Source: Macrostomum lignano (taxonomy: Eukaryota). Taken from it: 64,000 bases of DNA. Where the stretch lies: positions 1 to 64,000 of the forward strand of contig NIVC01000746.1 of assembly GCA_002269645.1 (NCBI GenBank). Direction: 5' to 3'. A program made the translations under genes and the position numbers. Numbering within the stretch: position 1 is the stretch's first letter; each line of letters starts with the position of its first letter. Below are positions 1 through 64,000 of the stretch, piece after piece. Under the pieces are notes generated by a model, which had not been told where the DNA came from, searched no databases, and was given only the letters and a program-made list of their open reading frames with translations.

Positions 1-2257
1 CTGGGATTTGGGAGCTTTGCAGTCACCAACTCAGGACACGAGATCCATAGTCCGTACCCCCGCTGCTCCTACTCCATGATGTGCTCCAACCGATCTAAGA
101 GTCAATCAGCCCACTGTTGAGAAAAGGGGAAAGAGGAAGAAAAATAGAGCGGCAGTTGGCATGATCCGGCCCCTTTTTCGCCGCGTCCTCCCTTTACCTT
201 CCTCGTTTTTTTATTGATTTTGTCAGCTGCCTGAGCACAGCAAAGCGGGAGTCGGCTGGCTGGCTGGGGAATGAGAGAGAAGCCCGTGGGTGCGGCTTGG
301 GCGGGGAATGCGGCGAAGGAACTGTTGGTGTGTGTCGAGCTTGTTCCACTATCCAAGGGGTTGGCCCGCCGCTCCTGTAACCTTACACGAGTATTTGCCC
401 GGGGAACTGCACAGAGATCAGAAATAAAATTCCAGGAAGCTAAAATCAAGACAGACTTACTGCAGGCAGGCGCCGAGCCAGGAGAATTGACGCAGAGTGG
501 TTGAGCTCGAAGAAACGTTAAATGAAGTTGCTTAAACTCTGAGCAGCAAAAGGGTCTTGTGGAGTCGGAGAATTGCTGCCTGGCTTCAGGCCTTCAGCTC
601 GTTGGAGTCTTTGCATGGAGGCCCATTGCTGTTGGCGAGTTTTTGCTCTTCAATCGTTTGCGCCAGGGGGTAGAGGAGAAGGAGCTTCGCGGTTCTCATC
701 CTCTCCTGTCGTTTGGCCTTCCTTCACTGACGAATACGATGGGGGTTGGTGGAACCCGGGAAGGAAGGAGCTCACTGGAGCAAGGGAGTGAAGGCCCTGT
801 GAAGGTTCCATTGCGCTTGCTTGCTCAGCCACACGACTCAGAGCCACCCTTTCCTCCCCCACCCACAGCAGAGGTGGAAAGGGAACGCTGTGGAATGGGA
901 GGGATGGCCCTGTACATCTCTTACTCAGTCACGCGTTGGCCCGTGGGGTGGGTTGGGCAGGGGCCGCCCGAAAGACCACCCCATCCTCCTTCCTTCTCAC
1001 TCACCCCAGACCGATCCATTCCACACAAAGCAAGACCTCCGCCAGGGGCTCAATACTCACCATGCGCACAGCTCACCACACACACCGGGGTCTGCTTCTA
1101 ACCCTTCAGCCCAAGGCCTTTGCTGTTTTCAACGACCTTCCTTTATGGTTAGTTGGAGCTTTAGCAGAACTAGAAGACTAGAAGGAAGTGGAGAACGCGG
1201 TGAAGCTCTTAGGAATGAGGCAACGGCAGAGCAGACCCCGTGTCTCGAATGAATCCTCCATTAGGGTCTCTAAGAGCCAGGCCAATCCTGCCCGGAGTGG
1301 ATGGAGCGGGTCTCTTTCTTCTGCTCCTGCTTTGCTGCGGCCTCCTCCTTCAGTCCTCCTCCTCCTCCTCCTCCTCCTCGGGCCGGGCGAAGCGAACCGT
1401 GGCACTCGCCGCACTCAGGCACGAGCAAGCTGTGCCCGAATCCGGCCTCATCTTCTCTCTTTTCTCTCGTCTCCGCCCTCTCTCCACCTCGGCCAGCTCC
1501 CGACTGCAGCTGCCTGTCTCACTTATCAGTTCCATGAAAGCTCCTGCTCCTCTGCTTCTGCTTCGGCCAGAGAGCTGCAAGGATTCTTTCCCCGATTTTT
1601 TCTTCCTGCGCTAAGCCTCTTGCCAAGGTTCTCTCTGCTTCCTTCCATCATCATCCCCCACCCCCTTGATCCGCTCTCTCATCTGCTGCTGAGAGACCTC
1701 CCACATCTTCCTCTCCCTCCTCGAGTCTCCAGTGCCATCAAGTCCAGGGGGGCGACATTGGAGGCTCCGAGGAGCTGCCAATCCTCGGCCTCTTCCGTCT
1801 TATCGGCCGGATGAAAAATGCAACAACCTGAAAATTGCCTCTGCTCACCTGCCGCATTGCGCGTTGACTCCGCCTTGCCTTTAGCAGCTCCGGCGCACAC
1901 GGGTTTTTTCTGTACCATTCTCAGCATCCTTCAAGCAAATTCATTTTGACACTTGGCTCAGCCAAGAGCAGTGCATTGGCATTTGGACTCGCTGGGAATC
2001 GGATCGATTATGCACACCCACTCACGAGCTCTGAGTAACTTCGGTTTTTTCTCACTTTTGACCAAGCCTCACTCAGCCGGCACACTTTACAGGGCAGTCA
2101 ACTCAAATGTCTCTGTTCAGCGCCTCACAGCTCACACGCGACGTGGATTCTAATTATTGACTTTTAGTCTTTTTCAGGTTGACTGACGGGAGCGCGAGAA
2201 TCGCCTGGAGGCGAACTGCTCACCGAGATTTGCCAGCAATGATTAGCAAGTCACTCT

Positions 2258-2420
2258 GAAGGAATGAAGGCGCTAAGAAAGGCGCTGAAGGAATGAAGGC
2301 GCTAAGAAAGGCGCTGAAGGAATGAAAGTGCTAAGAAATGCGCTAAAGGAATGAATGTGCTAAGAAATGCGCTGAATGAATTAAAACGCTAAGAACGGCG
2401 CTGAAGAAGGCGCTGAAAGA
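2258..2420. repeat. Degenerate ~29-bp tandem repeat
   Basis: Unit GAAGGAATGAAGGCGCTAAGAAAGGCGCT repeated about 5 times, decaying rightwards. Confidence 0.85.
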
Positions 2421-2423
2421 GTC

Positions 2424-2598
2424 AGTGAGGGAGTCGCTGAGGAGTCGCTGAGGGAGTCGCTGAAGGAGTCGCTGAGGGAGTCGCTGAGGGAGTCGCTGAG
2501 GGAGTCGCTGAGGGAGTCGCTGAGGGAGTCGCTGAGGGAGTCGCTGAGGGAGTCGCTGAGGGAGTCGCTGAGGGAGTCGCTGAGGGAGTCGCTGAGGA
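2424..2598. repeat. 12-bp minisatellite (GCTGAGGGAGTC)n
   Basis: About 14 near-perfect copies; this produces the ATPS-repeat ORF on the minus strand. Confidence 0.95.
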
Positions 2599-2892
2599 AG
2601 AATGTAGGTGGCGCTGTTTTGCAGCCGTGGAGCTGTGTACCCTGGTTACCTCATAAATAAGCAGACTTCTCCGCTCGCCATCAGAACACAAGAGAATCTG
2701 CATCTGCATTCTTTGTCAAAACAATTTCCGTTTTTAATTACCCGCCGAAGCTGCCTGGCTCCTCGCCCACCTGGCCCTCGAGGCATGAAAAGCAAGATGG
2801 CGATTAGACTCGGGGCACCAGGTGCTCTGAATCGAATATAACTGCCGCCTCAAAAGGCAAAATATCAAATAAGTATAAACAATCTGTTTTGG

Positions 2893-4790
2893 TCTTGATG
2901 AATCTGGGTATGGGGACACTGATAAACTGGGAATGGGGTCACTGATGAACTGGAATGGGGTCACTGATAAACTGGAATGGGGTCACTGATAAACTGGGAA
3001 TGGGGTCACTGATAAATTGGGAATGGGTCACTGATAAACTGGGAATGGGGTCACTGATAAATTGGGAATGGGGTCACTGATAAACTGGGAATGGGTCACT
3101 GATGAATCTGGGAATGAGGTCACTGATTAATCTGGAGGATGGGGTCACTGATGAATATGAAAATGGGGTCACTGATGAATCTGCATGGGAATGGGGTCAC
3201 TGTTGAATCTGAAGATAGGGTCACTGATAAACTGGGAATGGGGTCACTGATGAATCTGCATGGGAATGGGGTCACTGTTGAATCTGAAGATAGGTCACTG
3301 ATAAACTGGGAATGGGGTCACTGATGAATCTGCATGTGAATGGGGTCACTGATAAATCTGCATGCGAATGGGGTCACTGATGAATCTGCATGGGAATGGG
3401 GTCACTGCAGATGAATCTCGGAATGGGGACACTGAATAATCTAGGAGCTGGGGTCACTGATGAATCTACATCGGAATGGGGTTATTGCTGAATCTGGAAA
3501 TGGGTCACTGATGAATCTGGGATTGGAGTCACTGATAAACTGGAATAGGGTCACTGATAAACGGGAAATGGGGTCACTGATAAACTGGGAATGGGGTCAC
3601 TGATAAACGGGGAATCGGGTCACTGATAAATTGGGAATGGGTCACTGATAAACTGGGAATGGGGTCACTGATAAACTGGAATGGGGTCACTGATAAATTG
3701 GGAATGGGTCACTGATAAACTGGGAATGGGGTCACTGATAAATTGGGAATGGGGTCACTGATAAACTGGGAATGGGGTCACTGATGAATCTGGGAATGAG
3801 GTCACTGATTAATCTGGAGGATGGGGTCACTGATGAATATGAAAATGGGGTCACTGATGAATCTGCATGGGAATGGGGTCACTGTTGAATCTGAAGATAG
3901 GGTCACTGATAAACTGGGAATGGGGTCACTGATGAATCTGCATGGGAATGGGGTCACTGTTGAATCTGAAGATAGGGTCACTGATAAACTGGGAATGGGG
4001 TCACTGATGAATCTGCATGTGAATGGGGTCACTGATAAATCTGCATGCGAATGGGGTCACTGATGAATCTGCATGGGAATGGGGTCACTGCAGATGAATC
4101 TCGGAATGGGGACACTGAATAATCTAGGAGCTGGGGTCACTGATGAATCTACATCGGAATGGGGTTATTGCTGAATCTGGAAATGGGTCACTGATGAATC
4201 TGGGATTGGAGTCACTGATAAACTGGGAATAGGGTCACTGATAAACGGGAAATGGGGTCACTGATAAACTGGGAATGGGGTCACTGATAAACGGGGAATC
4301 GGGTCACTGATAAACTGGGAATGGGGTCACTGATAAACTGGGAATGGGGTCACTGATAAACGGGGAATCGGGTCACTGATAAACTGGGAATGGGGTCACT
4401 GAAAAACTGGGAATGGGGTCACTGATAAACTGGGAGTGGGGTCACTGATGACTCTGGAAATGGATCACTGATAAACTGGGGGATGGGGTCACTGATGAAT
4501 CTGCATGGGAATGGGGTCTGATGAATTTGGGATTGGGGTCACTTATGAATCTGGGATTGGGGTCACTGATGAATTTGGGGTTGGGGTCAATGATGAATTT
4601 GGGGTTGGGGTCACTGATGAATATGGGATTGTGGTCACTGATGAATTTGGGGGATGGGGTCACTGATGAATTTGGGGAATAGGGCCACTGATGAATCTGC
4701 GAATGGGGTCACTGATGAATTAGGGGGATGGGATCACTGATGAATTTGGGGACGAATTTGGGAATGGGGTCACTGACGAATCTGTACGTG
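2893..4790. repeat. ~21-23-bp satellite (GGGGTCACTGATAAACTGGGAAT-like) with a ~683-bp higher-order duplication
   Basis: Monomer visible throughout; a distinctive variant series starting at 3101 recurs at 3783, and one at 3408 recurs at 4091. Confidence 0.9.
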
Positions 4791-7263
4791 GATGGGATCC
4801 AGAGTTCTCTGAATGATGTGAGAATGGAGTCAGTGAGGATGGAGGTTTCTGAAGGGATGTTCAAAGGCTTCAGAAAGGCAGAAATATTGACGCACTACAA
4901 TAAATATACTAATAATCATAATCGCTTACAGGTTCTCCATAAACAGGATAAATGATTCCCATAGACTTCCCATAAATAGACACGTCTTCACCACATGTTA
5001 TCTGGCCCTGGAAGTTCCTCTTCAGTTCAGTCCGCGTGTACGAAGTCGAAATGTGTACCTTGAACGACCAGAAGCAAAATTCATAGGGGTCCTCTTTTTG
5101 AGTGCCGAAATGGTTCTAGAATAGTTCTGGAATATCGGCACTTTGCGAAAATTTGTTTAAAAAAATTCTAATATTAAACGAAAGTTTGCAAGCACGGTAA
5201 AGGGATTGATAATTCTAAAGCTTCCGTTCCAGACAACTATAATTAACAGTCCATGACTCAGCTTTATCAAGGCATAGCCGAAGAGAGAGACTTGGCTCTC
5301 TCCCAACCAGCACCAACCCCCGCCCATTTTCCTATTCCGTCCTCAGCTGACGAACCCCGCACACAGAGACCGGATGCCTCTGTACACGCCTGGCCCATGG
5401 AGCCGCAGCTGCGGTCGCTGGCTATGCTGATGCAGCCGGTACGAACGCAACCAGGACTGCTTTTGCTGTGGCAGAAATCTCTGCTGAATGGTTAGGGAGA
5501 GAACTTTTCGTCAGCGGCAAAGCACGGCATAGCGAGAGGCCCTTGGCTGGAATGGAGGTCTGTTGAATTGCTGAATTGCATATCTGGAAGTTTCTATGTA
5601 AACTGCATATCCGTACGTCTGAAGTGGCGTGACGTTGGGTGATATTGACAGAAAAAAATTGATTTGCAGATTAACAGCGAGCTAATTCTGCTCCATGACA
5701 TCAATGATAGTATTGGAAAAAATAGGCATTGGATGCTGATTGCTAGCAGCAATGGCTTCTTGATGAAGAGCCAACTAAATACGTGGCTTAGTAGCACTAC
5801 TATGCTGCAGTTTTATGCAGCTTTCAAAAGACAATGAGAAGTCAAACAAAGCCAATAGCAAGGAAGGGAAATTCTGGAGGAAGTTGGCAACAAAGCGGGT
5901 TGCACTTTTGGATGAAGCATTGTGTATCTCAAGCGCTTCAAGATTAATAAACATTGTCCTACTGACTATCAGCACTGGTTCATCCATCCACAACCGACGT
6001 GCCAGAAGACCTGTCAAATAAACTCATATTTCAGAACGCCGCAATCAACAAACTGCTGTGCAATTCAGAAAAGTTCAGTCCTGACATTTGTCAATAGGAT
6101 CCATTGACAAAGGCAAGGCGACAGTTTGCACCAACGGCTATTTTCGTACCAACGTACTTAACAGTCCCTGTAGAGAGCTGCCTGGGTGGCCCGTTACCAA
6201 TATCAACCATCAAACTCGTCTCTGTCTGCCTTCCCTTCTCTCGCTGCATTACTTTGCCTTTGATCCCTCACAAAAGGCAACTGCAAGGCATCCAAATTGA
6301 TGCATCCAGGAGGATCTGGAGCTGCACAGCAGCCTCGTGCAGTCAATAAACGCCTAACATCTGCCCTATTATTCGGCGACTGTCTCTCTATCCCCTTTTC
6401 GCTCGTCTTTGCTTCATTTCCTCGCTGGCGCTTAAAGACCAGCAGCGTCCGGCTTACATTAGAAGGGCGACATTTCTGAACTGTCTTGCATCCACATCGC
6501 TATTTCCTTTTCCTGGGAGGTCGATGATGATTCACTAAGGTACTTCTTGTACGGCTGCCGCACGGGTGAAAATAAGGTAAAGGAGCGGAGGCGGAACGGT
6601 ATGCAAGCTGGTCCAAACGTCATCCGTATTTGCCAATACGCGCGAGAGCCATTTTCGCTTCCCAAAATAGGATCCCATTTTCATTCCCATCGCTACTTTT
6701 CTTTCCAACATTCGGTAGTGAGGCTCGATTGTGCTGAACACACACGTTGGAACACAGCACTCTTCTGGGATCGGGAGGTTCGGTCAAAATTGGTAGGACT
6801 TATTGTAAAGTCGGGTTGGTCCAAGTTGCAACGGAGGCTGAGAGGCAGATGGTATGCACAGGCCATGCCAGACAGAGGGAGCTGTTCCAACCAGAACCAT
6901 TCCTAACCGCTCCAATGTACCTCGCTCGACCTATCTCCAAACCCCGAAGCTGAATTGCTTTGTACCACGACCGGGCCAGGGTGCAGGCTGCAGAACTTGT
7001 CGGAAAGAAACGATGGAAAAGGAAGGGCGAACGGTTTGCATAAATTCACCGGAAAATACTGGGTTAGTTCGAACTGCCGAAACAGCTGAGCGCCAAAGGG
7101 GAGAAGAAATCATTGCAGCCTCCGCTCTGGCGACTGTGCATGACCTTGCTGTTACAGCTGCCCTGTTGGCGTCTAGTACCTCAGTAACAGCAGGAGCACC
7201 AGCTCCAGCACTGGAAGCACTCGGAGCGGAAACTCATCAAGCAACAGACAGTCAGTTAGTCCT

Positions 7264-9300
7264 ATGACACAGGACGCAATGATCGCATCGCCTCAGTACC
7301 AGCAGCAAATGCAGCAGCAGCAACAGCAGCTTCTGCAGCATCAGCACAACCGAGCCAGGCGTAAGTGCCGCAGGTCACGATGTTACAAAGGATCAAAGAC
7401 TGAGGCCGCCATTCAGTTGACATTCAAAGACGCTGATCCTGATCCGTCATCAAATTCTGATGCCCAGGAGCAGCAGCTGATGCCTGGACGGCAAGATTCT
7501 TCCACTGGCCTGGGCCGCCACTGCCGGAAGAGTCAGCTGGATCAGCTGCGGGGCGATCTGGAAAGGCTGGGTCAGCAAATAGCTTCTCTGGCAATGCGAA
7601 ACGGCAACCGCTCCTCCGTAGTGTCTGTAGCGCCTCCACCGCCTCTAATCCCCACGGCCGAACCACCGAGAGCATCGCAGCAGCAGCAGCAGCAGCCGTC
7701 AGTAAACCGTGACCGTGGCGCAAGCGGCAAGGAGCCAAGCGTTTATGATTCGGTGGACGCGTCGGCTAACACAACAACAGCCGTTGTCGGAGCCACTGTT
7801 GAGGGACAGCACTTGAAGAAGGCTGAACTGCGTGTCGCTGGGACCGACATTACAAAAAGCATATCGGACTCTTCTGATCTTGCTTATCAGCGCCAAGAAG
7901 AGGCTGCAGCTGCTGCTTCAGGCCATGGATTATCGTCGCGACGGTACAGGCGCAAAAAGTCACTTGGTGAAGGCGATGAAGCTCCAAATACCGCCATGCT
8001 CAACAGACACGTTGGTTCGTCAAGGCGCCGAGCAAACAATGTCACCAACAACAATAGTCAGCGGGCATTTGACGGTATAGAAAATAACTCCAGTTCAAAG
8101 TCTCTGATCAGTCTTCCGCGCGGTGAAGATCAGCAGCAGCCGGGGACATCAGAGGTTACAACCGAACAGTCGACGGCGCAGAGCGTCACCAGCGGCCGCA
8201 GTCGACGCGGAGGCCTGCTTAGCAATGAAAAGTCGCCATATCGAGACGATTCGGACGGTCACCTGATCTACGCATACGGCGATGTGCTGAAGAATCGCTA
8301 CCGGATCTCAAAAACGCTCGGAGAAGGCACATTTGGCAAAGTGACAGAGTGCGCCGATATGCAGGATTTTGCTCAGCGTCGAGTAGCGGTAAAAATCATA
8401 AAAAATGTGGAAAAGTATCGCGAAGCAGCCAAGCTGGAGATCAACGTGCTGAAGAAGCTGGAGGAAAAAGACCCGTCAGGTCTGCATTTGTGCATAAAGT
8501 TGTTGAGCTGGTTTGAGTTCTATGGCCACATCTGCCTAGTCTTTGACCTTCTTGGCAAGTCTGTGTTCGACTTTCTGAAGGAGAACGACTTTGCGCCATA
8601 TCCGATAGAGCACGTGCGTCACATTGCCTATCAGCTGGTGCACTCAGTGGCCTTCATGCACGCCAACCAGCTGACGCACACGGATCTAAAGCCGGAAAAT
8701 ATTCTGCTTCTTCGGTCGACCTATTCAACCTTTGTTAATCCAAAGCGCAAGAAAGAAGAAAAAATGCTTGATCGAACGGATATCCGGCTAATCGACTTTG
8801 GTTCGGCAACCTTTGATCACGAGCACCACTCTGCCGTGGTGTCCACCCGACACTATCGAGCTCCTGAAGTCATTCTAGAGCTGGGTTGGTCGCAGCCGTG
8901 CGACGTCTGGTCCATCGGATGCATCCTGTTTGAGCTCTACACGGGCTTCACGTTATTCCAGACGCACGAGAATCGCGAACACCTGGCCATGATGGAGCGC
9001 ATACTTGGCCACGTGCCCTACCGCATGACCAGGAACTCCAGGGCCGGCTACTTCTGGCACGGCCGTTTAGACTGGGACTACCATAGCAACGAGGGTCGCT
9101 ACGTGCGCGAGAACTGCAAACCGCTGCATCGTTACATGCGAGACGAGACACCGGACACAAGAGACCTGTTCGACCTGATGCTGCGAATGCTCGAGTACGA
9201 ACCCGAGGACCGCGTCACGCTTAGCGCGGCCTTGGAGCACGCCTTCTTCAAGTCCATCCCGGCAGAGTGGAGCCTGCCGCCAGTGTCTGTGTCCAACTGA
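7264..9300 (+). CDS. CLK: CDC-like (LAMMER) dual-specificity kinase, CLK/Doa family; uninterrupted 678-aa ORF
   Basis: [29 protein letters not shown] and the family signature [11 protein letters not shown]. The frame stays open upstream to a TAG at 7174-7176 that could be a splice acceptor, so the N-terminus may extend. Confidence 0.95.
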
Positions 9301-10483
9301 CTAGAATGGAACTTTGACAACGGCGCATACTCAGATTCAGATATTGAATTCTGTTTTCTGTTGTGCTTAGCTTAGATTAGATCATGTTGGTTGACCAATG
9401 GAGTAATTGGTCTCATTTGAAATGTCCAATGATTGTACACAGACTCATCCCACCGCAATTAAAAAGCAACATGCTAACGCTCATCTATTTTTACTGTGTG
9501 AATAAAAAAAATTTAGCTTAGCCTGCCGCAGTTTGTGCAGTAGTTTTGCAGACTTTTCACAACCAGAAATTGCAAAATTAGTCGGTTGAACGCAAGAATT
9601 ACTGATTCTTCCACTGTAGTCACGAGTTCTAGCGGTAGAAAAGTCAGCTTTGCGTATTTCGCGTATGTTTTCATCAATTGATTGCTTAAATGAGTTGCCA
9701 TTTTCATTCTAATCCATTTCTTAAATTACACATTTCTTATCTCTTTGATTGCAAAGAAGGGAAATTTTTAATAATTTTGCTCTACAGCTGTTAAAATCAA
9801 CTTTTTGAAAATAAAACTGCAACATAAACTCCAACTTCAACGTTTGCTGAATATATTTGCCTCAGAGCTCTAAGCACCACAGAATATTCTGTGCTAAGCA
9901 CCGCGTTGTGAGTTGCTATTCATAAATATTGTGCCTCATATCAAAACCTTCATGTCCTCTTGTTTGTACTCTCAGTATACTAGGTAGCCCTAGTGTACGA
10001 TGGCTTTCATATAATTGGGCACAGCCGATCCCAACTGAGAAAGGTGTGCAGGTAAGAAGCGAGAGAATAGGAATTCAGAAGACCAAAGTAAGCGACTATC
10101 TGCACCGGCCAAAGCACCTGCTTTCTCTTATAGTCCCGTTCTGCATCTGAGCACGCTCAACTCCGCTCTATCTTATGGAAAGCATGTGTACAGCTGCAGC
10201 TTAGGGGTGGGAGAGAGAGATAAAATTCTCAGAATACTCAGATCAAACTCAGCGTTACAATGTCAGATATAAGGCTTGGTTTGTGTCTGCGTGTAGTAAA
10301 ATACAAGCTGCAAGGCTTCCATCCAAGTTTCCAACTAAAATCATACCCTGACACTCGCATTTCAACAGAAAAAGCTACATCCCACTCCTAACTATGAGTG
10401 GAAAGGTGAGTCTTAGAGAAGCTGCTTTGTCCAAAACTGTTTTCATCCATTCTTATACGCAACTTCCTTGTTTTCCGGGCCAG

Positions 10484-13400
10484 GCTGAGCCAGCAGGGGA
10501 CAGAGGCACCAAGGGAGCAGCAACCAGAGCCACGGAACAGGTGGCCATCATTTTGAGCTATCATTCTGAGCTGCACAGGAAATTCTGCAACGCCTGTATC
10601 AAGGAGGCTGGCGTGATGAAGCAGTACACCGGGAGTCTGTTGGGACACTGCGAGACGGTGCGGAGACTTTTCAAGTTTTTTACAGAAGCTACTGCTATTA
10701 GTAGCTCAGATGTAGCTTCTGTTAAAGCTTGCTCTGGATTGCACTACAGGGATCTGTAGCCTAGTGGTCAGAGCGTCGGACTCACGACTTGAAGGTCGGG
10801 GGTTCGATTCTTGACCCACTCGAAACAATTTGTGTCATTGAGCAAGACACAACTCTGCATTGCTTCAGTTCTCCCAGATGTAAAATGGGTGCCAGCATTA
10901 GCTGGGGTAATTGAGGGTGTGTGTGGCAACCCCCAGTCCTTTGACTGAACAGCCGTACGCGCAATAGCTGCGGCTGAGCTGTCGGTTGCAAATCTGACCC
11001 TATTGGGGCAGGTGTAATCAAATATTATTATTATACTCAACTGTTGATTACATTCGTCACGCAGATCGAGTGCATAGAAGGCTTCTGGCCCAAGAACCAA
11101 GGCCTGGGCGTTCTTCTATTCGAGTGCTCCAAAGAGTGTCAAAAGTGGTTGTACAGCGACCCGGTGTTTAGGGCTAGCGACTTTCTCGAACAGGTGGAAA
11201 TGTACTGCGTGCCGCTGAGCGTTCCACTGCCTCAAGGTGAGCAATGCTACAATTAATTTAATTAGTTCGCTGGAAGCTGGCACCTTCGCTGATCCCGGAA
11301 CACGCACACAGGAGTACGATAAGACTAAAAATGGTGCACAGTGGCTCTGACATTCTATTTTCGTCGTCAGGCATGCAAAAATTACGTGCCTTAGAAGCTG
11401 GCCCTCATGGGCGCGAATCACATGACAAGTCTTACGTCATTCTCCGTGCACTAATCCAAAACGAATGTGGCCCAAAGACTTGAGAATAAAAGTAGTAGGA
11501 AAGTGGTCCCCTCTACCGCCATCGCACGGGATTGGCTGGGGCACCCGGCCAATGAGCGGAGACGGTGCCCCCCAAAGACGCCCACCCCGACCCCAAACCC
11601 ACCACCGCGACGCACCCACCCCGACCCCAAACCCACCACCGCGACGCACCCACTCCGACCCTAAACCCACCACCGCGACGCACCCACCCCGACCCCAAAC
11701 CCACCACCGCCACGCACCCACCCCGACCCCAAACCGGGCCCCCAGAGGCGCCCACCCCGACCCCAAACCCACCACCGCCACGCACCCACCCCAACCCCAA
11801 ACCCACCACCACCACGCACCCACCCCCGATCCCAAACCCACCACCGCCACGCACCCACCACGATCCCCAACCGGGCCCCCTCCTGTCCTGCAGCCCGTGC
11901 ATCCCATACGAAGGCCTCCTCCTATCCTGCACCCCATCCCATATAACAAGGTCCTTTTATCCAATACCCTATCCAAAACCAATGCCCCCTCCTAATTCCT
12001 ATAATTCCTAAACCCCAATCTTATTCCCTGCCTCACTTACCGCCTTTAAGGCTCTAGCCAAGGCAAAACCTTCATTCCATGCTTTGGCTCTACTCTTCCT
12101 TGCTGTGGCGCGTACAGCGTGAGGTCGTTAGACCTAGACCGCTACTTCTTGGTGGCCAGAGGGCCGCAAGAAGGTCCCGCCACCTCCTGTTGTGTGGGGT
12201 TGGATTCGGGGTTCGGATTGGTTATTGCTATGGAGCTGGTTTCTAAATGGCTGAGTGGTCCCCGGAAGGGCTTCTGATTTGCCGAGAGTTCCCGCGAAAG
12301 GGCTGTTGTGTGAGGTTGAATTAGGGGTTCGGATTGGTTATTGCTATGGAGCGGGAGCTGGTGTTGCTCACCAACTCCCGTCGTATATAATCTCGCGCAC
12401 AGCTGGAAGGAAAGCTCAAAGTTTTTGACAGTGAACAAAATGGACTTCAAGACATTATCGAACAGATTTCGAATCGGCGTCAGGTCGCACTCGAAATGCA
12501 TCAGCATCAGAAAGTGGTACAAACTTGGCGAAGAGTATCGACCAGGTCTACCTGGCATGGAGCTCACCGTCCATCAGTTTTGCCACTTGGGCAGCCTGAA
12601 GGAACGACTGGAAGAGTCTGCAAGAAAGTGTATCGATGCGCAATGCCTTCTGGGCGGCAACAGGCAAGTGGTTGTGCAAAATGGCGTAATCACACTCTGG
12701 CGCCTTCCAACTGTACTCGGACCGCCGGGCGCCTAAGGCACGCCTTACCGCTTCCTACTACACTTTGGCGCGAAGTCTGGGCTCAAAAGCAATGGGTCCT
12801 TGACAAAATTGACAAGTGAGAGTCTCCGGTCGAGCCACCGATCGGCGATCCATAGTGGATGGGATACCACCCTACGGAGCCTGAAGAGTGTGAAGCATGG
12901 GCAGCAAGGCTTGCACTCGACCAACTGATGCAAGTACCTGACAGGCAGCCGGCAGAGTGGGAAGACCACTGGGAGGCCTTCCAAGCAGTTCAGGCTGAAT
13001 TTAGAAAGAGATTTACAGCCAACAGCCTTCATGCCACCAGCCACCAATGAAGCGACGCGCAATGCATGAAGCGACAACTGGTCATTTCGTCAATTAACTT
13101 TTTTAATACAGTTTTGAATCATAATACTGATCATGCACTTGTATATATTGCTTTGTCATTACTGACCATAATATTGCCAATAAAAGAAACATAAAAAATG
13201 TTTCATTTTCGTAAGCATTGTTGCACAAACACAATATAGTCGCATTCGCGTTTATTTTTTCTTATCTTTTGTACACAAAAAATACAGAAGTAAAGTTACA
13301 ACAAAAATATTATTATTTTTAATCGGTGCATAGGCAGATCTCACTACTACTGTTATGCTGTAGAGGAGCTCAGATCGAGTCCAGCAAAGTAGGTTCGGAT

Positions 13401-16400
13401 GCTTGGTCTGCATGCAAAATGCGGGTGAGAGCATCAGCTGCAGTCTGAGCCTCAACCACGCTGCGAGCACCGGCTATTATTCAACGATATGAATGAAGCA
13501 AAATCAACTTTACAGAAGCAGTAAACTCGAGCACAAGTCCGTTAAACATTTCCGGCTCATAGGTACCCCGATGCGGCCATTTAGACTTGACTTCCCCCAA
13601 CCGGAGTGGATGCCGACTCGCGGGAAAGGCCGTCACAGAGGTACCAGTATGTAATAGTCTTGATGCGAATCTGGGGCAGACTGGTCAATCGCAAGAAGTC
13701 CGCACACAGCCTCACAATCTTCTCCGTCTCTGCGAGAGCCTCCTCCAGGCTTTTGGCTCCACAGACAGACACTTGTCCGATAGGATACACCAGCGCGGTT
13801 ACTCGATGCTGCCTGCTCTTCATCACCACTGCCAGTGTTCGAGGATGAACCAGGCGATGGCGGATTGTGTGATGCTGAGGCAGATGAAGAGTCATGAAAT
13901 TCGCTAGTTGTGGCAGACCCACCCGGGTCGCCAGATCGGCTCCTGTCACGATGTTTGTCACGCGAATTGTTGCGACCATCTTTAGACAATCGAGAGAAAC
14001 GCCAGTGCCTGCTGCAGATCGTTACTTTTATAGACCCGTAGCCGCGAGGCCGCAGCCAATCAGCGTACAGCGTCACCTTGTCCAGGGCGCAGGGTAGCAC
14101 GTACTTTGAGGCACTCGGAAAGGCCAGGTGTGCTAGGTCGTAGACAGGCTGTAGCAGCAGACGCGATAGGAACTGGCACTTGACGTCCCCTTTGCTGAAT
14201 ATCGGGCCTTGCAAGTGAGAGATATCGCTCCAGAGACAAGAGTAGGGTCGGAACCCACTCCTGTCCCAGTCTAGACCGTGCCGCTTATTGGTGAGCCAGT
14301 AGCAGGTTCGTCGCTGTCCTCTATCAAAGAGCTCAAAACTGTGCGGCGGCCGGTAGCAATAGTAATGAGCCGTCGTTTGACCGCATGCAAACTCAACCCA
14401 TGCAATTTCCTTAATCACAAAGTCTTCTGTTTTGTAGAGGTGCGGAAATCCTTCAAAATCAATGACAATCATCTTGGCCACTTGATCCACTTGCCGTATC
14501 CTTTCTGAGACTGAGTCTTCTTATAGTCTTGCAGTCGAGGTTTTTTAGGACTGGACTTTTCTTCCCGAGGCTTTTCCAGCAATTTTGTAGTGTTCAGACC
14601 AACTGCAGACAGGTACGTGGTTTTCTTGAAGACACGTAACAAACTCATTAATCCCATTCGGGGGCTGAAGGTACTTAGAGTACGTATCTTTAACTATGAA
14701 ATGCAGCAGGTCCACGATATTTGAGTTGTACAACGGTTTACCATTGACAGAAACTTCATATATATAATCTATGCTAATCGACTTGCACTTTACGGTTATG
14801 AAGGTAATCAATGCCTGCAGACGATGATGCCATTTCTGATTCACCGTCAGATATAACATCTCCTTCCACTGCAGTTCTTTGTGAATTACTGGAGACTGTT
14901 CTTGGGTCGCACTTGCCTGCAGCTGCTGCACACAACGCTCGTCTCTAATCTTGCGCAACTGTTTTTCCGCCTCTAGCTCGGGTTCACAGACTGTCTCCAT
15001 GCCCCTCTGATTCACAAGTGCCTCATACTGCAACCGGGGCACCATTATCATTTTCTTGTACATGTCTTTTTATACAAGTGAGAATCAGAGGAAGACAACG
15101 AAGGATATGCGCGTGTGAGAGATTGCGCCGAGCCTCTTTCACACTTTTGCTTTGTGCAACAAGCCGGAGAGTATTTCGATATCGCCTGCGTCTCCGCTTC
15201 AAGCTATCTTCACAACCAACTTTTCCTGCTAGTAAGTTGATAATACACTCGACAAAAAAGCAAATGGTGCTTTTATTTGCATAGGTAAGTATGCAGCGAC
15301 GCAAGGATATAGTGCCTTCACAAAAGACAGTTATTAGTGCAAAGTGTTTATCCATGTTTAACTCAGTGCAGAGACTGGGCGATTCTTACAGATAAACTCG
15401 CTGCGGGGCCTCATCGGGGAGAAAATTGGCTCTCAGGCGCAGTTCATGGGGTGAAGCGGGGTGAAAATCAAGCAGCAGATAGCGCTGATCTCCATCTCGC
15501 ACCAATCGATCCATCAGTTCTACTAGCAGAGTGAGCCGTTTGGGAAAGCATTGCTGACTTAAAGCTTGGACCGCAGAGGTGTCTCTGGGGTTGTTGAAAA
15601 ACAGCATGTAGGTGCAATTTATGCTAATTGTGCGCCACTCTCTGCCTTTGAAAAATAGATTTGGCGTGATGAGAATGACAAAGCAGGGCTTGTGGTGGGC
15701 CTCACGGGTGAACAGGTGTCGTAGCTCTCGACTTGCAGCTGCTTCATCCAGTAAATCATCAATCACAATCAGGTCATGGGGCTGCAGATCCAAATTCGAT
15801 AATCCTTCACATACTTGCACTCCTAGCCGCCGCAGAGTCGCGTGGAGTTCCGGCTGCGGGCATCCGTGATACCAAATCATCCGCTTGGGAGGTTGGTCGA
15901 ACAGAAGCAGTCGTTGGGACAGCAGCCGCAAACAGAATGTTGATTTTCCCGCTCGAGAAGGGCCCGAAACCATCATGCAGCTGCCTATCCGCAGTCTGGA
16001 ATCAAACACCTTGCAACTGATTTTTGAGTCTGAGTATGATTGCATCGTTTTGAGCCACAGCTGCCGGATGCAAGGCCTTGATGAACAAGGCATTATAAGA
16101 CATTCTCTTATGTAGTCGATGGATCAAGTAAAAAATGCAATACCAGCCGCAAAGAGTTGACGAACTGGGCTGAACAGGGACCGTATTCCATTGTAGCACC
16201 ATCCGCGTTGGTTTAGTTTTCTTTAACCAGCTCTTCATATTTTTACTCAAGCCTCTCAAAGACTTGAAAATTTCACAATGCACTTTACTGGTTGCTACTC
16301 CAGCAATCCAGTGACCGCACTCATCATTCCATGGCTCATACAAAATGAAGCAGCAGTGCATTGCTGGAGTACGTAACAAGTCATTGTAGCGGCCAGCTGG

Positions 16401-19400
16401 AATTTCAGCACATTGCATTGAACCCTCAAGCTGATAATATAGCGACAATGGATGAGAGATCGTGTAGATGCAGTTGATAAAAACTGATTCCAAGCAGAGC
16501 CAACTCATAATCCAAAGCAGAATCCAGCAGCACAGGATGAAGCAGCTCAGCAGTAAAGTTGGCCGGGTCATCATCGGGGCCGGACATTACCTGAAATCTT
16601 TGCCTTTTCATATTTTTGTTAAGTTTTTTACGTCAATCCAACTGGGTTTTTCTGAGTCGCGCCACTGAACCAAATACCGAATCTTTCCACTATTCAGCTT
16701 CTCAATGTTGAGAACCTTGTCAATGGTCCACAGCTTCTTGTTTCCAATCACTTGCTGCATTTCCGGCTCGTAAAACTTGCCTTGGGGTGGAGGGACTCGA
16801 TTTCAAATACTTCCTCACTCCATCCCCTTGTGTATCCCTTGGTGAATGGGTTGGTCGGATTGCGAAGAGAGATTCGCACCATCATTCCTGCCTTGAACTT
16901 TGGTCTGGAGACCTTTTCACGAGTCTCAGGAAGCTTCCCATCATAGAGCCGGTGCCAAATTTTCATCTCGTTTGACTTGTTGACATCAACTGGTCGGCTT
17001 TGAATACTCCGATAAATACTCTGGTTGTATGCCTTTACTAGGGGCTTAAGCACATCGGTCCAGGTTAATGTTGACTTGTGACGAAAGTACCGCCACATTC
17101 GGGATTTCAGTGTGTGGTTCCATCTCTCAATGACTGCGCATTTCTGGTCACTGCTTGACGTGAATGCATGCATTTTCTGGTTTACGCAGAGGGCTCGGAA
17201 CTGGATGTTACAAAACTCTTTTCCGCGGTCGGTCCGAACTGCTCGTGGGCATCGAGGGTGAGCTCGATTTAGGATCGCTTCGAATCCGGCTGCAACTTCC
17301 TCGGCTGTCTTGCGGCGCACCGGCTGAGCCCAGGCAAATTTGCTGAGCACATCGATGCAACATAGAATATATCGTACGCCGCCACTGTACTTGGCAAACG
17401 GCAGCATTTCAACCAGGTCCAGTTCCCACTGGTCATCCATGCCCCGCACCACAATCGGTGCTCGACGAAAGTTTTTGCGTTTATCTCTATGCAGTGTGTA
17501 GACATCTTGGTCTCGGAGCCACGTCTGTATCTTTAATTGAAAGTAATGTTAAAACTGGAAATTGCTAGCATTAAAATACATGCATTTCAATGGGAATTTT
17601 TACCCAAGTGTGTGCACGAAAAACCTCGACACTTTGCATACTATTTAACACTGTGCACGAAAACTTACATACTCGTGCACAAAGTACATGCATTTCAATG
17701 GGGATTTTAACCCAGACCTGTGCACAAAAATGACTCATTATGGTAAAAATATTAATGTGAAAGAACATTTTTCTCTCCTGCAGTGTACCAGATATCATTG
17801 AGTAAAGCTAAGCATGTATTTATTATTATTCAAAATATAGTATGTTCGTATTAAATTTACATGCATATAGTTGTTTAAAATCAGATATTTGCAAAGAAAA
17901 ATTTTATGGTGAGAAAACGAGCTTGCTAGTGTCCAGACAGATCGCACTGGCCGATATACACTAGCCTGTCGAGCACAACATTCGTCTTGAGAATGTGCAC
18001 TAGAACTAAATCCCCGTTGAAAATCATCTGCTCGCGGAACGCTGGCTTGGCCACAGGCTTTCCTGCTGAATTAACCAGCCGGTAGTCCACTTGCTTGCGA
18101 ACATTCTCCAGGGTCTTTCCAAACAGGGGGTTGTTTAGCAGCTTGTTGCAGTCTTTCTTGAACTCATTCTTAGCCTTTTGCACGATGCTCCATGCGGTAG
18201 ATAATAAACAGCGGTCGACACGTCAACACACCGAGTGGTCCTGATTATCCAGCCACTGCCATTGCGTAGGTACTTCTCTATCCGGTTGAGGATAGTCTGC
18301 ATGTCGTCAGAGAAGTAGTGCTCCTACTCACTCCGAATAAGAGAGTGGATCTTGGCAGCAAACCAGGCGGTGTTCTCGGCGGCGCAGCTTCCATTAATGA
18401 TGCGCTGCATCAGGACCCCGAGGCGCAGCTGAACCTTGATGGCGGTTCCTGGCTCACGTTGATGCTGGGTGATCAAGTCAATGAAAGCTTGACGAGAGTT
18501 TTCCAAAACGTTCCTCGCGTCGCCGCATGCACTGGCCCGGTAAAGTCGGGACCTGCCATCAAACGCCTCCTTGATCAGTTGAAAATGAATCGTTTGGGGA
18601 GTCATCTGACTTAAATAGTGCTGGTATCGCAGGACATACCGCATAGTGCTCCTCAATGCCCCCGATTACTGATGACTCGCAAAAGTCGCAAGTTATTTGC
18701 ATTTTTGTTGTATGTTCAATTTAATCTAAAATAAAAAAATCTACACTGAGTCCCGGGTGCTTCGCTTATAAAGGGTCCTGAACCCCAGCTCCTGCGGGGC
18801 GTGTTGACCAACCAAATCGTGCATCAGGGACCTCTCGACCAATAGAACCCCTTCTCCACATTACTCGGCAATTCCGAGGAAATCACTTCTAAATGCTTGC
18901 TCGACCAATAGAATCTCTTTCCCTCTCTACTAGGAAATTCCAAGCAATCGGACCCTCTACCCGTTGACCGATCACACTGAAACTCTGTCTTGCGTGTCAC
19001 CACCAATGGACACTCATTCACAACTCGATACCCACTCTTGGACACTCACTTAACTCACCCTTGGACACTCACCCAGACACTCAGCTGCCCAACCCCTCCT
19101 CTGGCCTGCTCGACCGGCCTGCCCGACCCCCACCTTTGGCCTGCTCGACCCCATCCTTGACCTGCTCGACCCCATCATTGACCTGCTCGACCCCATCCCT
19201 GGGCCTGCCCCACCCCTACCTCCGGCCTGTCCCGCCCGCCTCCGGGGCCTCCTCATCGCTGATTGACTCCCCCTCGCTGATTGGCCAGCCATTCATTGGT
19301 ATGGATGCACGGGGTGCAGGACAGGAGGGGGGCTTGGTTTGGGATGGGGTGCAGGACAGGAGGGGCCCGGTTTGGGGTCGGGGGTGGGTGCGTGGCGGTG

Positions 19401-19848
19401 GTGGGTTTGGGGTCGGGTGGGGGTCTTTGGGGGGCCGTCTCCCCGTATTGGCCGGGTGGCCGGCCAATCCCGTGCGATGGCGGTAGAGGGGACCACTTTC
19501 CTACTACTAATAAAGATTGCAACTAGACTCATTCAACGTCCATACCGGTAGACTACCCAAGAGTTTCAATACCACACTATTCGAAGAGTCTCCTAAATTT
19601 AACGCATGAATTGATATAACTTCCAGGTTACGCAGTCTTGTCCATCATGAACTTGGACGTGCAGTTCAAAGAGATCTTCAACGGCGAATATCTTAAGCGA
19701 CACGAGGATGGCGTGCGCAGCTGCCAGGGGATTCCATGCGTTGCCATCACCGACAAGGTGCAGAAGGTGAAAGGGATGCGAAATCCCAAGTACTTCATTG
19801 TTGACGCGTGGAAATGCCGTCAAGACTTCGACGCCTGGTACAAGGCAG
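10484..19848 (+). CDS. Spliced host gene with two DUF1330-like repeats; exons 10484-10657, 11065-11236, 19627-19848 (possible upstream exon ending 10051; 3' end unresolved)
   Basis: AG/GT boundaries are phase-compatible (0, then 1). The joined translation gives KQYTGSLLGHCETIECIEGFWPKNQGLGVLLFECSKECQKWLYSD and a second unit GYAVLSI...DKVQKVKG..PKYFIVDAW....FDAWY, resembling the DUF1330 pattern (kyGGrfl..vevlEG.wp..vvvieF.s...A.aWy.S). Family call by eye. Confidence 0.65.
10749..11035 (+). mobile_element. tRNA-derived CORE-like SINE, family 1 copy A
   Basis: A box TAGCCTAGTGG (10757), B box GGTTCGATTC (10801), central segment GTGTCATTGAGCAAGACAC...CTTCAGTT...TGTAAAATGGG resembling the MIR CORE, (ATT)n tail; similar copies at 30786 and 38840. 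Confidence 0.8.
11491..11940 (+). repeat. Left terminal inverted repeat, with about 9 copies of a 34-bp GC-rich unit
   Basis: 11491-11536 is the exact reverse complement of 19463-19508; unit CCCCGACCCCAAACCCACCACCGCGACGCACCCA is tandem over ~11580-11875. Confidence 0.9.
12208..12395 (+). promoter_or_regulatory. Putative Pol II promoter of the PC4-like gene
   Basis: Direct repeat GGGGTTCGGATTGGTTATTGCTATGGAGC (~12208 and ~12323), each with an inverted CCAAT; TATATAA at ~12385, about 55 bp upstream of the ATG at 12440. Confidence 0.5.
12440..12819 (+). CDS. PC4/Sub1-like ssDNA-binding protein, probably two tandem PC4 domains with a frameshift near 12700-12735
   Basis: ISIRKWY..GEEYRPGLPGMELTVHQFCHL aligns with PC4 [28 protein letters not shown]. 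A second unit LGGNRQVVV..GVITLWR continues in another frame as ALPLPTTLWREV....VLDKID (stop 12819). Confidence 0.7.
12859..13050 (+). CDS. Small Polinton ORF of unknown function (63 aa, Trp-rich and acidic)
   Basis: ATG ORF directly after the PC4-like gene, followed by an AATAAA near 13179 in the AT-rich convergent terminator zone. Confidence 0.35.
   Translation: MGYHPTEPEECEAWAARLALDQLMQVPDRQPAEWEDHWEAFQAVQAEFRKRFTANSLHATSHQ
13370..13979 (-). pseudogene. TATA-binding-protein-like gene (both TBP repeats), disrupted by one frameshift (~13645-13660) and an in-frame TGA (13481-13483)
   Basis: Repeat 1: NIVTGADL...AVVMKSRQHRVTALVYPIGQVSVCGAKSLEE (TBP NIVSTVNL...[30 protein letters not shown]). 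Repeat 2, read by hand in the +1 frame: PLRLGEV...TYEPEMFNGLVL...LILLHSYR*IIAGARSVVEA...LTRIL (TBP PIRLEGL...SYEPELFPGLIY...LLIFVSGKVVLTGAKVRAE...IYPIL). Confidence 0.85.
13633..14490 (-). CDS. DEDD/DnaQ-like (Maelstrom-like) nuclease-fold protein; conserved part is about the first 145 aa
   Basis: IVIDFEGF, VIKEIA, YRPP.SF, RTCYWLT..HGLDW..G..PY, IFSKG..K.QFL, VYDL, CALDKV..YADWL match a motif series I recognise from Polinton-type ORFs. The remainder is low-complexity read-through over the TBP gene. Confidence 0.6.
   Translation of the reverse strand: MDQVAKMIVIDFEGFPHLYKTEDFVIKEIAWVEFACGQTTAHYYCYRPPHSFELFDRGQRRTCYWLTNKRHGLDWDRSGFRPYSCLWSDISHLQGPIFSKGDVKCQFLSRLLLQPVYDLAHLAFPSASKYVLPCALDKVTLYADWLRPRGYGSIKVTICSRHWRFSRLSKDGRNNSRDKHRDRSRSGDPGGSATTSEFHDSSSASASHNPPSPGSSSNTGSGDEEQAASSNRAGVSYRTSVCLWSQKPGGGSRRDGEDCEAVCGLLAIDQSAPDSHQDYYILVPL
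14025..14066 (-). promoter_or_regulatory. Putative TATA + CCAAT promoter of the TBP-like gene
   Basis: Minus-strand TATAAAAG at 14032-14025, about 46 bp upstream of ATG 13979; a CCAAT box at ~14058-14062 lies within the ADWL codons of the upstream ORF. Confidence 0.6.
14545..15063 (-). CDS. Conserved Polinton hypothetical protein
   Basis: EVSVNGKPLYNSNIVDLLHFIV...PPNGINEFVTCLQENHVP matches the recurrent Polinton motif G(S)NIVDL...P.G..EF...L...NVP. Confidence 0.65.
   Translation of the reverse strand: MYKKMIMVPRLQYEALVNQRGMETVCEPELEAEKQLRKIRDERCVQQLQASATQEQSPVIHKELQWKEMLYLTVNQKWHHRLQALITFITVKCKSISIDYIYEVSVNGKPLYNSNIVDLLHFIVKDTYSKYLQPPNGINEFVTCLQENHVPVCSWSEHYKIAGKASGRKVQS
15023..15355 (-). 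CDS. Small basic Polinton/adintovirus protein next to the ATPase (cupiennin-like)
   Basis: RRCILTYANKSTICFFVECIINLLAGKV...KRRRRRYRNTLRLVA resembles the conserved R.AIL..A...LI..I.EC..N.L.G.V...K..L...K..LR.LA pattern; located directly downstream of the ATPase. Confidence 0.6.
   Translation of the reverse strand: MDKHFALITVFCEGTISLRRCILTYANKSTICFFVECIINLLAGKVGCEDSLKRRRRRYRNTLRLVAQSKSVKEARRNLSHAHILRCLPLILTCIKRHVQENDNGAPVAV
15386..16093 (-). CDS. A32/FtsK-like genome-packaging ATPase (likely start MQSY at 16045)
   Basis: Walker A GPSRAGKST, Walker B LIVIDDL, FTREAHH, RTISINCTY..FNNPRD and YLLLDF.P, all typical of Polinton ATPases; ORF intact. Confidence 0.92.
   Translation of the reverse strand: MPCSSRPCIRQLWLKTMQSYSDSKISCKVFDSRLRIGSCMMVSGPSRAGKSTFCLRLLSQRLLLFDQPPKRMIWYHGCPQPELHATLRRLGVQVCEGLSNLDLQPHDLIVIDDLLDEAAASRELRHLFTREAHHKPCFVILITPNLFFKGREWRTISINCTYMLFFNNPRDTSAVQALSQQCFPKRLTLLVELMDRLVRDGDQRYLLLDFHPASPHELRLRANFLPDEAPQRVYL
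16002..16475 (-). pseudogene. Adenain-like capsid maturation cysteine protease, N-terminus fused to the penton remnant
   Basis: GHW, EIFKS (usually EYFDS) and QPSSSTLCGWYCIFYL motifs; no native start survives because homology begins at the deletion junction. Confidence 0.8.
16476..16611 (-). pseudogene. N-terminal ~45 aa of the minor capsid (penton) protein
   Basis: ANFTAELLHPVLLDSALDYELALLGISFY matches the Polinton penton start (ANFT..L..P..L...YEVAL..I.Y); its ATG overlaps the integrase stop (ATGA, 16608-16611). Confidence 0.7.
16608..17535 (-). pseudogene. Retroviral-like (c-)integrase with C-terminal chromodomain; 5'-truncated, with a frameshifting deletion near 16785
   Basis: WLRDQDVYTLHR, DDE triad in WELDL / TDRGKEF / VIERWN, KGYTRGWSEE. 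After the shift another frame reads GKFYEPEMQQV...WTIDKVL...RYLVQWRD...SWID to the stop at 16608. Confidence 0.92.
17940..18656 (-). pseudogene. Protein-primed family B DNA polymerase (pPolB), heavily deleted
   Basis: N-terminal region reads through a TAG (18324-18326) into ILNRIEKYLRNGSGW...YYLPHGAS, then jumps directly to the motif B region KNEFKKDCNKLLNNPLFGKTLENVRK...KT.V.LD..VYIG. Exonuclease, motif A and motif C are absent. Confidence 0.85.
19290..19508 (-). repeat. Right terminal inverted repeat
   Basis: Reverse complement matches the left end exactly for 46 bp and imperfectly beyond that, with only 1-2 copies of the 34-bp unit. Confidence 0.9.
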
Positions 19849-21741
19849 GTAAGAACTCCGAGGCGATTGTGCAACAAGAAAACCCAAGAATAGGATGACT
19901 GTATACACTGAGAGATGCCTACTTTAAGTAATTAGTGTTTGCTAGGAGCTAGGAGGAGAAAAGCAAAACTAGTCTATTCAGTGTAAAGTGCTTGAAACAT
20001 AGACGGCTCACAGCAGGGGCTTAGATTAATTAGACCGCTCGAATGATAACTTTCTTTAACAGGTAAATGTTAGTTAATTATCCGGGTATTCTTACCGTTT
20101 CTCTTTCGAGAACATCAGCTAAAGGTGAAATGGACACTCAAGACACTCAGGTTCTTTCATTTACTTTTATAGGGCTTTAGTTGACACAATTTGACCTTCA
20201 ATTGACATTACGCTGCTCACCACAAGTGTAGTTTGACATCCAGTTTATAAATAAGCGTCCAGAGGTGTATGTACCGTACACCTACACCGCATTCAACATA
20301 TTTAAATCTGCACGCAGAGAGCGAGACCGACAGCTGCGCACTTCGTCAGCAGACCGCTTCTGGAGAGCTCATTCTGGCCGAACTGAAGCGCCAAATTTGA
20401 TTTTTTATTTGTGAAAAGGATTGCACGCTCGTACTCGCACTTAATTCCTTAATATGGGTCTTGACTGCCTGTGACATTTGACTGCCAGTGACATTTGACT
20501 GCCAGTGACATTTGACTATGGTGGTCTACCGCCATGTGTATGAAGAAAAGCCAACCTTTTATAGAAACTCAGATCTCACCAAGAGTAGAGATTAAATATT
20601 GACTGTAGCCAAGTTAATTGCTTTATTCCGGGCATCGTCTGATAGATTTTATTTTTCTTCACTGAAATACTCGCACGTAAACCTAATCTGCTTGAAGTGT
20701 GAAAATAAACTTGTACTAAATCAATAAACTTCAAGTGCAACCTAAGGAATCAGATTATTTTATTTCTATTTGAAATTTTGAAACTGTCTATTCGATCTGT
20801 ATTGCAATCAGTTCTTGCAAGAAAATGTTAAAGGATTTGATTGTAAGCAACAGATCCTTTAATGAAGGTAGAAAATAACTTGCTCCGGCCTCTAACGCTT
20901 TTGGCAACCTCATGACTTGGCTCACTTCACGATAAGGTCACCGAGTCTGCGAATGTCACGCCTGCCTTGCTGAGAATCTTTAAATTGAATAGTCGACTAC
21001 GTTACGACGTAGTACTTGTACCTAATTACAGTGCTTAATCACTTAAAATAAACGGAAAAATATCCTTTAGATTTTTTACACAGCACCCAAGCTACGGCTT
21101 TGCTGTGGTGCTAAAGTTACTTTAGTAACGGAAGCTACTTTTTGATAGCATATATTAACGCGAACGGACCATATTTAATTTTTTAGGCAACGGAATAACG
21201 ACTTTGCGTTGCTTTTCTTTCACTTCCGTTACATTAAGCTACTTCCTTTTTTCTATTTTTCTACAGCTTTTCTACCGGATTTTTCACACACTTTCGCTTT
21301 ACTTAGGACAATCTTCAACTTGACTTTTTTTAAAGCGATTATGTTAAATTTACTAGATTATTTACCAGAATTATACTAAAATTGGTTTACTACTAGAAGT
21401 AATACTACTGGCACACTGACAATAAAAAAATGGATGGAAATTGATGGAAGGGAAATTGATAAAATGTAAATGCTCACACATGTATGTCGATCGCTGAGAT
21501 CTCAATTTCAATTGAAGTTATTGGTAGGCCAAGCATCAAAAGGAGAGTTAGAGAGTTACATGTAAGTCATACCTCAAAGATGCTTTGATGCCAAAGCTCA
21601 AAGCGGATGCTGATATCTTAGGCTAAATAGCCGGCTTTCGGGCTGCATGATGTTTTTTGCCTTAAACGGCATTTTCCTTAAGAAACTGACAATACTGATT
21701 GTAACAAAGTCGAGCGAAAGCTACATGTATAGTTAGTTACA

Positions 21742-22097
21742 AGGGGGGCCATAGCCCAGCGGTTTAGCGCAGGCTCTGATGTGCCAGCGACCCAGGCTCG
21801 ATTCCAAGTGCAGTCACATTAATTTGGGGCTGAATTGGAATCTCGGCTTGGCTCTGCTCGTGCAATTAACGGCCTTAAGAGCCAACCCCCAAGGCACAGT
21901 GAAGTGTAAATGCCTAACGATAAAATAAAGTTAGGGCCGCTGTAAACTCCTGTGTGAGTGTGTGCCTGCGTACGTATCCGCGCGCTTGTGTGCCTGCTCA
22001 GAGGAGTCGGCGGAATGGGCAGTAATGCCTCTCGCCGGTTGTGTGCCTATGTTGCTTAAAGTGCACCAGGTGCACACAACCCCCTGCTTTTAATAAA
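21742..22097 (+). mobile_element. tRNA-derived SINE, family 2
   Basis: A box TAGCCCAGCGG (21752), B box GGCTCGATTCC (21795), A-rich tail; body motif CCCCCAAGGCACAG..TGTA.ATGCCTAACG shared with 38665-38815, and CCCCC(A)AGGCACAG with 61860-62000 (minus). Confidence 0.65.
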
Positions 22098-22673
22098 AAA
22101 TGGATGTATAGTTTATTCATTTTTTAGTTCTTTTGCTTTGTGGTCCCCCAACGGGGGGGGGGCGAACATGGCTAGTCCATATACTATACAGTAAGTACAC
22201 GTATAAAGGAAAATAGACTTAGCGTTATTTTTTTCGATTATCGAATTTCTTACCAGCGCAAGTACGAGTATATTTGGTTCCCAAAAAAGAAGGCACCTAA
22301 AGCAGAAAAGACTATTTTTTCCTTTTTTAGCAAAACATTGCTTGGTGAGGAAGTGGCGATTTCGGGTGAAATGAAAATGAAAATATCAGTGAGCTCTGCT
22401 TACGTTAGCAAGCGATAAGGTTCACAAGGACCACTAAAATTAACGGATTTTAACGATATACACTGGAAAGTTCAAGTGACTCTTGAAAGTTTATAGCGTA
22501 TCTTAAATGGACATGAAAATACATGCAGGGTACAATAAAGTGAATAAAACAATTTTATCAGCTGAAAAATAGGGTTCTGGAAACAGCTTGAGTCGAATTG
22601 TTGAATAAAAGTTAAGTCAGAGCCAAGCCTAGCTCAGCCAGTTAATATAAATTTATTCCCAGGTGCTTGGAGT

Positions 22674-23338
22674 TTACAAGTCCCTTTTCAGACTGGCTTT
22701 ATAGAAGAATGACGTCGAATTGAAGAGGATGTTGTAGCCCAGCTTGCCTAGAATGTCCCTGTACACCGGATAGGAGGCCAGCAGGTAGGTCAGAGCGACT
22801 GTGTCGACAATCAGCAGGATCGCCAGCACCAGGATGATCTTCTCGTACTTGTCCAGCCGTTCGTTTGAGAAGATTTGACTCACTGAATGAGTAAGATGGT
22901 GGGGAAAATTTCTGTACTCGAGTTCGTAAATTTATGCACCAAATCAATCGGGGACTCAACAGATGATGAGTATTGGCCTTTAAAGAACAAGGATCCGAAC
23001 TACATAGGCTTAATGATTCACCAAAGCTGGGATTAGTTACGATTTCGATTCTCACCTGTCATTAGTTTCTTCATCAGGCGCACAAAGACTGAACTGGAGG
23101 TTCGGGCCGGCGCTTCCTCCACGACAGACAGTTGCTCTTTAAACTGGCGCAGCCGCAGCTGGTCCCAGCTGCTCTCCAGATCATCATCGACGAAAGCCGA
23201 GTCGGTGTCAGCCTGGTCGCAGTCCTCCAGACCGCAGCCGCAGTGGCTGGACTCGCAGCTACTTCGGCCGGTAAACGAGGATCTGGGCTGATCCGAGACA
23301 GACGGGAACTCGAATCCCAGAGAGTTCCGGCGCATCAT
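22674..23338 (-). CDS. Two-exon single-pass membrane protein (~163 aa); exons 23338-23056 and 22882-22674
   Basis: GTGAG donor and TTCAG acceptor join in phase 1 (MTV-SQIF); C-terminal hydrophobic segment IILVLAILLIVDTVALTYLLA. Confidence 0.6.
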
Positions 23339-24140
23339 ATTGTTGCAAGACAATCGTGCGTTATGCAAGCTTTACGTAGTTCACTTCTTCGATAAAGCTA
23401 TCACTGGCTTCGAGAGTAGCTGTGAATAAATACACTTCTCGGAACAATGTAGGATTAGTCACGATTAGCTAGCTCCCCTTTGAAATAGGCGTGCCTGATG
23501 CTTCATCAAATGGGGGGTGGCTGTTTGCAGAAGGGTGTGGAGATGCATATGCATGCGCACAGTTGAGTCAGAGTTCCCTCTCCTCTTCCTTCTCCACCCT
23601 GCGGAATCCAGGGAGTGAGCCATGGAAACCAAAATTGGTAGATCGATGGGGAGTTCTCTCTGCGTTCGCCTTCCTCCCAGCCATCTCCCGCGCTCATCGG
23701 TCTTAGAACAATGACTATAGGGCTTGCATGCCGGCAGGAGCTCGCGTACAGGTGCAGCCCCTAGATGCTGCTGTCATGGCAACTTGCCTTTGGGAATGAG
23801 GTTGAGGGATAGAAAAAAAGCTAAGTAAGGGGAAGGAATTCAACTCAATGAGATCCTCTGTTTGATTTAGGAAGTGGAGTTTGACGGAGCTGAGAGCTAT
23901 GACTTGTACATTTAAACAATGTACTAACCAACCAGCTCTTGAATGTGATGTCAGCCGTTCTAAAGGATGTCAGATAAAACACATGATGCACAATGTGCAG
24001 TTTATTTACGGCATCACAGTCTTAAAAATTACTTAAATTTGTCAAATAATATGAAAGCTCAAGAATTTTGCGATAGACAGAGTCAACTAATATTTTAAAT
24101 TTGAAAGCGTCGTTAGTTTAGATACGATCAGTATGGAATA

Positions 24141-24560
24141 TACGAGGGTGCTAAAAAGTTTCTGGACTATTTGATGGTTGCCCTGAGTAAAATTGAGTCT
24201 GATTAGACTAAAAATCTACTTATAACCAGCCTTAGTTATAATCCACCTGCGAGTGTACGTGAAATGGAGAGCGTGCGCATGGTATCCATAGTTCGTTCGT
24301 GTGCCGCATTCTGTAACACTTGCAAGGATACCTGAGCCGCGATGCTGTTCTGAGCAAGCCCTGCGTCAAAGACCCTTCATCCTTTTGGGACAATCGTGAC
24401 GTCATGCGGCCGCTCGGATGCAAGTCAAGGTGAAAGAGCTTGGTTTCCGCCAGTTGCACCACCCTGCCTACAGTCCTGACCTCGCCATCACCAACTATAG
24501 CTTTTCCCATATTCGGCCCGCGACGATGAAGATGCCAATCTGCGGCAAAATCTTTACGAA
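24141..24560 (+). mobile_element. Mariner-like transposase relic
   Basis: Plus strand reads ELGFRQLHHPAYSPDLAITNY (mariner HPPYSPDLAP motif) at ~24436-24500; TA-CGAGGGTG at 24141 resembles a mariner TIR start. Confidence 0.65.
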
Positions 24561-24963
24561 ATGAGATGAGGTCTTCATGCAGCCAAGAAATCCCTGCATA
24601 TCAGTTTGATGCCAATTTCTGGGAAGCTGGTTTGACGGGCTAATCAAAGGCTACATTACCATGTAGAGTGTATCTCTCTGAATAGTGATATGTGGATCGT
24701 ACGCTCCATCAGCTATCGTAGGCGGCAACAGGCGACAGTAGTGATTGCATGGTAGCTGTGAAATGGAAATTTCGCAACCTTAGAATTAATGAAAACCTAG
24801 AATTATTTTACATAATGTTTTAGGAAGACATAGATCAATTAATAAAAAATTCTTGCAAAATTCATTAAGGAAGTATACCAGAGGTGGGGCTTTTTATTAC
24901 AATTGGCAACCGAAAGACTCGAATCAGCGACTAGTTTAACTAAATTTACATATGTAATAGACG

Positions 24964-25149
24964 GGAAACTGGCCAAATCATACAGAAAATAGTTGGAGGC
25001 TTCACGGTTTTTCTAGCTGTGCTCCCTAGAACTTCTGTACAGGATGGCGAAAAAAACCCCAGCTTTCCACGTTCAATAATAAATTCTAGGGCGCACTAGA
25101 AAAAGCCAGCCTCTAACTATTTTTTGCGTGATTTGGCCATGCAGTTTCC
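24964..25149. mobile_element. Small fold-back (MITE-like) element
   Basis: GGAAACTGGCCAAATCA..AAAATAGTT.GAGGCT...TTTTCTAG...CCCTAGAA is mirrored by TTCTAGGG...CTAGAAAAA..AGCCTC.AACTATTTT..TGATTTGGCCA..GTTTCC; no clear TSD. Confidence 0.55.
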
Positions 25150-26569
25150 AAGTGTAGTCCCTGGCTTGAATACTCTTTCTGCGTACGAGATGATACTTTA
25201 AATCCAGTGATATCGAAAAAACAATTAATTCACCAGCTATATCGATTCTATAGATATTAAAAAATTAATATTAAAATAAACTTTCAGAGGCTCTTCATAT
25301 TGCTTGTTCTGGTTCTAGAACCAGAACCAATTTGTAAAGTATAACTTTTTGTCTCCTTAACTAGAGGGATATACTTGCTATAAACTCTTAATTATTGAAT
25401 GAAAATCGCCAAGAAGAAAGTGAAAAACTGTGCAAAGTGAGGCAAATATTAACAGAGTTAAATAGTTATACTGCTGTTTTTCTTGGAAGATCCGAACCCA
25501 TTCTGGAGGCTTAAAGTAAGAAATCAGCACCCTCAGTGAGCAGTGGGTATATTCAATAATATTAATAACAAGTCTATGAGTAGTATTTGTAGACATAGAC
25601 GTCATAGCAGTATAAAATATTTTATATTACGAATTTTCTTCTACCTAAATGCTAAAAAGCACTAAGTTTTGTTTTACTTGACACAATAAGTCATTATTCA
25701 AATGTTGAAATATATTAATTTCGTCACTTTCATGGTTTCAAATTGACAGATCATCTTAAATCAGCTGACTTACCCTAGACCTGGAAAGGCCCAGGTCGGA
25801 GGAGTGAGATCAAGTTTTCTCACATTCAGATTTTAGTAGTGGATAAATTATCAGTACTTTATTCAATCTGTTTGTTTGTCATGTCACCGAGTTGACTTGT
25901 ACTTGGCCTAGGCCTACACAGCCCAGCTGAGCTCTGCTGCACTGTGCATTTCTGTAAATTTTTTCAACTAGAGCGTATCGCCCTACACCCTAGGCACATC
26001 CGCCTCCGTTACATCCACGATCCACGAAATTAAATTAGACATGGGCCTAGGCCTACTCATTGCCTTTTCAAATTTTCACTCAAACCTTTATTAGTTTAAA
26101 TATTTAGTAATCTAGGTCTACAAGTTAGCTTTCTAGGCCTATTTCTAGGTATTGATTTCTAATTCTGATAGGCAACTGTAGGCCTAACATTAACTGTTTT
26201 AGGCCTACGCTTATCTATATGCATGTATTGTGAATGATGCAACTTTCAATTTCATTCTGCACAAAAAAGCTGCTTCAAATTCTGCAATAGGCCCTAATGT
26301 AGGCCTAAATAAATACACATTGTAATGTGTTGCTTATTACATTGCAGAATTTAATATAGGGCCTAGCTTTTACAGGATTTAATTTTATGTAATTAAAATA
26401 TTTTTTTATTAAGTGAATATGTTTTTGTTTTAAATTTAGTCTTAAAAAGTCTTAATTTAATCAGTATTTTGGATAACAATATCATTAACATTGCTTAACT
26501 TAAATAATTTCAATAAATAATTACCATTGAAGTTTGTAAATTTTCTTTGTTTGAACTAAAGAAACTACA

Positions 26570-27830
26570 ATATTTATATAAGTTAAAGTCATTTCAATAG
26601 TCAGCCTATATATATTTAGTTTTAGAAAGCAATCATTTCAATGAAGCTTTAATAGAAAAATGATTATTTCAAAACTATAAAAGAAAGGTAGTTTTTTATA
26701 TGATTGTGCCTTTATATTATTTAAATCATACATTCGCAACCCCCTTGATTTATACTAGCTATGCAACTTACTTTTTGACCAAAAAATGTGACTTACCTAT
26801 GAAAGAAACCCTAGAGCAACATTAACACAATTTTGGATAAATGGCAGGAGTAACTATAACTGTCTTATAAGAGCTAAATTTCTCATCATCTAATTAGTAC
26901 TACATCTGTATTCTTTGGGATGGGCATTTTTGCGACTTACCCCTGGTCCACCACAATTTATGATGGCCAGATCGGCCAGGTCAGCTAGCAGTTGCGCATG
27001 TATGATTTAAATACTAAATAGTCATCCTGTCTATATTCAATTTTGGAAGGCAATCATTTCAATGAAACTTTTACACTGGAATAATCACATTCCAAAACTA
27101 CAAAGCTTTGTAATCTCTTTCAATTCTTTATTTAAATAGTTCTCTTTGCACTATTTATAGAATAAAAGCAGATGCCTCTTAAAGTGAAGGCCTCTTGAGT
27201 AAGACATTAGAAATAAAAAGTTCTATAGTTTTAGAAAAAAGAAAGAAGGAGAAAGAACAGAAAGGGAAAAGAAAAGAAAAAAGATAACATTTGCCCTTGG
27301 CCTTAGCTATATAGTCTCTGCAACCTGAATAATAGCATTTTATATAGTGGCTTAGGGTAGTAGGCCTCCAACTTGATAATATGGCTAGCTAGGCCCCTAG
27401 TCAATATCATTGCCTATGTAGTAGGCTAGAAAGCTAAATTAGATATGCCCTTGTATAAAGTGTGGCATTGGCCTCATTGTCTAGACTAATGCATACTCCA
27501 AATACTATATCTAGCATGGTTATATATGCAATATCTAGCTGTCTCTTTAAGGCATCTATCAGGGTCCAGTTATCAATATTATGCAACATAGTTTTTGGCC
27601 AAAAATGTGACTTACATATAAAAGAAACCCTAAAGCAAAATTAACGCAACTTTGGATAAATGGCAGGAGTAACTATGACTATCTTATTAAGGCAAAATGG
27701 CTTGTTATCTACTTAGTACTACTTGGGTATTTATTTGGGTGGGCATTTTTGCAACTTACCTTGGTTTGGCCACCAAGTCTGTTTGCTAGATTAGCCAACT
27801 TGGCTGACTGTTGCGCATGTATAGTGGAAC
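26570..27830. repeat. Diverged direct duplication in an AT-rich intergenic region
   Basis: GCAATCATTTCAATGAA at ~26630 and ~27050; AAAAATGTGACTTAC...TTTGGATAAATGGCAGGAGTAACTAT at ~26780 and ~27600. Confidence 0.6.
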
Positions 27831-28488
27831 TCAACAAAATAGTTTGTTAATTTTCTAGTTTTTCATACACTTTTTATAATATTGTGACCAAGGTTTAAAT
27901 ATGTGCATAACTGCATAGATTTTTAGTATAATAGAAAGGTATAAAAAAGAATAGCACTTTTGACCCTAGTGCCTATATTACAACGTTAATGCTTTAAAAA
28001 CAGTTGCAAGTTTGAAGAAGATTGGTTATGCCATTTATTTTGAAATCTATTATACACATACAAGTATATAGGACAAGCTTAAATGACAGAATCGATCTCC
28101 ATATTGATTAATTTGATTATACAAATATCTATAATAGCTTTACTTATTATTGTACTTTAATAAAGATATACAACTATTAATTTAAAAAGAATTCTAGGTT
28201 TTTAGCCTAATTTTTGGTATTTTCCAAGTCAGATAAAAAAGAAGTTTGCTTTTGGCTAACTATCAATAAATTCATTGATTGCATTCAGTTAGACAAAGTT
28301 AAATGAAAAAATCAGAATTGAATTGAATAGAATAGAATTTGAATTGAAGCATCCATTACTACAGAATCCAATGTTAACTCCTGGTTGCAGTGCAGCACTC
28401 ACTAGCAGAGCCGCAGTCCAATAGCACACAGAGTGCTCTCTGACTCTGCTTGGCAAACAGACCTATAGTATTAGCCTAGTCAGATCCA

Positions 28489-31400
28489 ATGGAATCAGTT
28501 GGCGAGTTCGAATACTCCACAAGAGAGCTGATTGGTCACGGCGCCTTCGCCCTGGTTTACAAAGGCCGGCACAGGGTGTCGCAGCATCGCAAAGTGGCCA
28601 TCAAAGTTATTCAGAAAAAGAATCTGGCCAAATCGCAGAATCTATTGAGCAAGGAGATAAAAATTCTGAAAGAGCTGAGCACTCTCAAGCACGATAATGT
28701 GGTTGGCCTGTTGGATTGTATTGAAACTGGGGATCGGGTGTTTCTGGTCATGGAATACTGCAATGGCGGCGACCTGGCTGGCTATCTGATGGACAAGAAG
28801 ACATTGTCTGAGGACACCATCCGGCATTTTCTGCGCCAGATCGCCAGGGCTATGCAAGCTCTGGCCAGTAGGCAGGTGGTGCACCGCGACATGAAGCCGC
28901 ATAACTTCTTATTGAACTGGCCAGAGCCAATCTGGACCAGCTTGGAGAACGCTATCAGTCCCAGGGAGAAGTACCCACCGGCGCATCAGATCTCCATTAA
29001 AATAGCCGATTTCGGCTTTGCCAGGTTAGCAGTGGCTTGGAGGGATTAATTAGTAATGTCATCTTACTTCTGACACATCAGAATCTTGATCTGACACATC
29101 AGAATCTTGAATCTGGCACATCAGAATCTTGGATCTGACACATCAGAATCTTTGATCTGACACATCAGAATCTTGTATCTGACACATCAGCATCTTGAAT
29201 CTGACACATCAGAATCTTGTATCTGACACATCAGAATCTTGGATCTGACACATCAGAATCTTGGATCTGACACAGAATCTTGGATCTGACACATCAAAAT
29301 CTTAGATCTGATACATCAGAATCTTTTGTCTGACACATCAGAATCTTTGATCTGACACATCAGAATCTTTTGTCTGACACATCAGAATCTTGAATCTGGC
29401 ACATCAGAATCTTTGATCTGACACATCAGAATCTTGGATTTGACACATCAGAATCTTTGATCTGACACATCAGAATCTTGGATCAGACACATCAGAATCT
29501 TGGATCAGACACATCAGAATCTTGGATCTGACACATCAGAATCTTGGATCTGACACAGAATCTTTTGTCTGACACATCAGAATCTTGTATCTGACACTCA
29601 GATTCCCATACTACGTCGCAACCCAAATCCCCGCAGGTTCCTAGCAGACGGCAAGATGGCGGGCACCCTATGCGGCAGTCCGATGTACATGGCGCCAGAG
29701 GTGCTGATGTCCTGGAACTACGACAGCAAAGCGGACCTGTGGTCCATCGGCACCATTGTGTACCAGTGCCTCACTGGCACCGCGCCATTTCATGCTAACA
29801 CGCCGCAGGCGTTGAAAGATTTCTACGAACGGAACGTCAACCTGCGACCGCGGGTGCCGCCGAACACCTCGCCGGAGCTGACCGACCTGCTGCTGCGGAT
29901 CCTGCGCCGCAATCCGGCAGACCGGATCAGCTTCGAGGACTTCTACCAGCATCAGTTCCTGTCCCTGGCACCCGCCTCTGCTGTACCCATGCCGCTGCAG
30001 CGGAAAGCGTCTCAGGGCGATAATCTCAAGCTGCTGTCGGCGTCGCCGCTGTCTGAGGCTTCGCCACCTTTGCTTCAACAGCAGCAGCAGCTCCAGCAAC
30101 AGCATCGGCGACCGCTGCCGCCAACTCCGACTGCTTCAAGTCAGCGCCAGCAGCCGCGGAAGCAGCAACAGCAGCAGCCGGCACCGGCCGGGGCTCCCGC
30201 CGCCGAGCCTGGCCACGACTTCGTGCTGATTGGCCAGGACGGGGCCGAGGAGCCGCCAGTTGCCGGTGCCGCCGCCGCCGCCCGCCTGTTCCAAGCCGCT
30301 TCCGGTAGCGGTAGCATTGAACGGTCGAGAAATCTGCTTCGGCCGTCGCCTTCGCCTTCGCCTCCGCCCCCTACTGGCTCGACGGCGACGGCGCCTGCTG
30401 GAACAGCGCCTGCTTCTGCGGCTGCTGCTGGAACTGTGGCCAGGGCGGTGCCAACCTCGCCTGGTGACAGGGGCAGCAGTAAAGACCTGGTCGCTGGCGG
30501 ATTCGATTTGGCTAAGATGTCGCCTCCGCAGGTTTGTGTCTTTGCTATGCTACTTTTATAGTAATTGCATGAGTTTGCTAGAGGATTTTACGTCTAGGAT
30601 TTTGCTAGACGACTGTTGAGTCACGAGGGCATCACGTGACTTGTAAAAGAAATGCAAATGCAAAAAAAAGCCGTCCGAGAGTCTTTGTGTCAGCGCTTAA
30701 CTGTCTACTAACTCAAGTAGACTCAAATGCGAAATGCGAGATTTCATTGCATATCACGTCTCATATCTGCTACAAAGCACAACATGATAGCCCTGTGATT
30801 GGAGCGTCGGACTCACGACTTGAAGGTCGGGGTTCGATTTCCGATCCCACTGGGACAATCTGTGTCCTTGAGCAAGACACTTAACTCTGTGTTGCTTCAG
30901 TTCACCCAGCTGTAAAATGGGTGCCAGCATTAGCTGGGGTAATTGAGGATGTGTGGCGACCCCCCAGTACTTGGACTGAACAGCCGTACGCAGCCTTCAG
31001 ATGCGCCGCGCAAATAGCTGCGGCTGAGCTGTCAGTTGCACATTTGGCCCGATTGGGACAGGTGTAATTAAAAAAAACACTAGCCCTACTCTCTACGCAC
31101 TACTCAATCATGAGTAGTTCATTCCGCACATTCACCGAGTTGCCCTGCCGCCATCTGCCCGGTCTCGCCCAGGTCCAGTTCAGCTTGGAACGTCGCCGAC
31201 GACGTCGCGGAGATTCCGGCGGCAGCGGCTCGCCGGCGTCGCTGGCTGGCCTCGCTGATGTCGGCGGATTCGGCGAGGCCTCGCCGCCGCCCAGCTCGCT
31301 GGTGCCGTTCTACATGGCCGCTGCTGCCGCCGCCTCCGCGCCTGGCAACCTGGACGCCTCGGGCGCCGCTGCTGGCGACGCCGACGCCGATGACTACGAC

Positions 31401-32290
31401 GACGATTTGGACGGCGAGGCGGCGCCGGAGCTGTCAGAGGAGACTCTGATGAGCGCAGAGCACATGCAAACGGTTGAGAAGCTGCGCTTTGTGCTCACCT
31501 TTGTTGATTACCTCACCGAGCTGGCGCAGAGCCGGTCAGCTCCGCTGACTGCGGCCAGCTCAGCGCTCGGCCTGCCCAGCGAACTGCAGCGTCATGTTGA
31601 GCAGCTGCTGCTGTACTCAAGGATTCAGCATTTCCTTAGCAACGCTGTCAGGCTGGCCAGAGACCAGCTCAGCCGCTCCGTGCTGCGCCCAACTGCCGCC
31701 GTGAAAGAGCTGCTGACTATTATGAACCGGCACTATCACCAGTGCCACATTCGGTGAGAGATACTACTTATGCTAATGTCTATTAAGTAGTTTGGAGGCG
31801 TTGTAGCCTAAGAGGTTTCCGACTCACTCGGACACAAGTCTATTTATTTAAGAACAGATTTTCACTAAACTTTCATACTACTTAGAACTAGCTCTAAACA
31901 GTAGTACGGAAGCAAATTAGCCCTTGCTATATGCGCCACCGCCTGACCCGATCCAGATGCAAGCAGCTGCAGCGCCACACCACGTCGGTGCCAGACGCCC
32001 AACTGCAGAAGCAGCTGTCGAGCGACCTGTCAGCCGAGAAGCTGATCTATCAGTACGCGGTGGACATGTTTGAGTCCGCCACCTTGGAGGAGGCATTCGG
32101 CGAGCTGGAGCGCTGCTTCCGTCAGTACAAGACGGCCAGGGTGCTGCTGCACGGCCTGGCCGAGATCGCCTCGTCGCAGCGGGATCACCGAATTCTCACA
32201 GAGGCCACTCAGCTGGTTGAGAAGCGCCTGCGAGGGCTGGAGAGCCGCGGCCTTGTGCAGTCCAAGCAGATTGGCGGCGGCTCCCCGTGA
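28489..32290 (+). CDS. ULK1: Serine/threonine kinase ULK1/Atg1 (unc-51); exons 28489-29024, 29637-30531, 31173-31753, 31957-32290 (~781 aa)
   Basis: [27 protein letters not shown]|[17 protein letters not shown]; C-terminal MIT-type region [18 protein letters not shown]. All four exons join in phase at GT-AG sites. Confidence 0.93.
29068..29600. repeat. ~22-bp minisatellite (TCTGACACATCAGAATCTTGGA)n filling ULK1 intron 1
   Basis: About 24 copies visible. Confidence 0.95.
30786..31078 (+). mobile_element. CORE-like SINE family 1 copy B
   Basis: Similar to 10749-11035 over its length (GAGCGTCGGACTCACGACTTGAAGGTCGGGGTTCGAT; GTGTCCTTGAGCAAGACACTTAAC...TGTAAAATGGG). Confidence 0.8.
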
Positions 32291-32407
32291 ACTCGGGGGT
32301 GAGGATTCTGCAGCACCGGGGGGGGGGGTTACGGTCTGGGCGGCTTCTTCTGACTGAGGAGTGTGCTCAGGACCTGTGCACGCCTTGTTTCCTGTCTGTC
32401 AGTAATG

Positions 32408-32800
32408 ACACTAGAGTATTCGGATCCCTCCCCTCTGCCTCCTCACTCACCCCCTCGCCTTCTCTACCTCTCGTCTTCCCCCTCTCCCTCTACCTCTTCC
32501 CTCCACCCCTCTCCCTCTGCCTCGCTCACCCCCTCTTGCCTTCTCTACCTCTCCCCTCTCTACTCCCTCTCCCGTCTACCTCCCTCCCCTCTCTACCCAA
32601 TAATCTCTCGTCTTCCCCCTCTCCCTCTTCCCTCTACCCCTCTCCCTCTGCCTCGCTCACCCCCTCTTGCCTTCTCTACCTCTCCCCTCTCTACTCCCTC
32701 TCCCGTCTACCTCCCTCCCCTCTCTACCCCCTCTCTCCTCTTCCCCCTCTCCCTCTAGCCTCTCGCCCCTCAACCCCCTCTCCCCTCCACCTCTATTGCG
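32408..32800. repeat. Pyrimidine-rich (CT) low-complexity tract with internal ~115-bp duplications
   Basis: CCCTCTGCCTCGCTCACCCCCTCTTGCCTTCTCTACCTC blocks recur at ~32430, ~32515 and ~32645. Confidence 0.8.
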
Positions 32801-34019
32801 TTTTCTAACATCTCCCCTCCCTTCTCCTCTCCTTTTTCCTGCTTTTCTCACACAGACTCTCTCATCTCTACCCTGCCCCGTACTTATCCTTGGCACAGTT
32901 GTACAGCATGTACCAAGCTTTATCAACTCACCTCTTCTCAGTTTCCAGTTTTTTTTCTAATTTGCTTTTCTCGTTATATCTGCGTCCGAGCTGTTTTTTC
33001 ATTGAAAATATTTTCAGAATGTTTAATATATTGATGCTTTTTTTAAGAATAATATTACATTTTTAGCATATTTGTTGTATATGTAAAGCTTTCAGTTCAT
33101 TCTGAGCGATTTCGTTGAGTCTACTAAATTTGTAATGATATTGCCGTTGTAATAAGAAATTGATTGATTGTTTAGTAGGTAAGATCCGGTTTTGATTGTT
33201 TTTAAACTGCTCTGTTTGTTGTGCCATTTTTATATTTAAAAATATTCAGAGTACAGTTTTTTTTACTAAAATTGTTTTATTGATTAATAACCAGCGCATA
33301 CTACTAGTATCATCATTGCTGATTTTCATATAATTTTGTTGTATTAATTTTGCACAAGGTAATTAAGAACACCCACTACGTTATATCGGATGTGATTTTA
33401 TAATTCATCAGTTTCTCTACGTTGTTCCTCTGAATCCGCACATATATCCATCAGGCACTACTCGTTCTATGGAGAGCTTAAGTAGTATGTTGCTGTTGCT
33501 TGATAACATTAACAAATATTTCCGCCTGCGATGTACATACATGCATATCGTTACCTTCAATGTTCCCTTTGCATCTGTGTAATCATAAAATAATTATGGC
33601 ATTTCTATAAGTAATAATTTTAATTTCCCATATATATATATATCATACATCAGTCGCTTAATGCTGACTTAGAGACACTCAGATCCAGTCCTTGAGTAAT
33701 CGATGTTTTATTTGTAAGATAAGCTTAGCATATTAATTACTATTGATTATATAATAGTAATTATATAATATAATTGTACCTGTGCAAAGCTGCATTCATA
33801 ATGAGACAGACTCTCTGAGGTTCTATTCTCATTTGCGGTCGTTATTAAATATTATAAATATATGCACATATAGAAATGCACCATAACTGCGCGCATATTA
33901 TTGCCACCACATTTCTTATTGGCAATTTAAGCACCAAAGTCTTACATGCAGTTAATGTGGCAGCTGTTTAGTTATTTGCACGCAATTATCCTCCATAGCC
34001 GCTATATTCCTCCGCGTGA

Positions 34020-34478
34020 ATCAGTGAGCACCCCTGGCCTCAAGTAAATCAGTGAGCACACACCTGGCCTCTGGTACATCAGTGAGCACACCTGGCCTCT
34101 GGTACATCGGTGAGCACACCTGACCTCTGGTACATCGGTGAGCACACCTGGCCTCTGGTACATCAGTGAGAACACCTGGCTTCTGGTACATCAGTGAGCA
34201 CGCCTGGCCTCTGGTACATCAGTGAGCATGCCTGGCCTCTGGTACATCAGTGAGCACGCCTGGCCTCTGGTACATCAGTGAGCACGCCTGGCCTCTGGTA
34301 CATCAGTGAGCACGCCTGGCCTCTGGTACATCAGTGAGCATGCCTGGCCTCTGGTACATCAGTGAGCACGCCTGGCCTCTGGTACATCAGTGAGCACGCC
34401 TGGCCTCTGGTACATCAGTGAGCACGCCTGGCCTCTGGTACATCAGTGAGCACCCCTGGCCTCTGGTACATCAGTGAG
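34020..34478. repeat. 28-bp minisatellite (CAGTGAGCACGCCTGGCCTCTGGTACAT)n
   Basis: About 16 copies. Confidence 0.95.
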
Positions 34479-35209
34479 TAGTTGCAGCGCTGGTCTTTCG
34501 TCTATTGGCATGTTCATTCATTTATTCATTCGTCTTACGGCAAATTATTGTACATGTAACACCAAACTGAAGTTGCGGCAAACGACTACTGCTAATCATG
34601 ATTAAAACTACACTTTCCTAACAAGTATATTTTAATAAGAAAAGACTAATGATTAGCCTCGTTTGAGTCTCTGCTCCAGCCTCTCAATCAAGCAGTGTGC
34701 GGTGTCTGCAGACGGTCGCCGCCGCAACGGCAGCGAATCCGACTGTACCTTCGCATCCGCAGCGCCGGCTGCCACCACCGCGGCAGGGGCAGCGCGTAGG
34801 CCAGCGGGTCGAATACGCAGCTGGTGCGCGACATCAGCTCGACACCCAGCCACCAAGTGCCATCAAGAGCTGGCAGTTGGCGCAGTCCCAGCAGCAGCAG
34901 GGGCAGCCGGCTTGCCGAGTACTGCAGCACCAGCAGCCTCACATCCAGCAGGCCTCCGAGCAGCTCCAGACACTGGCTAGACCCCATCGGGGCTGGCCGC
35001 CAGTGCTGGACTGTCAGGCGTGGGGTGGAAGGTCCGTTGGCCACGGACACGAAAGCTGGAATTCCGGCCCCTCTGCTGGGGTTGACCCTGGTGGACCTGG
35101 TGGCAGGCTCACCGACATGCCCTCTGCACACTCACGCGGCGACGCGGTGGTGCAAGGCCCCTGTCCTATGGTGAGCGGGGCATTGACGGCTGGCTGTGCC
35201 ATGTTGCAG

Positions 35210-36043
35210 TCAGACCGTTCCCGTAGGCCCATTGACCAGGTGACCCAGCGGGGCCGGCATCAACAACAACAACAGCAGCACCAGCAGTAGCAGAGTCAGC
35301 TGAGCGCAGCTCCGCTGTCTGTCAGTCGGCAGGCTCAGCCGCCGCCACAACCGGAAGCGAAGAAGCTCCTGGCCGTCGTGCTGCAGCCGCTTAGAAACCA
35401 GTAGCAGCCGCCTGGTTCGGTGAATCAGCCCGCAAAGGAGGCAGTTGCAGGTCGTCACGGTGGTGAGGACCAGCAGGCATTGTCCGGCTGTCACCTGGTC
35501 TGCCGTATCCGGGTACAGAAGAAGCAGCGGACTGGCGCTCAGGAGCCAGACCAAGGCGCCGGTTTTGATGACGGCGTCCCCAAGGCGTTCACCGCCGCTC
35601 CTGCTGGTCCAAGCCCAGCCCTGCAGCAGCCGCAGGGTCCGCTCGATGGCGAGGCCAGCCACCGCAGTCGACGACGCGGCCTGGGCGATGCTGGTGAGCC
35701 GACGAGCGCCGCCGCCAGCCTGACGCCACACGGCCGGGCTCAGCAGGGCGATGAGCAGACCAGCCAGTGCCAGGTGGGCGAGGAGAGCCGAATGCAGCTG
35801 CGAGTGGGTCGAAAACGTTGAGCAGCAGAGCAGGGAGTCGCTGCAGCCAAGCCAACGACGACGAAGCACAGCGTAACAGCAACGTCGGCTCCGGCGGTTT
35901 CTGGCAAAGCCGGCGACAAGCGCCATGGCGGCGATGTTAACCGACGCTCCGATGACGGACAGCGACAAATCCGCGACGATGAGCGCCGTCGAATGGGCCG
36001 CTACAGGTGCAGAGGGGACGTCAGTTCCGATTGTGCCGTTCAT
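35210..36043 (-). CDS. Divergent rhodopsin-like GPCR-like ORF, six predicted TM segments before the stop
   Basis: N-terminal NGT sequon, TM1 IGASVNIAAM, TM2 LAHLALAGLL, TM3 LAIERTL (E/DRY-like), TM4 Trp, TM6 LLLLMPAP; intronless. Confidence 0.55.
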   Translation of the reverse strand: MNGTIGTDVPSAPVAAHSTALIVADLSLSVIGASVNIAAMALVAGFARNRRSRRCCYAVLRRRWLGCSDSLLCCSTFSTHSQLHSALLAHLALAGLLIALLSPAVWRQAGGGARRLTSIAQAASSTAVAGLAIERTLRLLQGWAWTSRSGGERLGDAVIKTGALVWLLSASPLLLLYPDTADQVTAGQCLLVLTTVTTCNCLLCGLIHRTRRLLLVSKRLQHDGQELLRFRLWRRLSLPTDRQRSCAQLTLLLLVLLLLLLMPAPLGHLVNGPTGTV

Positions 36044-37064
36044 TGATTGTTGAGGAACTCAGCATCAGGTTTTGTTCATCGTCACTTCATGCTTTTATAA
36101 GGCAACCTTCCAAACGGAGTCCTTCGCTACATCCTGGATGTCCTCAATTGGTTGAAAAGTCTGACAAAAACAGTCTCAAAAACGCAACACGTTTGTTTTG
36201 TCTGCAGAAGTGCAAGGACCACTATAGTTGTCTAGTCTAGTAGTCCTTGAAAAGATGTTCCATCCATAACACCGAGATGTAGCAAGAAGCTATTCAGCCA
36301 GCTCTTTGTCTCTTTGACTTTGAATGGTAGCAAGTCTTTTCTCTGTGACTGCCGCGACTCCTTGCTGGTTCAAGCGGACTTGAGCAAGTTTACCCGGTGA
36401 AGACACTGGATTTTGGACTCCCGGATCATTCAAAGGTGTCAGAAGAGTCTGACATCGACCCAATCTCCTACCGCACAGAATCTCCTTAAAAGAAAAAAAT
36501 TTAAAAAAGCCAGGCGGTATCGACGGTAACAACTGGCAACTGTGGAAAAGAGGCATAAGAGGGCTTTGAACAAAACAAGAATTGACACGAAATATCAGCA
36601 GTTAAAAAAGATTTTTTCTTGCATAACACAACACAGGCTATGCTCTGTATTTCATAGTGTCAGTAGGCATTGTAATTTAGTTTCTAAGCAATAACAGGGC
36701 ACTAAGCACTGTATATCTCTGGCGACTGAATCAAATATGCTTGCCTACATTTAAGCCGGTAACTAGAATAACTAGATAACTACTCGCAGATATGTAAATA
36801 TTCACTCATCTACTCATCAACTATATTTTTTTGCCTTTACGCTCGTACGTTAATAAAATAAAATTAAACAAATATTACAGTTTTTGAAGCTCCAACAATC
36901 ACCTCCTCTGGCCTTCTACAAAAGCAGACCCAATTGGCATCTTCACCCTGCTTGAAGCTGCACCCAAATCCAGTGCGTGCATAGCGAGAAAGAGAGAAAA
37001 GGGGTGGTGCCCCAGCCCCAGCCAGGCCGATAAACAGTTAGGCTTTCCTCTTGCCCGCTTGTGT

Positions 37065-37400
37065 CAGATTTGACCTCTCTCCTTACTGCTCTCTCATTGG
37101 CTGAGCTAGATTGGGCCTGCCCCCAAGGCTGGGTTTCGTCAGTCTTGACTTTGACCTCTCTCCTTACTGCTCTCTCATTGGCTGAGCTAGATTGGGCCTG
37201 CCCCCAAGGCTGGGTTTCGTCAGTCTTAAATTTGACCTCTCTCCTTACTGCTCTCTCATTGGCTGAGCTAGATTGGGCCTGCCCCCAAGGCTGGGTTTCG
37301 TCAGTCTGACTTTGACCTCTCTCCTTACTGCACTCTCATTGGCTGAGCCAGATTGGGCCTGCACTCTTCCCTTACTGCTCTCTCATTGGCTGAGCTAGAT
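37065..37400. repeat. ~81-bp tandem repeat, 3 copies plus partials
   Basis: TGACCTCTCTCCTTACTGC starts at 37071, 37152, 37233 and 37313. Confidence 0.9.
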
Positions 37401-37934
37401 TAGCCCTCTAGGCAAAGTCTCGTCCGTCGTGCGTTCACTTGTAATTCACTCGATTTAAATGCGTGTTGTTCATTCTCAGCCCCTATATGCTCCTGAGGCC
37501 AGAAACCCCGAGGAAGGAAAGGCAAATTTAAGTGACACTGCGCCGATAAATTACTGAAAAATGAGTAGACGTTATACTTTTGCACAGCTTCAATTGCGAG
37601 TGACATCCAGTTATTCTAGCATCAGTGTTGCAAGTTTTGTAGTAGTTAACACAGACAATAAACGCACACAGCTCTTCAAATCTGTTTTTTAGTGTTTTTA
37701 GTTACTTATAATTTCTTCTTCCTCTATTGGCGACCGTTGCTGAGCGATAATATTATACATACCGATGTACATGGAATATGAAAATAACAGACAGTATACT
37801 ATAACTTAAACTTGATAAGAAACGGATCATGACAGAGTAAGCTAGACGAGAAAAAAAGTGCACAATGCACTTTAACTATACCTGGTACCTCTCTAGTTAA
37901 GCACGAAAATCGCTTAGGAATGAACAACAAGCGA

Positions 37935-40900
37935 CTAAAAGCAAGCCAGCAAATCGTTGACCTGCAGGGCCAGTTTGTAATCGTCCTGCGTTTCTCGCAT
38001 ATCGTTTAGCAGGTGTCGCATTATGCGTTTCATTCCGGCCATGTCCGCCTCCAGCTGCTCCTGCGAGTGCTGCTGCTGCTGCTGCTGATCGAGCTCTGCA
38101 AACACGTCCTCGGTGTCGCAGCTCTCAATCCAAGCCGACACGGATGGCACAGCGATTGACAAAACTGAGAGCTGGCCTGCGGGATGCGGGCTACTTTTAG
38201 TAGAGTGCGTGGCATTTTCAGGGAAAAGTTTCCAGACAAGACCACAGATACTAGAATAACTAGATGGGCCACTCAGCACATTTGCGTGTAAGCTACTTTC
38301 AGTTCAGTAATAAGTTAAACTGAAGCATTTTAATGTAATTTTAAAGCCAAGGCTCATTTATGGGCTCTTACCCCCAGCTGAAACCCTCCAACCGCGCCTT
38401 TCCACACTACGCCCCCCCGCCCCGTCCCAATTTTTATTGCCTTTCTCGGAATTCCAGCCTAAAGCTGCCATGTACATTTCAGTGGACTGGCCAATGCATT
38501 ATTGCTGAACCAATTAGCAAGTTGTTTACGCCTGCAAGCCTGGGGCTTCTAAACTTATCAAGGTCATTTCAATTGCCTTTATTCTTATAAATAGATAGCT
38601 TATGTATTATTCTTTGCATATATGCTAGTTATTCTAGTATCTGTGGCCAAGACAGAGGTCAGCCGCCACATTCATTTGGGGCTTGTGGACGAAAGCTAGC
38701 CTAGAGGGTTTTCGTGCGATTCACGCCTATGAGCGCCGACCCCCAAGGCACAGAGAGTGTACATGCCTAACGTCGGGGTCGGGGCCGCTGTACACCCTGT
38801 ATGAGCAAGTGCATGAGTGCAAGCTTGCGTACTAGCGTATGGGGTTGTAGCCTGGTTGTTAGAGCGTCGGACTCACGAGTGAAAGGATTTCCATGAGCAA
38901 AAGCACTTAAATCTGCATTGCTTCAGTTCACCCAGCTGTAAAATAGGTGCCAGCATTTTAATGTTATCTTGGGTCTTTATCTTGGGAGATCTTGGGTCCA
39001 ATGGGAAATCTTGAGTCCAATGGGGGATCTTGGGTCCGATGGGAGATCTTGGGTCCAATGGGAAATCTTGAGTCCAATGGGAGATCTTGGGTCCGATGGG
39101 AGATCTTGGGTCCGATGGGAGATCTTGGGTCCAATGGGAGGTCTTGGGTCCAATGGGAGATCTTGGGCACATCTGCCCATTAGGGCAGGTGTAATCAATT
39201 TATTGTTAGTCATCATGTGCTCAGGAGTCAGCGCAGTGGGCAGAATTGCCTCAGCCGATAAAAAAGGTACCCAGGCCAAAAAGCGTCCCAGAGCCACTTG
39301 CGACGCTACAGAGTCGTTTCAGAGTCGTTGCAGGTAACAAAGGTAAAATAGGACTGAAGTGACTCCAGACGACTATAAAACGACGAGATGTCACGGTACA
39401 AGTCGCCAAAAAGTCGTCAAAGAGTCACCTAATTGTTAATTTGAGGCACTTTACTGTATGCGACTCTGAAACCACTCAGAGGGCGTAGAGTCGTATCTGA
39501 GGCGTGCTGGAGTCGCTGTAGAATCACTGAGTTGCGTCTGAGGCGCATCTGCGTCACTTTATAAATCAGAATCGCTGTTCAGTCTGCAGTACTTGAGTTA
39601 GTAGAAAGTTGAGCGCTAACACAAACGACTTTTAGATGACTTTTTCGCGGCTCTTTTACTATTCTACAACTCACGTGATGCGCTCGTGACTTAACAGTCG
39701 CCTCTCTATCACATTGCAGTCGTTTGAGTCGTTAAAAAGTCACAGGCCCCAGAGTCGCTAGAGTCACTCTACTTAGTTGTTTGCAATGACTTGTCAATTC
39801 TAAGTAGGACGAGGGCGCTCACAACCAGGGGCATCAGAGATGACTGTGGGGCCAGAGAGCACGGACGGCCCCAGAGGAATTCCGCACCTGTCTTGTCCAG
39901 GCGGTGCAGCCGAGCCCCGATGACGGTCAGCAGGTCGCTGGCCAGCAGGAATCGCTGCGAGACGCTGGAGATCAGCGCCTCGGCCTCGGCGTCGCGGCCC
40001 ATGGCGAACAGGTCGCGAACCCGGGACCTGCGCAGCCGGTCAAGCAGCATCTGGCAGGGCTCGCTGCCGGCCCCGCCGAACCAGTCCTCGGCCAGGCGGC
40101 AGATGCCGCGAACCAGCCTCTGTTCGACATCCTGGTCGCTAGCCGAGTCGTCGCGCGGCAGTCGAACGGCGGCCCGCATGGCCGACAGCAGAAAATTGGA
40201 TCGGGCAGCGTCGGCTGATGAAGCTGACTGATGGTGATGAGGCTGCTGCTGCTGCTGCTGACTCTGCTGAGAGGCCGGTCCGCCAGATGACGGTGTAGCC
40301 GATGAGGTCAGCGAGCGAAACAGCAGCTTAGAGGGGAACAGCGAGAACAGGCGGACGCTGAGGCGAAGCGACAGGATGAGATGGAGAGCCCGGCTGAGCT
40401 CGCGGTGCTGGCGCACAGCCTCCGGCACCGGCGCCGTCTGGTCCAGGGCCAGCTCGCAGAGCGAAAGCCGGCCGGCCGGGTTGTCCCACAGAGTCTCCAT
40501 GGCCAGGGCGGGGACCACGTCGGCATAGGCGGTGTGGAAGCAGTCCTGCGGAGGGGCGGCTGCTAGATTAGCGGGTATATCTATATTGGCTGCTAGATTA
40601 GCGGGTATATCTATATTGGCTGCTAGATAAGCGGGTATATCTATATTGGCTGCTAGATTAGCGGGTATATCTATATTGGCTGCTAGATTAGCGGGTATAT
40701 CTATATTGGCTGCTAGATTAGGCTGCTAGATCTATCGCAGGTAAATAGATATTGGCTGCTAGATCTATTGCAGGTAAATAGATATTGGCTGCTAGATCAG
40801 CGGGTATATCTATATTGGCTGCTAGATTAGGCTGCTAGATGCATCGCAGATAAATAGATATTGGCTGCTAGATTAGGCTGCTAGATCTATCGCTGGTAAC

Positions 40901-43900
40901 TTACGCTGAGGAAGTCGGCCATGAGGGCGACAAACTCGCAGGCAGCGGCGGCAGACATGCCCAGCTCTCGCCGTGTCGCCCTATCGCCCGGCTGTCGCCC
41001 AGATTTATCGGCCAAGAACGCCAGGGACTGGAGTGGCTTGCAGAAGTGCACGTGCCACAGCATCGAGCTCAGGCCCTGCTTCAGGCAGCCAGACCCGCTG
41101 CCCAGCAGACCCATGTAAGCCAGGCAGGCTGACAGCCGGTCGCAGCGGTCCGGCTCTCGAACCCAGGCCAGCCCGGCCTCCCAGGCGCAGTTGGCGGCCA
41201 GCACGTCAAACTGCAGGCTGAGTGGGAAGGCCGCATGGGCCAGCGCGAAGTCCGCGTCCGCCGACTCGTCCAGGAAGAGGCGCTCCAGGTCCGCTGGGCC
41301 CAGGCCGGCGCCCACCAGCCGACGGGCCAGCAGCTCGCCGACCAAGCCGCGGCTGCCCTGCTCGGGTGCGGTGCCGGGAGGCGTTATCAGCTCAAAAGTG
41401 CGCAACCCTGTCCCGCTGAGCCTCGGCACATTGTACAAGGGTTCAAGGGGAGATCTTGGGTCCTATGGGAGATCTTGGGTCCAATGGGAGATATTGAGTC
41501 CAATGGGAGATCTTGGGTCCAATGGGAGATCTTGGATTCAATGGGAGATCTTGAGTCCAATGGGAGATCTTGGGTCCAATGGGAGATCTTGGGTCCAATG
41601 GGAGATTTGGTCCAATGGGAGATTTTGGGTCCAATGGGAGATCTTGGGTCCAATGGGAAATCTTGAGTCCAATGTGAGATCTTGGGTCCAATGGGGAGAT
41701 CTTGGGTCCAATGGGAGATCTTGGGTCCAATGGGAGATCTTGGGTCCAATGGGAGATCTTGGGTCCAATGGGAGATATTGAGTCCAATGTGAGATCTTGG
41801 GTCCAATGGGGAGATCTTGGGTCCAATGGGAGATATTGAGTCCAATGTGAGATCTTGGGTCCAATGGGGAGATCTTGGGTTCAATGGGAGATCTTGAGTC
41901 CAATGTGAGATCTTGGGTCCAATGGGGAGATCTTGGGTCCAATGGGGAGATCTTGGGTTCAATGGGGAGATCTTGGGTTCAATGGGAGATCCTGGGTCCA
42001 ATAGAAAGAAACAAACCTGCTCAATCATTTTAACAGACAGCGGCTCCGTATCCATGCACAGCCACAGCGATTCGGTGTCCCTCAGCTTCATAGCCAGCTG
42101 GTCCAGCTTCTCCCAAATTGCTTCATCTTCGATAAAATCGCCGCCACAGTCGATGAGCAGCAGCGTGAGCAGCAGGGCGCCCGGCGGCTGGTCGGCCGAA
42201 GCGGCCAGGCCGCACAGGCACTCCGCGGCGGCCGCAGGGGCGCCAGTTTCGGCCATAGACAGCAGGCGGAGCGCATCGGCAAACAGGAGGTGGAACCTGG
42301 CCAGCCAATCAGAGCAGAGGAAGGCCCGGCGCCAGTCCAGCAGCAGGTGGCAGGCCAGAGATTCTAGCAGGACCCCGCATCTGCCACGGACAATGTCGGA
42401 TTTGGGCATCGGGTCAAGCGGCGGCTTAATGATAATTGCAGGAGATCAGTAATGATAATAATTGCCGCAACGGGAGGCCTTGGGTCAATGGGAGATCTTG
42501 AGAGTCCAATGGTGAGATCTTGGGTCCAATGGGAGAGCTAGGGTCAATGGGAGAGTTTGGGTCAATGGGAGAGTTTGGGTCAATGGGAGAGTTTGGGTCA
42601 ATGGGAGAGTTTGGGTCAATGGGAGAGTTTGGGTCAATGGGAGAGCTAGGGTCAATGGGAGAGCTTGGGTCAAAGGGAGAGCTTGGGTCAAAGGGAGAGT
42701 TTGGGTCAATGGGAGAGTTTGGGTCAATGGGAGAGTTTGGGTCAATGGGAGAGTTTGGGTCAATGGGAGAGCTTGGGTCAAAGGGAGAGCTTGGGTCAAA
42801 GGGAGAGTTTGGGTCAATGGGAGAGTTTGGGTCAATGGGAGAGCTTGGGTCAAAGGGAGAGCTTGGGTCAAAGGGAGAGCTTGGGTCAATGGGAGAGCTT
42901 GGGTCAAAGGGAGAGCTTGGGTCAAAGGGAGAGTTTGGGTCAATGGGAGAGTTTGGGTCAATGGGAGAGTTTGGGTCAATGGGAGAGTTTGGGTCAATGG
43001 GAGAGCTAGGGTCAATGGGAGAGCTTGGGTCAAGGGGAGAGCTTGGGTCAATGGGAGAGCTTGGGTCAAAGGGAGAGCTTGGGTCTAAAGGGAGAGCTTG
43101 GGTCAATGAGAGAGCATAGATCAATAAGAGAGCTTGGGTCAATGGGAGAGCATAGATCAATAAGAGAGCTTGGGTCAATGGGAGAGCATAGATCAATAAG
43201 AGAGTTTGGGTCAATGGGAGAGCATAGATCAATAAGAGAGCTTGGGTCAATGAGAGAGCATAGATCAATAAGAGAGCTTGGGTCAATGGGAGAGCATAGA
43301 TCAATAAGAGAGTTTGGGTCAATGGGAGAGCATAGATCAATAAGAGAGCTTGGGTCAATGAGAGAGCATAGATCAATAAGAGAGCTTGGGTCAATGGAAG
43401 AGCTTGAGTCAATGGGAGAGCTTAGGTCAATCGGAGACCGAGGATGAAATCAGGTGCTGCGTCAGAGGATCATGGGTCCAACGGGAGAAGCTGAGCCAAC
43501 AATGTCGAAATGATCGAAATGGCCAATCGCAAACTAAAAACTCGCGCACCCGGTGAGCTGGTCGCACCGCAGGATGGCCAGCTGATCTTCCAGTGTCACG
43601 TGACCAGCCAGGTAGCTCTGGGCCAGAAACTCGCCTAGCCTGGCCTTGTCCTCGAGCGAGGCCTCGGCTCGGAACTGCACCCTGGCAACGAACTGCTGTT
43701 GTTGTTGCTGCTCCTGCTGCTGCTGCTCTTGCTGCTGCTGGGCCGCCTTCTCGATGACGCAGAAGAACATGTTCAGAAAGGCGGGCACGCTGAAGGGCGG
43801 CTTCAAGGCCACCGGTTCGGGCTGAAAAGTGACAGCAGATCAGAGTCGAAGTAGGAATTTACAAACTTGACCGATGAAAACGGTAACCTAGGAAAAGAAG

Positions 43901-46900
43901 CATTCAAGAGTGAGTTGCGTCGCCACAGAGTGGTTGCAGGTAGCACAAGTAAAATAAGAAAGAAGTGACTCCAGACGGCTCTAAAACGCAGTAATAAAAG
44001 ACGCCAAAAAGTCGTCAAAGAGTTGCCTAAGAGTCAATTTGAGGCGTTTTTATTGTCTGCGACTCTGAGGCCGTAGAGTCAGATCTGAGTCGTGCTGGAG
44101 TCGCTGTAGAATCACTGAGTTGCGTCTAAAGTGCATCTACATCACTTTGTGAATTAGAATATCGCATTTCGCATTGATAGCAACTCTGTTTAGTCTACTT
44201 GAGTTAGTAGAAAGTTAAGCACCAACCACAGATACTAGAATAACTAGATGGGCCACTCAACACATTTGCGTGTAAGCTACTTTCAGTTCAGTAGTAAGTT
44301 AAACTGAAGCATTTTAATGTATTTTTAAATACAAGGCTCATTTATTGGCTCTTTTACCCCCCCCCCAGCTTAAACCCTCGAACTCCACACAGAACCTCTA
44401 CCCCCGCCCCGCCGCTCAATTTTTATTACCTTCCTCTGGTATTCCAGCCTTTATCTGCCATGTACGTTTCAGGGGCTAATGTACATTACTGCTGAACCAA
44501 TTAGCAAGTTGTTTACGCCTGCAAGCTTTGGGCTTCTAAACTTATCAAAGTCATCTCAGCTGCCTTTATTCTTATAAAATAGCTTATGTTTTCTTCTTTG
44601 CTACTGAACTGAAAGTAGGAAGCTGTTTTACTTAAGTATATATGCCTGAGTGGCCCATCTAGTTACTTCTAGTATCTGTGGCGCCAATACAAACGACTCT
44701 TGAACGATTTTCTCGCGGCTTTTTCGAGATTCTGCAACTCGCGTGATGCGCTCGTGACTCAACAATCGCATCTCCGTTGCATTGCAGTCGTTTGAGTCGT
44801 TAAAAAGTCACAAGAGTCGACCCAGAGTCGCTAGAGTCACTAGTGAGCTATTTGAAATGACTTTAGTGATTCTTAGTCTAAATGTTTACATTTTTATTGA
44901 TTAACCGAGGGTTCTCGTCAGAGAGAAAAGTGTCTCTTGCTCACCGCGCAGTCGCCAGTCTGCGCGCCAGCCAATTTCTCTCCTAAGCGCGCGAACAGGC
45001 GCCCAATAGCCAGATTGACGTCATCGCCAAGCCGCTCCGGCTGAGGCAGACTAGCCAGCTCCGCGCCGCCCGGACCCGAGGCCCCGGTCTCAGCCGAGTC
45101 AGCCGTCACCGCCCGCACCAGAGTGTACGCATTCAGCAGCTCCAGCTCGCTGGCCACAAATGCGCCCAGCTTGGCGCGCTCGCCAGCCGAACTGCCCGGG
45201 AGGCACGGCGCCGCGCCACTTCCAGCGGCGCCTGTCAGCATGTCGAGCGCCTGTCTCAGACAGGCATCAAGCACGGGCTGAGTCATCTGCTTGGCGCCGA
45301 TTAGCCTGTCCACCGCCTGCTCCAGGTAGCTCACCAATCGGAACTGAGACAGCTGCTGGCGCAGACGCTGCGACTCCGCCTCGGTGAACTCGGGCGATTC
45401 ACGCAGAGTCTGGCGAAGCTGCTTCAGCAGGGCCGCGTCGTGAGTCTGCGGCGGAGTTGGCGACCAGTTGATGAGGCGATTTGAGGCTATTCGAAAGATA
45501 ACTTAGGAAGGCTTATTGAGTAGTTTAGGGCAGACTCTATGGCCAGATTGGTGCCGATTCTATGGCCAGATTGGTGCCGATTCTATGGCCAGATTGGTGC
45601 CGATTCTATGGCCAGATTGGTGCCGATTCTATGGCCAGATTGGTGCCGATTCTATGGCCAGATTGGTGCCTATTCTATGGCCATATTGGTGTCGATTCTA
45701 TGGGCAGTTTGGGACCGATTCTATGGGCAGTTTGGTGCCGATTCTATGGGCAGTTTGGTGCCGATTCTATGGGCAGTTTGGTGCCGATTTTATGGGCAGT
45801 TTGGTGCCGATTCTATGGGCAGTTTGGTGCCGATTCTTTGGCCAGATTGGTGCCGATTCTATGGGCAGTTTGGTGCCGATTTTATGGGCAGTTTGGTGCC
45901 AATTCTATGGGCAGTTTGGTGCGATTCTATGGGCAGTTTGGTGCCGATTCTATGGGCAGTTTGGTGCCGATTCTATGGGCAGTTTTGTGCCGATTCTATG
46001 GCCAGATTGGTGCCGATTCTATGGCCAGATTGGTGCCGATTCTATGGGCAGTTTGGTGCCGATTCTATGGGCAGTTTGGTGCCGATTCTATGGGCAGTTT
46101 GGTGCCGATTTTATGGGCAGTTTGGTGCCGATTTTATGGGCAGTTTTGTGCCGATTCTATGGCCAGATTGGTGCCGATTCTATGGCCAGATTGGTGCCGA
46201 TTCTATGGGCAGTTTGGTGCCGATTCTATGGGCAGTTTGGTGCCGATTCTATGGCCAGATTGGTGCCGATTCTATGGGCAGTTTGGTGCCGATTCTATGG
46301 GCAGTTTGGTGCCGATTCTATGGCCAGATTGGTGCCGATTCTATGGCCAGATTGGTGCCGATTCTATGGGCAGTTTGGTGCCAATTCTATGGCCAGATTG
46401 GTGCCGATTCTATGGCCAGATTGGTGCCGATTCTATGGGCAGTTTGGTGCCGATTCTATGGGCAGTTTGGTGCCAATTCTATGGGCAGTTTGGTGCCGAT
46501 TCTATGGGCAGTTTGGGACCGATTCTATGGCCAGATTGGTGCCGATTCTATGGGCAGTTTGGTGCCGATTCTATGGGCAGTTTGGTGCCAATTCTATGGG
46601 CAGTTTGGTGCCGATTCTATGGGCAGTTTGGTGCCGATTCTATGGGTGTATTAGTACGACTCTCCCAGAGGCCAGCAGGTGTTTCAGGGGCGGTATTTTT
46701 CTAACTTTGGAGCAACTTTCTCAAATTAACTCACCTGATAACTATTAGCATCGGTAAACGCCAGGTGATATGGCACATTAACCGCTTTAATGCTCCGATT
46801 AGAGTCCAGGAAGTAGCAATAGCCGGTAGTGTAGTGCCGCGCATTGAGACTACTCAGGCCCATCAGCGAGTGCGGGCAGTAGAGCAGTCGGCCCTGTCTA

Positions 46901-48525
46901 CTGACATTGAACGCGGCAACCCGGGGCCCGTGGCAGGCGGTCCACACTTCCAGAAGGCCGCGGCGACTGGCGTAGATGACTAGGAACAGGGCCCGGCCGC
47001 CCTTTCCGGATGTGTCCTGGGCAGCCACCCAGCCCACCTGTGGGATTCGTACCGGCGTTGCTCAAATTATGATAGTCCTAAAATGATGACTTCTAAGTGT
47101 CCTTTATTGATCCCTAAAGTACTCAGGTAGGGTAATGACTTCTAGGTGTCCTTAATTGACCCCTAAAGTACTCATGTAGGGTAATAACTTATAGGTGTCC
47201 TTAATTGACCCATAAAGTACTCAGGTAGGGTAATGACTTCTAGGTGTCCTTAATTGACCCCTAAAGTACTCAGGTAGGGTAATAACTTATAGGTGTCCTT
47301 AATTGACCCCTAAAGTACTCATGTAGGGTAATAACTTATAGGTGTCCTTAATTGACCCCTAAAGTACTCATGTAGGGTAATAACTTATAGGTGTCCTTAA
47401 TTGACCCCTAAAGTACTCACGTAGGATAATCACTTCTAGGTGTCCTTATTTGACCCCTAAAGTACTTAGGTAGAGTAATGCCTTAATTACTCTAATTGAC
47501 GTCTTAGAGTGATCAGATAGGGTCATCCCTTTCTATTATTCATTTAACAATTTCTATTATAGGTTACCTTAGTCAACCTCTGAAGGGATTACCATTTCCA
47601 GGTGGCCTTGATTAACCTTCGCTAACCCCTCGCTGCATCCAGATAGAATCACCCCAAATAAGGTGACATGGGTACACCACGAAGGGTGCATTTCAACCGG
47701 GACCGTCACCGGAAACCCACCTGAGCGCCACGGTATCCCTTCCACATGCGCAGCGCCGTGCCGTCCTCCAGACCGACGAGAGTCACCCGGCCGAACGCGT
47801 CAACGACTGCGCAGTAGCGGCCGTAGGGGCAGACGGCCACGGCCACGCCCTGGCGGCGCTTGTCCATCAGGCCGTAGCGCAGGGACAGCGGCGTCGCCGG
47901 CTCCACTTTGCGGCGATCGGCTGAGCCGTCGGTGGCATCTGGGCCGCCAGACTGAGAGGCCTGGAGGGTTGGCAGTGCGACGGGTGAGTTTAGAGACAGA
48001 CAGGCAGACAGGCAGACAGACAGACAGACAGACACACACACACACAGACAGACAGACAGACAGGCAGACAGACAGGCAGACAGGCAGACAGGCAGACAGA
48101 CAGACAGGCAGACAGACAGACAGACACACACACACACACGCACACACAGACAGGCAGACAGACGGACCTGAGAGCCGCCGCCAGTAAGCCAGGAGGCGGC
48201 GGCAGACAGCAGAGCAGACTTGACTTTGGTAGCCACAGCGAACGCCAGCTCAGTAGCGTTGGACAGCAGAGGCTGCCACTGATCCTCGGATGCGTAGAAG
48301 AAGCCAACAAAGGGTGACTGGCCGGCAGTGACGAACACAGAATAGACTGGCGGAGTCGGCCGGATGGTGGCGTAGGGCCCGCCAACCAAGCTGGCCGTGA
48401 CCAGCTGGTCGAACGGGTTGGTCCTGCGCAGGCCCAGGTTGGCGTGGTCGACGAATTCGCGCTGATCGCGGAGGGCCCACTTCTTGAAGGCCAGCTGCAT
48501 CGCTTGCTGCTGCTGATGAGGCTGC

Positions 48526-48557
<32 letters not shown>

Positions 48558-49779
48558 GACTCCAGATGCGCTTCTGGCAAGCTGACTGCGACAGGCTTTG
48601 AGAGTCTGGCAGAGTGACTGGCCATCGACCACCACCAGTGCGTCTGTGTGCAGAATGCTCAGCTCCTCTTGCTGGGGGGCGGCATGAAGAGCTTTCGTGT
48701 GATCCTGCTTACTCATTTCAAAAGGCTGGTAGCTCAGTAACTGGGGATCTGGGAGGCTGGCCCAGCAACTGAGGATCTGGGAGGCTGGTCCAGCAACTAG
48801 GGATCTGGGGGCTGGCCCAGCAACTGAGGATCTGGGAGGCTGGCCCAGCAACTGAGGATCTGGGAGGCTGGCCCAGCAACTGAGGATCTGGGAGGCTGGC
48901 CCAGCAACTGGGGATCTGAGAGGGTTCATGATTTCGAAGCAGCAATCTCTCGATTCCAGGAAAGCCGCTCACCGAGTCCCTTTCGTTGCTGTGGCTGGCA
49001 GCTCTGTACGAGTTGTACTTGAAGCCTTGCACCGGAGTGCTGTGCCAGAACTGAGTAAGAACTCGGTCTCCAGTCTGTGCAAAAGGTAAAAAAGAAATTT
49101 CTACGTTTCCAGCAAAACGTATATTTTAGCAGTGCGTTAAAGATTTCAATCTACCTCAGCAAGAAATGTCACGTGACCACTTTCATGGCCAATCATAACG
49201 CAGGTCCATTCTGGTGAGCCCTGGAGACTTCTAAAAAATTAAATGAAAACTTAAAAATGCAACTCTATTCAGACACACTGCATTTGAATTTAAAAGTTCT
49301 AGAAGACATACTGCTTATGTGTAGCCAATGGAAGACAAAGAATGCTGGTGATTGGTCCCCTGAAATTCAAAATTAAAAAATGTCTATAACTGTCTATAAC
49401 TAAAAGCAATTAATTAAAAAATTGTGGTTCATAAAAAATGCATACACAGATAGAGACTCTGCCTGAAAATGGTCAAACAGCAGTTGATAAGCAACTTCAT
49501 TTCCATCCAAGTGACCTGAAAATAGAAAATTACATAATTATTACTAAAAGAAAACTGTCAAAATATTCTTTGAGAAAAAATAATTCACTCACGTCTCAAA
49601 CAGACAATGTCGCTGCTGTTGGCAAATACAACAACATCAGCCAGTGGAGATAAAGAGTACATGATGTCTTCACATGACCAATCTATATTGAAATTGCTAG
49701 CTGCAGCATCTCCTACCAAGTCTGCAGCCTCATTTAGTTGTTCATCATCATCCCAGCTCCAGTCATTGTCCCAGGACAT
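37935..49779 (-). CDS. RAB3GAP2: Rab3 GTPase-activating protein non-catalytic subunit (p150), multi-exon
   Basis: Exons include 49779-49593, 49074-48973, 48671-48168, 47960-47721, 47037-46735, 45445-44945, then ~43821-43550, ~42430-42015, ~41430-40905, ~40560-39890 and ~38160-37935. Motifs [43 protein letters not shown] and [15 protein letters not shown] match RAB3GAP2. Confidence 0.9.
38243..38645. mobile_element. hAT-type MITE copy A
   Basis: TIR CACAGATACTAGAATAACTAG / CTAGTTATTCTAGTATCTGTG; 8-bp flanks GACAAGAC / GCCAAGAC; second copy at 44227. Confidence 0.8.
38665..38815 (+). mobile_element. SINE family 2 body fragment
   Basis: TTTGGGGCT...CCCCCAAGGCACAGAGAGTGTACATGCCTAACG...GGGCCGCTGTA shared with 21742-22097. 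Confidence 0.55.
38840..39205 (+). mobile_element. CORE-like SINE family 1 copy C, 3' body replaced by a 19-bp minisatellite
   Basis: Head GTAGCCTGGTTGTTAGAGCGTCGGACTCACGA and core CTTCAGTTCACCCAGCTGTAAAA precede the array; tail GGGCAGGTGTAATCAA resumes after it. Confidence 0.7.
38966..39166. repeat. 19-bp minisatellite (ATCTTGGGTCCAATGGGAG)n
   Basis: About 10 copies; same unit as 41448-42000. Confidence 0.95.
39270..39770 (+). repeat. Dispersed GAGTCG-rich intronic repeat family, copy 1
   Basis: Shares GAGTCGCTGTAGAATCACTGAGTTGCGTC and GCAGTCGTTTGAGTCGTTAAAAAGTCACA with 43945-44870, and the first of these, in reverse, with 53665-53910. Confidence 0.75.
40562..40890. repeat. 30-bp minisatellite (TGCTAGATTAGCGGGTATATCTATATTGGC)n in a RAB3GAP2 intron
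   Basis: Direct inspection. Confidence 0.95.
41448..42000. repeat. 19-20-bp minisatellite filling a RAB3GAP2 intron
   Basis: Unit GAGATCTTGGGTCCAATGG. Confidence 0.95.
42480..43435. repeat. 18-bp minisatellite (GGGTCAATGGGAGAGYTT)n, with a ~36-bp composite unit at the right end
   Basis: Direct inspection; source of several spurious repeat ORFs. Confidence 0.95.
43945..44870 (+). repeat. GAGTCG-rich repeat copy 2, interrupted by hAT MITE copy B
   Basis: Colinear with 39270-39770 on both sides of 44227-44680. Confidence 0.75.
44227..44680. mobile_element. hAT-type MITE copy B
   Basis: Same TIRs as 38243; flanks GCACCAAC / GCGCCAAT; the uninterrupted paralog has a single GCGCTAAC at 39613-39620. 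Confidence 0.85.
45535..46645. repeat. 23-bp minisatellite with two variants (TATGGCCAGATTGGTGCCGATTC / TATGGGCAGTTTGGTGCCGATTC)
   Basis: About 48 copies filling a RAB3GAP2 intron. Confidence 0.95.
47085..47480. repeat. ~49-bp minisatellite
   Basis: CCCTAAAGTACTC recurs about every 49 bp. Confidence 0.9.
47995..48165. repeat. (CAGR)n/(CA)n microsatellite occupying most of a ~207-bp intron
   Basis: Lies between acceptor 47961 and donor 48167. Confidence 0.9.
48735..48918. repeat. 28-bp minisatellite (ACTGAGGATCTGGGAGGCTGGCCCAGCA)n
   Basis: About 6.5 copies in intron 48672-48972. Confidence 0.9.
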
Positions 49780-50487
49780 TTCTGTGTTGAAATAAAAACA
49801 TAACATTATAATAAAATTCTTAATTACTAGTAGACCTGATATTGCTTTATTGATTATAAATGATTTTGACTCTTTCTTATTACTAAGAATAAGTATAGAC
49901 CTATTTTATCTATTTTTAAACAGTTCATTTAATATTCCTGCTTTAAAATCACTTACAAATAATACAGTATCTATTTTATTGCTAAATATGATTTTAAGTT
50001 ATAAAGCAATTAGGAAAGACAGAATAGATTTTTAATAATAATATATTCTAACATATCTAATCTAAGTATATGTACTATAGTCTATAATTTAAGAAAATCT
50101 TAGCCTATCATATTCATAGACCTAGTACACCATTTTACCTCCTATTTTGAACAAAGTCTTGTTCAAAGAAAGAAAGAAAGAAAGAAACAAGCAGAACTTC
50201 AATTCAAACATTTTAAGAAATAACAGCACTTGCGGAAATTCATTTCAAACAAAGTCCCTATCTATTGAAACAGAAGAAATTCAATTCAGACTGTCTGTGC
50301 CCAAAATTGTCCCCGGGTGATGCGCATGCACAGATTTAAAATTCAAAAGAAACAAAGTCACATTCTGTTTTGACAAAGGGATAAAACACTACATATCGAC
50401 GAACATAAGAATAAACTGAAAAACAGGAACAAGGCAGTGTCAGTTGGCCAACTTAAGACAACTAACTATCAATTGCCAGTTCTCTCT

Positions 50488-50742
50488 TCAGAGTGGCCTT
50501 CCAAAAGGAGAGCGGCCTTCCACAGGACTCAAAAATGAACTGTATGGTGGAAGCCGCTTGACCTGAATGGAGTCCAGAATCTCATTTTCTGCTGCTTTTC
50601 TGCTCTTCCTGACCTTAATCATGTATACTGTTGACCTCTTGACTCCAAGTTGGCGCGCTAGTTCCACAAAGTAATCCTCACAATCAGCAGCCCTGATGAT
50701 ACTGTCTCTGTCACTGTTGCTTAAACAATAGCTCACTGCCAA
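50488..50742 (-). pseudogene. N-terminal HTH of a Tc1-like transposase
   Basis: SNSDRDSIIRA...VELARQLGVKRSTVYMI fits the paired-like HTH (R..I......IA..LGV.RSTV..I); no DDE domain follows. Confidence 0.6.
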
Positions 50743-51107
50743 GGCTGTTGTTATATGATATCTTCATTGAATTCTGCTTCAAATTCATTGATTCCATCTT
50801 CTAGCAATTCATCATCTTCTTCAATCTTATCTTCAGCATTCATATCGTTTCTTATTGCGCAATGATTGTATAGTTATGCAGTACAGGAAAAACAAAAAGT
50901 TAGATTAATGTACTAAAAATGTACTTGTATCTAAATGTATTTGCAAAAAACTCTGTCAAAATAGAATGTGACTTTGTTTTTTTTATTTCAAATCTGCGCA
51001 TACATGTCACTCAGGGACAACTTTGGCCACAGACAATCTGAATTGAAGTTCTTCTGTTTCAATAGATAGGGACTTTGTTTGAATTGAATTTTTTCAAGGA
51101 TTGATAA

Positions 51108-51283
51108 CATACATGCGCAACCTTTGGAATCACCCGGCCGTTTCTATAGGCAACACACACATGTAAGTCGCTATTGGCTGAGAGCAGTCACGTGACTACT
51201 ATATTCTGTCCAATAGCGACTTACATGTGTGTGTGTTGCCTATAGAAACGGCCGGGTGAATCCCTAGGTTGCGCCCAAGCATG
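51108..51283. mobile_element. 176-bp palindromic hAT-type MITE nested in the Tc1 right TIR
   Basis: Starts CA and ends TG; long internal palindrome (CACCCGGCCGTTTCTATAGGCAACACACACATGTAAGTCGCTATTGG and its reverse complement); exact 8-bp TSD ATTGATAA at 51100-51107 and 51284-51291. Confidence 0.85.
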
Positions 51284-52300
51284 ATTGATAATTCTTATAA
51301 AGTGTTTGAATGGATGTTCTGCTTGTTTTTTTGAACAAGACTTTGTTCAAAATAGGAGGTAAAATGATGTAGTTGTTGTGTTTAAATTTCAATAAATATT
51401 TTCTAATCTAGTATAAATAGATTGTCAATTATTTAACTTGCCTATGAGTTGCATATATACTTTTTTCATAATTTTCTATAAAAAAGTAAAATTTAAACTA
51501 AAGACAATATATCATATAACCTATTCTTATAAATAACTAAATAATCCACTTTTCTCTATAATCAAGAATCTTTACAATTGGTATTACTAGTAAATTCAGC
51601 AGGGTAGTTAAAATGGAATTCTTAATGGACTGAAAATCAGCTGATCCTTGCTTTTAATTAAATAGTACTATTTATATTTAATTAACAAGAGAAACTTACC
51701 AGCATTTTCTCCCACATTAGCAATAGATTCATCGTCATTACTACCCTTTATGATTTGGCCAAAGGTAGTGTTATGAACAGCAACTGTACTTGAGATTGAT
51801 GCAATAGACTGTAGGGTGGCCATATTTCAAATAGTTTCACTTGAAATTTTATGGTCACTGTCAAACAATAAGATCGTTAGATATAGATCATTAACACCAG
51901 TTAGTCACTAATACTGTGTTTTCTTCAATATACTTATTTATCTTACGTTCTAGTGCAGTACTGTTTTATTGATAAGACAAGTATTAACTGAATTTAAAAT
52001 AAACAGACAGTTTGTTCAGGGCAGTTTTGCCAGTGTGCTTGATAATACTTTATTTCTAAGAAAATGAAAAACTAAATGTGTAAATAAAAGGAACCACGTT
52101 GTAAACGCTTTATGCGTAACAGCATTAGTAAAATTTAAAAATGAAATGCAGAGTGAAACACATACCACATGATTATTGTTAAAATAGCATTAAATTGACT
52201 ACGATACTCTTATCTTTGTGCTTAAGCACAACTCGATGATTTTAAAGGTAGTCAACTGTTTCGTGTTCTTAACACATCTGTTACAACCTGTTTTTGATCT

Positions 52301-54381
52301 TCAAGTTGTTATGGACATTTTTGAAAGCTGATCATTGTGCTGGATTGAACGTATTTGAGGCTGCCTCTCGGTATTATTTGGATCGACATGTTCTACCACA
52401 TCAAAACGAATCCAGTCACTTTCAGATGCGTTTGTGTACTCGAAGTACCGTGGCTTCCATGGCGCGGGAATACTTTGCTCTTGTAGCTTGATAAAGTCGA
52501 TGTCTTTGAACCACATATGAGACATTATTTCCATGGCTCCACAGCCTGTTCGATCAGGATTCCGCTCGACTATTACGGAGCTGCCTAATCGCTGATATGG
52601 ATCCAATCGCAGCAAATGGAATAGCAAGTCAGATAACAAAGAGCTTACTTTACTTTGCCTTTCAAACATTAGCTTATCAAACTCCTCCCATGTATACTGA
52701 GAGCTGCGAACACTAAACGAGTCACGTCTGATGAACGGTACTGGTGGCATAAGATTTCGATACTCGAAGTGAAGTCCGTTGCCAGTCTTTGGAACTCGTT
52801 TATAAGGTGGACAGCCGGCAACTAGTTGATGCAGAATGCAGGCGTAGCCCCAGAAATCAGCACAGTAGGTGTATCCTTGATTGCGAAGAATCTCTGGAGC
52901 CATGAATTCCCAAGTACCAAGAATCGAGTAAGTCCTGTTACAAAAATGAAATGAGTTGGCAGTACTATATTTTATACCCTTCGTCAAAATATTGAACACG
53001 ATATAAATCGTGTTGCATCCAAAAACTCACCTGTGCTCCTGTCGCATTAGTTTAGAGAACCCGAAATCGCAGAGCACCATGTAGCCGTTGAATTTGAGCA
53101 GCACATTCTGCGGCTTGATGTCGCGATGCATAACATTTATCGAGTGCAGATAGTGAATTGCCGAAATTAGCTGAGCAGCTAGGAAACGGGCTTCCTTCTC
53201 CGACAAAATCTTTGCCTCGCGAAGGCCTGGGAATACAGATGAACTGCGAATCAGAGCCGAATTCAAGTCCCCTGCTCGATAGTCTTCCATGACAATGTAG
53301 ATATTCATGTAGTCCAAAAAGTAGCCTTGCAGTCTGTTGAGCAGTTGAAGATGCGACGGAAGTTAATTATATGACATTAACAAATACTCGTACATGTTTA
53401 AAATATGGTCTTTGGTAGTTAGAACAATTGACATAATAAAACAAAATCCAGCCACGATTTTTGAAAAAAACCCACTGCTTATGATTATGAGTCTGGGACG
53501 AGGTTAGGAGGTTTAGTTGCGGGGACACTGCCGTAATTCCAGGTGACAGCTGCCCTGCAACCAGTGAAACAATTCGTCATGCCCATTTCGTCACGACTAT
53601 TTTCACTAACTTGAGTAGACTAAAAAGGATTTTTATAAATGCAAAATGCGATTCTATTTCATAAAGTGACGCAGATGCGCTCAGACGCAACTCAGCGATT
53701 CTACAGCGACTCCAGCACGCCTCAGATACGACTCAACGGACCCAGAGGCATTATAGAAGCGCCCCAGAGTCGTTCCAGAGTCGCAGACAATAAAACGCTT
53801 CAAATTGACTCTTAGGGCGACTCTCGTCGTTCTAGAGTCGTCTATTCTACCCAAGTTTGCCTGCAACGATTCTAAAACAACTCTGGGACACTCCTTGGCC
53901 TAGTTACTTGGTACATCTGGTATACTGTTTGCCAGAAAATGTTAAGGTTGTTAACTCACTTAAGTATGAAAACATTGTCAGCGTTGGCAAGAATCTGCAG
54001 TTCAGTGAGCACTTTAGCTGAGCACTTTGGCATGCTGGACTCGCGCATCAGCTTTTTGGAGTGAATTTTCATCCGGTAGAGTTTGCCAGTTTGCCTGTAC
54101 TTCACCAGAGGAAAAATGCCAAAGTGACCGTGCGGCAGGCGGTAGCCGGTGTCGATGGGCACGAACTCCTCCAGACTGTCGGCTGTCACCTCGGCATTGG
54201 GAGGCGGGCTCCAGAAATCCTTCATGATGCCGTCGGCCAGGCGTTGAAAAAATCTTGAGCGCCATTCGCGAGCGCTGGCCTTGCTGATCTCGTAGTACCG
54301 ACTGAATGGCGTCGCCTGCTCGCCCGTGCCCATGGGGTCCAGCATGGGCGAGTCCGCTGGCTTGCCAGGCGTGTTGCCCAT
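52301..54381 (-). CDS. PKA-like AGC serine/threonine kinase (~452 aa); exons 54381-53960, 53333-53031, 52934-52301
   Basis: MGN myristoylation-type start, HRDIKPQN, CDFG, R|TYSILGTWEFMAPE, DFWGYA, WFKDIDF..L...IPAPWKP (AGC tail); both introns are phase 2 with GT-AG boundaries. Confidence 0.85.
53665..53910 (-). repeat. GAGTCG-rich repeat copy 3 (partial, inverted) in kinase intron 1
   Basis: Reverse complement of the 39290-39550 portion. Confidence 0.7.
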
Positions 54382-55006
54382 CTGTCTCGTCTAGCGATCG
54401 CTTGCGAGGCGAACTGCCGATAGAACAGCTTGGAATCTTTTTCAGTTGATTTGCTTTGCTCGCTTAGCGTTACCACTGCAGAATGAACCAGAAAAATGGC
54501 GCTAGTCTCTATGGTAAATTCCGTAGCAGCCTTTATAGATGATCAAGCTTGAGGAAGACAATCAATCACCCGTGGACCACAACTGTCACGGTCGGTTGCG
54601 CTAACACTAGAACAGATTCGCTCCATTTTATTCATAAGCAGGCTGTTAAAAACGTTTCCAGCTTCAATACTCTTTATCTTCATGAAAAGATTCTTTGACA
54701 CTTTTCAATAAATAAAAAAACTGGCGACATGCTATGAAAGCGACGTGGTCGAAACGGAAGATCTATTGATTGAAAGGCTCATAAAAAGTGTGAATGCTTT
54801 GCCTGACATAGAAGAACTAAATTCAACTGGCACAGCTGAGCATGTGATATTCACAACCTGCGTAGTATAGTTAGGGACTCCAACCAAAGGTGTGTATTTT
54901 CATTATAAAATTTGGATTGATAGTCAAGTAACACGAAAGCAGTAGGGTCTCGGGAGTCTTAAGTCGGACCTGCAGACTACAGAGTACAAATTAAGCAATA
55001 CTCGCT

Positions 55007-55551
55007 TTAATAATGAAGCCCTATCAAAGGACGGCGCCGTCCTTTGAGTCTGGCCGATGGCGCACGCAGGAACCATGAGATCCTTCGGTGGGCGACTCTG
55101 CCACGCGCTCTTGGCCATGCCGTGTAGCCGCCGCCATCGCACTCAGCAGCTGCAGGCGTAGAAAAATTCGCCTTTTCCTTTTCTAGCAACGTCTGGCTGT
55201 TGCTGGGAGGCGATGCCCCTCGAGTAGTTCGAATAGCGTCAACTTCAGTTGATTTCGAGTCAGTTGACGATCGTTGCAGAGTTTTGATTGCTTGATTATT
55301 GTGGCTCTCAGCAGCCAAGGGAACTGGCGACGTTTGAATGCAAGCATCCGCGACTTTGCTCTGCTGTCTGGCCTTGTTGCTAGGGACGTTTCTTGATGCA
55401 CTTTCGTCGCTAATAACCGCTTTGCTGCTGCTAGCGCTGCTGCTGATGCAGGTGCTGTCGGCCTCGTTCAGCCATTCGTCAGGTTGCGATGAAACTGCAG
55501 TAGGATATTAGTTGGTGTGATAGAAAAATGAACTAAGTGCATGATGCGACG

Positions 55552-55610
<59 letters not shown>

Positions 55611-56655
55611 GCTACTATATACTATAATGACCGACGGAAAAGATGCAGAGCGATTTGCACCTGTATGACAATCTGACCATGCAAGTAGTTGATGCACAAG
55701 AAGAAACAGTGTTGAAGCGCTCACCCAGCATATTCAGCTCGCAATCTCCTGCCATTGAAATGCTCAGCGTTGCTGAATAAACAGTATCTAACGACTTGGA
55801 CCTCCGGTCGTCAAACTTTCGACTTTTTCGACGTCGCTGACGCTTGTGCCGAAGTCTCCCTATCCCGGACGAGCTCACTGACGTCCCCGAGGCCACTGCG
55901 TCGCAGTTGGAGATGACGCAGGGACTGTTGCTGGCATCCTCAGCGTCGTCTGTCTGAGTAAAGTACGGGCTGCAAGCGTCGCTGGGAAACTGCTGGCAGC
56001 TGATGCAGCCGGAGCAGCCGCAGTGCATCGTCGTCTCGGGTAACCGAAGGATCGAGCGGAGTGCGGAGTGCTGGAGCAGCAGTCGATTTTGATGATATTG
56101 TGCTGGCTTTCTGCAGAGGCAACCCGATGTTGTTGTATACTTTAGGTTACTTCATATCTTCTGAAATTGTCAAACAACTACTACAAAGAGTCACCTTTTG
56201 GCGCAGAGCAAGCTCAGCTTGCCATCGTTGAGAATGTTCGGGGCGATCGCACGACCTCCACCTGCGGCCCTCGGCGATGCGGCACTCGCAGCAGCGGACA
56301 TCCGGTTGGCGAACGCGGGAAAGCTGGACTCGAGCTGGCGACAGCATCGCCTGACAGTAGCCGCATCTTCGCCGACAACTCGGACTCGACAGCGGGGCAA
56401 AACAAAGTTTATCGGACACCGAGACCGTCCAAGCGAGCTCTTCTGCGGCAGAGGAGGCGGCGGCGACGGCGGTGTCACGGTCAGGAAGCTGATGCGGCAC
56501 CGGTGACGCTGTACAATTCGTCGCAGTGTGGGATCGTCCACGGCCGGACTGACGCTGCCGTTAGTCAGCGGAATGAAGAACTCCTCGCGAGCTGCGACGG
56601 CGTTTGGTCGGAGCATTTGGATGCTGCTGACACCTCGCCGGCTGCCACGAGTCAT
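55007..56655 (-). CDS. Putative spliced gene of unknown function; possible KH-like N-terminal domain, Ser-rich remainder
   Basis: GC-rich open frames 56655-56191, ~56136-55723 and ~55497-55007 with plausible splice sites; the first junction phase is unresolved. Confidence 0.35.
55553..55610. repeat. (AAT)n microsatellite
   Basis: About 18 copies. Confidence 0.95.
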
Positions 56656-58129
56656 GGCTGAGCCCCAATCAGAAAATTTTGAATAGCATCAGAAATTCAT
56701 ACTTGTTCTTATTGAAGAAGAACAACAACTTCTATGGTAATTTATCGGTTGTAGGAGGACTGAGAGCCAACAACAACAGGAAGTTCCACATAGTAAGAAA
56801 TAGAAGCGCCTTGTAAGCACTCACTCAAAAACGATTTCAACAGTATTGGTATTACCATTGATGCTAAGCCTCATTTCCTTTTCAATGTTAGCACTCACTA
56901 CGTTGCTTTGTTCCATAGCTTCAGCAGAGCGTTCAGGCTCGGTTTCAATATAGACGAGCTTGATGACTGACTACCAGATTGAAGATCATGGTCTTATACT
57001 TTACTTTAACATGTTACCATAACATGGTCTTATACGTCAAACTGAGTATAGCGCTATACTCAGTATAGCGCTATATAGCTGTCAGCGCTATATAGCTGTC
57101 GAAAAATGTCTGTAACATTTAGCTTAGAGATTAAGTTCAGCTAAACGATTAGTACGCCTCGTGAGACCTCTACAGCCGGTCCTGGGCGAGTTTGAATCGT
57201 ATTCTTCGGCACATCTGTAGAGGCTCCCAGTTTTACCATTGACTTGAAAACTGCTGAAAGTAAATCTAGATTTATCTAATAAAATTCTACACTTTCGAAT
57301 TGCTGCCAATCAATTTTATGTTCTCAATAGTGTTTTAATTGCCCTATGGAGAGAAGATTTCCATTCAAATTGAATGCAAACACAATCGATTGCACTCTGA
57401 ACTCGGTCATTGGAAGGTTTTCAGCAGCAGCAATAAAATTTCGTGACTCCACAGACAATAAGGGCTCCAAAAGCACTTACCACAGCCACTGTCAATCACG
57501 CTATGCTCAGTGAACAGGTGGCTGGATGATTAACAGAACAGCAGCAGACTTATCCATTGGACTGTCTTGTCCTTCCGCATGGAATGCGATGTACATGTAA
57601 TCGTATTCAAAGCGATATGCACACACGAAATTCTCAATTGCACTGATTGTGCCAATGCAATGATATTGCCACTCTCACAAGTGGATGCTGCTTCAATAGG
57701 AGCTCAGAATCATGCGCCTCATCTCCATTCCCCTCCCCTCTCCGACATTCGAGGGAGGAGGGATCTCCACTCGAACCCGGGTCTTGTCTCTGCGGGAAAT
57801 TGCATGCAATCAGAGCCTCGGTGCAATTATTGATGCAGCAAGCCAGTGGATGCTGGTCATCATCATAAATTCAGCTGGATCGCAATCGAAATTCGCGATG
57901 GAATTGCTGCTGCTACCGATGGCGGACAAGAGTGCACCTTGCGGAGTGGCGTGAAAGTGCAGAATTTCAAGCATAAAGTGCTAGTTCGCATGGGGCTTTG
58001 GCATTGCCCGCATAAAAATTGCACTCCTCCGAAAACTAAATGTGAGTTAGCCAAGCTCGAGACATGACAAGAGCTCAACTTCTGCCTCCTTTTGGACTTG
58101 GCTTTCATCGGCCTTGGAGATTGGGTTGA

Positions 58130-58500
58130 GGGCGCCTATCAAAAGACAGGGGCGTCCACCAAGAGACAGGGGCGCCCATCAAGAGACAGGGGCGCCTAAC
58201 AAAAGACAGGGGCGCCAACCAAGAGACAGGGGCGCCCACCAAAAGACAGGGGCGCCCATCAAGAGACAGGGGTGCCCACCAAGAGACAGGGGCACCCACT
58301 AAGAGTTAGGGGCGCCCACCTAGGAGACAGTTGTGCCCACCAAGAGACAGGGGCGCCCATCAAGAGACAGGGGCGCCCATCAAGAGACAGGGGCGCCCAC
58401 CAAAAGACAGGGGTGCCCACCAAGAGACAGGGGCGCCCATCAAGAGACAGGGGCGCTCACTAAGAGACAGGGGCGCCCATCGAGAGACAGGGGCGCCCAC
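58130..58500. repeat. 20-bp minisatellite (CAAGAGACAGGGGCGCCCAY)n
   Basis: About 18 copies. Confidence 0.92.
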
Positions 58501-59099
58501 CAAAACATCAAATTTTGGCTCCCCTTTAGTGTTCCGGCGACCTCCAATTAAAATCCACTGACTGCCACAAGTCAAGGCGACAGTCGATCCGTACCCAGCT
58601 GGAGAAGGCAAGCAAGTCGAGCCCAATTCCACTGACCCTGAGCGCGCACACGGAAGCTTTACCATAGGACACTAAGTGTACGAAAACACCTTCATATTTT
58701 TCTGACTTAATCGATCTATGGAAGTGGATTTCATAAGACCTAAAATCCGTTCGGACATGAGATTAACACAGTCTAACTGTTCCAGAGTCATACGCTCGTA
58801 TCTTACTGGCATTTGCCCCGATCTGCATCTCGCAGCGACTGACTTGGCCCAAGTGCGACGGCCTACCGCGGATTCAGCCAATAGAAATCGCTCAGTCTGG
58901 CTCGAGATAATGGAATTATAAAACAACGAGTAAAAACGTCGGCCTAAGACTCGCGAGCCGACACGACAGTCATCTAAATAACAAAAAACTCACTGACAAA
59001 CCAGTTTTTAAGGTGAGTTATCCGTATCACCTTTTCTTCGTTTGATTAAACAATCTAGCATTACTGATCCTTGATACTGACCACCTAGTCTACCACTAA

Positions 59100-60241
59100 A
59101 CGGCAACCCACCGACCTAATGAGTCCTGAGAGTCGAATACCGAACAGAAACCCACACAAACCCGAAGAGCCCTGAGAGTCGAATACCGAACAGAAACCCA
59201 CACAAACCCGAAGAGCCCTGAGAGTCGAATACCGAACAGAAACCCACACAAACCCGAAGAGCCCTGAGAGTCGAATACCGAACAGAAACCCACCGACCTA
59301 ATAAGCCCTAAGAGTCGAATACCGAACAGAAACCCACCGACCTAATAAGCCCTAAGAGTCGAATACCGAACAGAAACCCACACAAACCCGAAGAGCCCTG
59401 AGAGTCGAATACCGAACAGAAACCCACACAAACCCGAAGAGCCCTGAGAGTCGAATACCGAACAGAAACCCACACAAACCCGAAGAGCCCTGAGAGTCGA
59501 ATACCGAACAGAAACCCACCGACCTAATAAGCCCTAAGAGTCGAATACCGAACAGAAACCCACACAAACCCGAAGAGCCCTGAGAGTCGAATACCGAACA
59601 GAAACCCACCGACCTAATAAGCCCTAAGAGTCGAATACCGAACAGAAACCCACCGGCCTAATAAGCCCTAAGAGTCGAATACCGAACAAAAACCCACACA
59701 AACCCGAAGAGCCCTGAGAGTCGAATACCGAACAGAAACCCACACAAACCCGAAGAGCCCTGAGAGTCGAATACCGAACAGAAACCCACACAAACCCGAA
59801 GAGCCCTGAGAGTCGAATACCGAACAGAAACCCACACAAACCCGAAGAGCCCTGAGAGTCGAATACCGAACAGAAACCCACCGACCTAATAAGCCCTAAG
59901 AGTCGAATACCGAACAGAAACCCACACAAACCCGAAGAGCCCTGAGAGTCGAATACCGAACAGAAACCCACCGACCTAATAAGCCCTAAGAGTCGAATAC
60001 CGAACAGAAACCCACACAAACCCGAAGAGCCCTGAGAGTCGAATACCGAACAGAAACCCACACAAACCCGAAGAGCCCTGAGAGTCGAATACCGAACAGA
60101 AACCCACACAAACCCGAAGAGCCCTGAGAGTCGAATACCGAACAGAAACCCACCGACCTAATGAGCCCTGAGAGTCGAATACCGAACAGAAACCCACCGA
60201 CCTAATGAGCCCTGAGAGTCGAATACCGAACAGAAACCCAC
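59100..60241. repeat. 44/46-bp two-variant minisatellite
   Basis: Constant AGAGTCGAATACCGAACAGAAACCCAC followed by either ACAAACCCGAAGAGCCCTG or CGACCTAATAAGCCCTA. Confidence 0.95.
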
Positions 60242-61859
60242 TAGACTAAATAGCTCGTAATTATTTCAGTCGTTCGACCAAATAGAAAAGTTTTCAAAGT
60301 CTTTGGGTGTCCCAACGCAAGTCTTTGCGCCGATCTGTGCATTGGAGAACAAAAGTGAAAGCTACAAATAAGTACAGTACGAGCCTTCCCGATTCTATAC
60401 AGACTCGATACAGTGGGCCTCATAGAAGCCAAAACATACCCCTTAATGGAAAGATAATTGGCTCAATTAAGCCCTAGACACTCCTGAAGGCAGCCCATGC
60501 AGTTAACCTAAGGCTCTTAGCCTAATGAAGCAAAAATTACATAAATTACAGAATAATAATGAAACCTGACGGGAGAAAATGCAAATCTTGGAGGGTTCGC
60601 GGTGCAGTGCCAAGCAATTTTTGCTATGTAAATCAGTTACCGTTATCTCTAAATGCAAGCATTTGACGAAGGCACCAGATAATAAAAGTAGAATCTGCTC
60701 GAATTGCATACTCCTTAAGCAGCGAAATTCATCAGTTACCATCTTATGAGTAGGGTTTGAGCTCATGCAATAGTACGAAAGTCTCCGTCCAATTCGTCTC
60801 TGATAGCTAAAATAAATCAACAGTGTTCGCCCGCCCGCCTCGCAGCCGATGTTAATTAGCATCGGAGGGCCATCAGAGCCTCTGCTCGGCCCAGCGGACT
60901 TCGGCAGTGAGAGAGGAAACTGACCGAAGACCGATGGGAAGAAGCTCCCTGATTCTATTCTATAAGAGACAGAGTGCAGAATGATGAGAGAGTAGGGCGC
61001 CAGACCAGTGTATTTGAGTTGACTCTGGGAGGCTTGCGATAGAAGCGAAGTGGCGAAATCTTAACCGAACTGGGCGCCACTCCAATCACCTGGCGAGTTG
61101 CTGAGGAATACAGCTCGTTATATGAACTGGCGCATGCAGCCAGTGTCCATTAGTTTGTCGTGTCGGATTCCCTCCGCTGCCAATGCAGGTGAAGGAGCTG
61201 AGCTGCGCATGAAAGCTTTCTAGACTTTGCCCACACCCCCGGAGGCGTTCGACTCAAAGGTGCTAATTGATCACGTAGACTGGTGGGCACTGCCGGACCT
61301 CACCCAGCCCTGGCCCAGCAATTGGCACGACTCGGGTGTGGCGCACAGTTTGATGACGAGGGTCACTCGTTTAGATATTTTTTACGTCAAGCGAAAATCT
61401 CCGAGCATAATAACCCCGGCTCCCTGCGACCGGCTCTGATTTAGTCGGGGGCATGGCGTGTAAATAATGATTCGTGGGAAGAAACTTTCTCAAAGGGAAG
61501 TTGCGTGCACAGCCGACGGCGCTGCCTCTAGAGGGAAGGGTGGAAGCAGCGAGAGTCAGCCAGCGGTCATAAAAAATGTGTTCACTTTCGCTGGCCTGCC
61601 ATGAAATATGACCATGGAGTCGTTCTGTTTCGGATAAGCAGACGGAACTCCTTCCTGTAAGGCAAGAGGCTGCACGAGAGTTGAATGGCACACGCCTTAG
61701 GAGCCCATTTGAATTGTGCAGTTTTCTCACCGGCTGATGTGGCAGCGAAAGGAATTAAAAGCACCAGAAGTTCATTGAAGTTAATTAGACCAATTGGAGC
61801 CTGATGCTGTGGTCGATTTTAGATGCTGTTGCATTGACTACCAATAAAGAGTTACTCTC

Positions 61860-62000
61860 TCTGTGCCTGGGGGGTTGGCCCTGAAGGCTTTGAATTGCAC
61901 GACACCCCCAATTTTTGTGCACAAGCCCCAAACATGGCCGCACACGGGGTCGGCCCGGTGAACTGCGCTGCCCTCAGCTGCTGCTCTATCTGGCAGGTCA
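61860..62000 (-). mobile_element. SINE family 2-related fragment
   Basis: Reverse complement reads TTTGGGGCTTGTG...GTGCAATT...GCCAACCCCCCAGGCACAGAGAG, as in 21742-22097 and 38665-38815. Confidence 0.45.
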
Positions 62001-62385
62001 TTCTGAAAAAGCTGGCAGTCAATAAATCATTAGTCTCCTAATGTTGCGAATAGCAGAAAAAACTTTTCACTCAAAGCCATGGCCAGTGCAATTTTTGATC
62101 CACTTTTTTTCCTCGCTGCGGTTTCGAATTTCATCCCGAGACGGGGCAGGAAGAGCAGGAGACAATAAATTTTACAAAGAATTTCACGACTCGCTGGTCC
62201 CGACCCGATGGGCCGTGAAAATCGACTCTCACAGATAAAGATTTTTCAATTTCTATCCGGTTTGTCCAGCAGCCGGTGGTCGATGACTTGATTCTCTGCT
62301 GTGCGCTCGTAAAACCAGAAAAAATCCTCCCTATAAACATTCTTTCCAGTGCCAGCAGAGAGCCAAGCAACTTGAGACTGCGATC

Positions 62386-62874
62386 ATGCTGCTGGCCCGA
62401 CCGAAAAGTGCTTGGAGAAACGGCTTCGTGATTTGCCTGCTTCTGGCCTGCTGCTGTTGCTGCCTGCGGCCGGCGCTTGCTGAGGCCAAAGCTGAGGACG
62501 CAGAAAAGCGCGGCGCCTACTCCGGTTTTCTAGGAAAGCGCGGCGCCTATTCTGGATTTTTAGGAAAGCGCGGCGCCTACTCCGGTTTTCTAGGAAAGCG
62601 CGGTGCCTACTCCGGTTTTCTAGGAAAGCGCGGCGCCTACTCCGGTTTTCTAGGAAAGCGCGGAGCCTATTCTGGATTTCTAGGAAAGCGCGGCGCCTAC
62701 TCCGGTTTTCTAGGAAAGCGCGGTGCCTACTCCGGTTTTCTAGGAAAGCGCGGTGCCTACTCCGGTTTTCTAGGAAAGCGTGGTGCCTATTCTGGCTTTC
62801 TAGGAAAGCGCGGCGCCTACTCCGGATTTCTAGGAAAGCGAAACGACGCAACGAGCGACTTGGAAGAGATGTGA
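62386..62874 (+). CDS. Neuropeptide precursor: signal peptide plus 11 copies of GAYSGFL-amide
   Basis: Hydrophobic signal (FVICLLLACCCCCLRPALA); 11 x KR-GAYSGFL-G flanked by dibasic sites; acidic spacers at both ends; variation among copies is only synonymous. Confidence 0.93.
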   Translation: MLLARPKSAWRNGFVICLLLACCCCCLRPALAEAKAEDAEKRGAYSGFLGKRGAYSGFLGKRGAYSGFLGKRGAYSGFLGKRGAYSGFLGKRGAYSGFLGKRGAYSGFLGKRGAYSGFLGKRGAYSGFLGKRGAYSGFLGKRGAYSGFLGKRNDATSDLEEM

Positions 62875-63689
62875 TCACTTTGACTCAAAAAGCAGTTGCA
62901 TGGGGCTGGAACATTGTTTAACAGTTGCTGGTGTAATAATTTCAGGGTGCATTGAAAATCTAGGAAAGTAATTTCAGTGAAACATTTTGTTGGAATTAGT
63001 CCTAGCTAATTAAGTTAAAATTAAATCCAATCTAAAGTTCAAAGACAATTGATTTCAATAACAATTAGGTGAGAGTCCCCTGATGGCGGAAGCGCTGCGT
63101 TCTATCCAGCTATTGCACACCAAATATATGCGTGATCCAAATCTCAAATGCTGTTTGGCCACAGCGCAATCTCATAAACCTTTAGCTATAGATGTTTTTC
63201 CTGTCCATTTTTTCTCGGTGTGTTTCTGGGCGCCTGGTCATATAATTTACGAGTGTATGGCCAGTCCACTGTAAACTGGCCGCATGCATTACTGCTCCGT
63301 GTCAGAGACAAAATTAATGAGCACAGCATTGCTGCTTTACACCAAATCAGTTGAGAATGTGTTTACCGCAAGCTGCACATACGGCTAGATAGGACGAGTT
63401 TGTCTATAAGAGCATAAAAATGGAGACTTTAACCTTTGAAGTTTAAACCGAAATTTGCGAAACAGACGTTTGCGTATAGTGCTTCTAAATTGAGACTTGA
63501 GTGCATGAATCGAAGCAAAATACTAGTATTTTAAACAGAAAGTTGCTCCTTAAAAAATGAGTGTCTATGTAGGAGAGTTTTTGGAAAAAATGGTGTCTTA
63601 AAAATGTTTCTCAGAAAGACTTTTAGAAAAAGAAAATTCCTCAAAAGAGAGTTTGAAGAAGGAAGGGCTTCCAAGAAATAAAGTTTTAG

Positions 63690-64000
63690 AGTTTCTCAAA
63701 AATATACTTCTCAAAAAGAGTTTCCTAGAAAGATAGTTTCTCAGACAGAGAGTTTCACAGATAGAGTTTCTTAGGAAGAAAGTTTTCCAGAAAGAGTTTC
63801 CTAGAAAGAGTGGTTCTCAGAAAGAGAGTTTCCCAGAGAGTTTCCCAGAGAGTTTTCCAGAGTTTCACACAAAGGAGAGTTTCTTAGAGATAAGGTTTCT
63901 CAGAAAGATTTTCCTAGAAAGAGAGTTTCTAGAAAGAGAGTTTTCTAGAAAGAGAGTTTCCTAGAAAGAGAGTTTCCTAGAAAGAGAGTTTCCTAGAAAG
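63690..64000. repeat. Degenerate ~20-bp repeat (GAGAGTTTCCTAGAAA-like), running off the window end
   Basis: Direct inspection. Confidence 0.8.

Follow-up and report, generated by a model that had tools for sequence, protein, structure and literature searches.

The Polinton insertion

The window (the whole 64 000-nucleotide stretch of Macrostomum lignano contig NIVC01000746.1 that was analysed) contains a Polinton insertion of 8.0 kb at positions 11491–19508 (Table 1). Polinton/Maverick elements are marked by terminal inverted repeats that end in (AGT)n and by a 6 bp target duplication; the element shows all of these features, and its duplication is exact. As far as position 12426, the left inverted-repeat region corresponds to the right end of a longer copy. 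The integrase, the TBP-like gene and the ATPase are recognizable in the element; the Polinton/Maverick combination of a type-B polymerase with a retroviral-type integrase is found in sister copies and persists as remnants in the window. A sister copy in G000:C1978 is ∼14.35 kb long with its own target duplication (G000 being the host genome). The 8.0 kb window copy lacks the presumed major capsid ORF (the larger one, 457 aa), most of the presumed minor capsid ORF (267 aa) and most of the polymerase; the two capsid names rest on position and size only and neither ORF has a match in Pfam. The window element is a deleted Polinton.

Table 1. Features of the Polinton insertion (window coordinates)
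Feature	Position	Strand	Remarks
Left target-site duplication, 6 bp	11485..11490	.	Same letters as 19509-19514
Left terminal inverted repeat region	11491..12426	+	Starts with (AGT)n terminus; contains 34-bp tandem repeats
PC4/Sub1 unit 1, residues 1-62	12440..12625	+	Frame open; Pfam PC4 below cut-off; PDB profile matches
PC4-like unit 2, residues 63-126	12626..12817	+	Frame change near 12729; fold from unbroken sister copy
Linker, Trp-rich helical module and basic tail, same gene	12818..13097	+	Stops 12817, 12853; frame-changing gap near 13018
Polyadenylation-signal hexamer, 3' of PC4 gene	13179..13184	+	Motif scan only; putative function
TBP-like gene	13376..13979	-	Pfam TBP E 1.4e-8; broken near 13650 and by a stop
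Conserved ORF with DEDD-nuclease-like start	13966..14475	-	Label by eye
Packaging-type ATPase	15389..16123	-	Weak AAA matches
Cysteine protease remnant	16005..16412	-	Weak C48/C5 matches in sister copy
Retroviral-type integrase, frame-broken	16611..17542	-	Pfam rve E 2.1e-11
Protein-primed type-B polymerase region, remnants	17944..18690	-	Pfam DNA_pol_B_2 in sister copy
Right inverted repeat and target-site duplication	19303..19514	.	Terminus 19508

The two-unit PC4 gene converges on the TBP-like gene, and no other gene was found on the plus strand of the element; this layout agrees with the one originally described. A second polyadenylation-signal hexamer on the minus strand at 13251 faces the plus-strand one; both come from a motif scan only and their function is putative. 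The DEDD-like ORF has no match in Pfam, PHROGs or NCBIfam; it shares one 379-aa frame with the TBP-like gene in some copies (L033:2223-3359, G000:C5126, C862) and overlaps it in a different frame in most. The left terminal region holds tandem repeats of 34 bp as well as a direct repeat with a spacing of 116 bp (11547-11895 and 12187-12355), with copy numbers that vary between Polinton copies. Host eukaryotic protein kinase genes flank the element at 7264-9300, where the frame is long and uninterrupted, and at 28489-29049.

The two-unit PC4 gene and its copies

The original prediction placed a tandem PC4/Sub1-like gene at 12440..12819, with a second unit that spans a frameshift. The start is correct: a frame opens with the ATG at 12440 and continues for 98 aa in the window copy. 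The end is not, as the gene extends to 13097 and unbroken copies encode 231 aa. A DNA search of the same genome gave 68 matches at no fewer than 30 loci, counting the window; in eight of the 29 others, the frame that opens at the corresponding start is 225 aa or longer, usually 231 aa. A frame-changing gap relative to the window lies near 12729 in 28 of 29 sister copies, and the translated match of the window to an unbroken copy switches frame at 12727/12733, which bears out the second unit across a frameshift. That break is joined by three more, the two stops and the second gap given in Table 1, so that the window copy has four. Among the 29 other copies, L002 alone repeats these forms; it shares the flank of the window copy and represents the same insertion. 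The existence of a tandem PC4-type gene is well supported, but the window copy is a dead pseudogene and cannot make the tandem protein.

Sequence and predicted fold of the two units

Unit 1 is, by its sequence, a homologue of the C-terminal domain of PC4/Sub1, as the original prediction held. In the window it matches Pfam PC4 (PF02229) with an E value of 2.7e-4 and 20.8 bits, under the curated cut-off of 25, which relatives from two other lineages of the gene (B and C, see below) exceed with 32.6 and 26.0 bits, respectively. Searched against the PDB, a profile of nine unit 1 sequences matches MoSub1 (E 2e-6) and human PC4 (E 8.9e-5), and the model of unit 1 agrees with human PC4 with an r.m.s.d. 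of 1.3 Å over 63 residues. PC4/Sub1 is the closest relative of this unit.

The PC4-like character assigned to unit 2 holds for the fold models but not for the Pfam profile, which none of 12 members matches. The sequences of units 1 and 2 compare with a P value of 0.086, unit 2 exceeds all 1000 shuffles for only two of five cellular PC4 domains, and its PDB matches have E values of 0.68 and 1.4. The sequence evidence for PC4 is thus weak, and unit 2 is recognized mainly by its predicted fold. In the models both units adopt the β4–α fold of PC4/Sub1, and the two β4–α repeats of the single chain pack like Pur-α I–II. The whole-model alignment implies a possible helix swap between the repeats. With either structure model, Foldseek found nothing in the PDB at E ≤ 0.001. 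Two PC4 units per chain are modelled to fold into what cellular PC4 makes as a homodimer, and both structure models, together with the fold searches, support the proposed single-chain, pre-assembled pseudo-dimer.

The units are followed by an acidic linker and a Trp-rich module of ∼55 residues, common to lineages A (that of the window) and C. The module is conserved, is modelled as helices with pLDDT near 90 and has no family match. The tail in lineage B differs from it, and a basic patch terminates most of the two-unit proteins. The N-terminal Ser/acidic and Lys-rich region of the eukaryotic PC4 coactivator is absent, and the frame begins at unit 1.

DNA-contact residues

Contact residues of PC4 (from the available part of PMC4350104) were mapped through profile registers, that is, by alignment and not by superposition, and columns were counted over 20 sequences. 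Unit 1 keeps R86 in 19, an aromatic residue at W89 in 20, K97 in 19 and an aromatic residue at F77 in 11; it departs from PC4 in an aromatic residue at the R70 position in 18 of 20 and in the absence of a basic residue at R100/K101. Unit 2 keeps R70 in all 20 and R100 in 19, and departs in K/R at R86 in ten of 20, Pro at W89 in 20 of 20 and a shorter F77 hairpin. The set R70, F77, R86, W89, R100 and K101 is complete in neither unit and is split between the halves, which may perhaps form one composite DNA channel.

Distribution and gene context

When G000 was searched with Pfam PC4, 163 candidates emerged, of which 150 were scored. Three of these are the ordinary single-unit PC4 of the host; the others that were opened (30 loci and then 20 longer stretches) are the two-unit gene, whole or broken. 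The gene falls into three lineages. In lineage A it lies at the terminus and converges on the TBP-like gene. In lineage B it also lies at the terminus, and the integrase follows immediately downstream of it in 14 of 15 stretches; a TBP-like gene on the same strand is ∼7.4 kb away in eight of the 15 (the other stretches end or are interrupted), and in all five extensions the polymerase converges on it. The TBP-like gene is retained in A and B with 34–38% identity between them. Lineage C comprises six loci (14 stretches), one of them covered over its downstream 8.5 kb, with a different type-B polymerase nearby in five and a dUTPase in five. Profiles from A and B gave no TBP-like, integrase, ATPase or capsid match in lineage C, although a distant capsid could escape them, and the best DEDD-like match (E 0.047) is not clear. 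The TBP-like profile recovered eight of eight lineage B controls. Across the three lineages, the constant partner of the gene is therefore a polymerase and not TBP. Co-occurrence with TBP-like genes extends, within this genome, to lineages A and B only. Outside this genome, eight proteins, one contig and two near-duplicates were found, in records shorter than 2.6 kb that carry no gene context.

Several other features of these elements were observed. The integrase-to-TBP block has opposite orientations in lineages A and B with respect to the PC4 gene and polymerase. The TBP-like protein appears to resemble TBP more in its second repeat than in its first. Another kind of polymerase element comprises a type-B polymerase, a dUTPase, the two-unit PC4 gene and two unnamed ORFs, often nested or rearranged (L076+L089, L077+L090, L079+L092, L082+L095, L096+L097), with no integrase or capsid detected. 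A short inverted repeat is present in seven stretches; its ends are Polinton-like, its spacer measures 17 bases, and it could represent either a hairpin or a junction between two ends. L075 (G000:C1753) has five PC4 matches on one contig, three of them ∼3.4 kb apart, possibly a tandem array of a lineage C fragment.

Comparison with known systems

The novelty implied by the original prediction was overstated. The top viral fold match (BFVD) is MOSUB of a Branchiostoma lancelet adintovirus (UniProt A0A5H3CIS2; E 7.5e-5, TMq 0.62), which is probably also a two-unit protein, as a single PC4 chain reaches a TMq of only about 0.45; a protein of Drosophila-associated adintovirus 2 has the same TMq (0.62, E 0.031). 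MOSUB is likewise a Sub1/PC4-like gene in a Polinton-type element, but it is only 15% identical and is linked by the fold match alone. The labels MOSUB and SSDBP appear on maps in Supplementary Fig. S2 of Starrett et al. (2021; PMC8502044), the main text of which, as far as available, names neither MOSUB, Sub1 nor ssDNA, although its slide supplements and tables may add more; TBP labels are given there to non-animal MELD viruses. Sub1-like Polinton genes were therefore already labelled, with no detailed description in the literature searched. The available parts of that literature, including PMC11071308, PMC11131425, PMC11662393, 10.1101/2023.08.22.554363 and 10.1101/697771 and excluding subscription journals, contain no description of tandem PC4 in Polintons.

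Single-chain PC4-like folds are themselves an established class, named type I (PMC7549692, in the part available). Its members (Pur-α repeats I–II, Whirly and MRP1/2) are 8–14% identical to the Polinton protein, with no detectable sequence homology, whereas the Polinton unit derives from PC4/Sub1 itself. Human PC4 and fungal Sub1 (C-terminal domain PF02229, a type II homodimer) share the fold of both units and sequence homology with unit 1; the Polinton protein differs in being one chain instead of two, in its asymmetric halves, in the extra C-terminal module and in lacking the N-terminal Ser/Lys region. The bacteriophage T5 homologue (PDB 4bg7) is also virus-encoded and implicated in DNA replication, but it is a single-unit homodimer from a bacterial virus. 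What is new here is the single-chain asymmetric fold, the link to polymerases rather than to TBP and the idea on bivalve PC4 expansions discussed below.

Possible function

From homology, predicted fold, selection and gene context, which are established, we infer DNA binding and a role. The balance of the evidence tips slightly towards an element-encoded ssDNA-binding protein (SSB) for protein-primed strand-displacement replication, one of the two roles first suggested. The family would encode the element's own ssDNA-binding, duplex-destabilizing protein, in which two units freed from symmetry could have diverged while retaining complementary parts of the PC4 DNA-binding surface. The putative SSB would cover the displaced strand as the protein-primed polymerase advances, or aid the opening of the termini, and the parts beyond unit 2, from the acidic linker through the helical module to the basic tail, may provide protein contacts and nuclear import. 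Other protein-primed replicons possess an ssDNA-binding protein (PMC8276246, available part), and phage T5 PC4 suggests a replication role (PMC7549692). Against an SSB stand the loss of some PC4 DNA contacts from each half and the TBP-like gene that lineages A and B both also carry; moreover, a common fold by itself shows no function, as Pur/MRP proteins bind RNA too (PMC7549692).

The TBP-like gene leads to the other role first suggested, that of a transcription cofactor which, with the element's TBP-like protein, would open the promoters of the element's genes, or stabilize them once melted, for use by host RNA polymerase II. Both genes are retained in lineages A and B despite rearrangement, but the argument from convergence is weak because in lineage B they lie far apart on one strand and in lineage C no TBP-like gene was found. 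Their adjacency is thus not conserved, the N-terminal regulatory region of PC4 (domain scheme in the available part of PMC9600219) is missing, and we judge this role unlikely. The position of the gene next to the terminus in lineages A and B, and directly upstream of the integrase in nearly all lineage B stretches, would also suit a helper that acts not as an SSB in elongation but in annealing or recombination, when the element is excised, its terminal repeats pair or intermediates are repaired; PC4-like folds can unwind or match strands (PMC7549692). This is decidedly less probable; the lineage C gene has no integrase match nearby. An RNA-binding or anti-silencing accessory protein partnered with the neighbouring DEDD-like ORF seems very improbable: the type I relatives Pur-α and MRP1/2 bind RNA (PMC7549692), and MOSUB and MAEL are neighbours in the row of labels on Starrett's map (PMC8502044), but unit 1 is nearest to PC4/Sub1, which binds DNA, and the DEDD-like ORF has no clear counterpart in lineage C.

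Protection of the displaced strand in protein-primed Polinton replication is not addressed in the literature searched, and a small, well-folded PC4 pseudo-dimer encoded by the element is a concrete candidate for it. The change from homodimeric PC4 to an asymmetric single-chain domain is the route proposed for the Pur and Whirly folds. It is conceivable, if rather doubtful, that Polintons of animals have repeatedly taken an asymmetric PC4 pseudo-dimer, a single chain with one composite channel, as their replicative SSB and that intronless two-domain bivalve PC4 genes are element cargo, not stress genes. Extra 'PC4 genes' of invertebrate genomes may, as a caution, belong to mobile elements. Two-domain PC4 genes of the bay scallop, of which Arg0233380.1 and Arg0244310.1 are single-exon, were published as a host expansion (PMC9223095, available part). 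These and two further proteins, P0010 and P0011, have two PC4 domains per chain, as in the Polinton protein, but both domains are recognizable by profile, unlike Polinton unit 2. P0010 and P0011 are cellular-looking proteins with a DEK_C domain in addition to the two PC4 domains.

Follow-up and report, generated by a model that had tools for sequence, protein, structure and literature searches.

Why would a virus-like mobile element carry a TATA-binding protein (TBP) of its own? The question is raised by a TBP-like gene on the minus strand (13370..13979) of the 64,000-nucleotide stretch of the Macrostomum lignano genome analyzed here (the window), and it bears on how Polintons switch on their capsid genes.

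A TBP-fold gene inside a Polinton copy

The gene starts at 13979 and its stop codon lies at 13372-13370. Its first ORF (132 aa) matches Pfam TBP above the curated cut-off (E 9.9e-9), while a second frame (13639-13484) carries the YEPEMF motif and matches TBP weakly (Pfam, E 0.044). A preliminary description had recovered the second repeat by reading past a +1 frameshift; the frame break, near 13650-13640, does lead into the second frame, but a single frameshift is not enough for a complete protein in this copy, since an additional in-frame stop (13483-13481) precedes the AGAR motif. The parent gene was nevertheless a complete two-repeat TBP of about 200 aa, as had been supposed, for uninterrupted copies exist, e.g. 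L003 (199 aa), matching Pfam TBP in two stretches (E 5.7e-18, 65 bits), or L040 with 79.8 bits to PF00352, also in two stretches, where the cut-off is 22.9 bits. The TBP-like genes form two families, A and B, about 36% identical, and the window gene shares 93-95% DNA identity with uninterrupted family-A copies. Copies of the L003 type match 35 distinct PDB TBP chains by sequence (best E 7e-10), the predicted fold of the uninterrupted protein is confident (pLDDT 85.6), Foldseek aligns it with TBP structures (E about 1e-12, TM about 0.7) and TBP entries fill the ranking of PDB structures from the top to rank 44 (TMq 0.64-0.72). All these lines agree and confirm 13979-13370 as a two-repeat TBP-fold gene inside a Polinton copy.

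The host element is an internally deleted Polinton/Maverick copy of 8,018 bp (11491..19508, minus strand), defined by termini, target duplication and sister copies. Two hallmarks of a Polinton are present, inverted repeats whose ends begin with AGT repeats and a target duplication of 6 bp: the termini read AGTAGTAG at 11491 and 19508, and AATAAA is duplicated on either side (11485..11490 and 19509..19514, plus strand). The left terminal repeat, which contains an expanded 34-bp tandem array, spans 11491..11935 (plus strand) and the right one 19296..19508 (minus strand), with approximate inner ends. Both protein-primed PolB and integrase, by which Polintons/Mavericks are recognized, are represented; the retroviral-type integrase lies at 16751..17548 (minus strand; Pfam rve, E 2e-11), while PolB is reduced here to remnants (17938..18644, minus strand; C-terminal motif 18174-17938, N-terminal piece 18644-18324 identified by eye against L034) and occurs as long ORFs in sister copies and family-B copies. 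A P-loop ATPase, of packaging type by context (15386..16093, minus strand; AAA families, below the Pfam cut-off), is recognized by Pfam as generic P-loop only, in this and other copies, and is preceded by a near-box, TAAGAG, at 16110. The cysteine protease remnant (16005..16356, minus strand), whose family-B counterpart matches Peptidase_C5 (E 7e-5), adjoins the deletion that took the capsid genes. The copy has lost the penton and major capsid genes as well as the greater part of PolB; a capsid candidate absent here is found in L034, 40% identical to the family-B candidate, itself a putative double-jelly-roll capsid on the strength of an Atlas lead (24% of the top cluster has a DJR-like domain).

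Further along the module are a small conserved ORF of 110 aa (15023..15355), a conserved ORF without assigned function that is shortened in this copy (14545..15063; TATAAAAA at 15074) and, upstream of the TBP-like gene, an ORF with an N-terminal DxE motif (13633..14472), the C-terminal part of which shares its DNA with TBP repeat 1 but is read in a different frame, all on the minus strand. The DxE ORF, which may resemble DEDD nucleases, has no Pfam match, its profile gave no meaningful PDB match and its predicted fold has a pLDDT of 32. A PC4-like gene (12440..12736, plus strand), shortened here (231 aa in L017) and matching Pfam PC4 below the cut-off (E 6e-4), converges on the TBP-like gene. 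Sister copies bounded by these termini range from 4.3 to 16.7 kb. The window copy is a dead, deleted derivative, and the Polinton context assigned to it earlier is upheld by the termini, the AATAAA duplication, the integrase, the P-loop ATPase ORF and PC4. Contigs of four sequencing runs guessed to be RNA cover 30, 30, 30 and 13 of 30 bins of the stretch and are silent on expression.

Copies, age and selection

A search for intact copies in the genome returned uninterrupted genes in 38 of the 45 copies fetched. The protein is a TBP core only (187-199 aa), carried by mobile elements in at least 150 genomic matches; of 26 terminal-repeat pairs, 23 have a family-A match between them. Both families share the module order capsid-protease-ATPase-small ORF-ORF-DxE ORF-TBP. 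Median dN/dS in family B is 0.15 for repeat 1 (36 pairs of 9 copies) and 0.16 for repeat 2 (36 pairs, of which 21 are unsaturated). The element proteins are 24-28% identical to host TBP, compared with 81% for a plant TBP. In a 32-row tree, from which 28 of 60 rows were left out, long branches and near-duplicates among them, the element TBPs form one clade separate from host TBP (support 100/99). TRF2 does not group with them there, the deep branching order being unsettled and the AU test covering host TBP only.

A passenger without function, i.e. a recently captured retrocopy of host TBP or TRF2, is therefore very improbable and largely refuted. The broken window copy, the weaker constraint in family A (pN/pS about 0.34-0.41, 9 copies) and an AU test that rejects a grouping with host TBP only marginally (p=0.04) would suit such a passenger, but the low host identity, a dN/dS of about 0.15, a position conserved in two families and the relatives in public sequence sets, 60-64% identical, all oppose it. 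A recent retrocopy, which the preliminary description had named as a possible refutation, was rejected on the grounds of dN/dS, the separate clade and low host-TBP identity. With a dN/dS near 0.15 and so little identity to host TBP, the element TBP is, judging from these comparisons, an old gene under selection. A chance ORF as its origin was likewise rejected.

The closest outside relatives (P0001, P0002, P0004, P0005 and P0040) are sequence records with longest contigs of 0.9-2.7 kb. P0169 as query had no match in the M. lignano genome, and scans of viral contigs with the alignment and with P0169 found nothing. A metagenome scan gave 14 loci at 20-26% identity, eight of which, read by their ORFs, are cellular or giant-virus-like and none Polinton, and an Atlas search returned generic TBP clusters only. 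Among five short stretches of other PolB families two were outside Polinton context and three lacked TBP in the part read.

A changed DNA face and a variant box

Residues are given in what we take to be yeast TBP numbering, with the roles presumed for them there. Both families retain the equivalents of N69, V71, T112, L114, E186, E188, F190 and F207, share changes in the saddle centre (F116Y, K120Q, V122S/T, T124C, N159T, V161T) and have in common a Lys four residues before F207. The canonical pattern of four intercalating Phe and paired Asn is thus kept at F190, F207 and N69 and altered at F116 and N159; the F99 equivalent is T, L or W in an uncertain alignment register, hence lost or shifted. 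The earlier tally of one Phe in four is true of the decayed window copy alone. Uninterrupted copies keep two Phe and a Tyr, with F190 and F207 invariant (15/15 and 15/15), and read (T, L or W)/Y/F/F where host TRF2 reads Y/R/H/F, so that three of four Phe are not lost as in TRF2. The suggested TRF2/TBPL1-type loss of DNA binding, which also sits badly with purifying selection, is not supported, in view of the two retained Phe, the Tyr at a third position, the TFIIB stirrup and the shared new DNA-face residues. The acidic C-terminal stirrup is the best-conserved motif (E188 invariant, E186 nearly so, at sequence level), and E186/E188 are presumably the TFIIB contact. A predicted complex with 144 aa of host TFIIB, taken from a single exon and run without controls, scored 0.00, which speaks neither for nor against contact.

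A canonical TATAAAAG box (14025..14032, minus strand) precedes the start of the TBP-like gene by 53 nt, and of 14 uninterrupted family-A copies 13 retain it; upstream of it is a putatively functional CCAAT box (14056..14060, plus strand), inverted relative to the gene. PC4 has a canonical TATATAA box 56 nt upstream (12384..12390, plus strand), in a promoter stretch that also precedes the PolB gene in L034. While family-A TBP and PC4 have canonical TATA, many module genes of both families are preceded by TAAGAA, in the window about 33 nt upstream of the 110-aa ORF (15383..15388, minus strand) and, there within TATAAGAA, about 50 nt upstream of the DxE ORF (14518..14523, minus strand).

TAAGAA, a motif chosen by eye from the same sequences as tested, is the top hexamer, found upstream of 9 of the 16 genes in L034 and L040 (permutation P=0.001, best of any hexamer), and over five related modules it occurs 36 times in sense and once in antisense orientation. 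Against a protein-preserving null, which took 4/8 family-A genes and 7/8 for L039 (an unbroken upstream frame was required and TBP-A omitted), it preceded 5/8, 4/7 and 3/4 genes versus means of 1.0, 1.0 and 0.7 (P<=0.0014); the family-B modules are related, therefore these are about two independent samples. Its total in coding DNA is modestly above codon shuffle (P 0.28, 0.036, 0.03), the no-TBP control comprises three partial stretches only, its distance to the start varies between 10 and 147 nt, a broad spread for a TATA box, and the protease and one module ORF have none within 120 nt. Since the boxes lie in differing reading frames and that of TBP-B stands 63-78 nt before a start lying mid-ORF, TAAGAA tracks starts and not gene ends. 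At the homologous spot of the TBP promoter the families differ, with TATAAAAG in A and TTAAGAAG in B (23/24 copies). The 110 nt before the family-B gene contain no canonical TATA, and the exchange between families marks TAAGAA as a TATA-type box. In family A the near-canonical TATAAGAA occurs in several places and may be read by host TBP.

A possible late-gene factor and its known counterparts

These observations suggest that the element turns on its late genes with its own transcription factor. We give a probability of roughly 0.5 to a Polinton late-gene TBP which, by analogy, would act like the TATT-binding proteins of herpesviruses. Host TBP would first transcribe the early genes that have a canonical TATA promoter (PolB, PC4 and, with CCAAT and TATAAAAG, family-A TBP); the element TBP, its saddle re-tuned, would then bind (T/A)TAAGAA, the variant box in front of virion-module genes, and recruit host TFIIB via the conserved acidic stirrup, and host Pol II would thereby be brought to capsid and packaging genes. 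Family-B TBP itself is behind the variant box, therefore leaky host transcription or feedback would be required. More tentatively, we propose a branch of animal Polintons with its own early-to-late cascade, in which a minimal TBP of re-tuned specificity reads a family-specific TATA variant at capsid and packaging genes and joins host TFIIB-Pol II. Of the roles suggested earlier, redirecting Pol II suits the promoter boxes better than a decoy does, and PC4 is indeed present in family A, but its part as partner is unsupported: it lies on the opposite strand and was not recognized in six 10-kb family-B stretches, read non-exhaustively from ORF lists.

The variable spacing of TAAGAA, the repeated use of near-canonical TATAAGAA in family A and the position of TBP-B behind a TAAGAA box would also agree with another reader of the box (host TBP or TRF2), or with its being an initiator or an RNA-processing signal, the element TBP having another job such as DNA bending at the terminal repeats or Pol I/III-type complexes. 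The late TAAG of baculoviruses is a comparable signal. The promoter exchange between families and the conservation of the TFIIB stirrup argue against this reading, which we consider rather unlikely. Still less probable is a decoy or host-shutoff factor, a TBP mimic without productive DNA binding that ties up TFIIB or TBP regulators: E186/E188 are kept while N159, V161, T124, K120, R196 and TFIIA-side N91/E93 are changed, and family A has lost part of the basic helix-2 patch, but DNA-face positions fixed in new states across such distant families fit changed specificity better, two Phe and a Tyr are retained, and the decoy leaves TAAGAA unexplained.

A self-encoded TBP with a matching box, as a late-gene factor would have, offers a concrete, testable control point for capsid genes in a laboratory flatworm and supports the view of Polintons as real viruses with a timed programme; Maverick particles have not been observed, according to the part of PMC8097293 available to us. 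If the proposed cascade is true, it would be the missing switch explaining when Polintons make particles, and a genome of ~15 kb would hold a naturally orthogonal pair of TBP and promoter that arose independently of those in herpesviruses and giant viruses; a natural TBP of putatively altered specificity would be useful for the study of TATA recognition. The gene was earlier put forward as a candidate for an undescribed system, and 'undescribed' is nearly right for print: the one Polinton TBP we found there is a 'TBP' label in a figure legend of Starrett et al. 2021 (PMC8502044), in a section on non-animal datasets, with the carrier element unspecified and, in the portion available, without analysis, family or promoter box.

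Polintons/adintoviruses and MELD viruses (PMC8502044, as far as available) likewise have PolB, integrase, an adenovirus-type protease and inverted repeats, and probably share the ATPase and capsid module. With cellular TBP (PF00352; eukaryotic and archaeal) the element protein shares the two-repeat saddle fold, N69, V71, L114, F190, F207 and the EPE stirrup, and differs from it in being a core only, in its low identity, in the substitutions listed above, in the lost or shifted F99 and in the TFIIA-side residues. TRF2/TBPL1 (host copy L022) is likewise a divergent TBP paralogue in which the DNA face is changed and E186/E188 persist, but it keeps the F207 equivalent only, whereas element proteins keep F190, F207 and Tyr116. 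TBPs of giant viruses and mirusviruses, seen as viral TBP-fold matches in BFVD (best E 4e-12) and reported sporadically in mirusvirus-like elements (PMC10675990, in the part available), are 7-18% identical and belong to large genomes that bring a transcription machinery of their own. Beta/gamma-herpesviruses encode TBP-like late factors (EBV BcRF1, KSHV ORF24, HCMV UL87) that go with TATT boxes on structural-gene promoters (PMC4893493, in the part available), and a virus-encoded TBP-like protein with a non-canonical TATA-like box on structural genes is, by analogy and from the enrichment of TAAGAA as a putative promoter, common to both. The herpesvirus factors are about 10% identical to TBP and work in a six-protein complex, whereas the element protein is a small, recognizable TBP core with an intact TFIIB stirrup, set among Polinton genes in an element of 10-17 kb and paired with a different box.

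A TBP-like gene in a decayed Polinton

Repeat 1 of the TBP-like gene is encoded on the minus strand from 13979 (Pfam TBP, E 9.9e-9), while repeat 2 lies in a different frame from about 13639, the gene ending at 13370. The preliminary description held that a single frameshift restores the full two-repeat protein; the change of frame was confirmed, but an in-frame stop at 13483-13481 also interrupts repeat 2. The Polinton context it proposed is well supported: the element (11491-19508; 8,018 bp) has AGTAGTAG termini, is flanked by a 6-bp target duplication, AATAAA, and contains an integrase, an ATPase, a protease remnant, a PC4-like gene and PolB remnants. Compared with a longer sister stretch (L034) it lacks the penton-capsid block as well as the greater part of PolB; it is a derivative that has decayed and is non-autonomous. 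Over the part that matches, identity to a UniRef record labelled Macrostomum lignano is 97%. The gene model UniRef100_A0A1I8HX20 joins element pieces, including the TBP-like gene, with an ABC transporter and looks like an annotation chimera. On either side of the element are putative host kinase genes, labelled by their motifs, a CLK/LAMMER-like intronless ORF (7264-9300) and a ULK1/Atg1-like gene (28489-32290). Numerous minisatellite arrays (units of 18-49 bp) are found at 2900-4800, 33975-34560, 38900-47500 and 58000-63000.

Copies, recombination and ancestry of the gene

The genome holds at least 151 TBP-like matches, a lower bound since 150 of 220 candidates were scored. Among the matches listed, about three dozen belong to family A, that of the window copy (62-100%), and about 110 to family B (35-46%). 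That a complete parent gene of about 200 aa existed is borne out by the fetched copies, filtered for unbroken ORFs of 185-216 aa: 14 of 19 in family A and 24 of 26 in family B are uninterrupted. A TBP-like match is enclosed by 23 of 26 family-A terminal-repeat pairs; one pair (G000 C862:327172-340125) encloses two. The virion-gene module has the same order in both families: capsid candidate, protease, ATPase, small ORF, ORF, an ORF with an N-terminal DxE motif and, last, the TBP-like gene. PolB ORFs in the family-B stretches are long (Pfam, E 7e-14), and a protease of adenovirus type (E 7e-5) is encoded there as well. Host TBP and host TRF2 are separate genes with three genomic matches each, and no TBP was found in the 5.5-7 kb read of at least two further Polinton-like families of this genome (L081, L082, L085), of which one is AT-rich and another has an ORF labelled by eye as dUTPase-like.

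The upstream ORF is open in another frame across the whole of repeat 1 in both families (13633-13979 in the window; L035-L040, L055-L073). No stops are present in this frame at 10-17 sites where a synonymous change would create one (P 0.017 in family A, P <=0.002 in five family-B copies), and repeat 2 has 5-8 such stops, which suggests, from sequence, a dual-coding overlap under selection. In some copies (L025-L028; G000 C1330, C2038, C5126) the DxE ORF is joined in frame to the TBP-like gene, giving 295-369-aa ORFs or 370-379-aa open frames; these fusions are probably frameshift decay and possibly tolerated. Family-B copies (L035, L036, L038, L039, L040, L060, L062) are approximately 95-100% identical before the repeat junction and 46-86% beyond it, with dS of about 0.06 versus >1, and downstream they carry differing PolB modules in either orientation. 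We therefore read the junction as a recurrent recombination point in family B.

The predicted structure of an uninterrupted 199-aa copy (L003; pLDDT 85.6) resembles experimentally solved TBP structures, with E about 1e-12. The element proteins are 24-28% identical to host TBP, compared with 81% for a plant TBP, and host TRF2 reaches 41%. In a 32-row tree both families group with four outside relatives in a single clade (100/99) and host TBP is placed with plant-like TBPs (96/93); rejection of a tree forced to join element proteins with host TBP was marginal (AU p=0.04). In nine family-B copies the median dN/dS of repeat 1 is 0.15 and that of repeat 2 is 0.16, the latter leaving out 15 of 36 pairs as saturated, and family A has pN/pS of 0.34-0.41. 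A recent host retrocopy unique to the window copy, the alternative raised in the preliminary description, was rejected on the identity to host TBP, the dN/dS of about 0.15 and the clade; the gene is instead old and under selection. A distinct clade (100/100 for four sampled rows) consists of divergent TBPs of compact size from short contigs of metagenomes (P0038, P0154-P0158, P0160-P0162); they have Tyr116 and an FHSG motif in common and are perhaps TBPs of other mobile elements.

Residues were mapped via host TBP and are given in yeast numbering, in which N91/E93 belong to the TFIIA side. Element proteins retain N69, V71, T112, L114, E186, E188, F190 and F207. Both families share F116Y, K120Q (H in the outside relative P0040), V122S/T, T124C, N159T, V161T/S, P191N/S/T and T215A/S/C, and N91/E93 are altered. 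The F99 equivalent is, depending on register, T/L in family A and W/P in family B. A Lys four residues before F207 is near-invariant in both families, as taken from the family alignment, the aligner having misplaced a gap nearby in the host-TBP mapping. The proposed TRF2/TBPL1-like loss did not hold: host TRF2 has Y/R/H/F at the four Phe sites, unlike the element proteins, which keep F190 and F207, and the analogy is thus traced to decay in the window copy.

Putative promoter boxes and the possible role of the element TBP

TAAGAA, mostly as TTAAGAA or ATAAGAA, lies upstream of penton, capsid, ATPase, small ORF, DxE ORF and the family-B TBP-like gene. It is the top hexamer at -120..-10 (9/16 genes of L034 and the family-B stretch L040), and random starts gave an equally high best hexamer in 2 of 2000 trials. 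When codons were resampled with proteins fixed, omitting one gene of L039 and four of L034 (the TBP-like gene among the latter), TAAGAA was present in 5/8, 4/7 and 3/4 windows versus means of 1.0, 1.0 and 0.7. Over all coding DNA its count exceeds expectation just slightly (P 0.28, 0.036 and 0.03), therefore the signal is the position of the box. Strand bias is absent in host flanks (23 vs 20) and in the AT-rich Polinton family (7 vs 6, 8 vs 9), and four family-B PolB genes have just 1-2 sense copies each. The family-A TBP-like gene is preceded by CCAAT and TATAAAAG (13/14 copies), with TTAAGAAG at the homologous site in family B (23/24). Family-A PC4 and PolB have a TATATAA promoter stretch in common, that of PC4 (12299-12426) being 91% identical to the pre-PolB stretch of the sister copy (L034:4-131); the two ends of these elements may use a single promoter.

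The most likely reading of these sequence patterns, at a probability of about 0.5, is an early-to-late switch, in which host TBP would drive early genes and the element's TBP would read TAAGAA upstream of the virion module and bring TFIIB-Pol II to it. Against this switch stand the protease and one module ORF, which have no box, the spacing of 10-147 nt between box and start, and the variant box before the family-B TBP-like gene. Another factor could read TAAGAA while the element TBP has a different job, which we consider unlikely, and a decoy function is more doubtful still. That the gene is a mere passenger is very improbable; it is real, selected and mechanistically suggestive.

Relation to known systems

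No TBP family or late box in animal Polintons was found in the full-text literature outside subscription journals and Repbase. The novelty suggested earlier is nevertheless qualified, because 'TBP' already stands in a figure legend on MELD elements (Starrett et al. 2021, PMC8502044, section 3.4, and preprint 10.1101/697771); the searched text of one supplement of that paper gave 0 matches, and its figure and slide supplements may bear on priority. By term search, TBP and TATA are absent from the main texts of PMC10748475, PMC8097293, PMC11161782, 10.1101/2022.07.12.499685 and 10.64898/2026.06.19.733378, the last of which mentions VLTF3 in polinton-like viruses, and nothing relevant stood in PMC12220804. 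TBP-like factors are described in herpesviruses (PMC4893493) and a TBP in mirusviruses (PMC10675990). By analogy, the element TBP with its box would be a variant, apparently uncharacterised in Polintons, of the known theme of a viral TBP plus a variant TATA box.

Follow-up and report, generated by a model that had tools for sequence, protein, structure and literature searches.

An older, decayed insertion of a putatively trans-mobilised, polymerase-dead Polinton lineage in Macrostomum lignano

The stretch of Macrostomum lignano DNA analysed here (contig NIVC01000746.1, positions 1 to 64,000; below, the window) holds an 8,018-bp Polinton at 11,491-19,508. Comparison with its relatives in the same genome, which we call family A, suggests with a probability of roughly three in four that it is one older, further-decayed insertion of a non-autonomous lineage resembling defective-interfering genomes. 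This lineage would carry a dead arm of foreign origin and be mobilised by a helper in trans, with private decay of the window copy following later. The window copy itself is an ordinary dead member, and its value is as a lead to the family.

The insertion and its genes

The element is a true insertion, because on contig C19, which carries a homologous empty site, both flanks meet over a single AATAAA. The exact AATAAA target-site duplication (TSD) and the 46-bp identical terminal inverted repeats (TIRs) of the first-pass annotation were both confirmed. Exactly 46 nt are identical between the ends, followed by 92% identity over ~143 nt and by subterminal 34-bp repeats. In 15 sisters the perfect stretch is 33-191 nt, inside TIRs of ~0.2-1.1 kb, and 46 nt is unremarkable within the family. 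Polinton TIRs start with short AGT repeats and the termini of the element match this pattern, giving the copy both the 6-bp TSD and the AGT-repeat TIRs of a Polinton/Maverick.

On C19 the host flank has a homologue at 90-95%. At 10900-11040, 450 nt left of the insertion, there is a short repeat of high copy number (1,425 candidates), and AT-rich nested inverted repeats at 50126-51371, with arms of 49, 120 and 47 nt, are possibly a small DNA transposon. The host kinase genes of the window are presumably CLK-like (7177-9300, plus strand, one long frame), ULK/Atg1-like (28480-30561, minus strand) and AGC-like (52301-53026, minus strand). An ORF at 62287-62874 on the plus strand has a signal-peptide-like start and about ten GAYSGFLG-KR repeats, and we take it to be neuropeptide-precursor-like. 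Genes of these kinds mark the host as an animal.

The features of the element, with the basis of each, are as follows.

11485..11490, no strand: left 6-bp TSD AATAAA (single copy at the empty site on C19)
11491..11940, plus: left terminal region, family-A type; begins AGTAGT, shares 46 identical nt with the right end, then has eight 34-bp repeats at 11,547-11,895 (sequence)
12330..12439, plus: CCAAT-like and TATA-like promoter ahead of the PC4-like gene (read from sequence, without chance control)
12440..13094, plus: PC4-like gene; sisters have 231 codons, whereas this copy has a frameshift near 12,729 and is shortened near 13,019 (Pfam, sister comparison)
13376..13979, minus: TBP-like gene, 199 codons and two repeats in sisters; frameshift near 13,644; TATA and CCAAT-like boxes just upstream (Pfam, sister comparison)
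13633..14472, minus: open frame whose first ~150 codons form a DnaQ/Maelstrom-like nuclease domain; its tail overprints part of the TBP-like gene (ORF, Atlas match, pN/pS 0.10)
14469..15063, minus: conserved 198-codon ORF without assigned function; frameshift near 14,612; homologue in family C (sister comparison)
15023..15355, minus: conserved 110-codon ORF, open (ORF)
15386..16093, minus: packaging ATPase, open frame, Walker A and B (ORF, motifs)
16002..16356, minus: 3' part of a putative Ulp1/adenain-type protease gene; start lost in the 2.2-kb deletion (sister comparison)
16357..16376, no strand: private deletion junction, ~2.2 kb lost; 20-nt filler with a 12-nt inverted copy of DNA at 16,296 (sister comparison)
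16377..16611, minus: 5' stub of the presumed minor capsid gene; frameshift near 16,483 (identity inferred from position)
16608..17548, minus: RVE integrase, chromodomain at the C-terminus; private ~50-nt deletion at 16,784 causes a frameshift ahead of the chromodomain (Pfam, sister comparison)
17570..17900, no strand: AT-rich repeated spacer present in both types of arm, where crossovers are likely; the second pPolB deletion is near 17,900 (arm comparison)
17938..18177, minus: out-of-frame pPolB remnant that includes motif B and corresponds to ~residues 950-1032 in the long-arm polymerase (alignment)
18186..18690, minus: pPolB N-terminal remnant (residues ~4-168); shared junction ~18,185; frameshift near 18,593 (alignment)
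18700..19295, minus: family-B-like promoter and subterminal DNA of the dead arm (comparison with family B)
19296..19508, minus: right terminal region, family-A type; 46 nt perfect at 19,463-19,508 (sequence)
19509..19514, no strand: right TSD AATAAA (sequence)

Read from the right end, the minus strand carries the pPolB remnant, the integrase with its chromodomain, the minor-capsid stub, the protease tail, the ATPase, the 110- and 198-codon ORFs and the nuclease-like and TBP-like genes; the PC4-like gene on the plus strand faces this row. Only ~250 of the ~1,236 pPolB codons are left, short of a complete protein-primed PolB, and the copy is a non-autonomous derivative. The N-terminal remnant is probably part of the terminal-protein domain, going by a published account of the pPolB N-terminus (10.1101/2024.03.18.585575).

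The integrase has a Pfam rve match above cut-off (E 2e-11). The ATPase has Pfam AAA matches below cut-off, is a P-loop ORF with Walker A and B motifs, and is syntenic in family C, a distant Polinton family. It had been called intact, together with the accessory ORFs. The word applies to its open frame only, because the gene differs from one sister by 10 substitutions; the 110-codon ORF and the nuclease domain are also open, whereas the PC4-like and TBP-like genes and the 198-codon ORF are frameshifted. The protease, truncated here, has in a sister ORF a Peptidase_C48 match below cut-off (E 0.009) and the His and Gln-Cys motifs. The ‘stripped core’ described earlier is accurate for pPolB, integrase and capsid, but the protease is not wholly gone, as its 3' three quarters remain.

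The major capsid gene is absent from the window copy and present in sisters. Across the 2.2-kb gap, the sisters complete the presumed minor capsid gene and also have an 89-codon ORF, a major capsid gene of 423 codons and the beginning of the protease gene. The single-sequence model of the capsid protein reached a pLDDT of 30, and a model based on a 16-sequence alignment of the sister protein (pLDDT 83.5) was used instead; its best Foldseek match is the mavirus major capsid protein (E 2e-15), with Sputnik also matched. The presumed minor capsid gene has no Pfam match and lies one gene away from the major capsid gene, as in other Polintons (PMC4028283).

The nuclease-like, TBP-like and PC4-like cargo recognised in the first-pass annotation is present (TBP PF00352, E 1e-8, above cut-off; PC4 PF02229, E 3e-4, below). 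The sisters have the same cargo genes, which goes against the counter-case of cargo-less sisters. Across copies pN/pS is 0.10 for the nuclease, 0.21 for the protease, 0.23 for the integrase, 0.26-0.29 for the capsids, 0.44 for the TBP-like gene, 0.55 for the PC4-like gene and 0.59 for the ATPase, rough values that pool short and long forms and non-independent pairs and carry no transition correction. As all lie between 0.10 and 0.59, the backbone genes appear to be under purifying selection, and the TBP-like, Maelstrom-like and PC4-like genes are family genes that appear to be under the same constraint.

That the TBP-like gene is a TBP homologue is well supported by its sequence. The protein has two repeats (Pfam, two stretches), and the 35 PDB sequences that it matched at E<=0.01 were all TBP or TBP-containing. 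TBP has four DNA-intercalating phenylalanines and an acidic TFIIB stirrup; here the second-repeat Phe pair and the EPE stirrup are invariant in all seven aligned sequences, and the first-repeat pair is a Tyr and a non-aromatic residue. A search of the genome, in which 150 of 202 candidates were scored, returned mostly matches of 35-40% identity. All six distant contigs examined have the TBP-like gene beside a nuclease gene and the Polinton core genes of family C, and the two contigs whose far end was read have a PC4-like gene there too. In a quick TBP tree with long branches, the family A and C genes group (SH-aLRT 91, unstarred) and the donor is not placed. The three closest database proteins are on contigs of 0.9-2 kb. 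Outside the M. lignano genome, none of 40 metagenome loci had the TBP-like gene beside Polinton genes, and none of 110 pattern matches in viral contigs was confirmed. Family C (C100, C1196, C1580, C382, C38, C1407 and ~100 more TBP-like matches, many scoring identically) is the larger family, and its gene order has PC4 before the integrase and pPolB facing TBP.

The nuclease frame overprints the TBP gene over 128 codons in family A (window 13633-13979) and 109 in family C (L083:3214-4303), with the same frame offset. Synonymous shuffles reached this length in 111 of 5,000 trials for family A and 11 of 5,000 for family C. In the Atlas the nuclease falls with unnamed, mostly arthropod clusters (0.96), with Maelstrom (0.86) as a lead only. 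The PC4-like protein of family A scores 20.8-22.9 bits against a Pfam cut-off of 25 (PDB MoSub1, E 0.03; in the ESM Atlas, only matches under 0.9), and that of family C scores 33.2 bits, above cut-off.

TATA and CCAAT-like boxes precede the PC4, TBP and pPolB genes, as read from the sequence without a chance control, and the TBP-like protein would most likely act at these promoters of the element's own. PC4 folds bind single-stranded DNA in repair, replication or transcription, with an example in phage T5 (PMC7145618), which makes roles in replication and in transcription equally likely. The PC4-like protein may serve replication rather than transcription, in which case it would most likely bind displaced single strands in protein-primed replication. 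Where the first-pass annotation saw a basal-transcription module of the element's own, the TBP homology has held up; the module itself is conjectural, as the PC4 fold also serves replication and the nuclease resembles the known polinton ‘mael’.

Shared and private lesions

Independent deletions in the pPolB, integrase and capsid genes had been proposed. All three lesions exist, but those in pPolB are inherited. The junction at ~18,185 is common to 17 other contigs among the first 28 examined. It is continuous in 28 of 40 scored genome matches; eight more, on four contigs, are split by 1.7 kb, and four are distant long-arm matches. The window copy also has the second pPolB deletion, near 17,900. 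The pPolB deletions are thus not events of the window copy.

The family census behind these comparisons combined a DNA search that scored 33 of 135 candidates with a terminus pattern that found 63 ends, starting from 28 contigs with more added later, and its copy counts are lower bounds. The loci examined account for nearly all 63 termini. Five single-end matches were checked: one is the left part of an element, and four have no element genes within 6 kb.

The dead arm is carried by at least 19 contigs besides the window, which reduce to 17 sites after merging C5126/C2126, C3493/C2079 and C1131/C1769. Exact two-sided TSDs, all different, flank 13 of the 17; the others comprise one 5/6 match, one match across two contigs, one site in a microsatellite and one that is single-ended. 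As the ~18,185 junction recurs at 17 sites, 13 with exact and different TSDs, it is very likely that a polymerase-dead lineage was mobilised in trans. The satellite lineage suspected by the first-pass annotation therefore stands for the pPolB-dead state but not for the 8-kb stripped core. Simple decay in situ of a full-length Polinton, at this locus only, was the alternative given there. It is an adequate account of the capsid, integrase and frameshift lesions, but the sharing of the pPolB junctions among sites with different TSDs refutes it for pPolB, and as an account of the whole element it is extremely improbable.

The remaining lesions look private. What had been read as a capsid deletion junction at ~16475 is only a frameshift near 16,483, at which the window differs from 21 of 21 copies; the large deletion, about 2.2 kb, is at 16,357-16,376. 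This junction was found in one of 40 scored matches (50 candidates), the window itself, although a unique junction does not distinguish deletion before integration from deletion after it. The integrase deletion sets the window apart from 19 of 20 covering copies (the remaining one is cut by a stretch border) and the TBP frameshift from 24 of 25 (the remaining one is rearranged there). C33 alone shares the PC4 frameshift. Contigs of four sequencing runs show the sister forms among the matches listed; the window-only junctions are not among these matches, and such contigs show presence, not absence. In the trees the end branch of the window copy is ~0.02 in four of five, against medians of 0-0.003, and is among the longest.

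The 8-kb form might instead be a minimal satellite that was trimmed before integration and mobilised as such. Its ends and TSD are perfect, and other doubly deleted forms have integrated more than once: C1131 and C460 have in common a deletion of the minor capsid gene and most of the integrase, with different TSDs. With C33, a second copy of its insertion site, only partly readable, the 2.2-kb deletion might also be early. Against this are the single occurrence of the capsid junction when nearly all termini are accounted for, and the frameshifts in the cargo genes. The 20-nt filler at the large junction includes 12 nt that repeat, in inverted orientation, DNA 60 nt away; templated filler of this sort is a trace of end-joining repair, and it fits repair in the chromosome. 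We consider a pre-trimmed satellite improbable. No other readable copy has the capsid loss, the integrase lesion or the TBP frameshift, so later decay, and not a lineage, is the most likely explanation of the 8-kb form.

Two right arms on a common backbone

Family A has two right-arm forms, long and short, on a common backbone. The long arm carries its own pPolB of ~1,236 codons (Pfam DNA_pol_B_2) and a TIR near 1 kb, in an element of about 14.3 kb when not rearranged, and is found on 11 contigs, or 8 sites after merging contigs with the same flanks. The short arm joins residues ~4-168 to ~950-1035 of a polymerase, and the usual short element, of about 11 kb, retains the integrase, the major and presumed minor capsid genes, the putative protease and the ATPase. 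The capsid-integrase region of most copies, short or long, is 96-99.8% identical to one short copy, which suggests that the family is young. The long-arm polymerase is uninterrupted in only one of five copies read at nearly full length, so a present-day helper is not established; small frameshifts in some copies may be assembly errors.

Three fold-back elements of inverted family halves (C862:327172-340125, C592:149057-159651 and C1016:331990-336311) each have an exact 6-bp TSD, and those on C1016 and C592 are built of two dead arms. Together with the deletion common to C1131 and C460, these elements suggest that the integrase can also act in trans and that rearrangement preceded integration. 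C1863:195104-200743 is a 5.6-kb element (TSD AGCCAA) with little beyond the long-arm polymerase region and capsid and protease fragments. In C460 and C1769 a 44-bp unit of the ATPase gene, equivalent to window 15796-15842, is expanded to a tandem array.

A second Polinton family, B, seems to be the source of the dead arm, which appears to have been shuffled with the long arm on shared backbones. At the protein level the N-terminal remnant of the short arm shares 51% identity with the long-arm polymerase and 89% with C13, a family-B copy with different termini; its pS is 0.21 to family B and 0.78 to the long-arm polymerase. Both pPolB junctions also occur with B-type termini, in C1794, C3293 and C1489, and C317 and C16 have the first junction only. 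The right arm of the window copy is B-like in its inner part and A-type over its last ~210 nt, so that cis-acting ends of the putative helper's type have been kept at both ends.

Short and long forms are interleaved in four of four backbone trees, with 5-8 label changes and groupings that differ by region, and none of 200 bootstrap trees gave one origin. As the remnants, in contrast, form one group (89/82) with deeper branches, arms and backbones appear to recombine. Strong support is confined to a few branches of each backbone tree (1-8 starred), and gene conversion or polishing could account for part of the mosaicism. In short-arm copies the N-terminal remnant often has an open frame. Selection for its retention as a terminal protein is not supported: pN/pS between short-arm groups is 0.53-0.70 (out-of-frame control 0.66-0.83), and 8 of 10 copies of one subgroup have a stop.

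The polarity of the exchange could be the reverse: a B-like polymerase native to this backbone would have died, and the long arm would be a later rescue, a foreign polymerase captured behind a duplicated left end. The long-arm TIR is a ~1-kb copy of the left end that stops just before the PC4 start, with pPolB behind the same promoter, and the remnant tree is deeper than the long-arm spread. The TBP and nuclease genes of C13 are also near those of family A (pS 0.08-0.12), as close as or closer than the remnant, so C13 is itself mosaic and the direction of arm exchange is unproven. But PC4 and the termini of family B are as far from family A as the two polymerases are apart (pS 0.69 for PC4 and 0.78), the same dead arm occurs with B-type termini, and none of 17 candidates offered a donor for the long-arm polymerase closer than 68-70% DNA identity. 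We regard the reverse polarity as unlikely, though the least so of the alternatives.

Another possibility is that autonomous insertions were given the short arm later, by ectopic gene conversion, or that the mosaic pattern is an assembly artefact, with no trans-mobilisation. Both arms are flanked by shared repeats and TIRs, and some sites that are present twice in the assembly have different interiors (C291/C2385, C254/C1157, C1131/C1769). Conversion would require a 3-kb length-changing event at 17 sites, two-ended matching TSDs speak against mis-joins, and the dead-arm fold-backs on C1016 and C592, with their own TSDs, have no simple polymerase-bearing precursor. This reading is improbable too, slightly more so than the pre-trimmed satellite. 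Insertion sites are doubled in the assembly at C5126/C2126, C254/C1157, C291/C2385, C1330/C414 and C746/C33, and some interiors differ. With the flank homologue on C19 this points to haplotype or whole-genome duplication, and copy counts were merged by flank because several sites occur twice.

Under the preferred reading, that of a dead arm from family B mobilised in trans, the arm would have arisen in family B by the first deletion and then the second, recombined onto family A behind an A-type end, and spread. The A terminal protein and polymerase from long-arm copies would recognise this end in trans, and the short form, ~3 kb shorter and still coding the integrase and capsid genes, would spread as a cheater. 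Arms and backbones would recombine, probably on co-replicating linear genomes. The window copy would then have suffered the 2.2-kb loss and accumulated its frameshifts, probably through end-joining repair in the chromosome.

Significance and known systems

Whether animal Polintons replicate as free linear genomes is an open question. A young family with shared replicase deletions, fold-backs and arm swapping is the footprint expected of such replication, and family A gives sequence-level markers with which it could be tested by observation. Mobilisation in trans also suggests how polB-less polintons move, and a TBP-like gene kept in two distant Polinton families would be an unusual step towards transcriptional independence in a small nuclear DNA virus.

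A more ambitious picture, which we hold only tentatively, is of a germ-line helper-cheater system. The dead arm from a sister family would act as a selfish allele, trading places with the live arm while linear genomes co-replicate, and would by now be twice as frequent; the fold-back and doubly deleted forms would be a swarm of defective-interfering type that became fixed in the chromosome. Together with PC4, a dedicated viral TBP of ancient origin, its gene overprinted by the tail of a Maelstrom-like nuclease, would drive the element's own TATA promoters, a small transcription kit that is not known from animal Polintons.

The 2006 Polinton paper reportedly described non-autonomous Polintons. 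A full-text literature search, which took in few subscription papers and neither Repbase nor the adintovirus figures and supplements that could list such genes, turned up no published PC4 gene or conserved TBP gene in animal Polintons; within the same scope, it turned up no account of a foreign dead arm swapping with a live arm in Polintons.

Defective-interfering genomes and cheater viruses are shorter than their helpers, keep the cis-acting ends, lose the replicase, and give rise to further deletion and fold-back forms. The short form is like them in having the same replicase deletion at 17 independent sites, helper-type ends, and deletion and fold-back forms. Unlike them, the family-A forms are integrated and inherited, and their dependence on a helper and interference with it are putative.

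The family belongs with the Polintons/Mavericks (Polintoviricetes; adintoviruses) by its 6-bp TSD, AGT termini, RVE integrase with chromodomain, packaging ATPase and putative Ulp1-type protease, the double jelly-roll capsid of the sisters and the pPolB of the long form, a gene set described for Polintons (PMC4028283, PMC6431247). It differs in its size of 11-14.3 kb rather than 15-25 kb, in the lack of the polymerase at most sites, in the TBP-like and PC4-like genes and, in the window copy, in the missing major capsid gene. Polintons have been defined by pPolB and integrase (PMC5499653), and vertebrate Mavericks are mostly defective (PMC8097293). A TBP homologue is labelled in the legend of a MELD virus figure (PMC8502044, section 3.4; bioRxiv 10.1101/697771). 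It resembles our case as a TBP-like gene on a polinton-related genome and differs in being a figure label only, from non-animal datasets, with no PC4 in the main text.

In small eukaryotic dsDNA viruses, modules for replication and for morphogenesis enter new combinations (bioRxiv 10.64898/2026.10.13.758929), whereas here the swapping takes place within one genome, at very recent depth, and involves a dead module. Mobile polintons without polB have a published precedent: in butterflies, polintons without polB have been amplified beside polB-bearing relatives, with a ‘mael’-associated group (bioRxiv 10.1101/2025.02.07.637071). Like the short form, they are mobile without polB, and their ‘mael’ gene resembles the nuclease-like gene. 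In that account the loss of polB accompanies LINE or LTR cargo and no mobiliser is named, whereas in M. lignano the dead arm is a remnant of what seems to be a second Polinton family, present at 17 sites against 8 for the long form and recombining with it.
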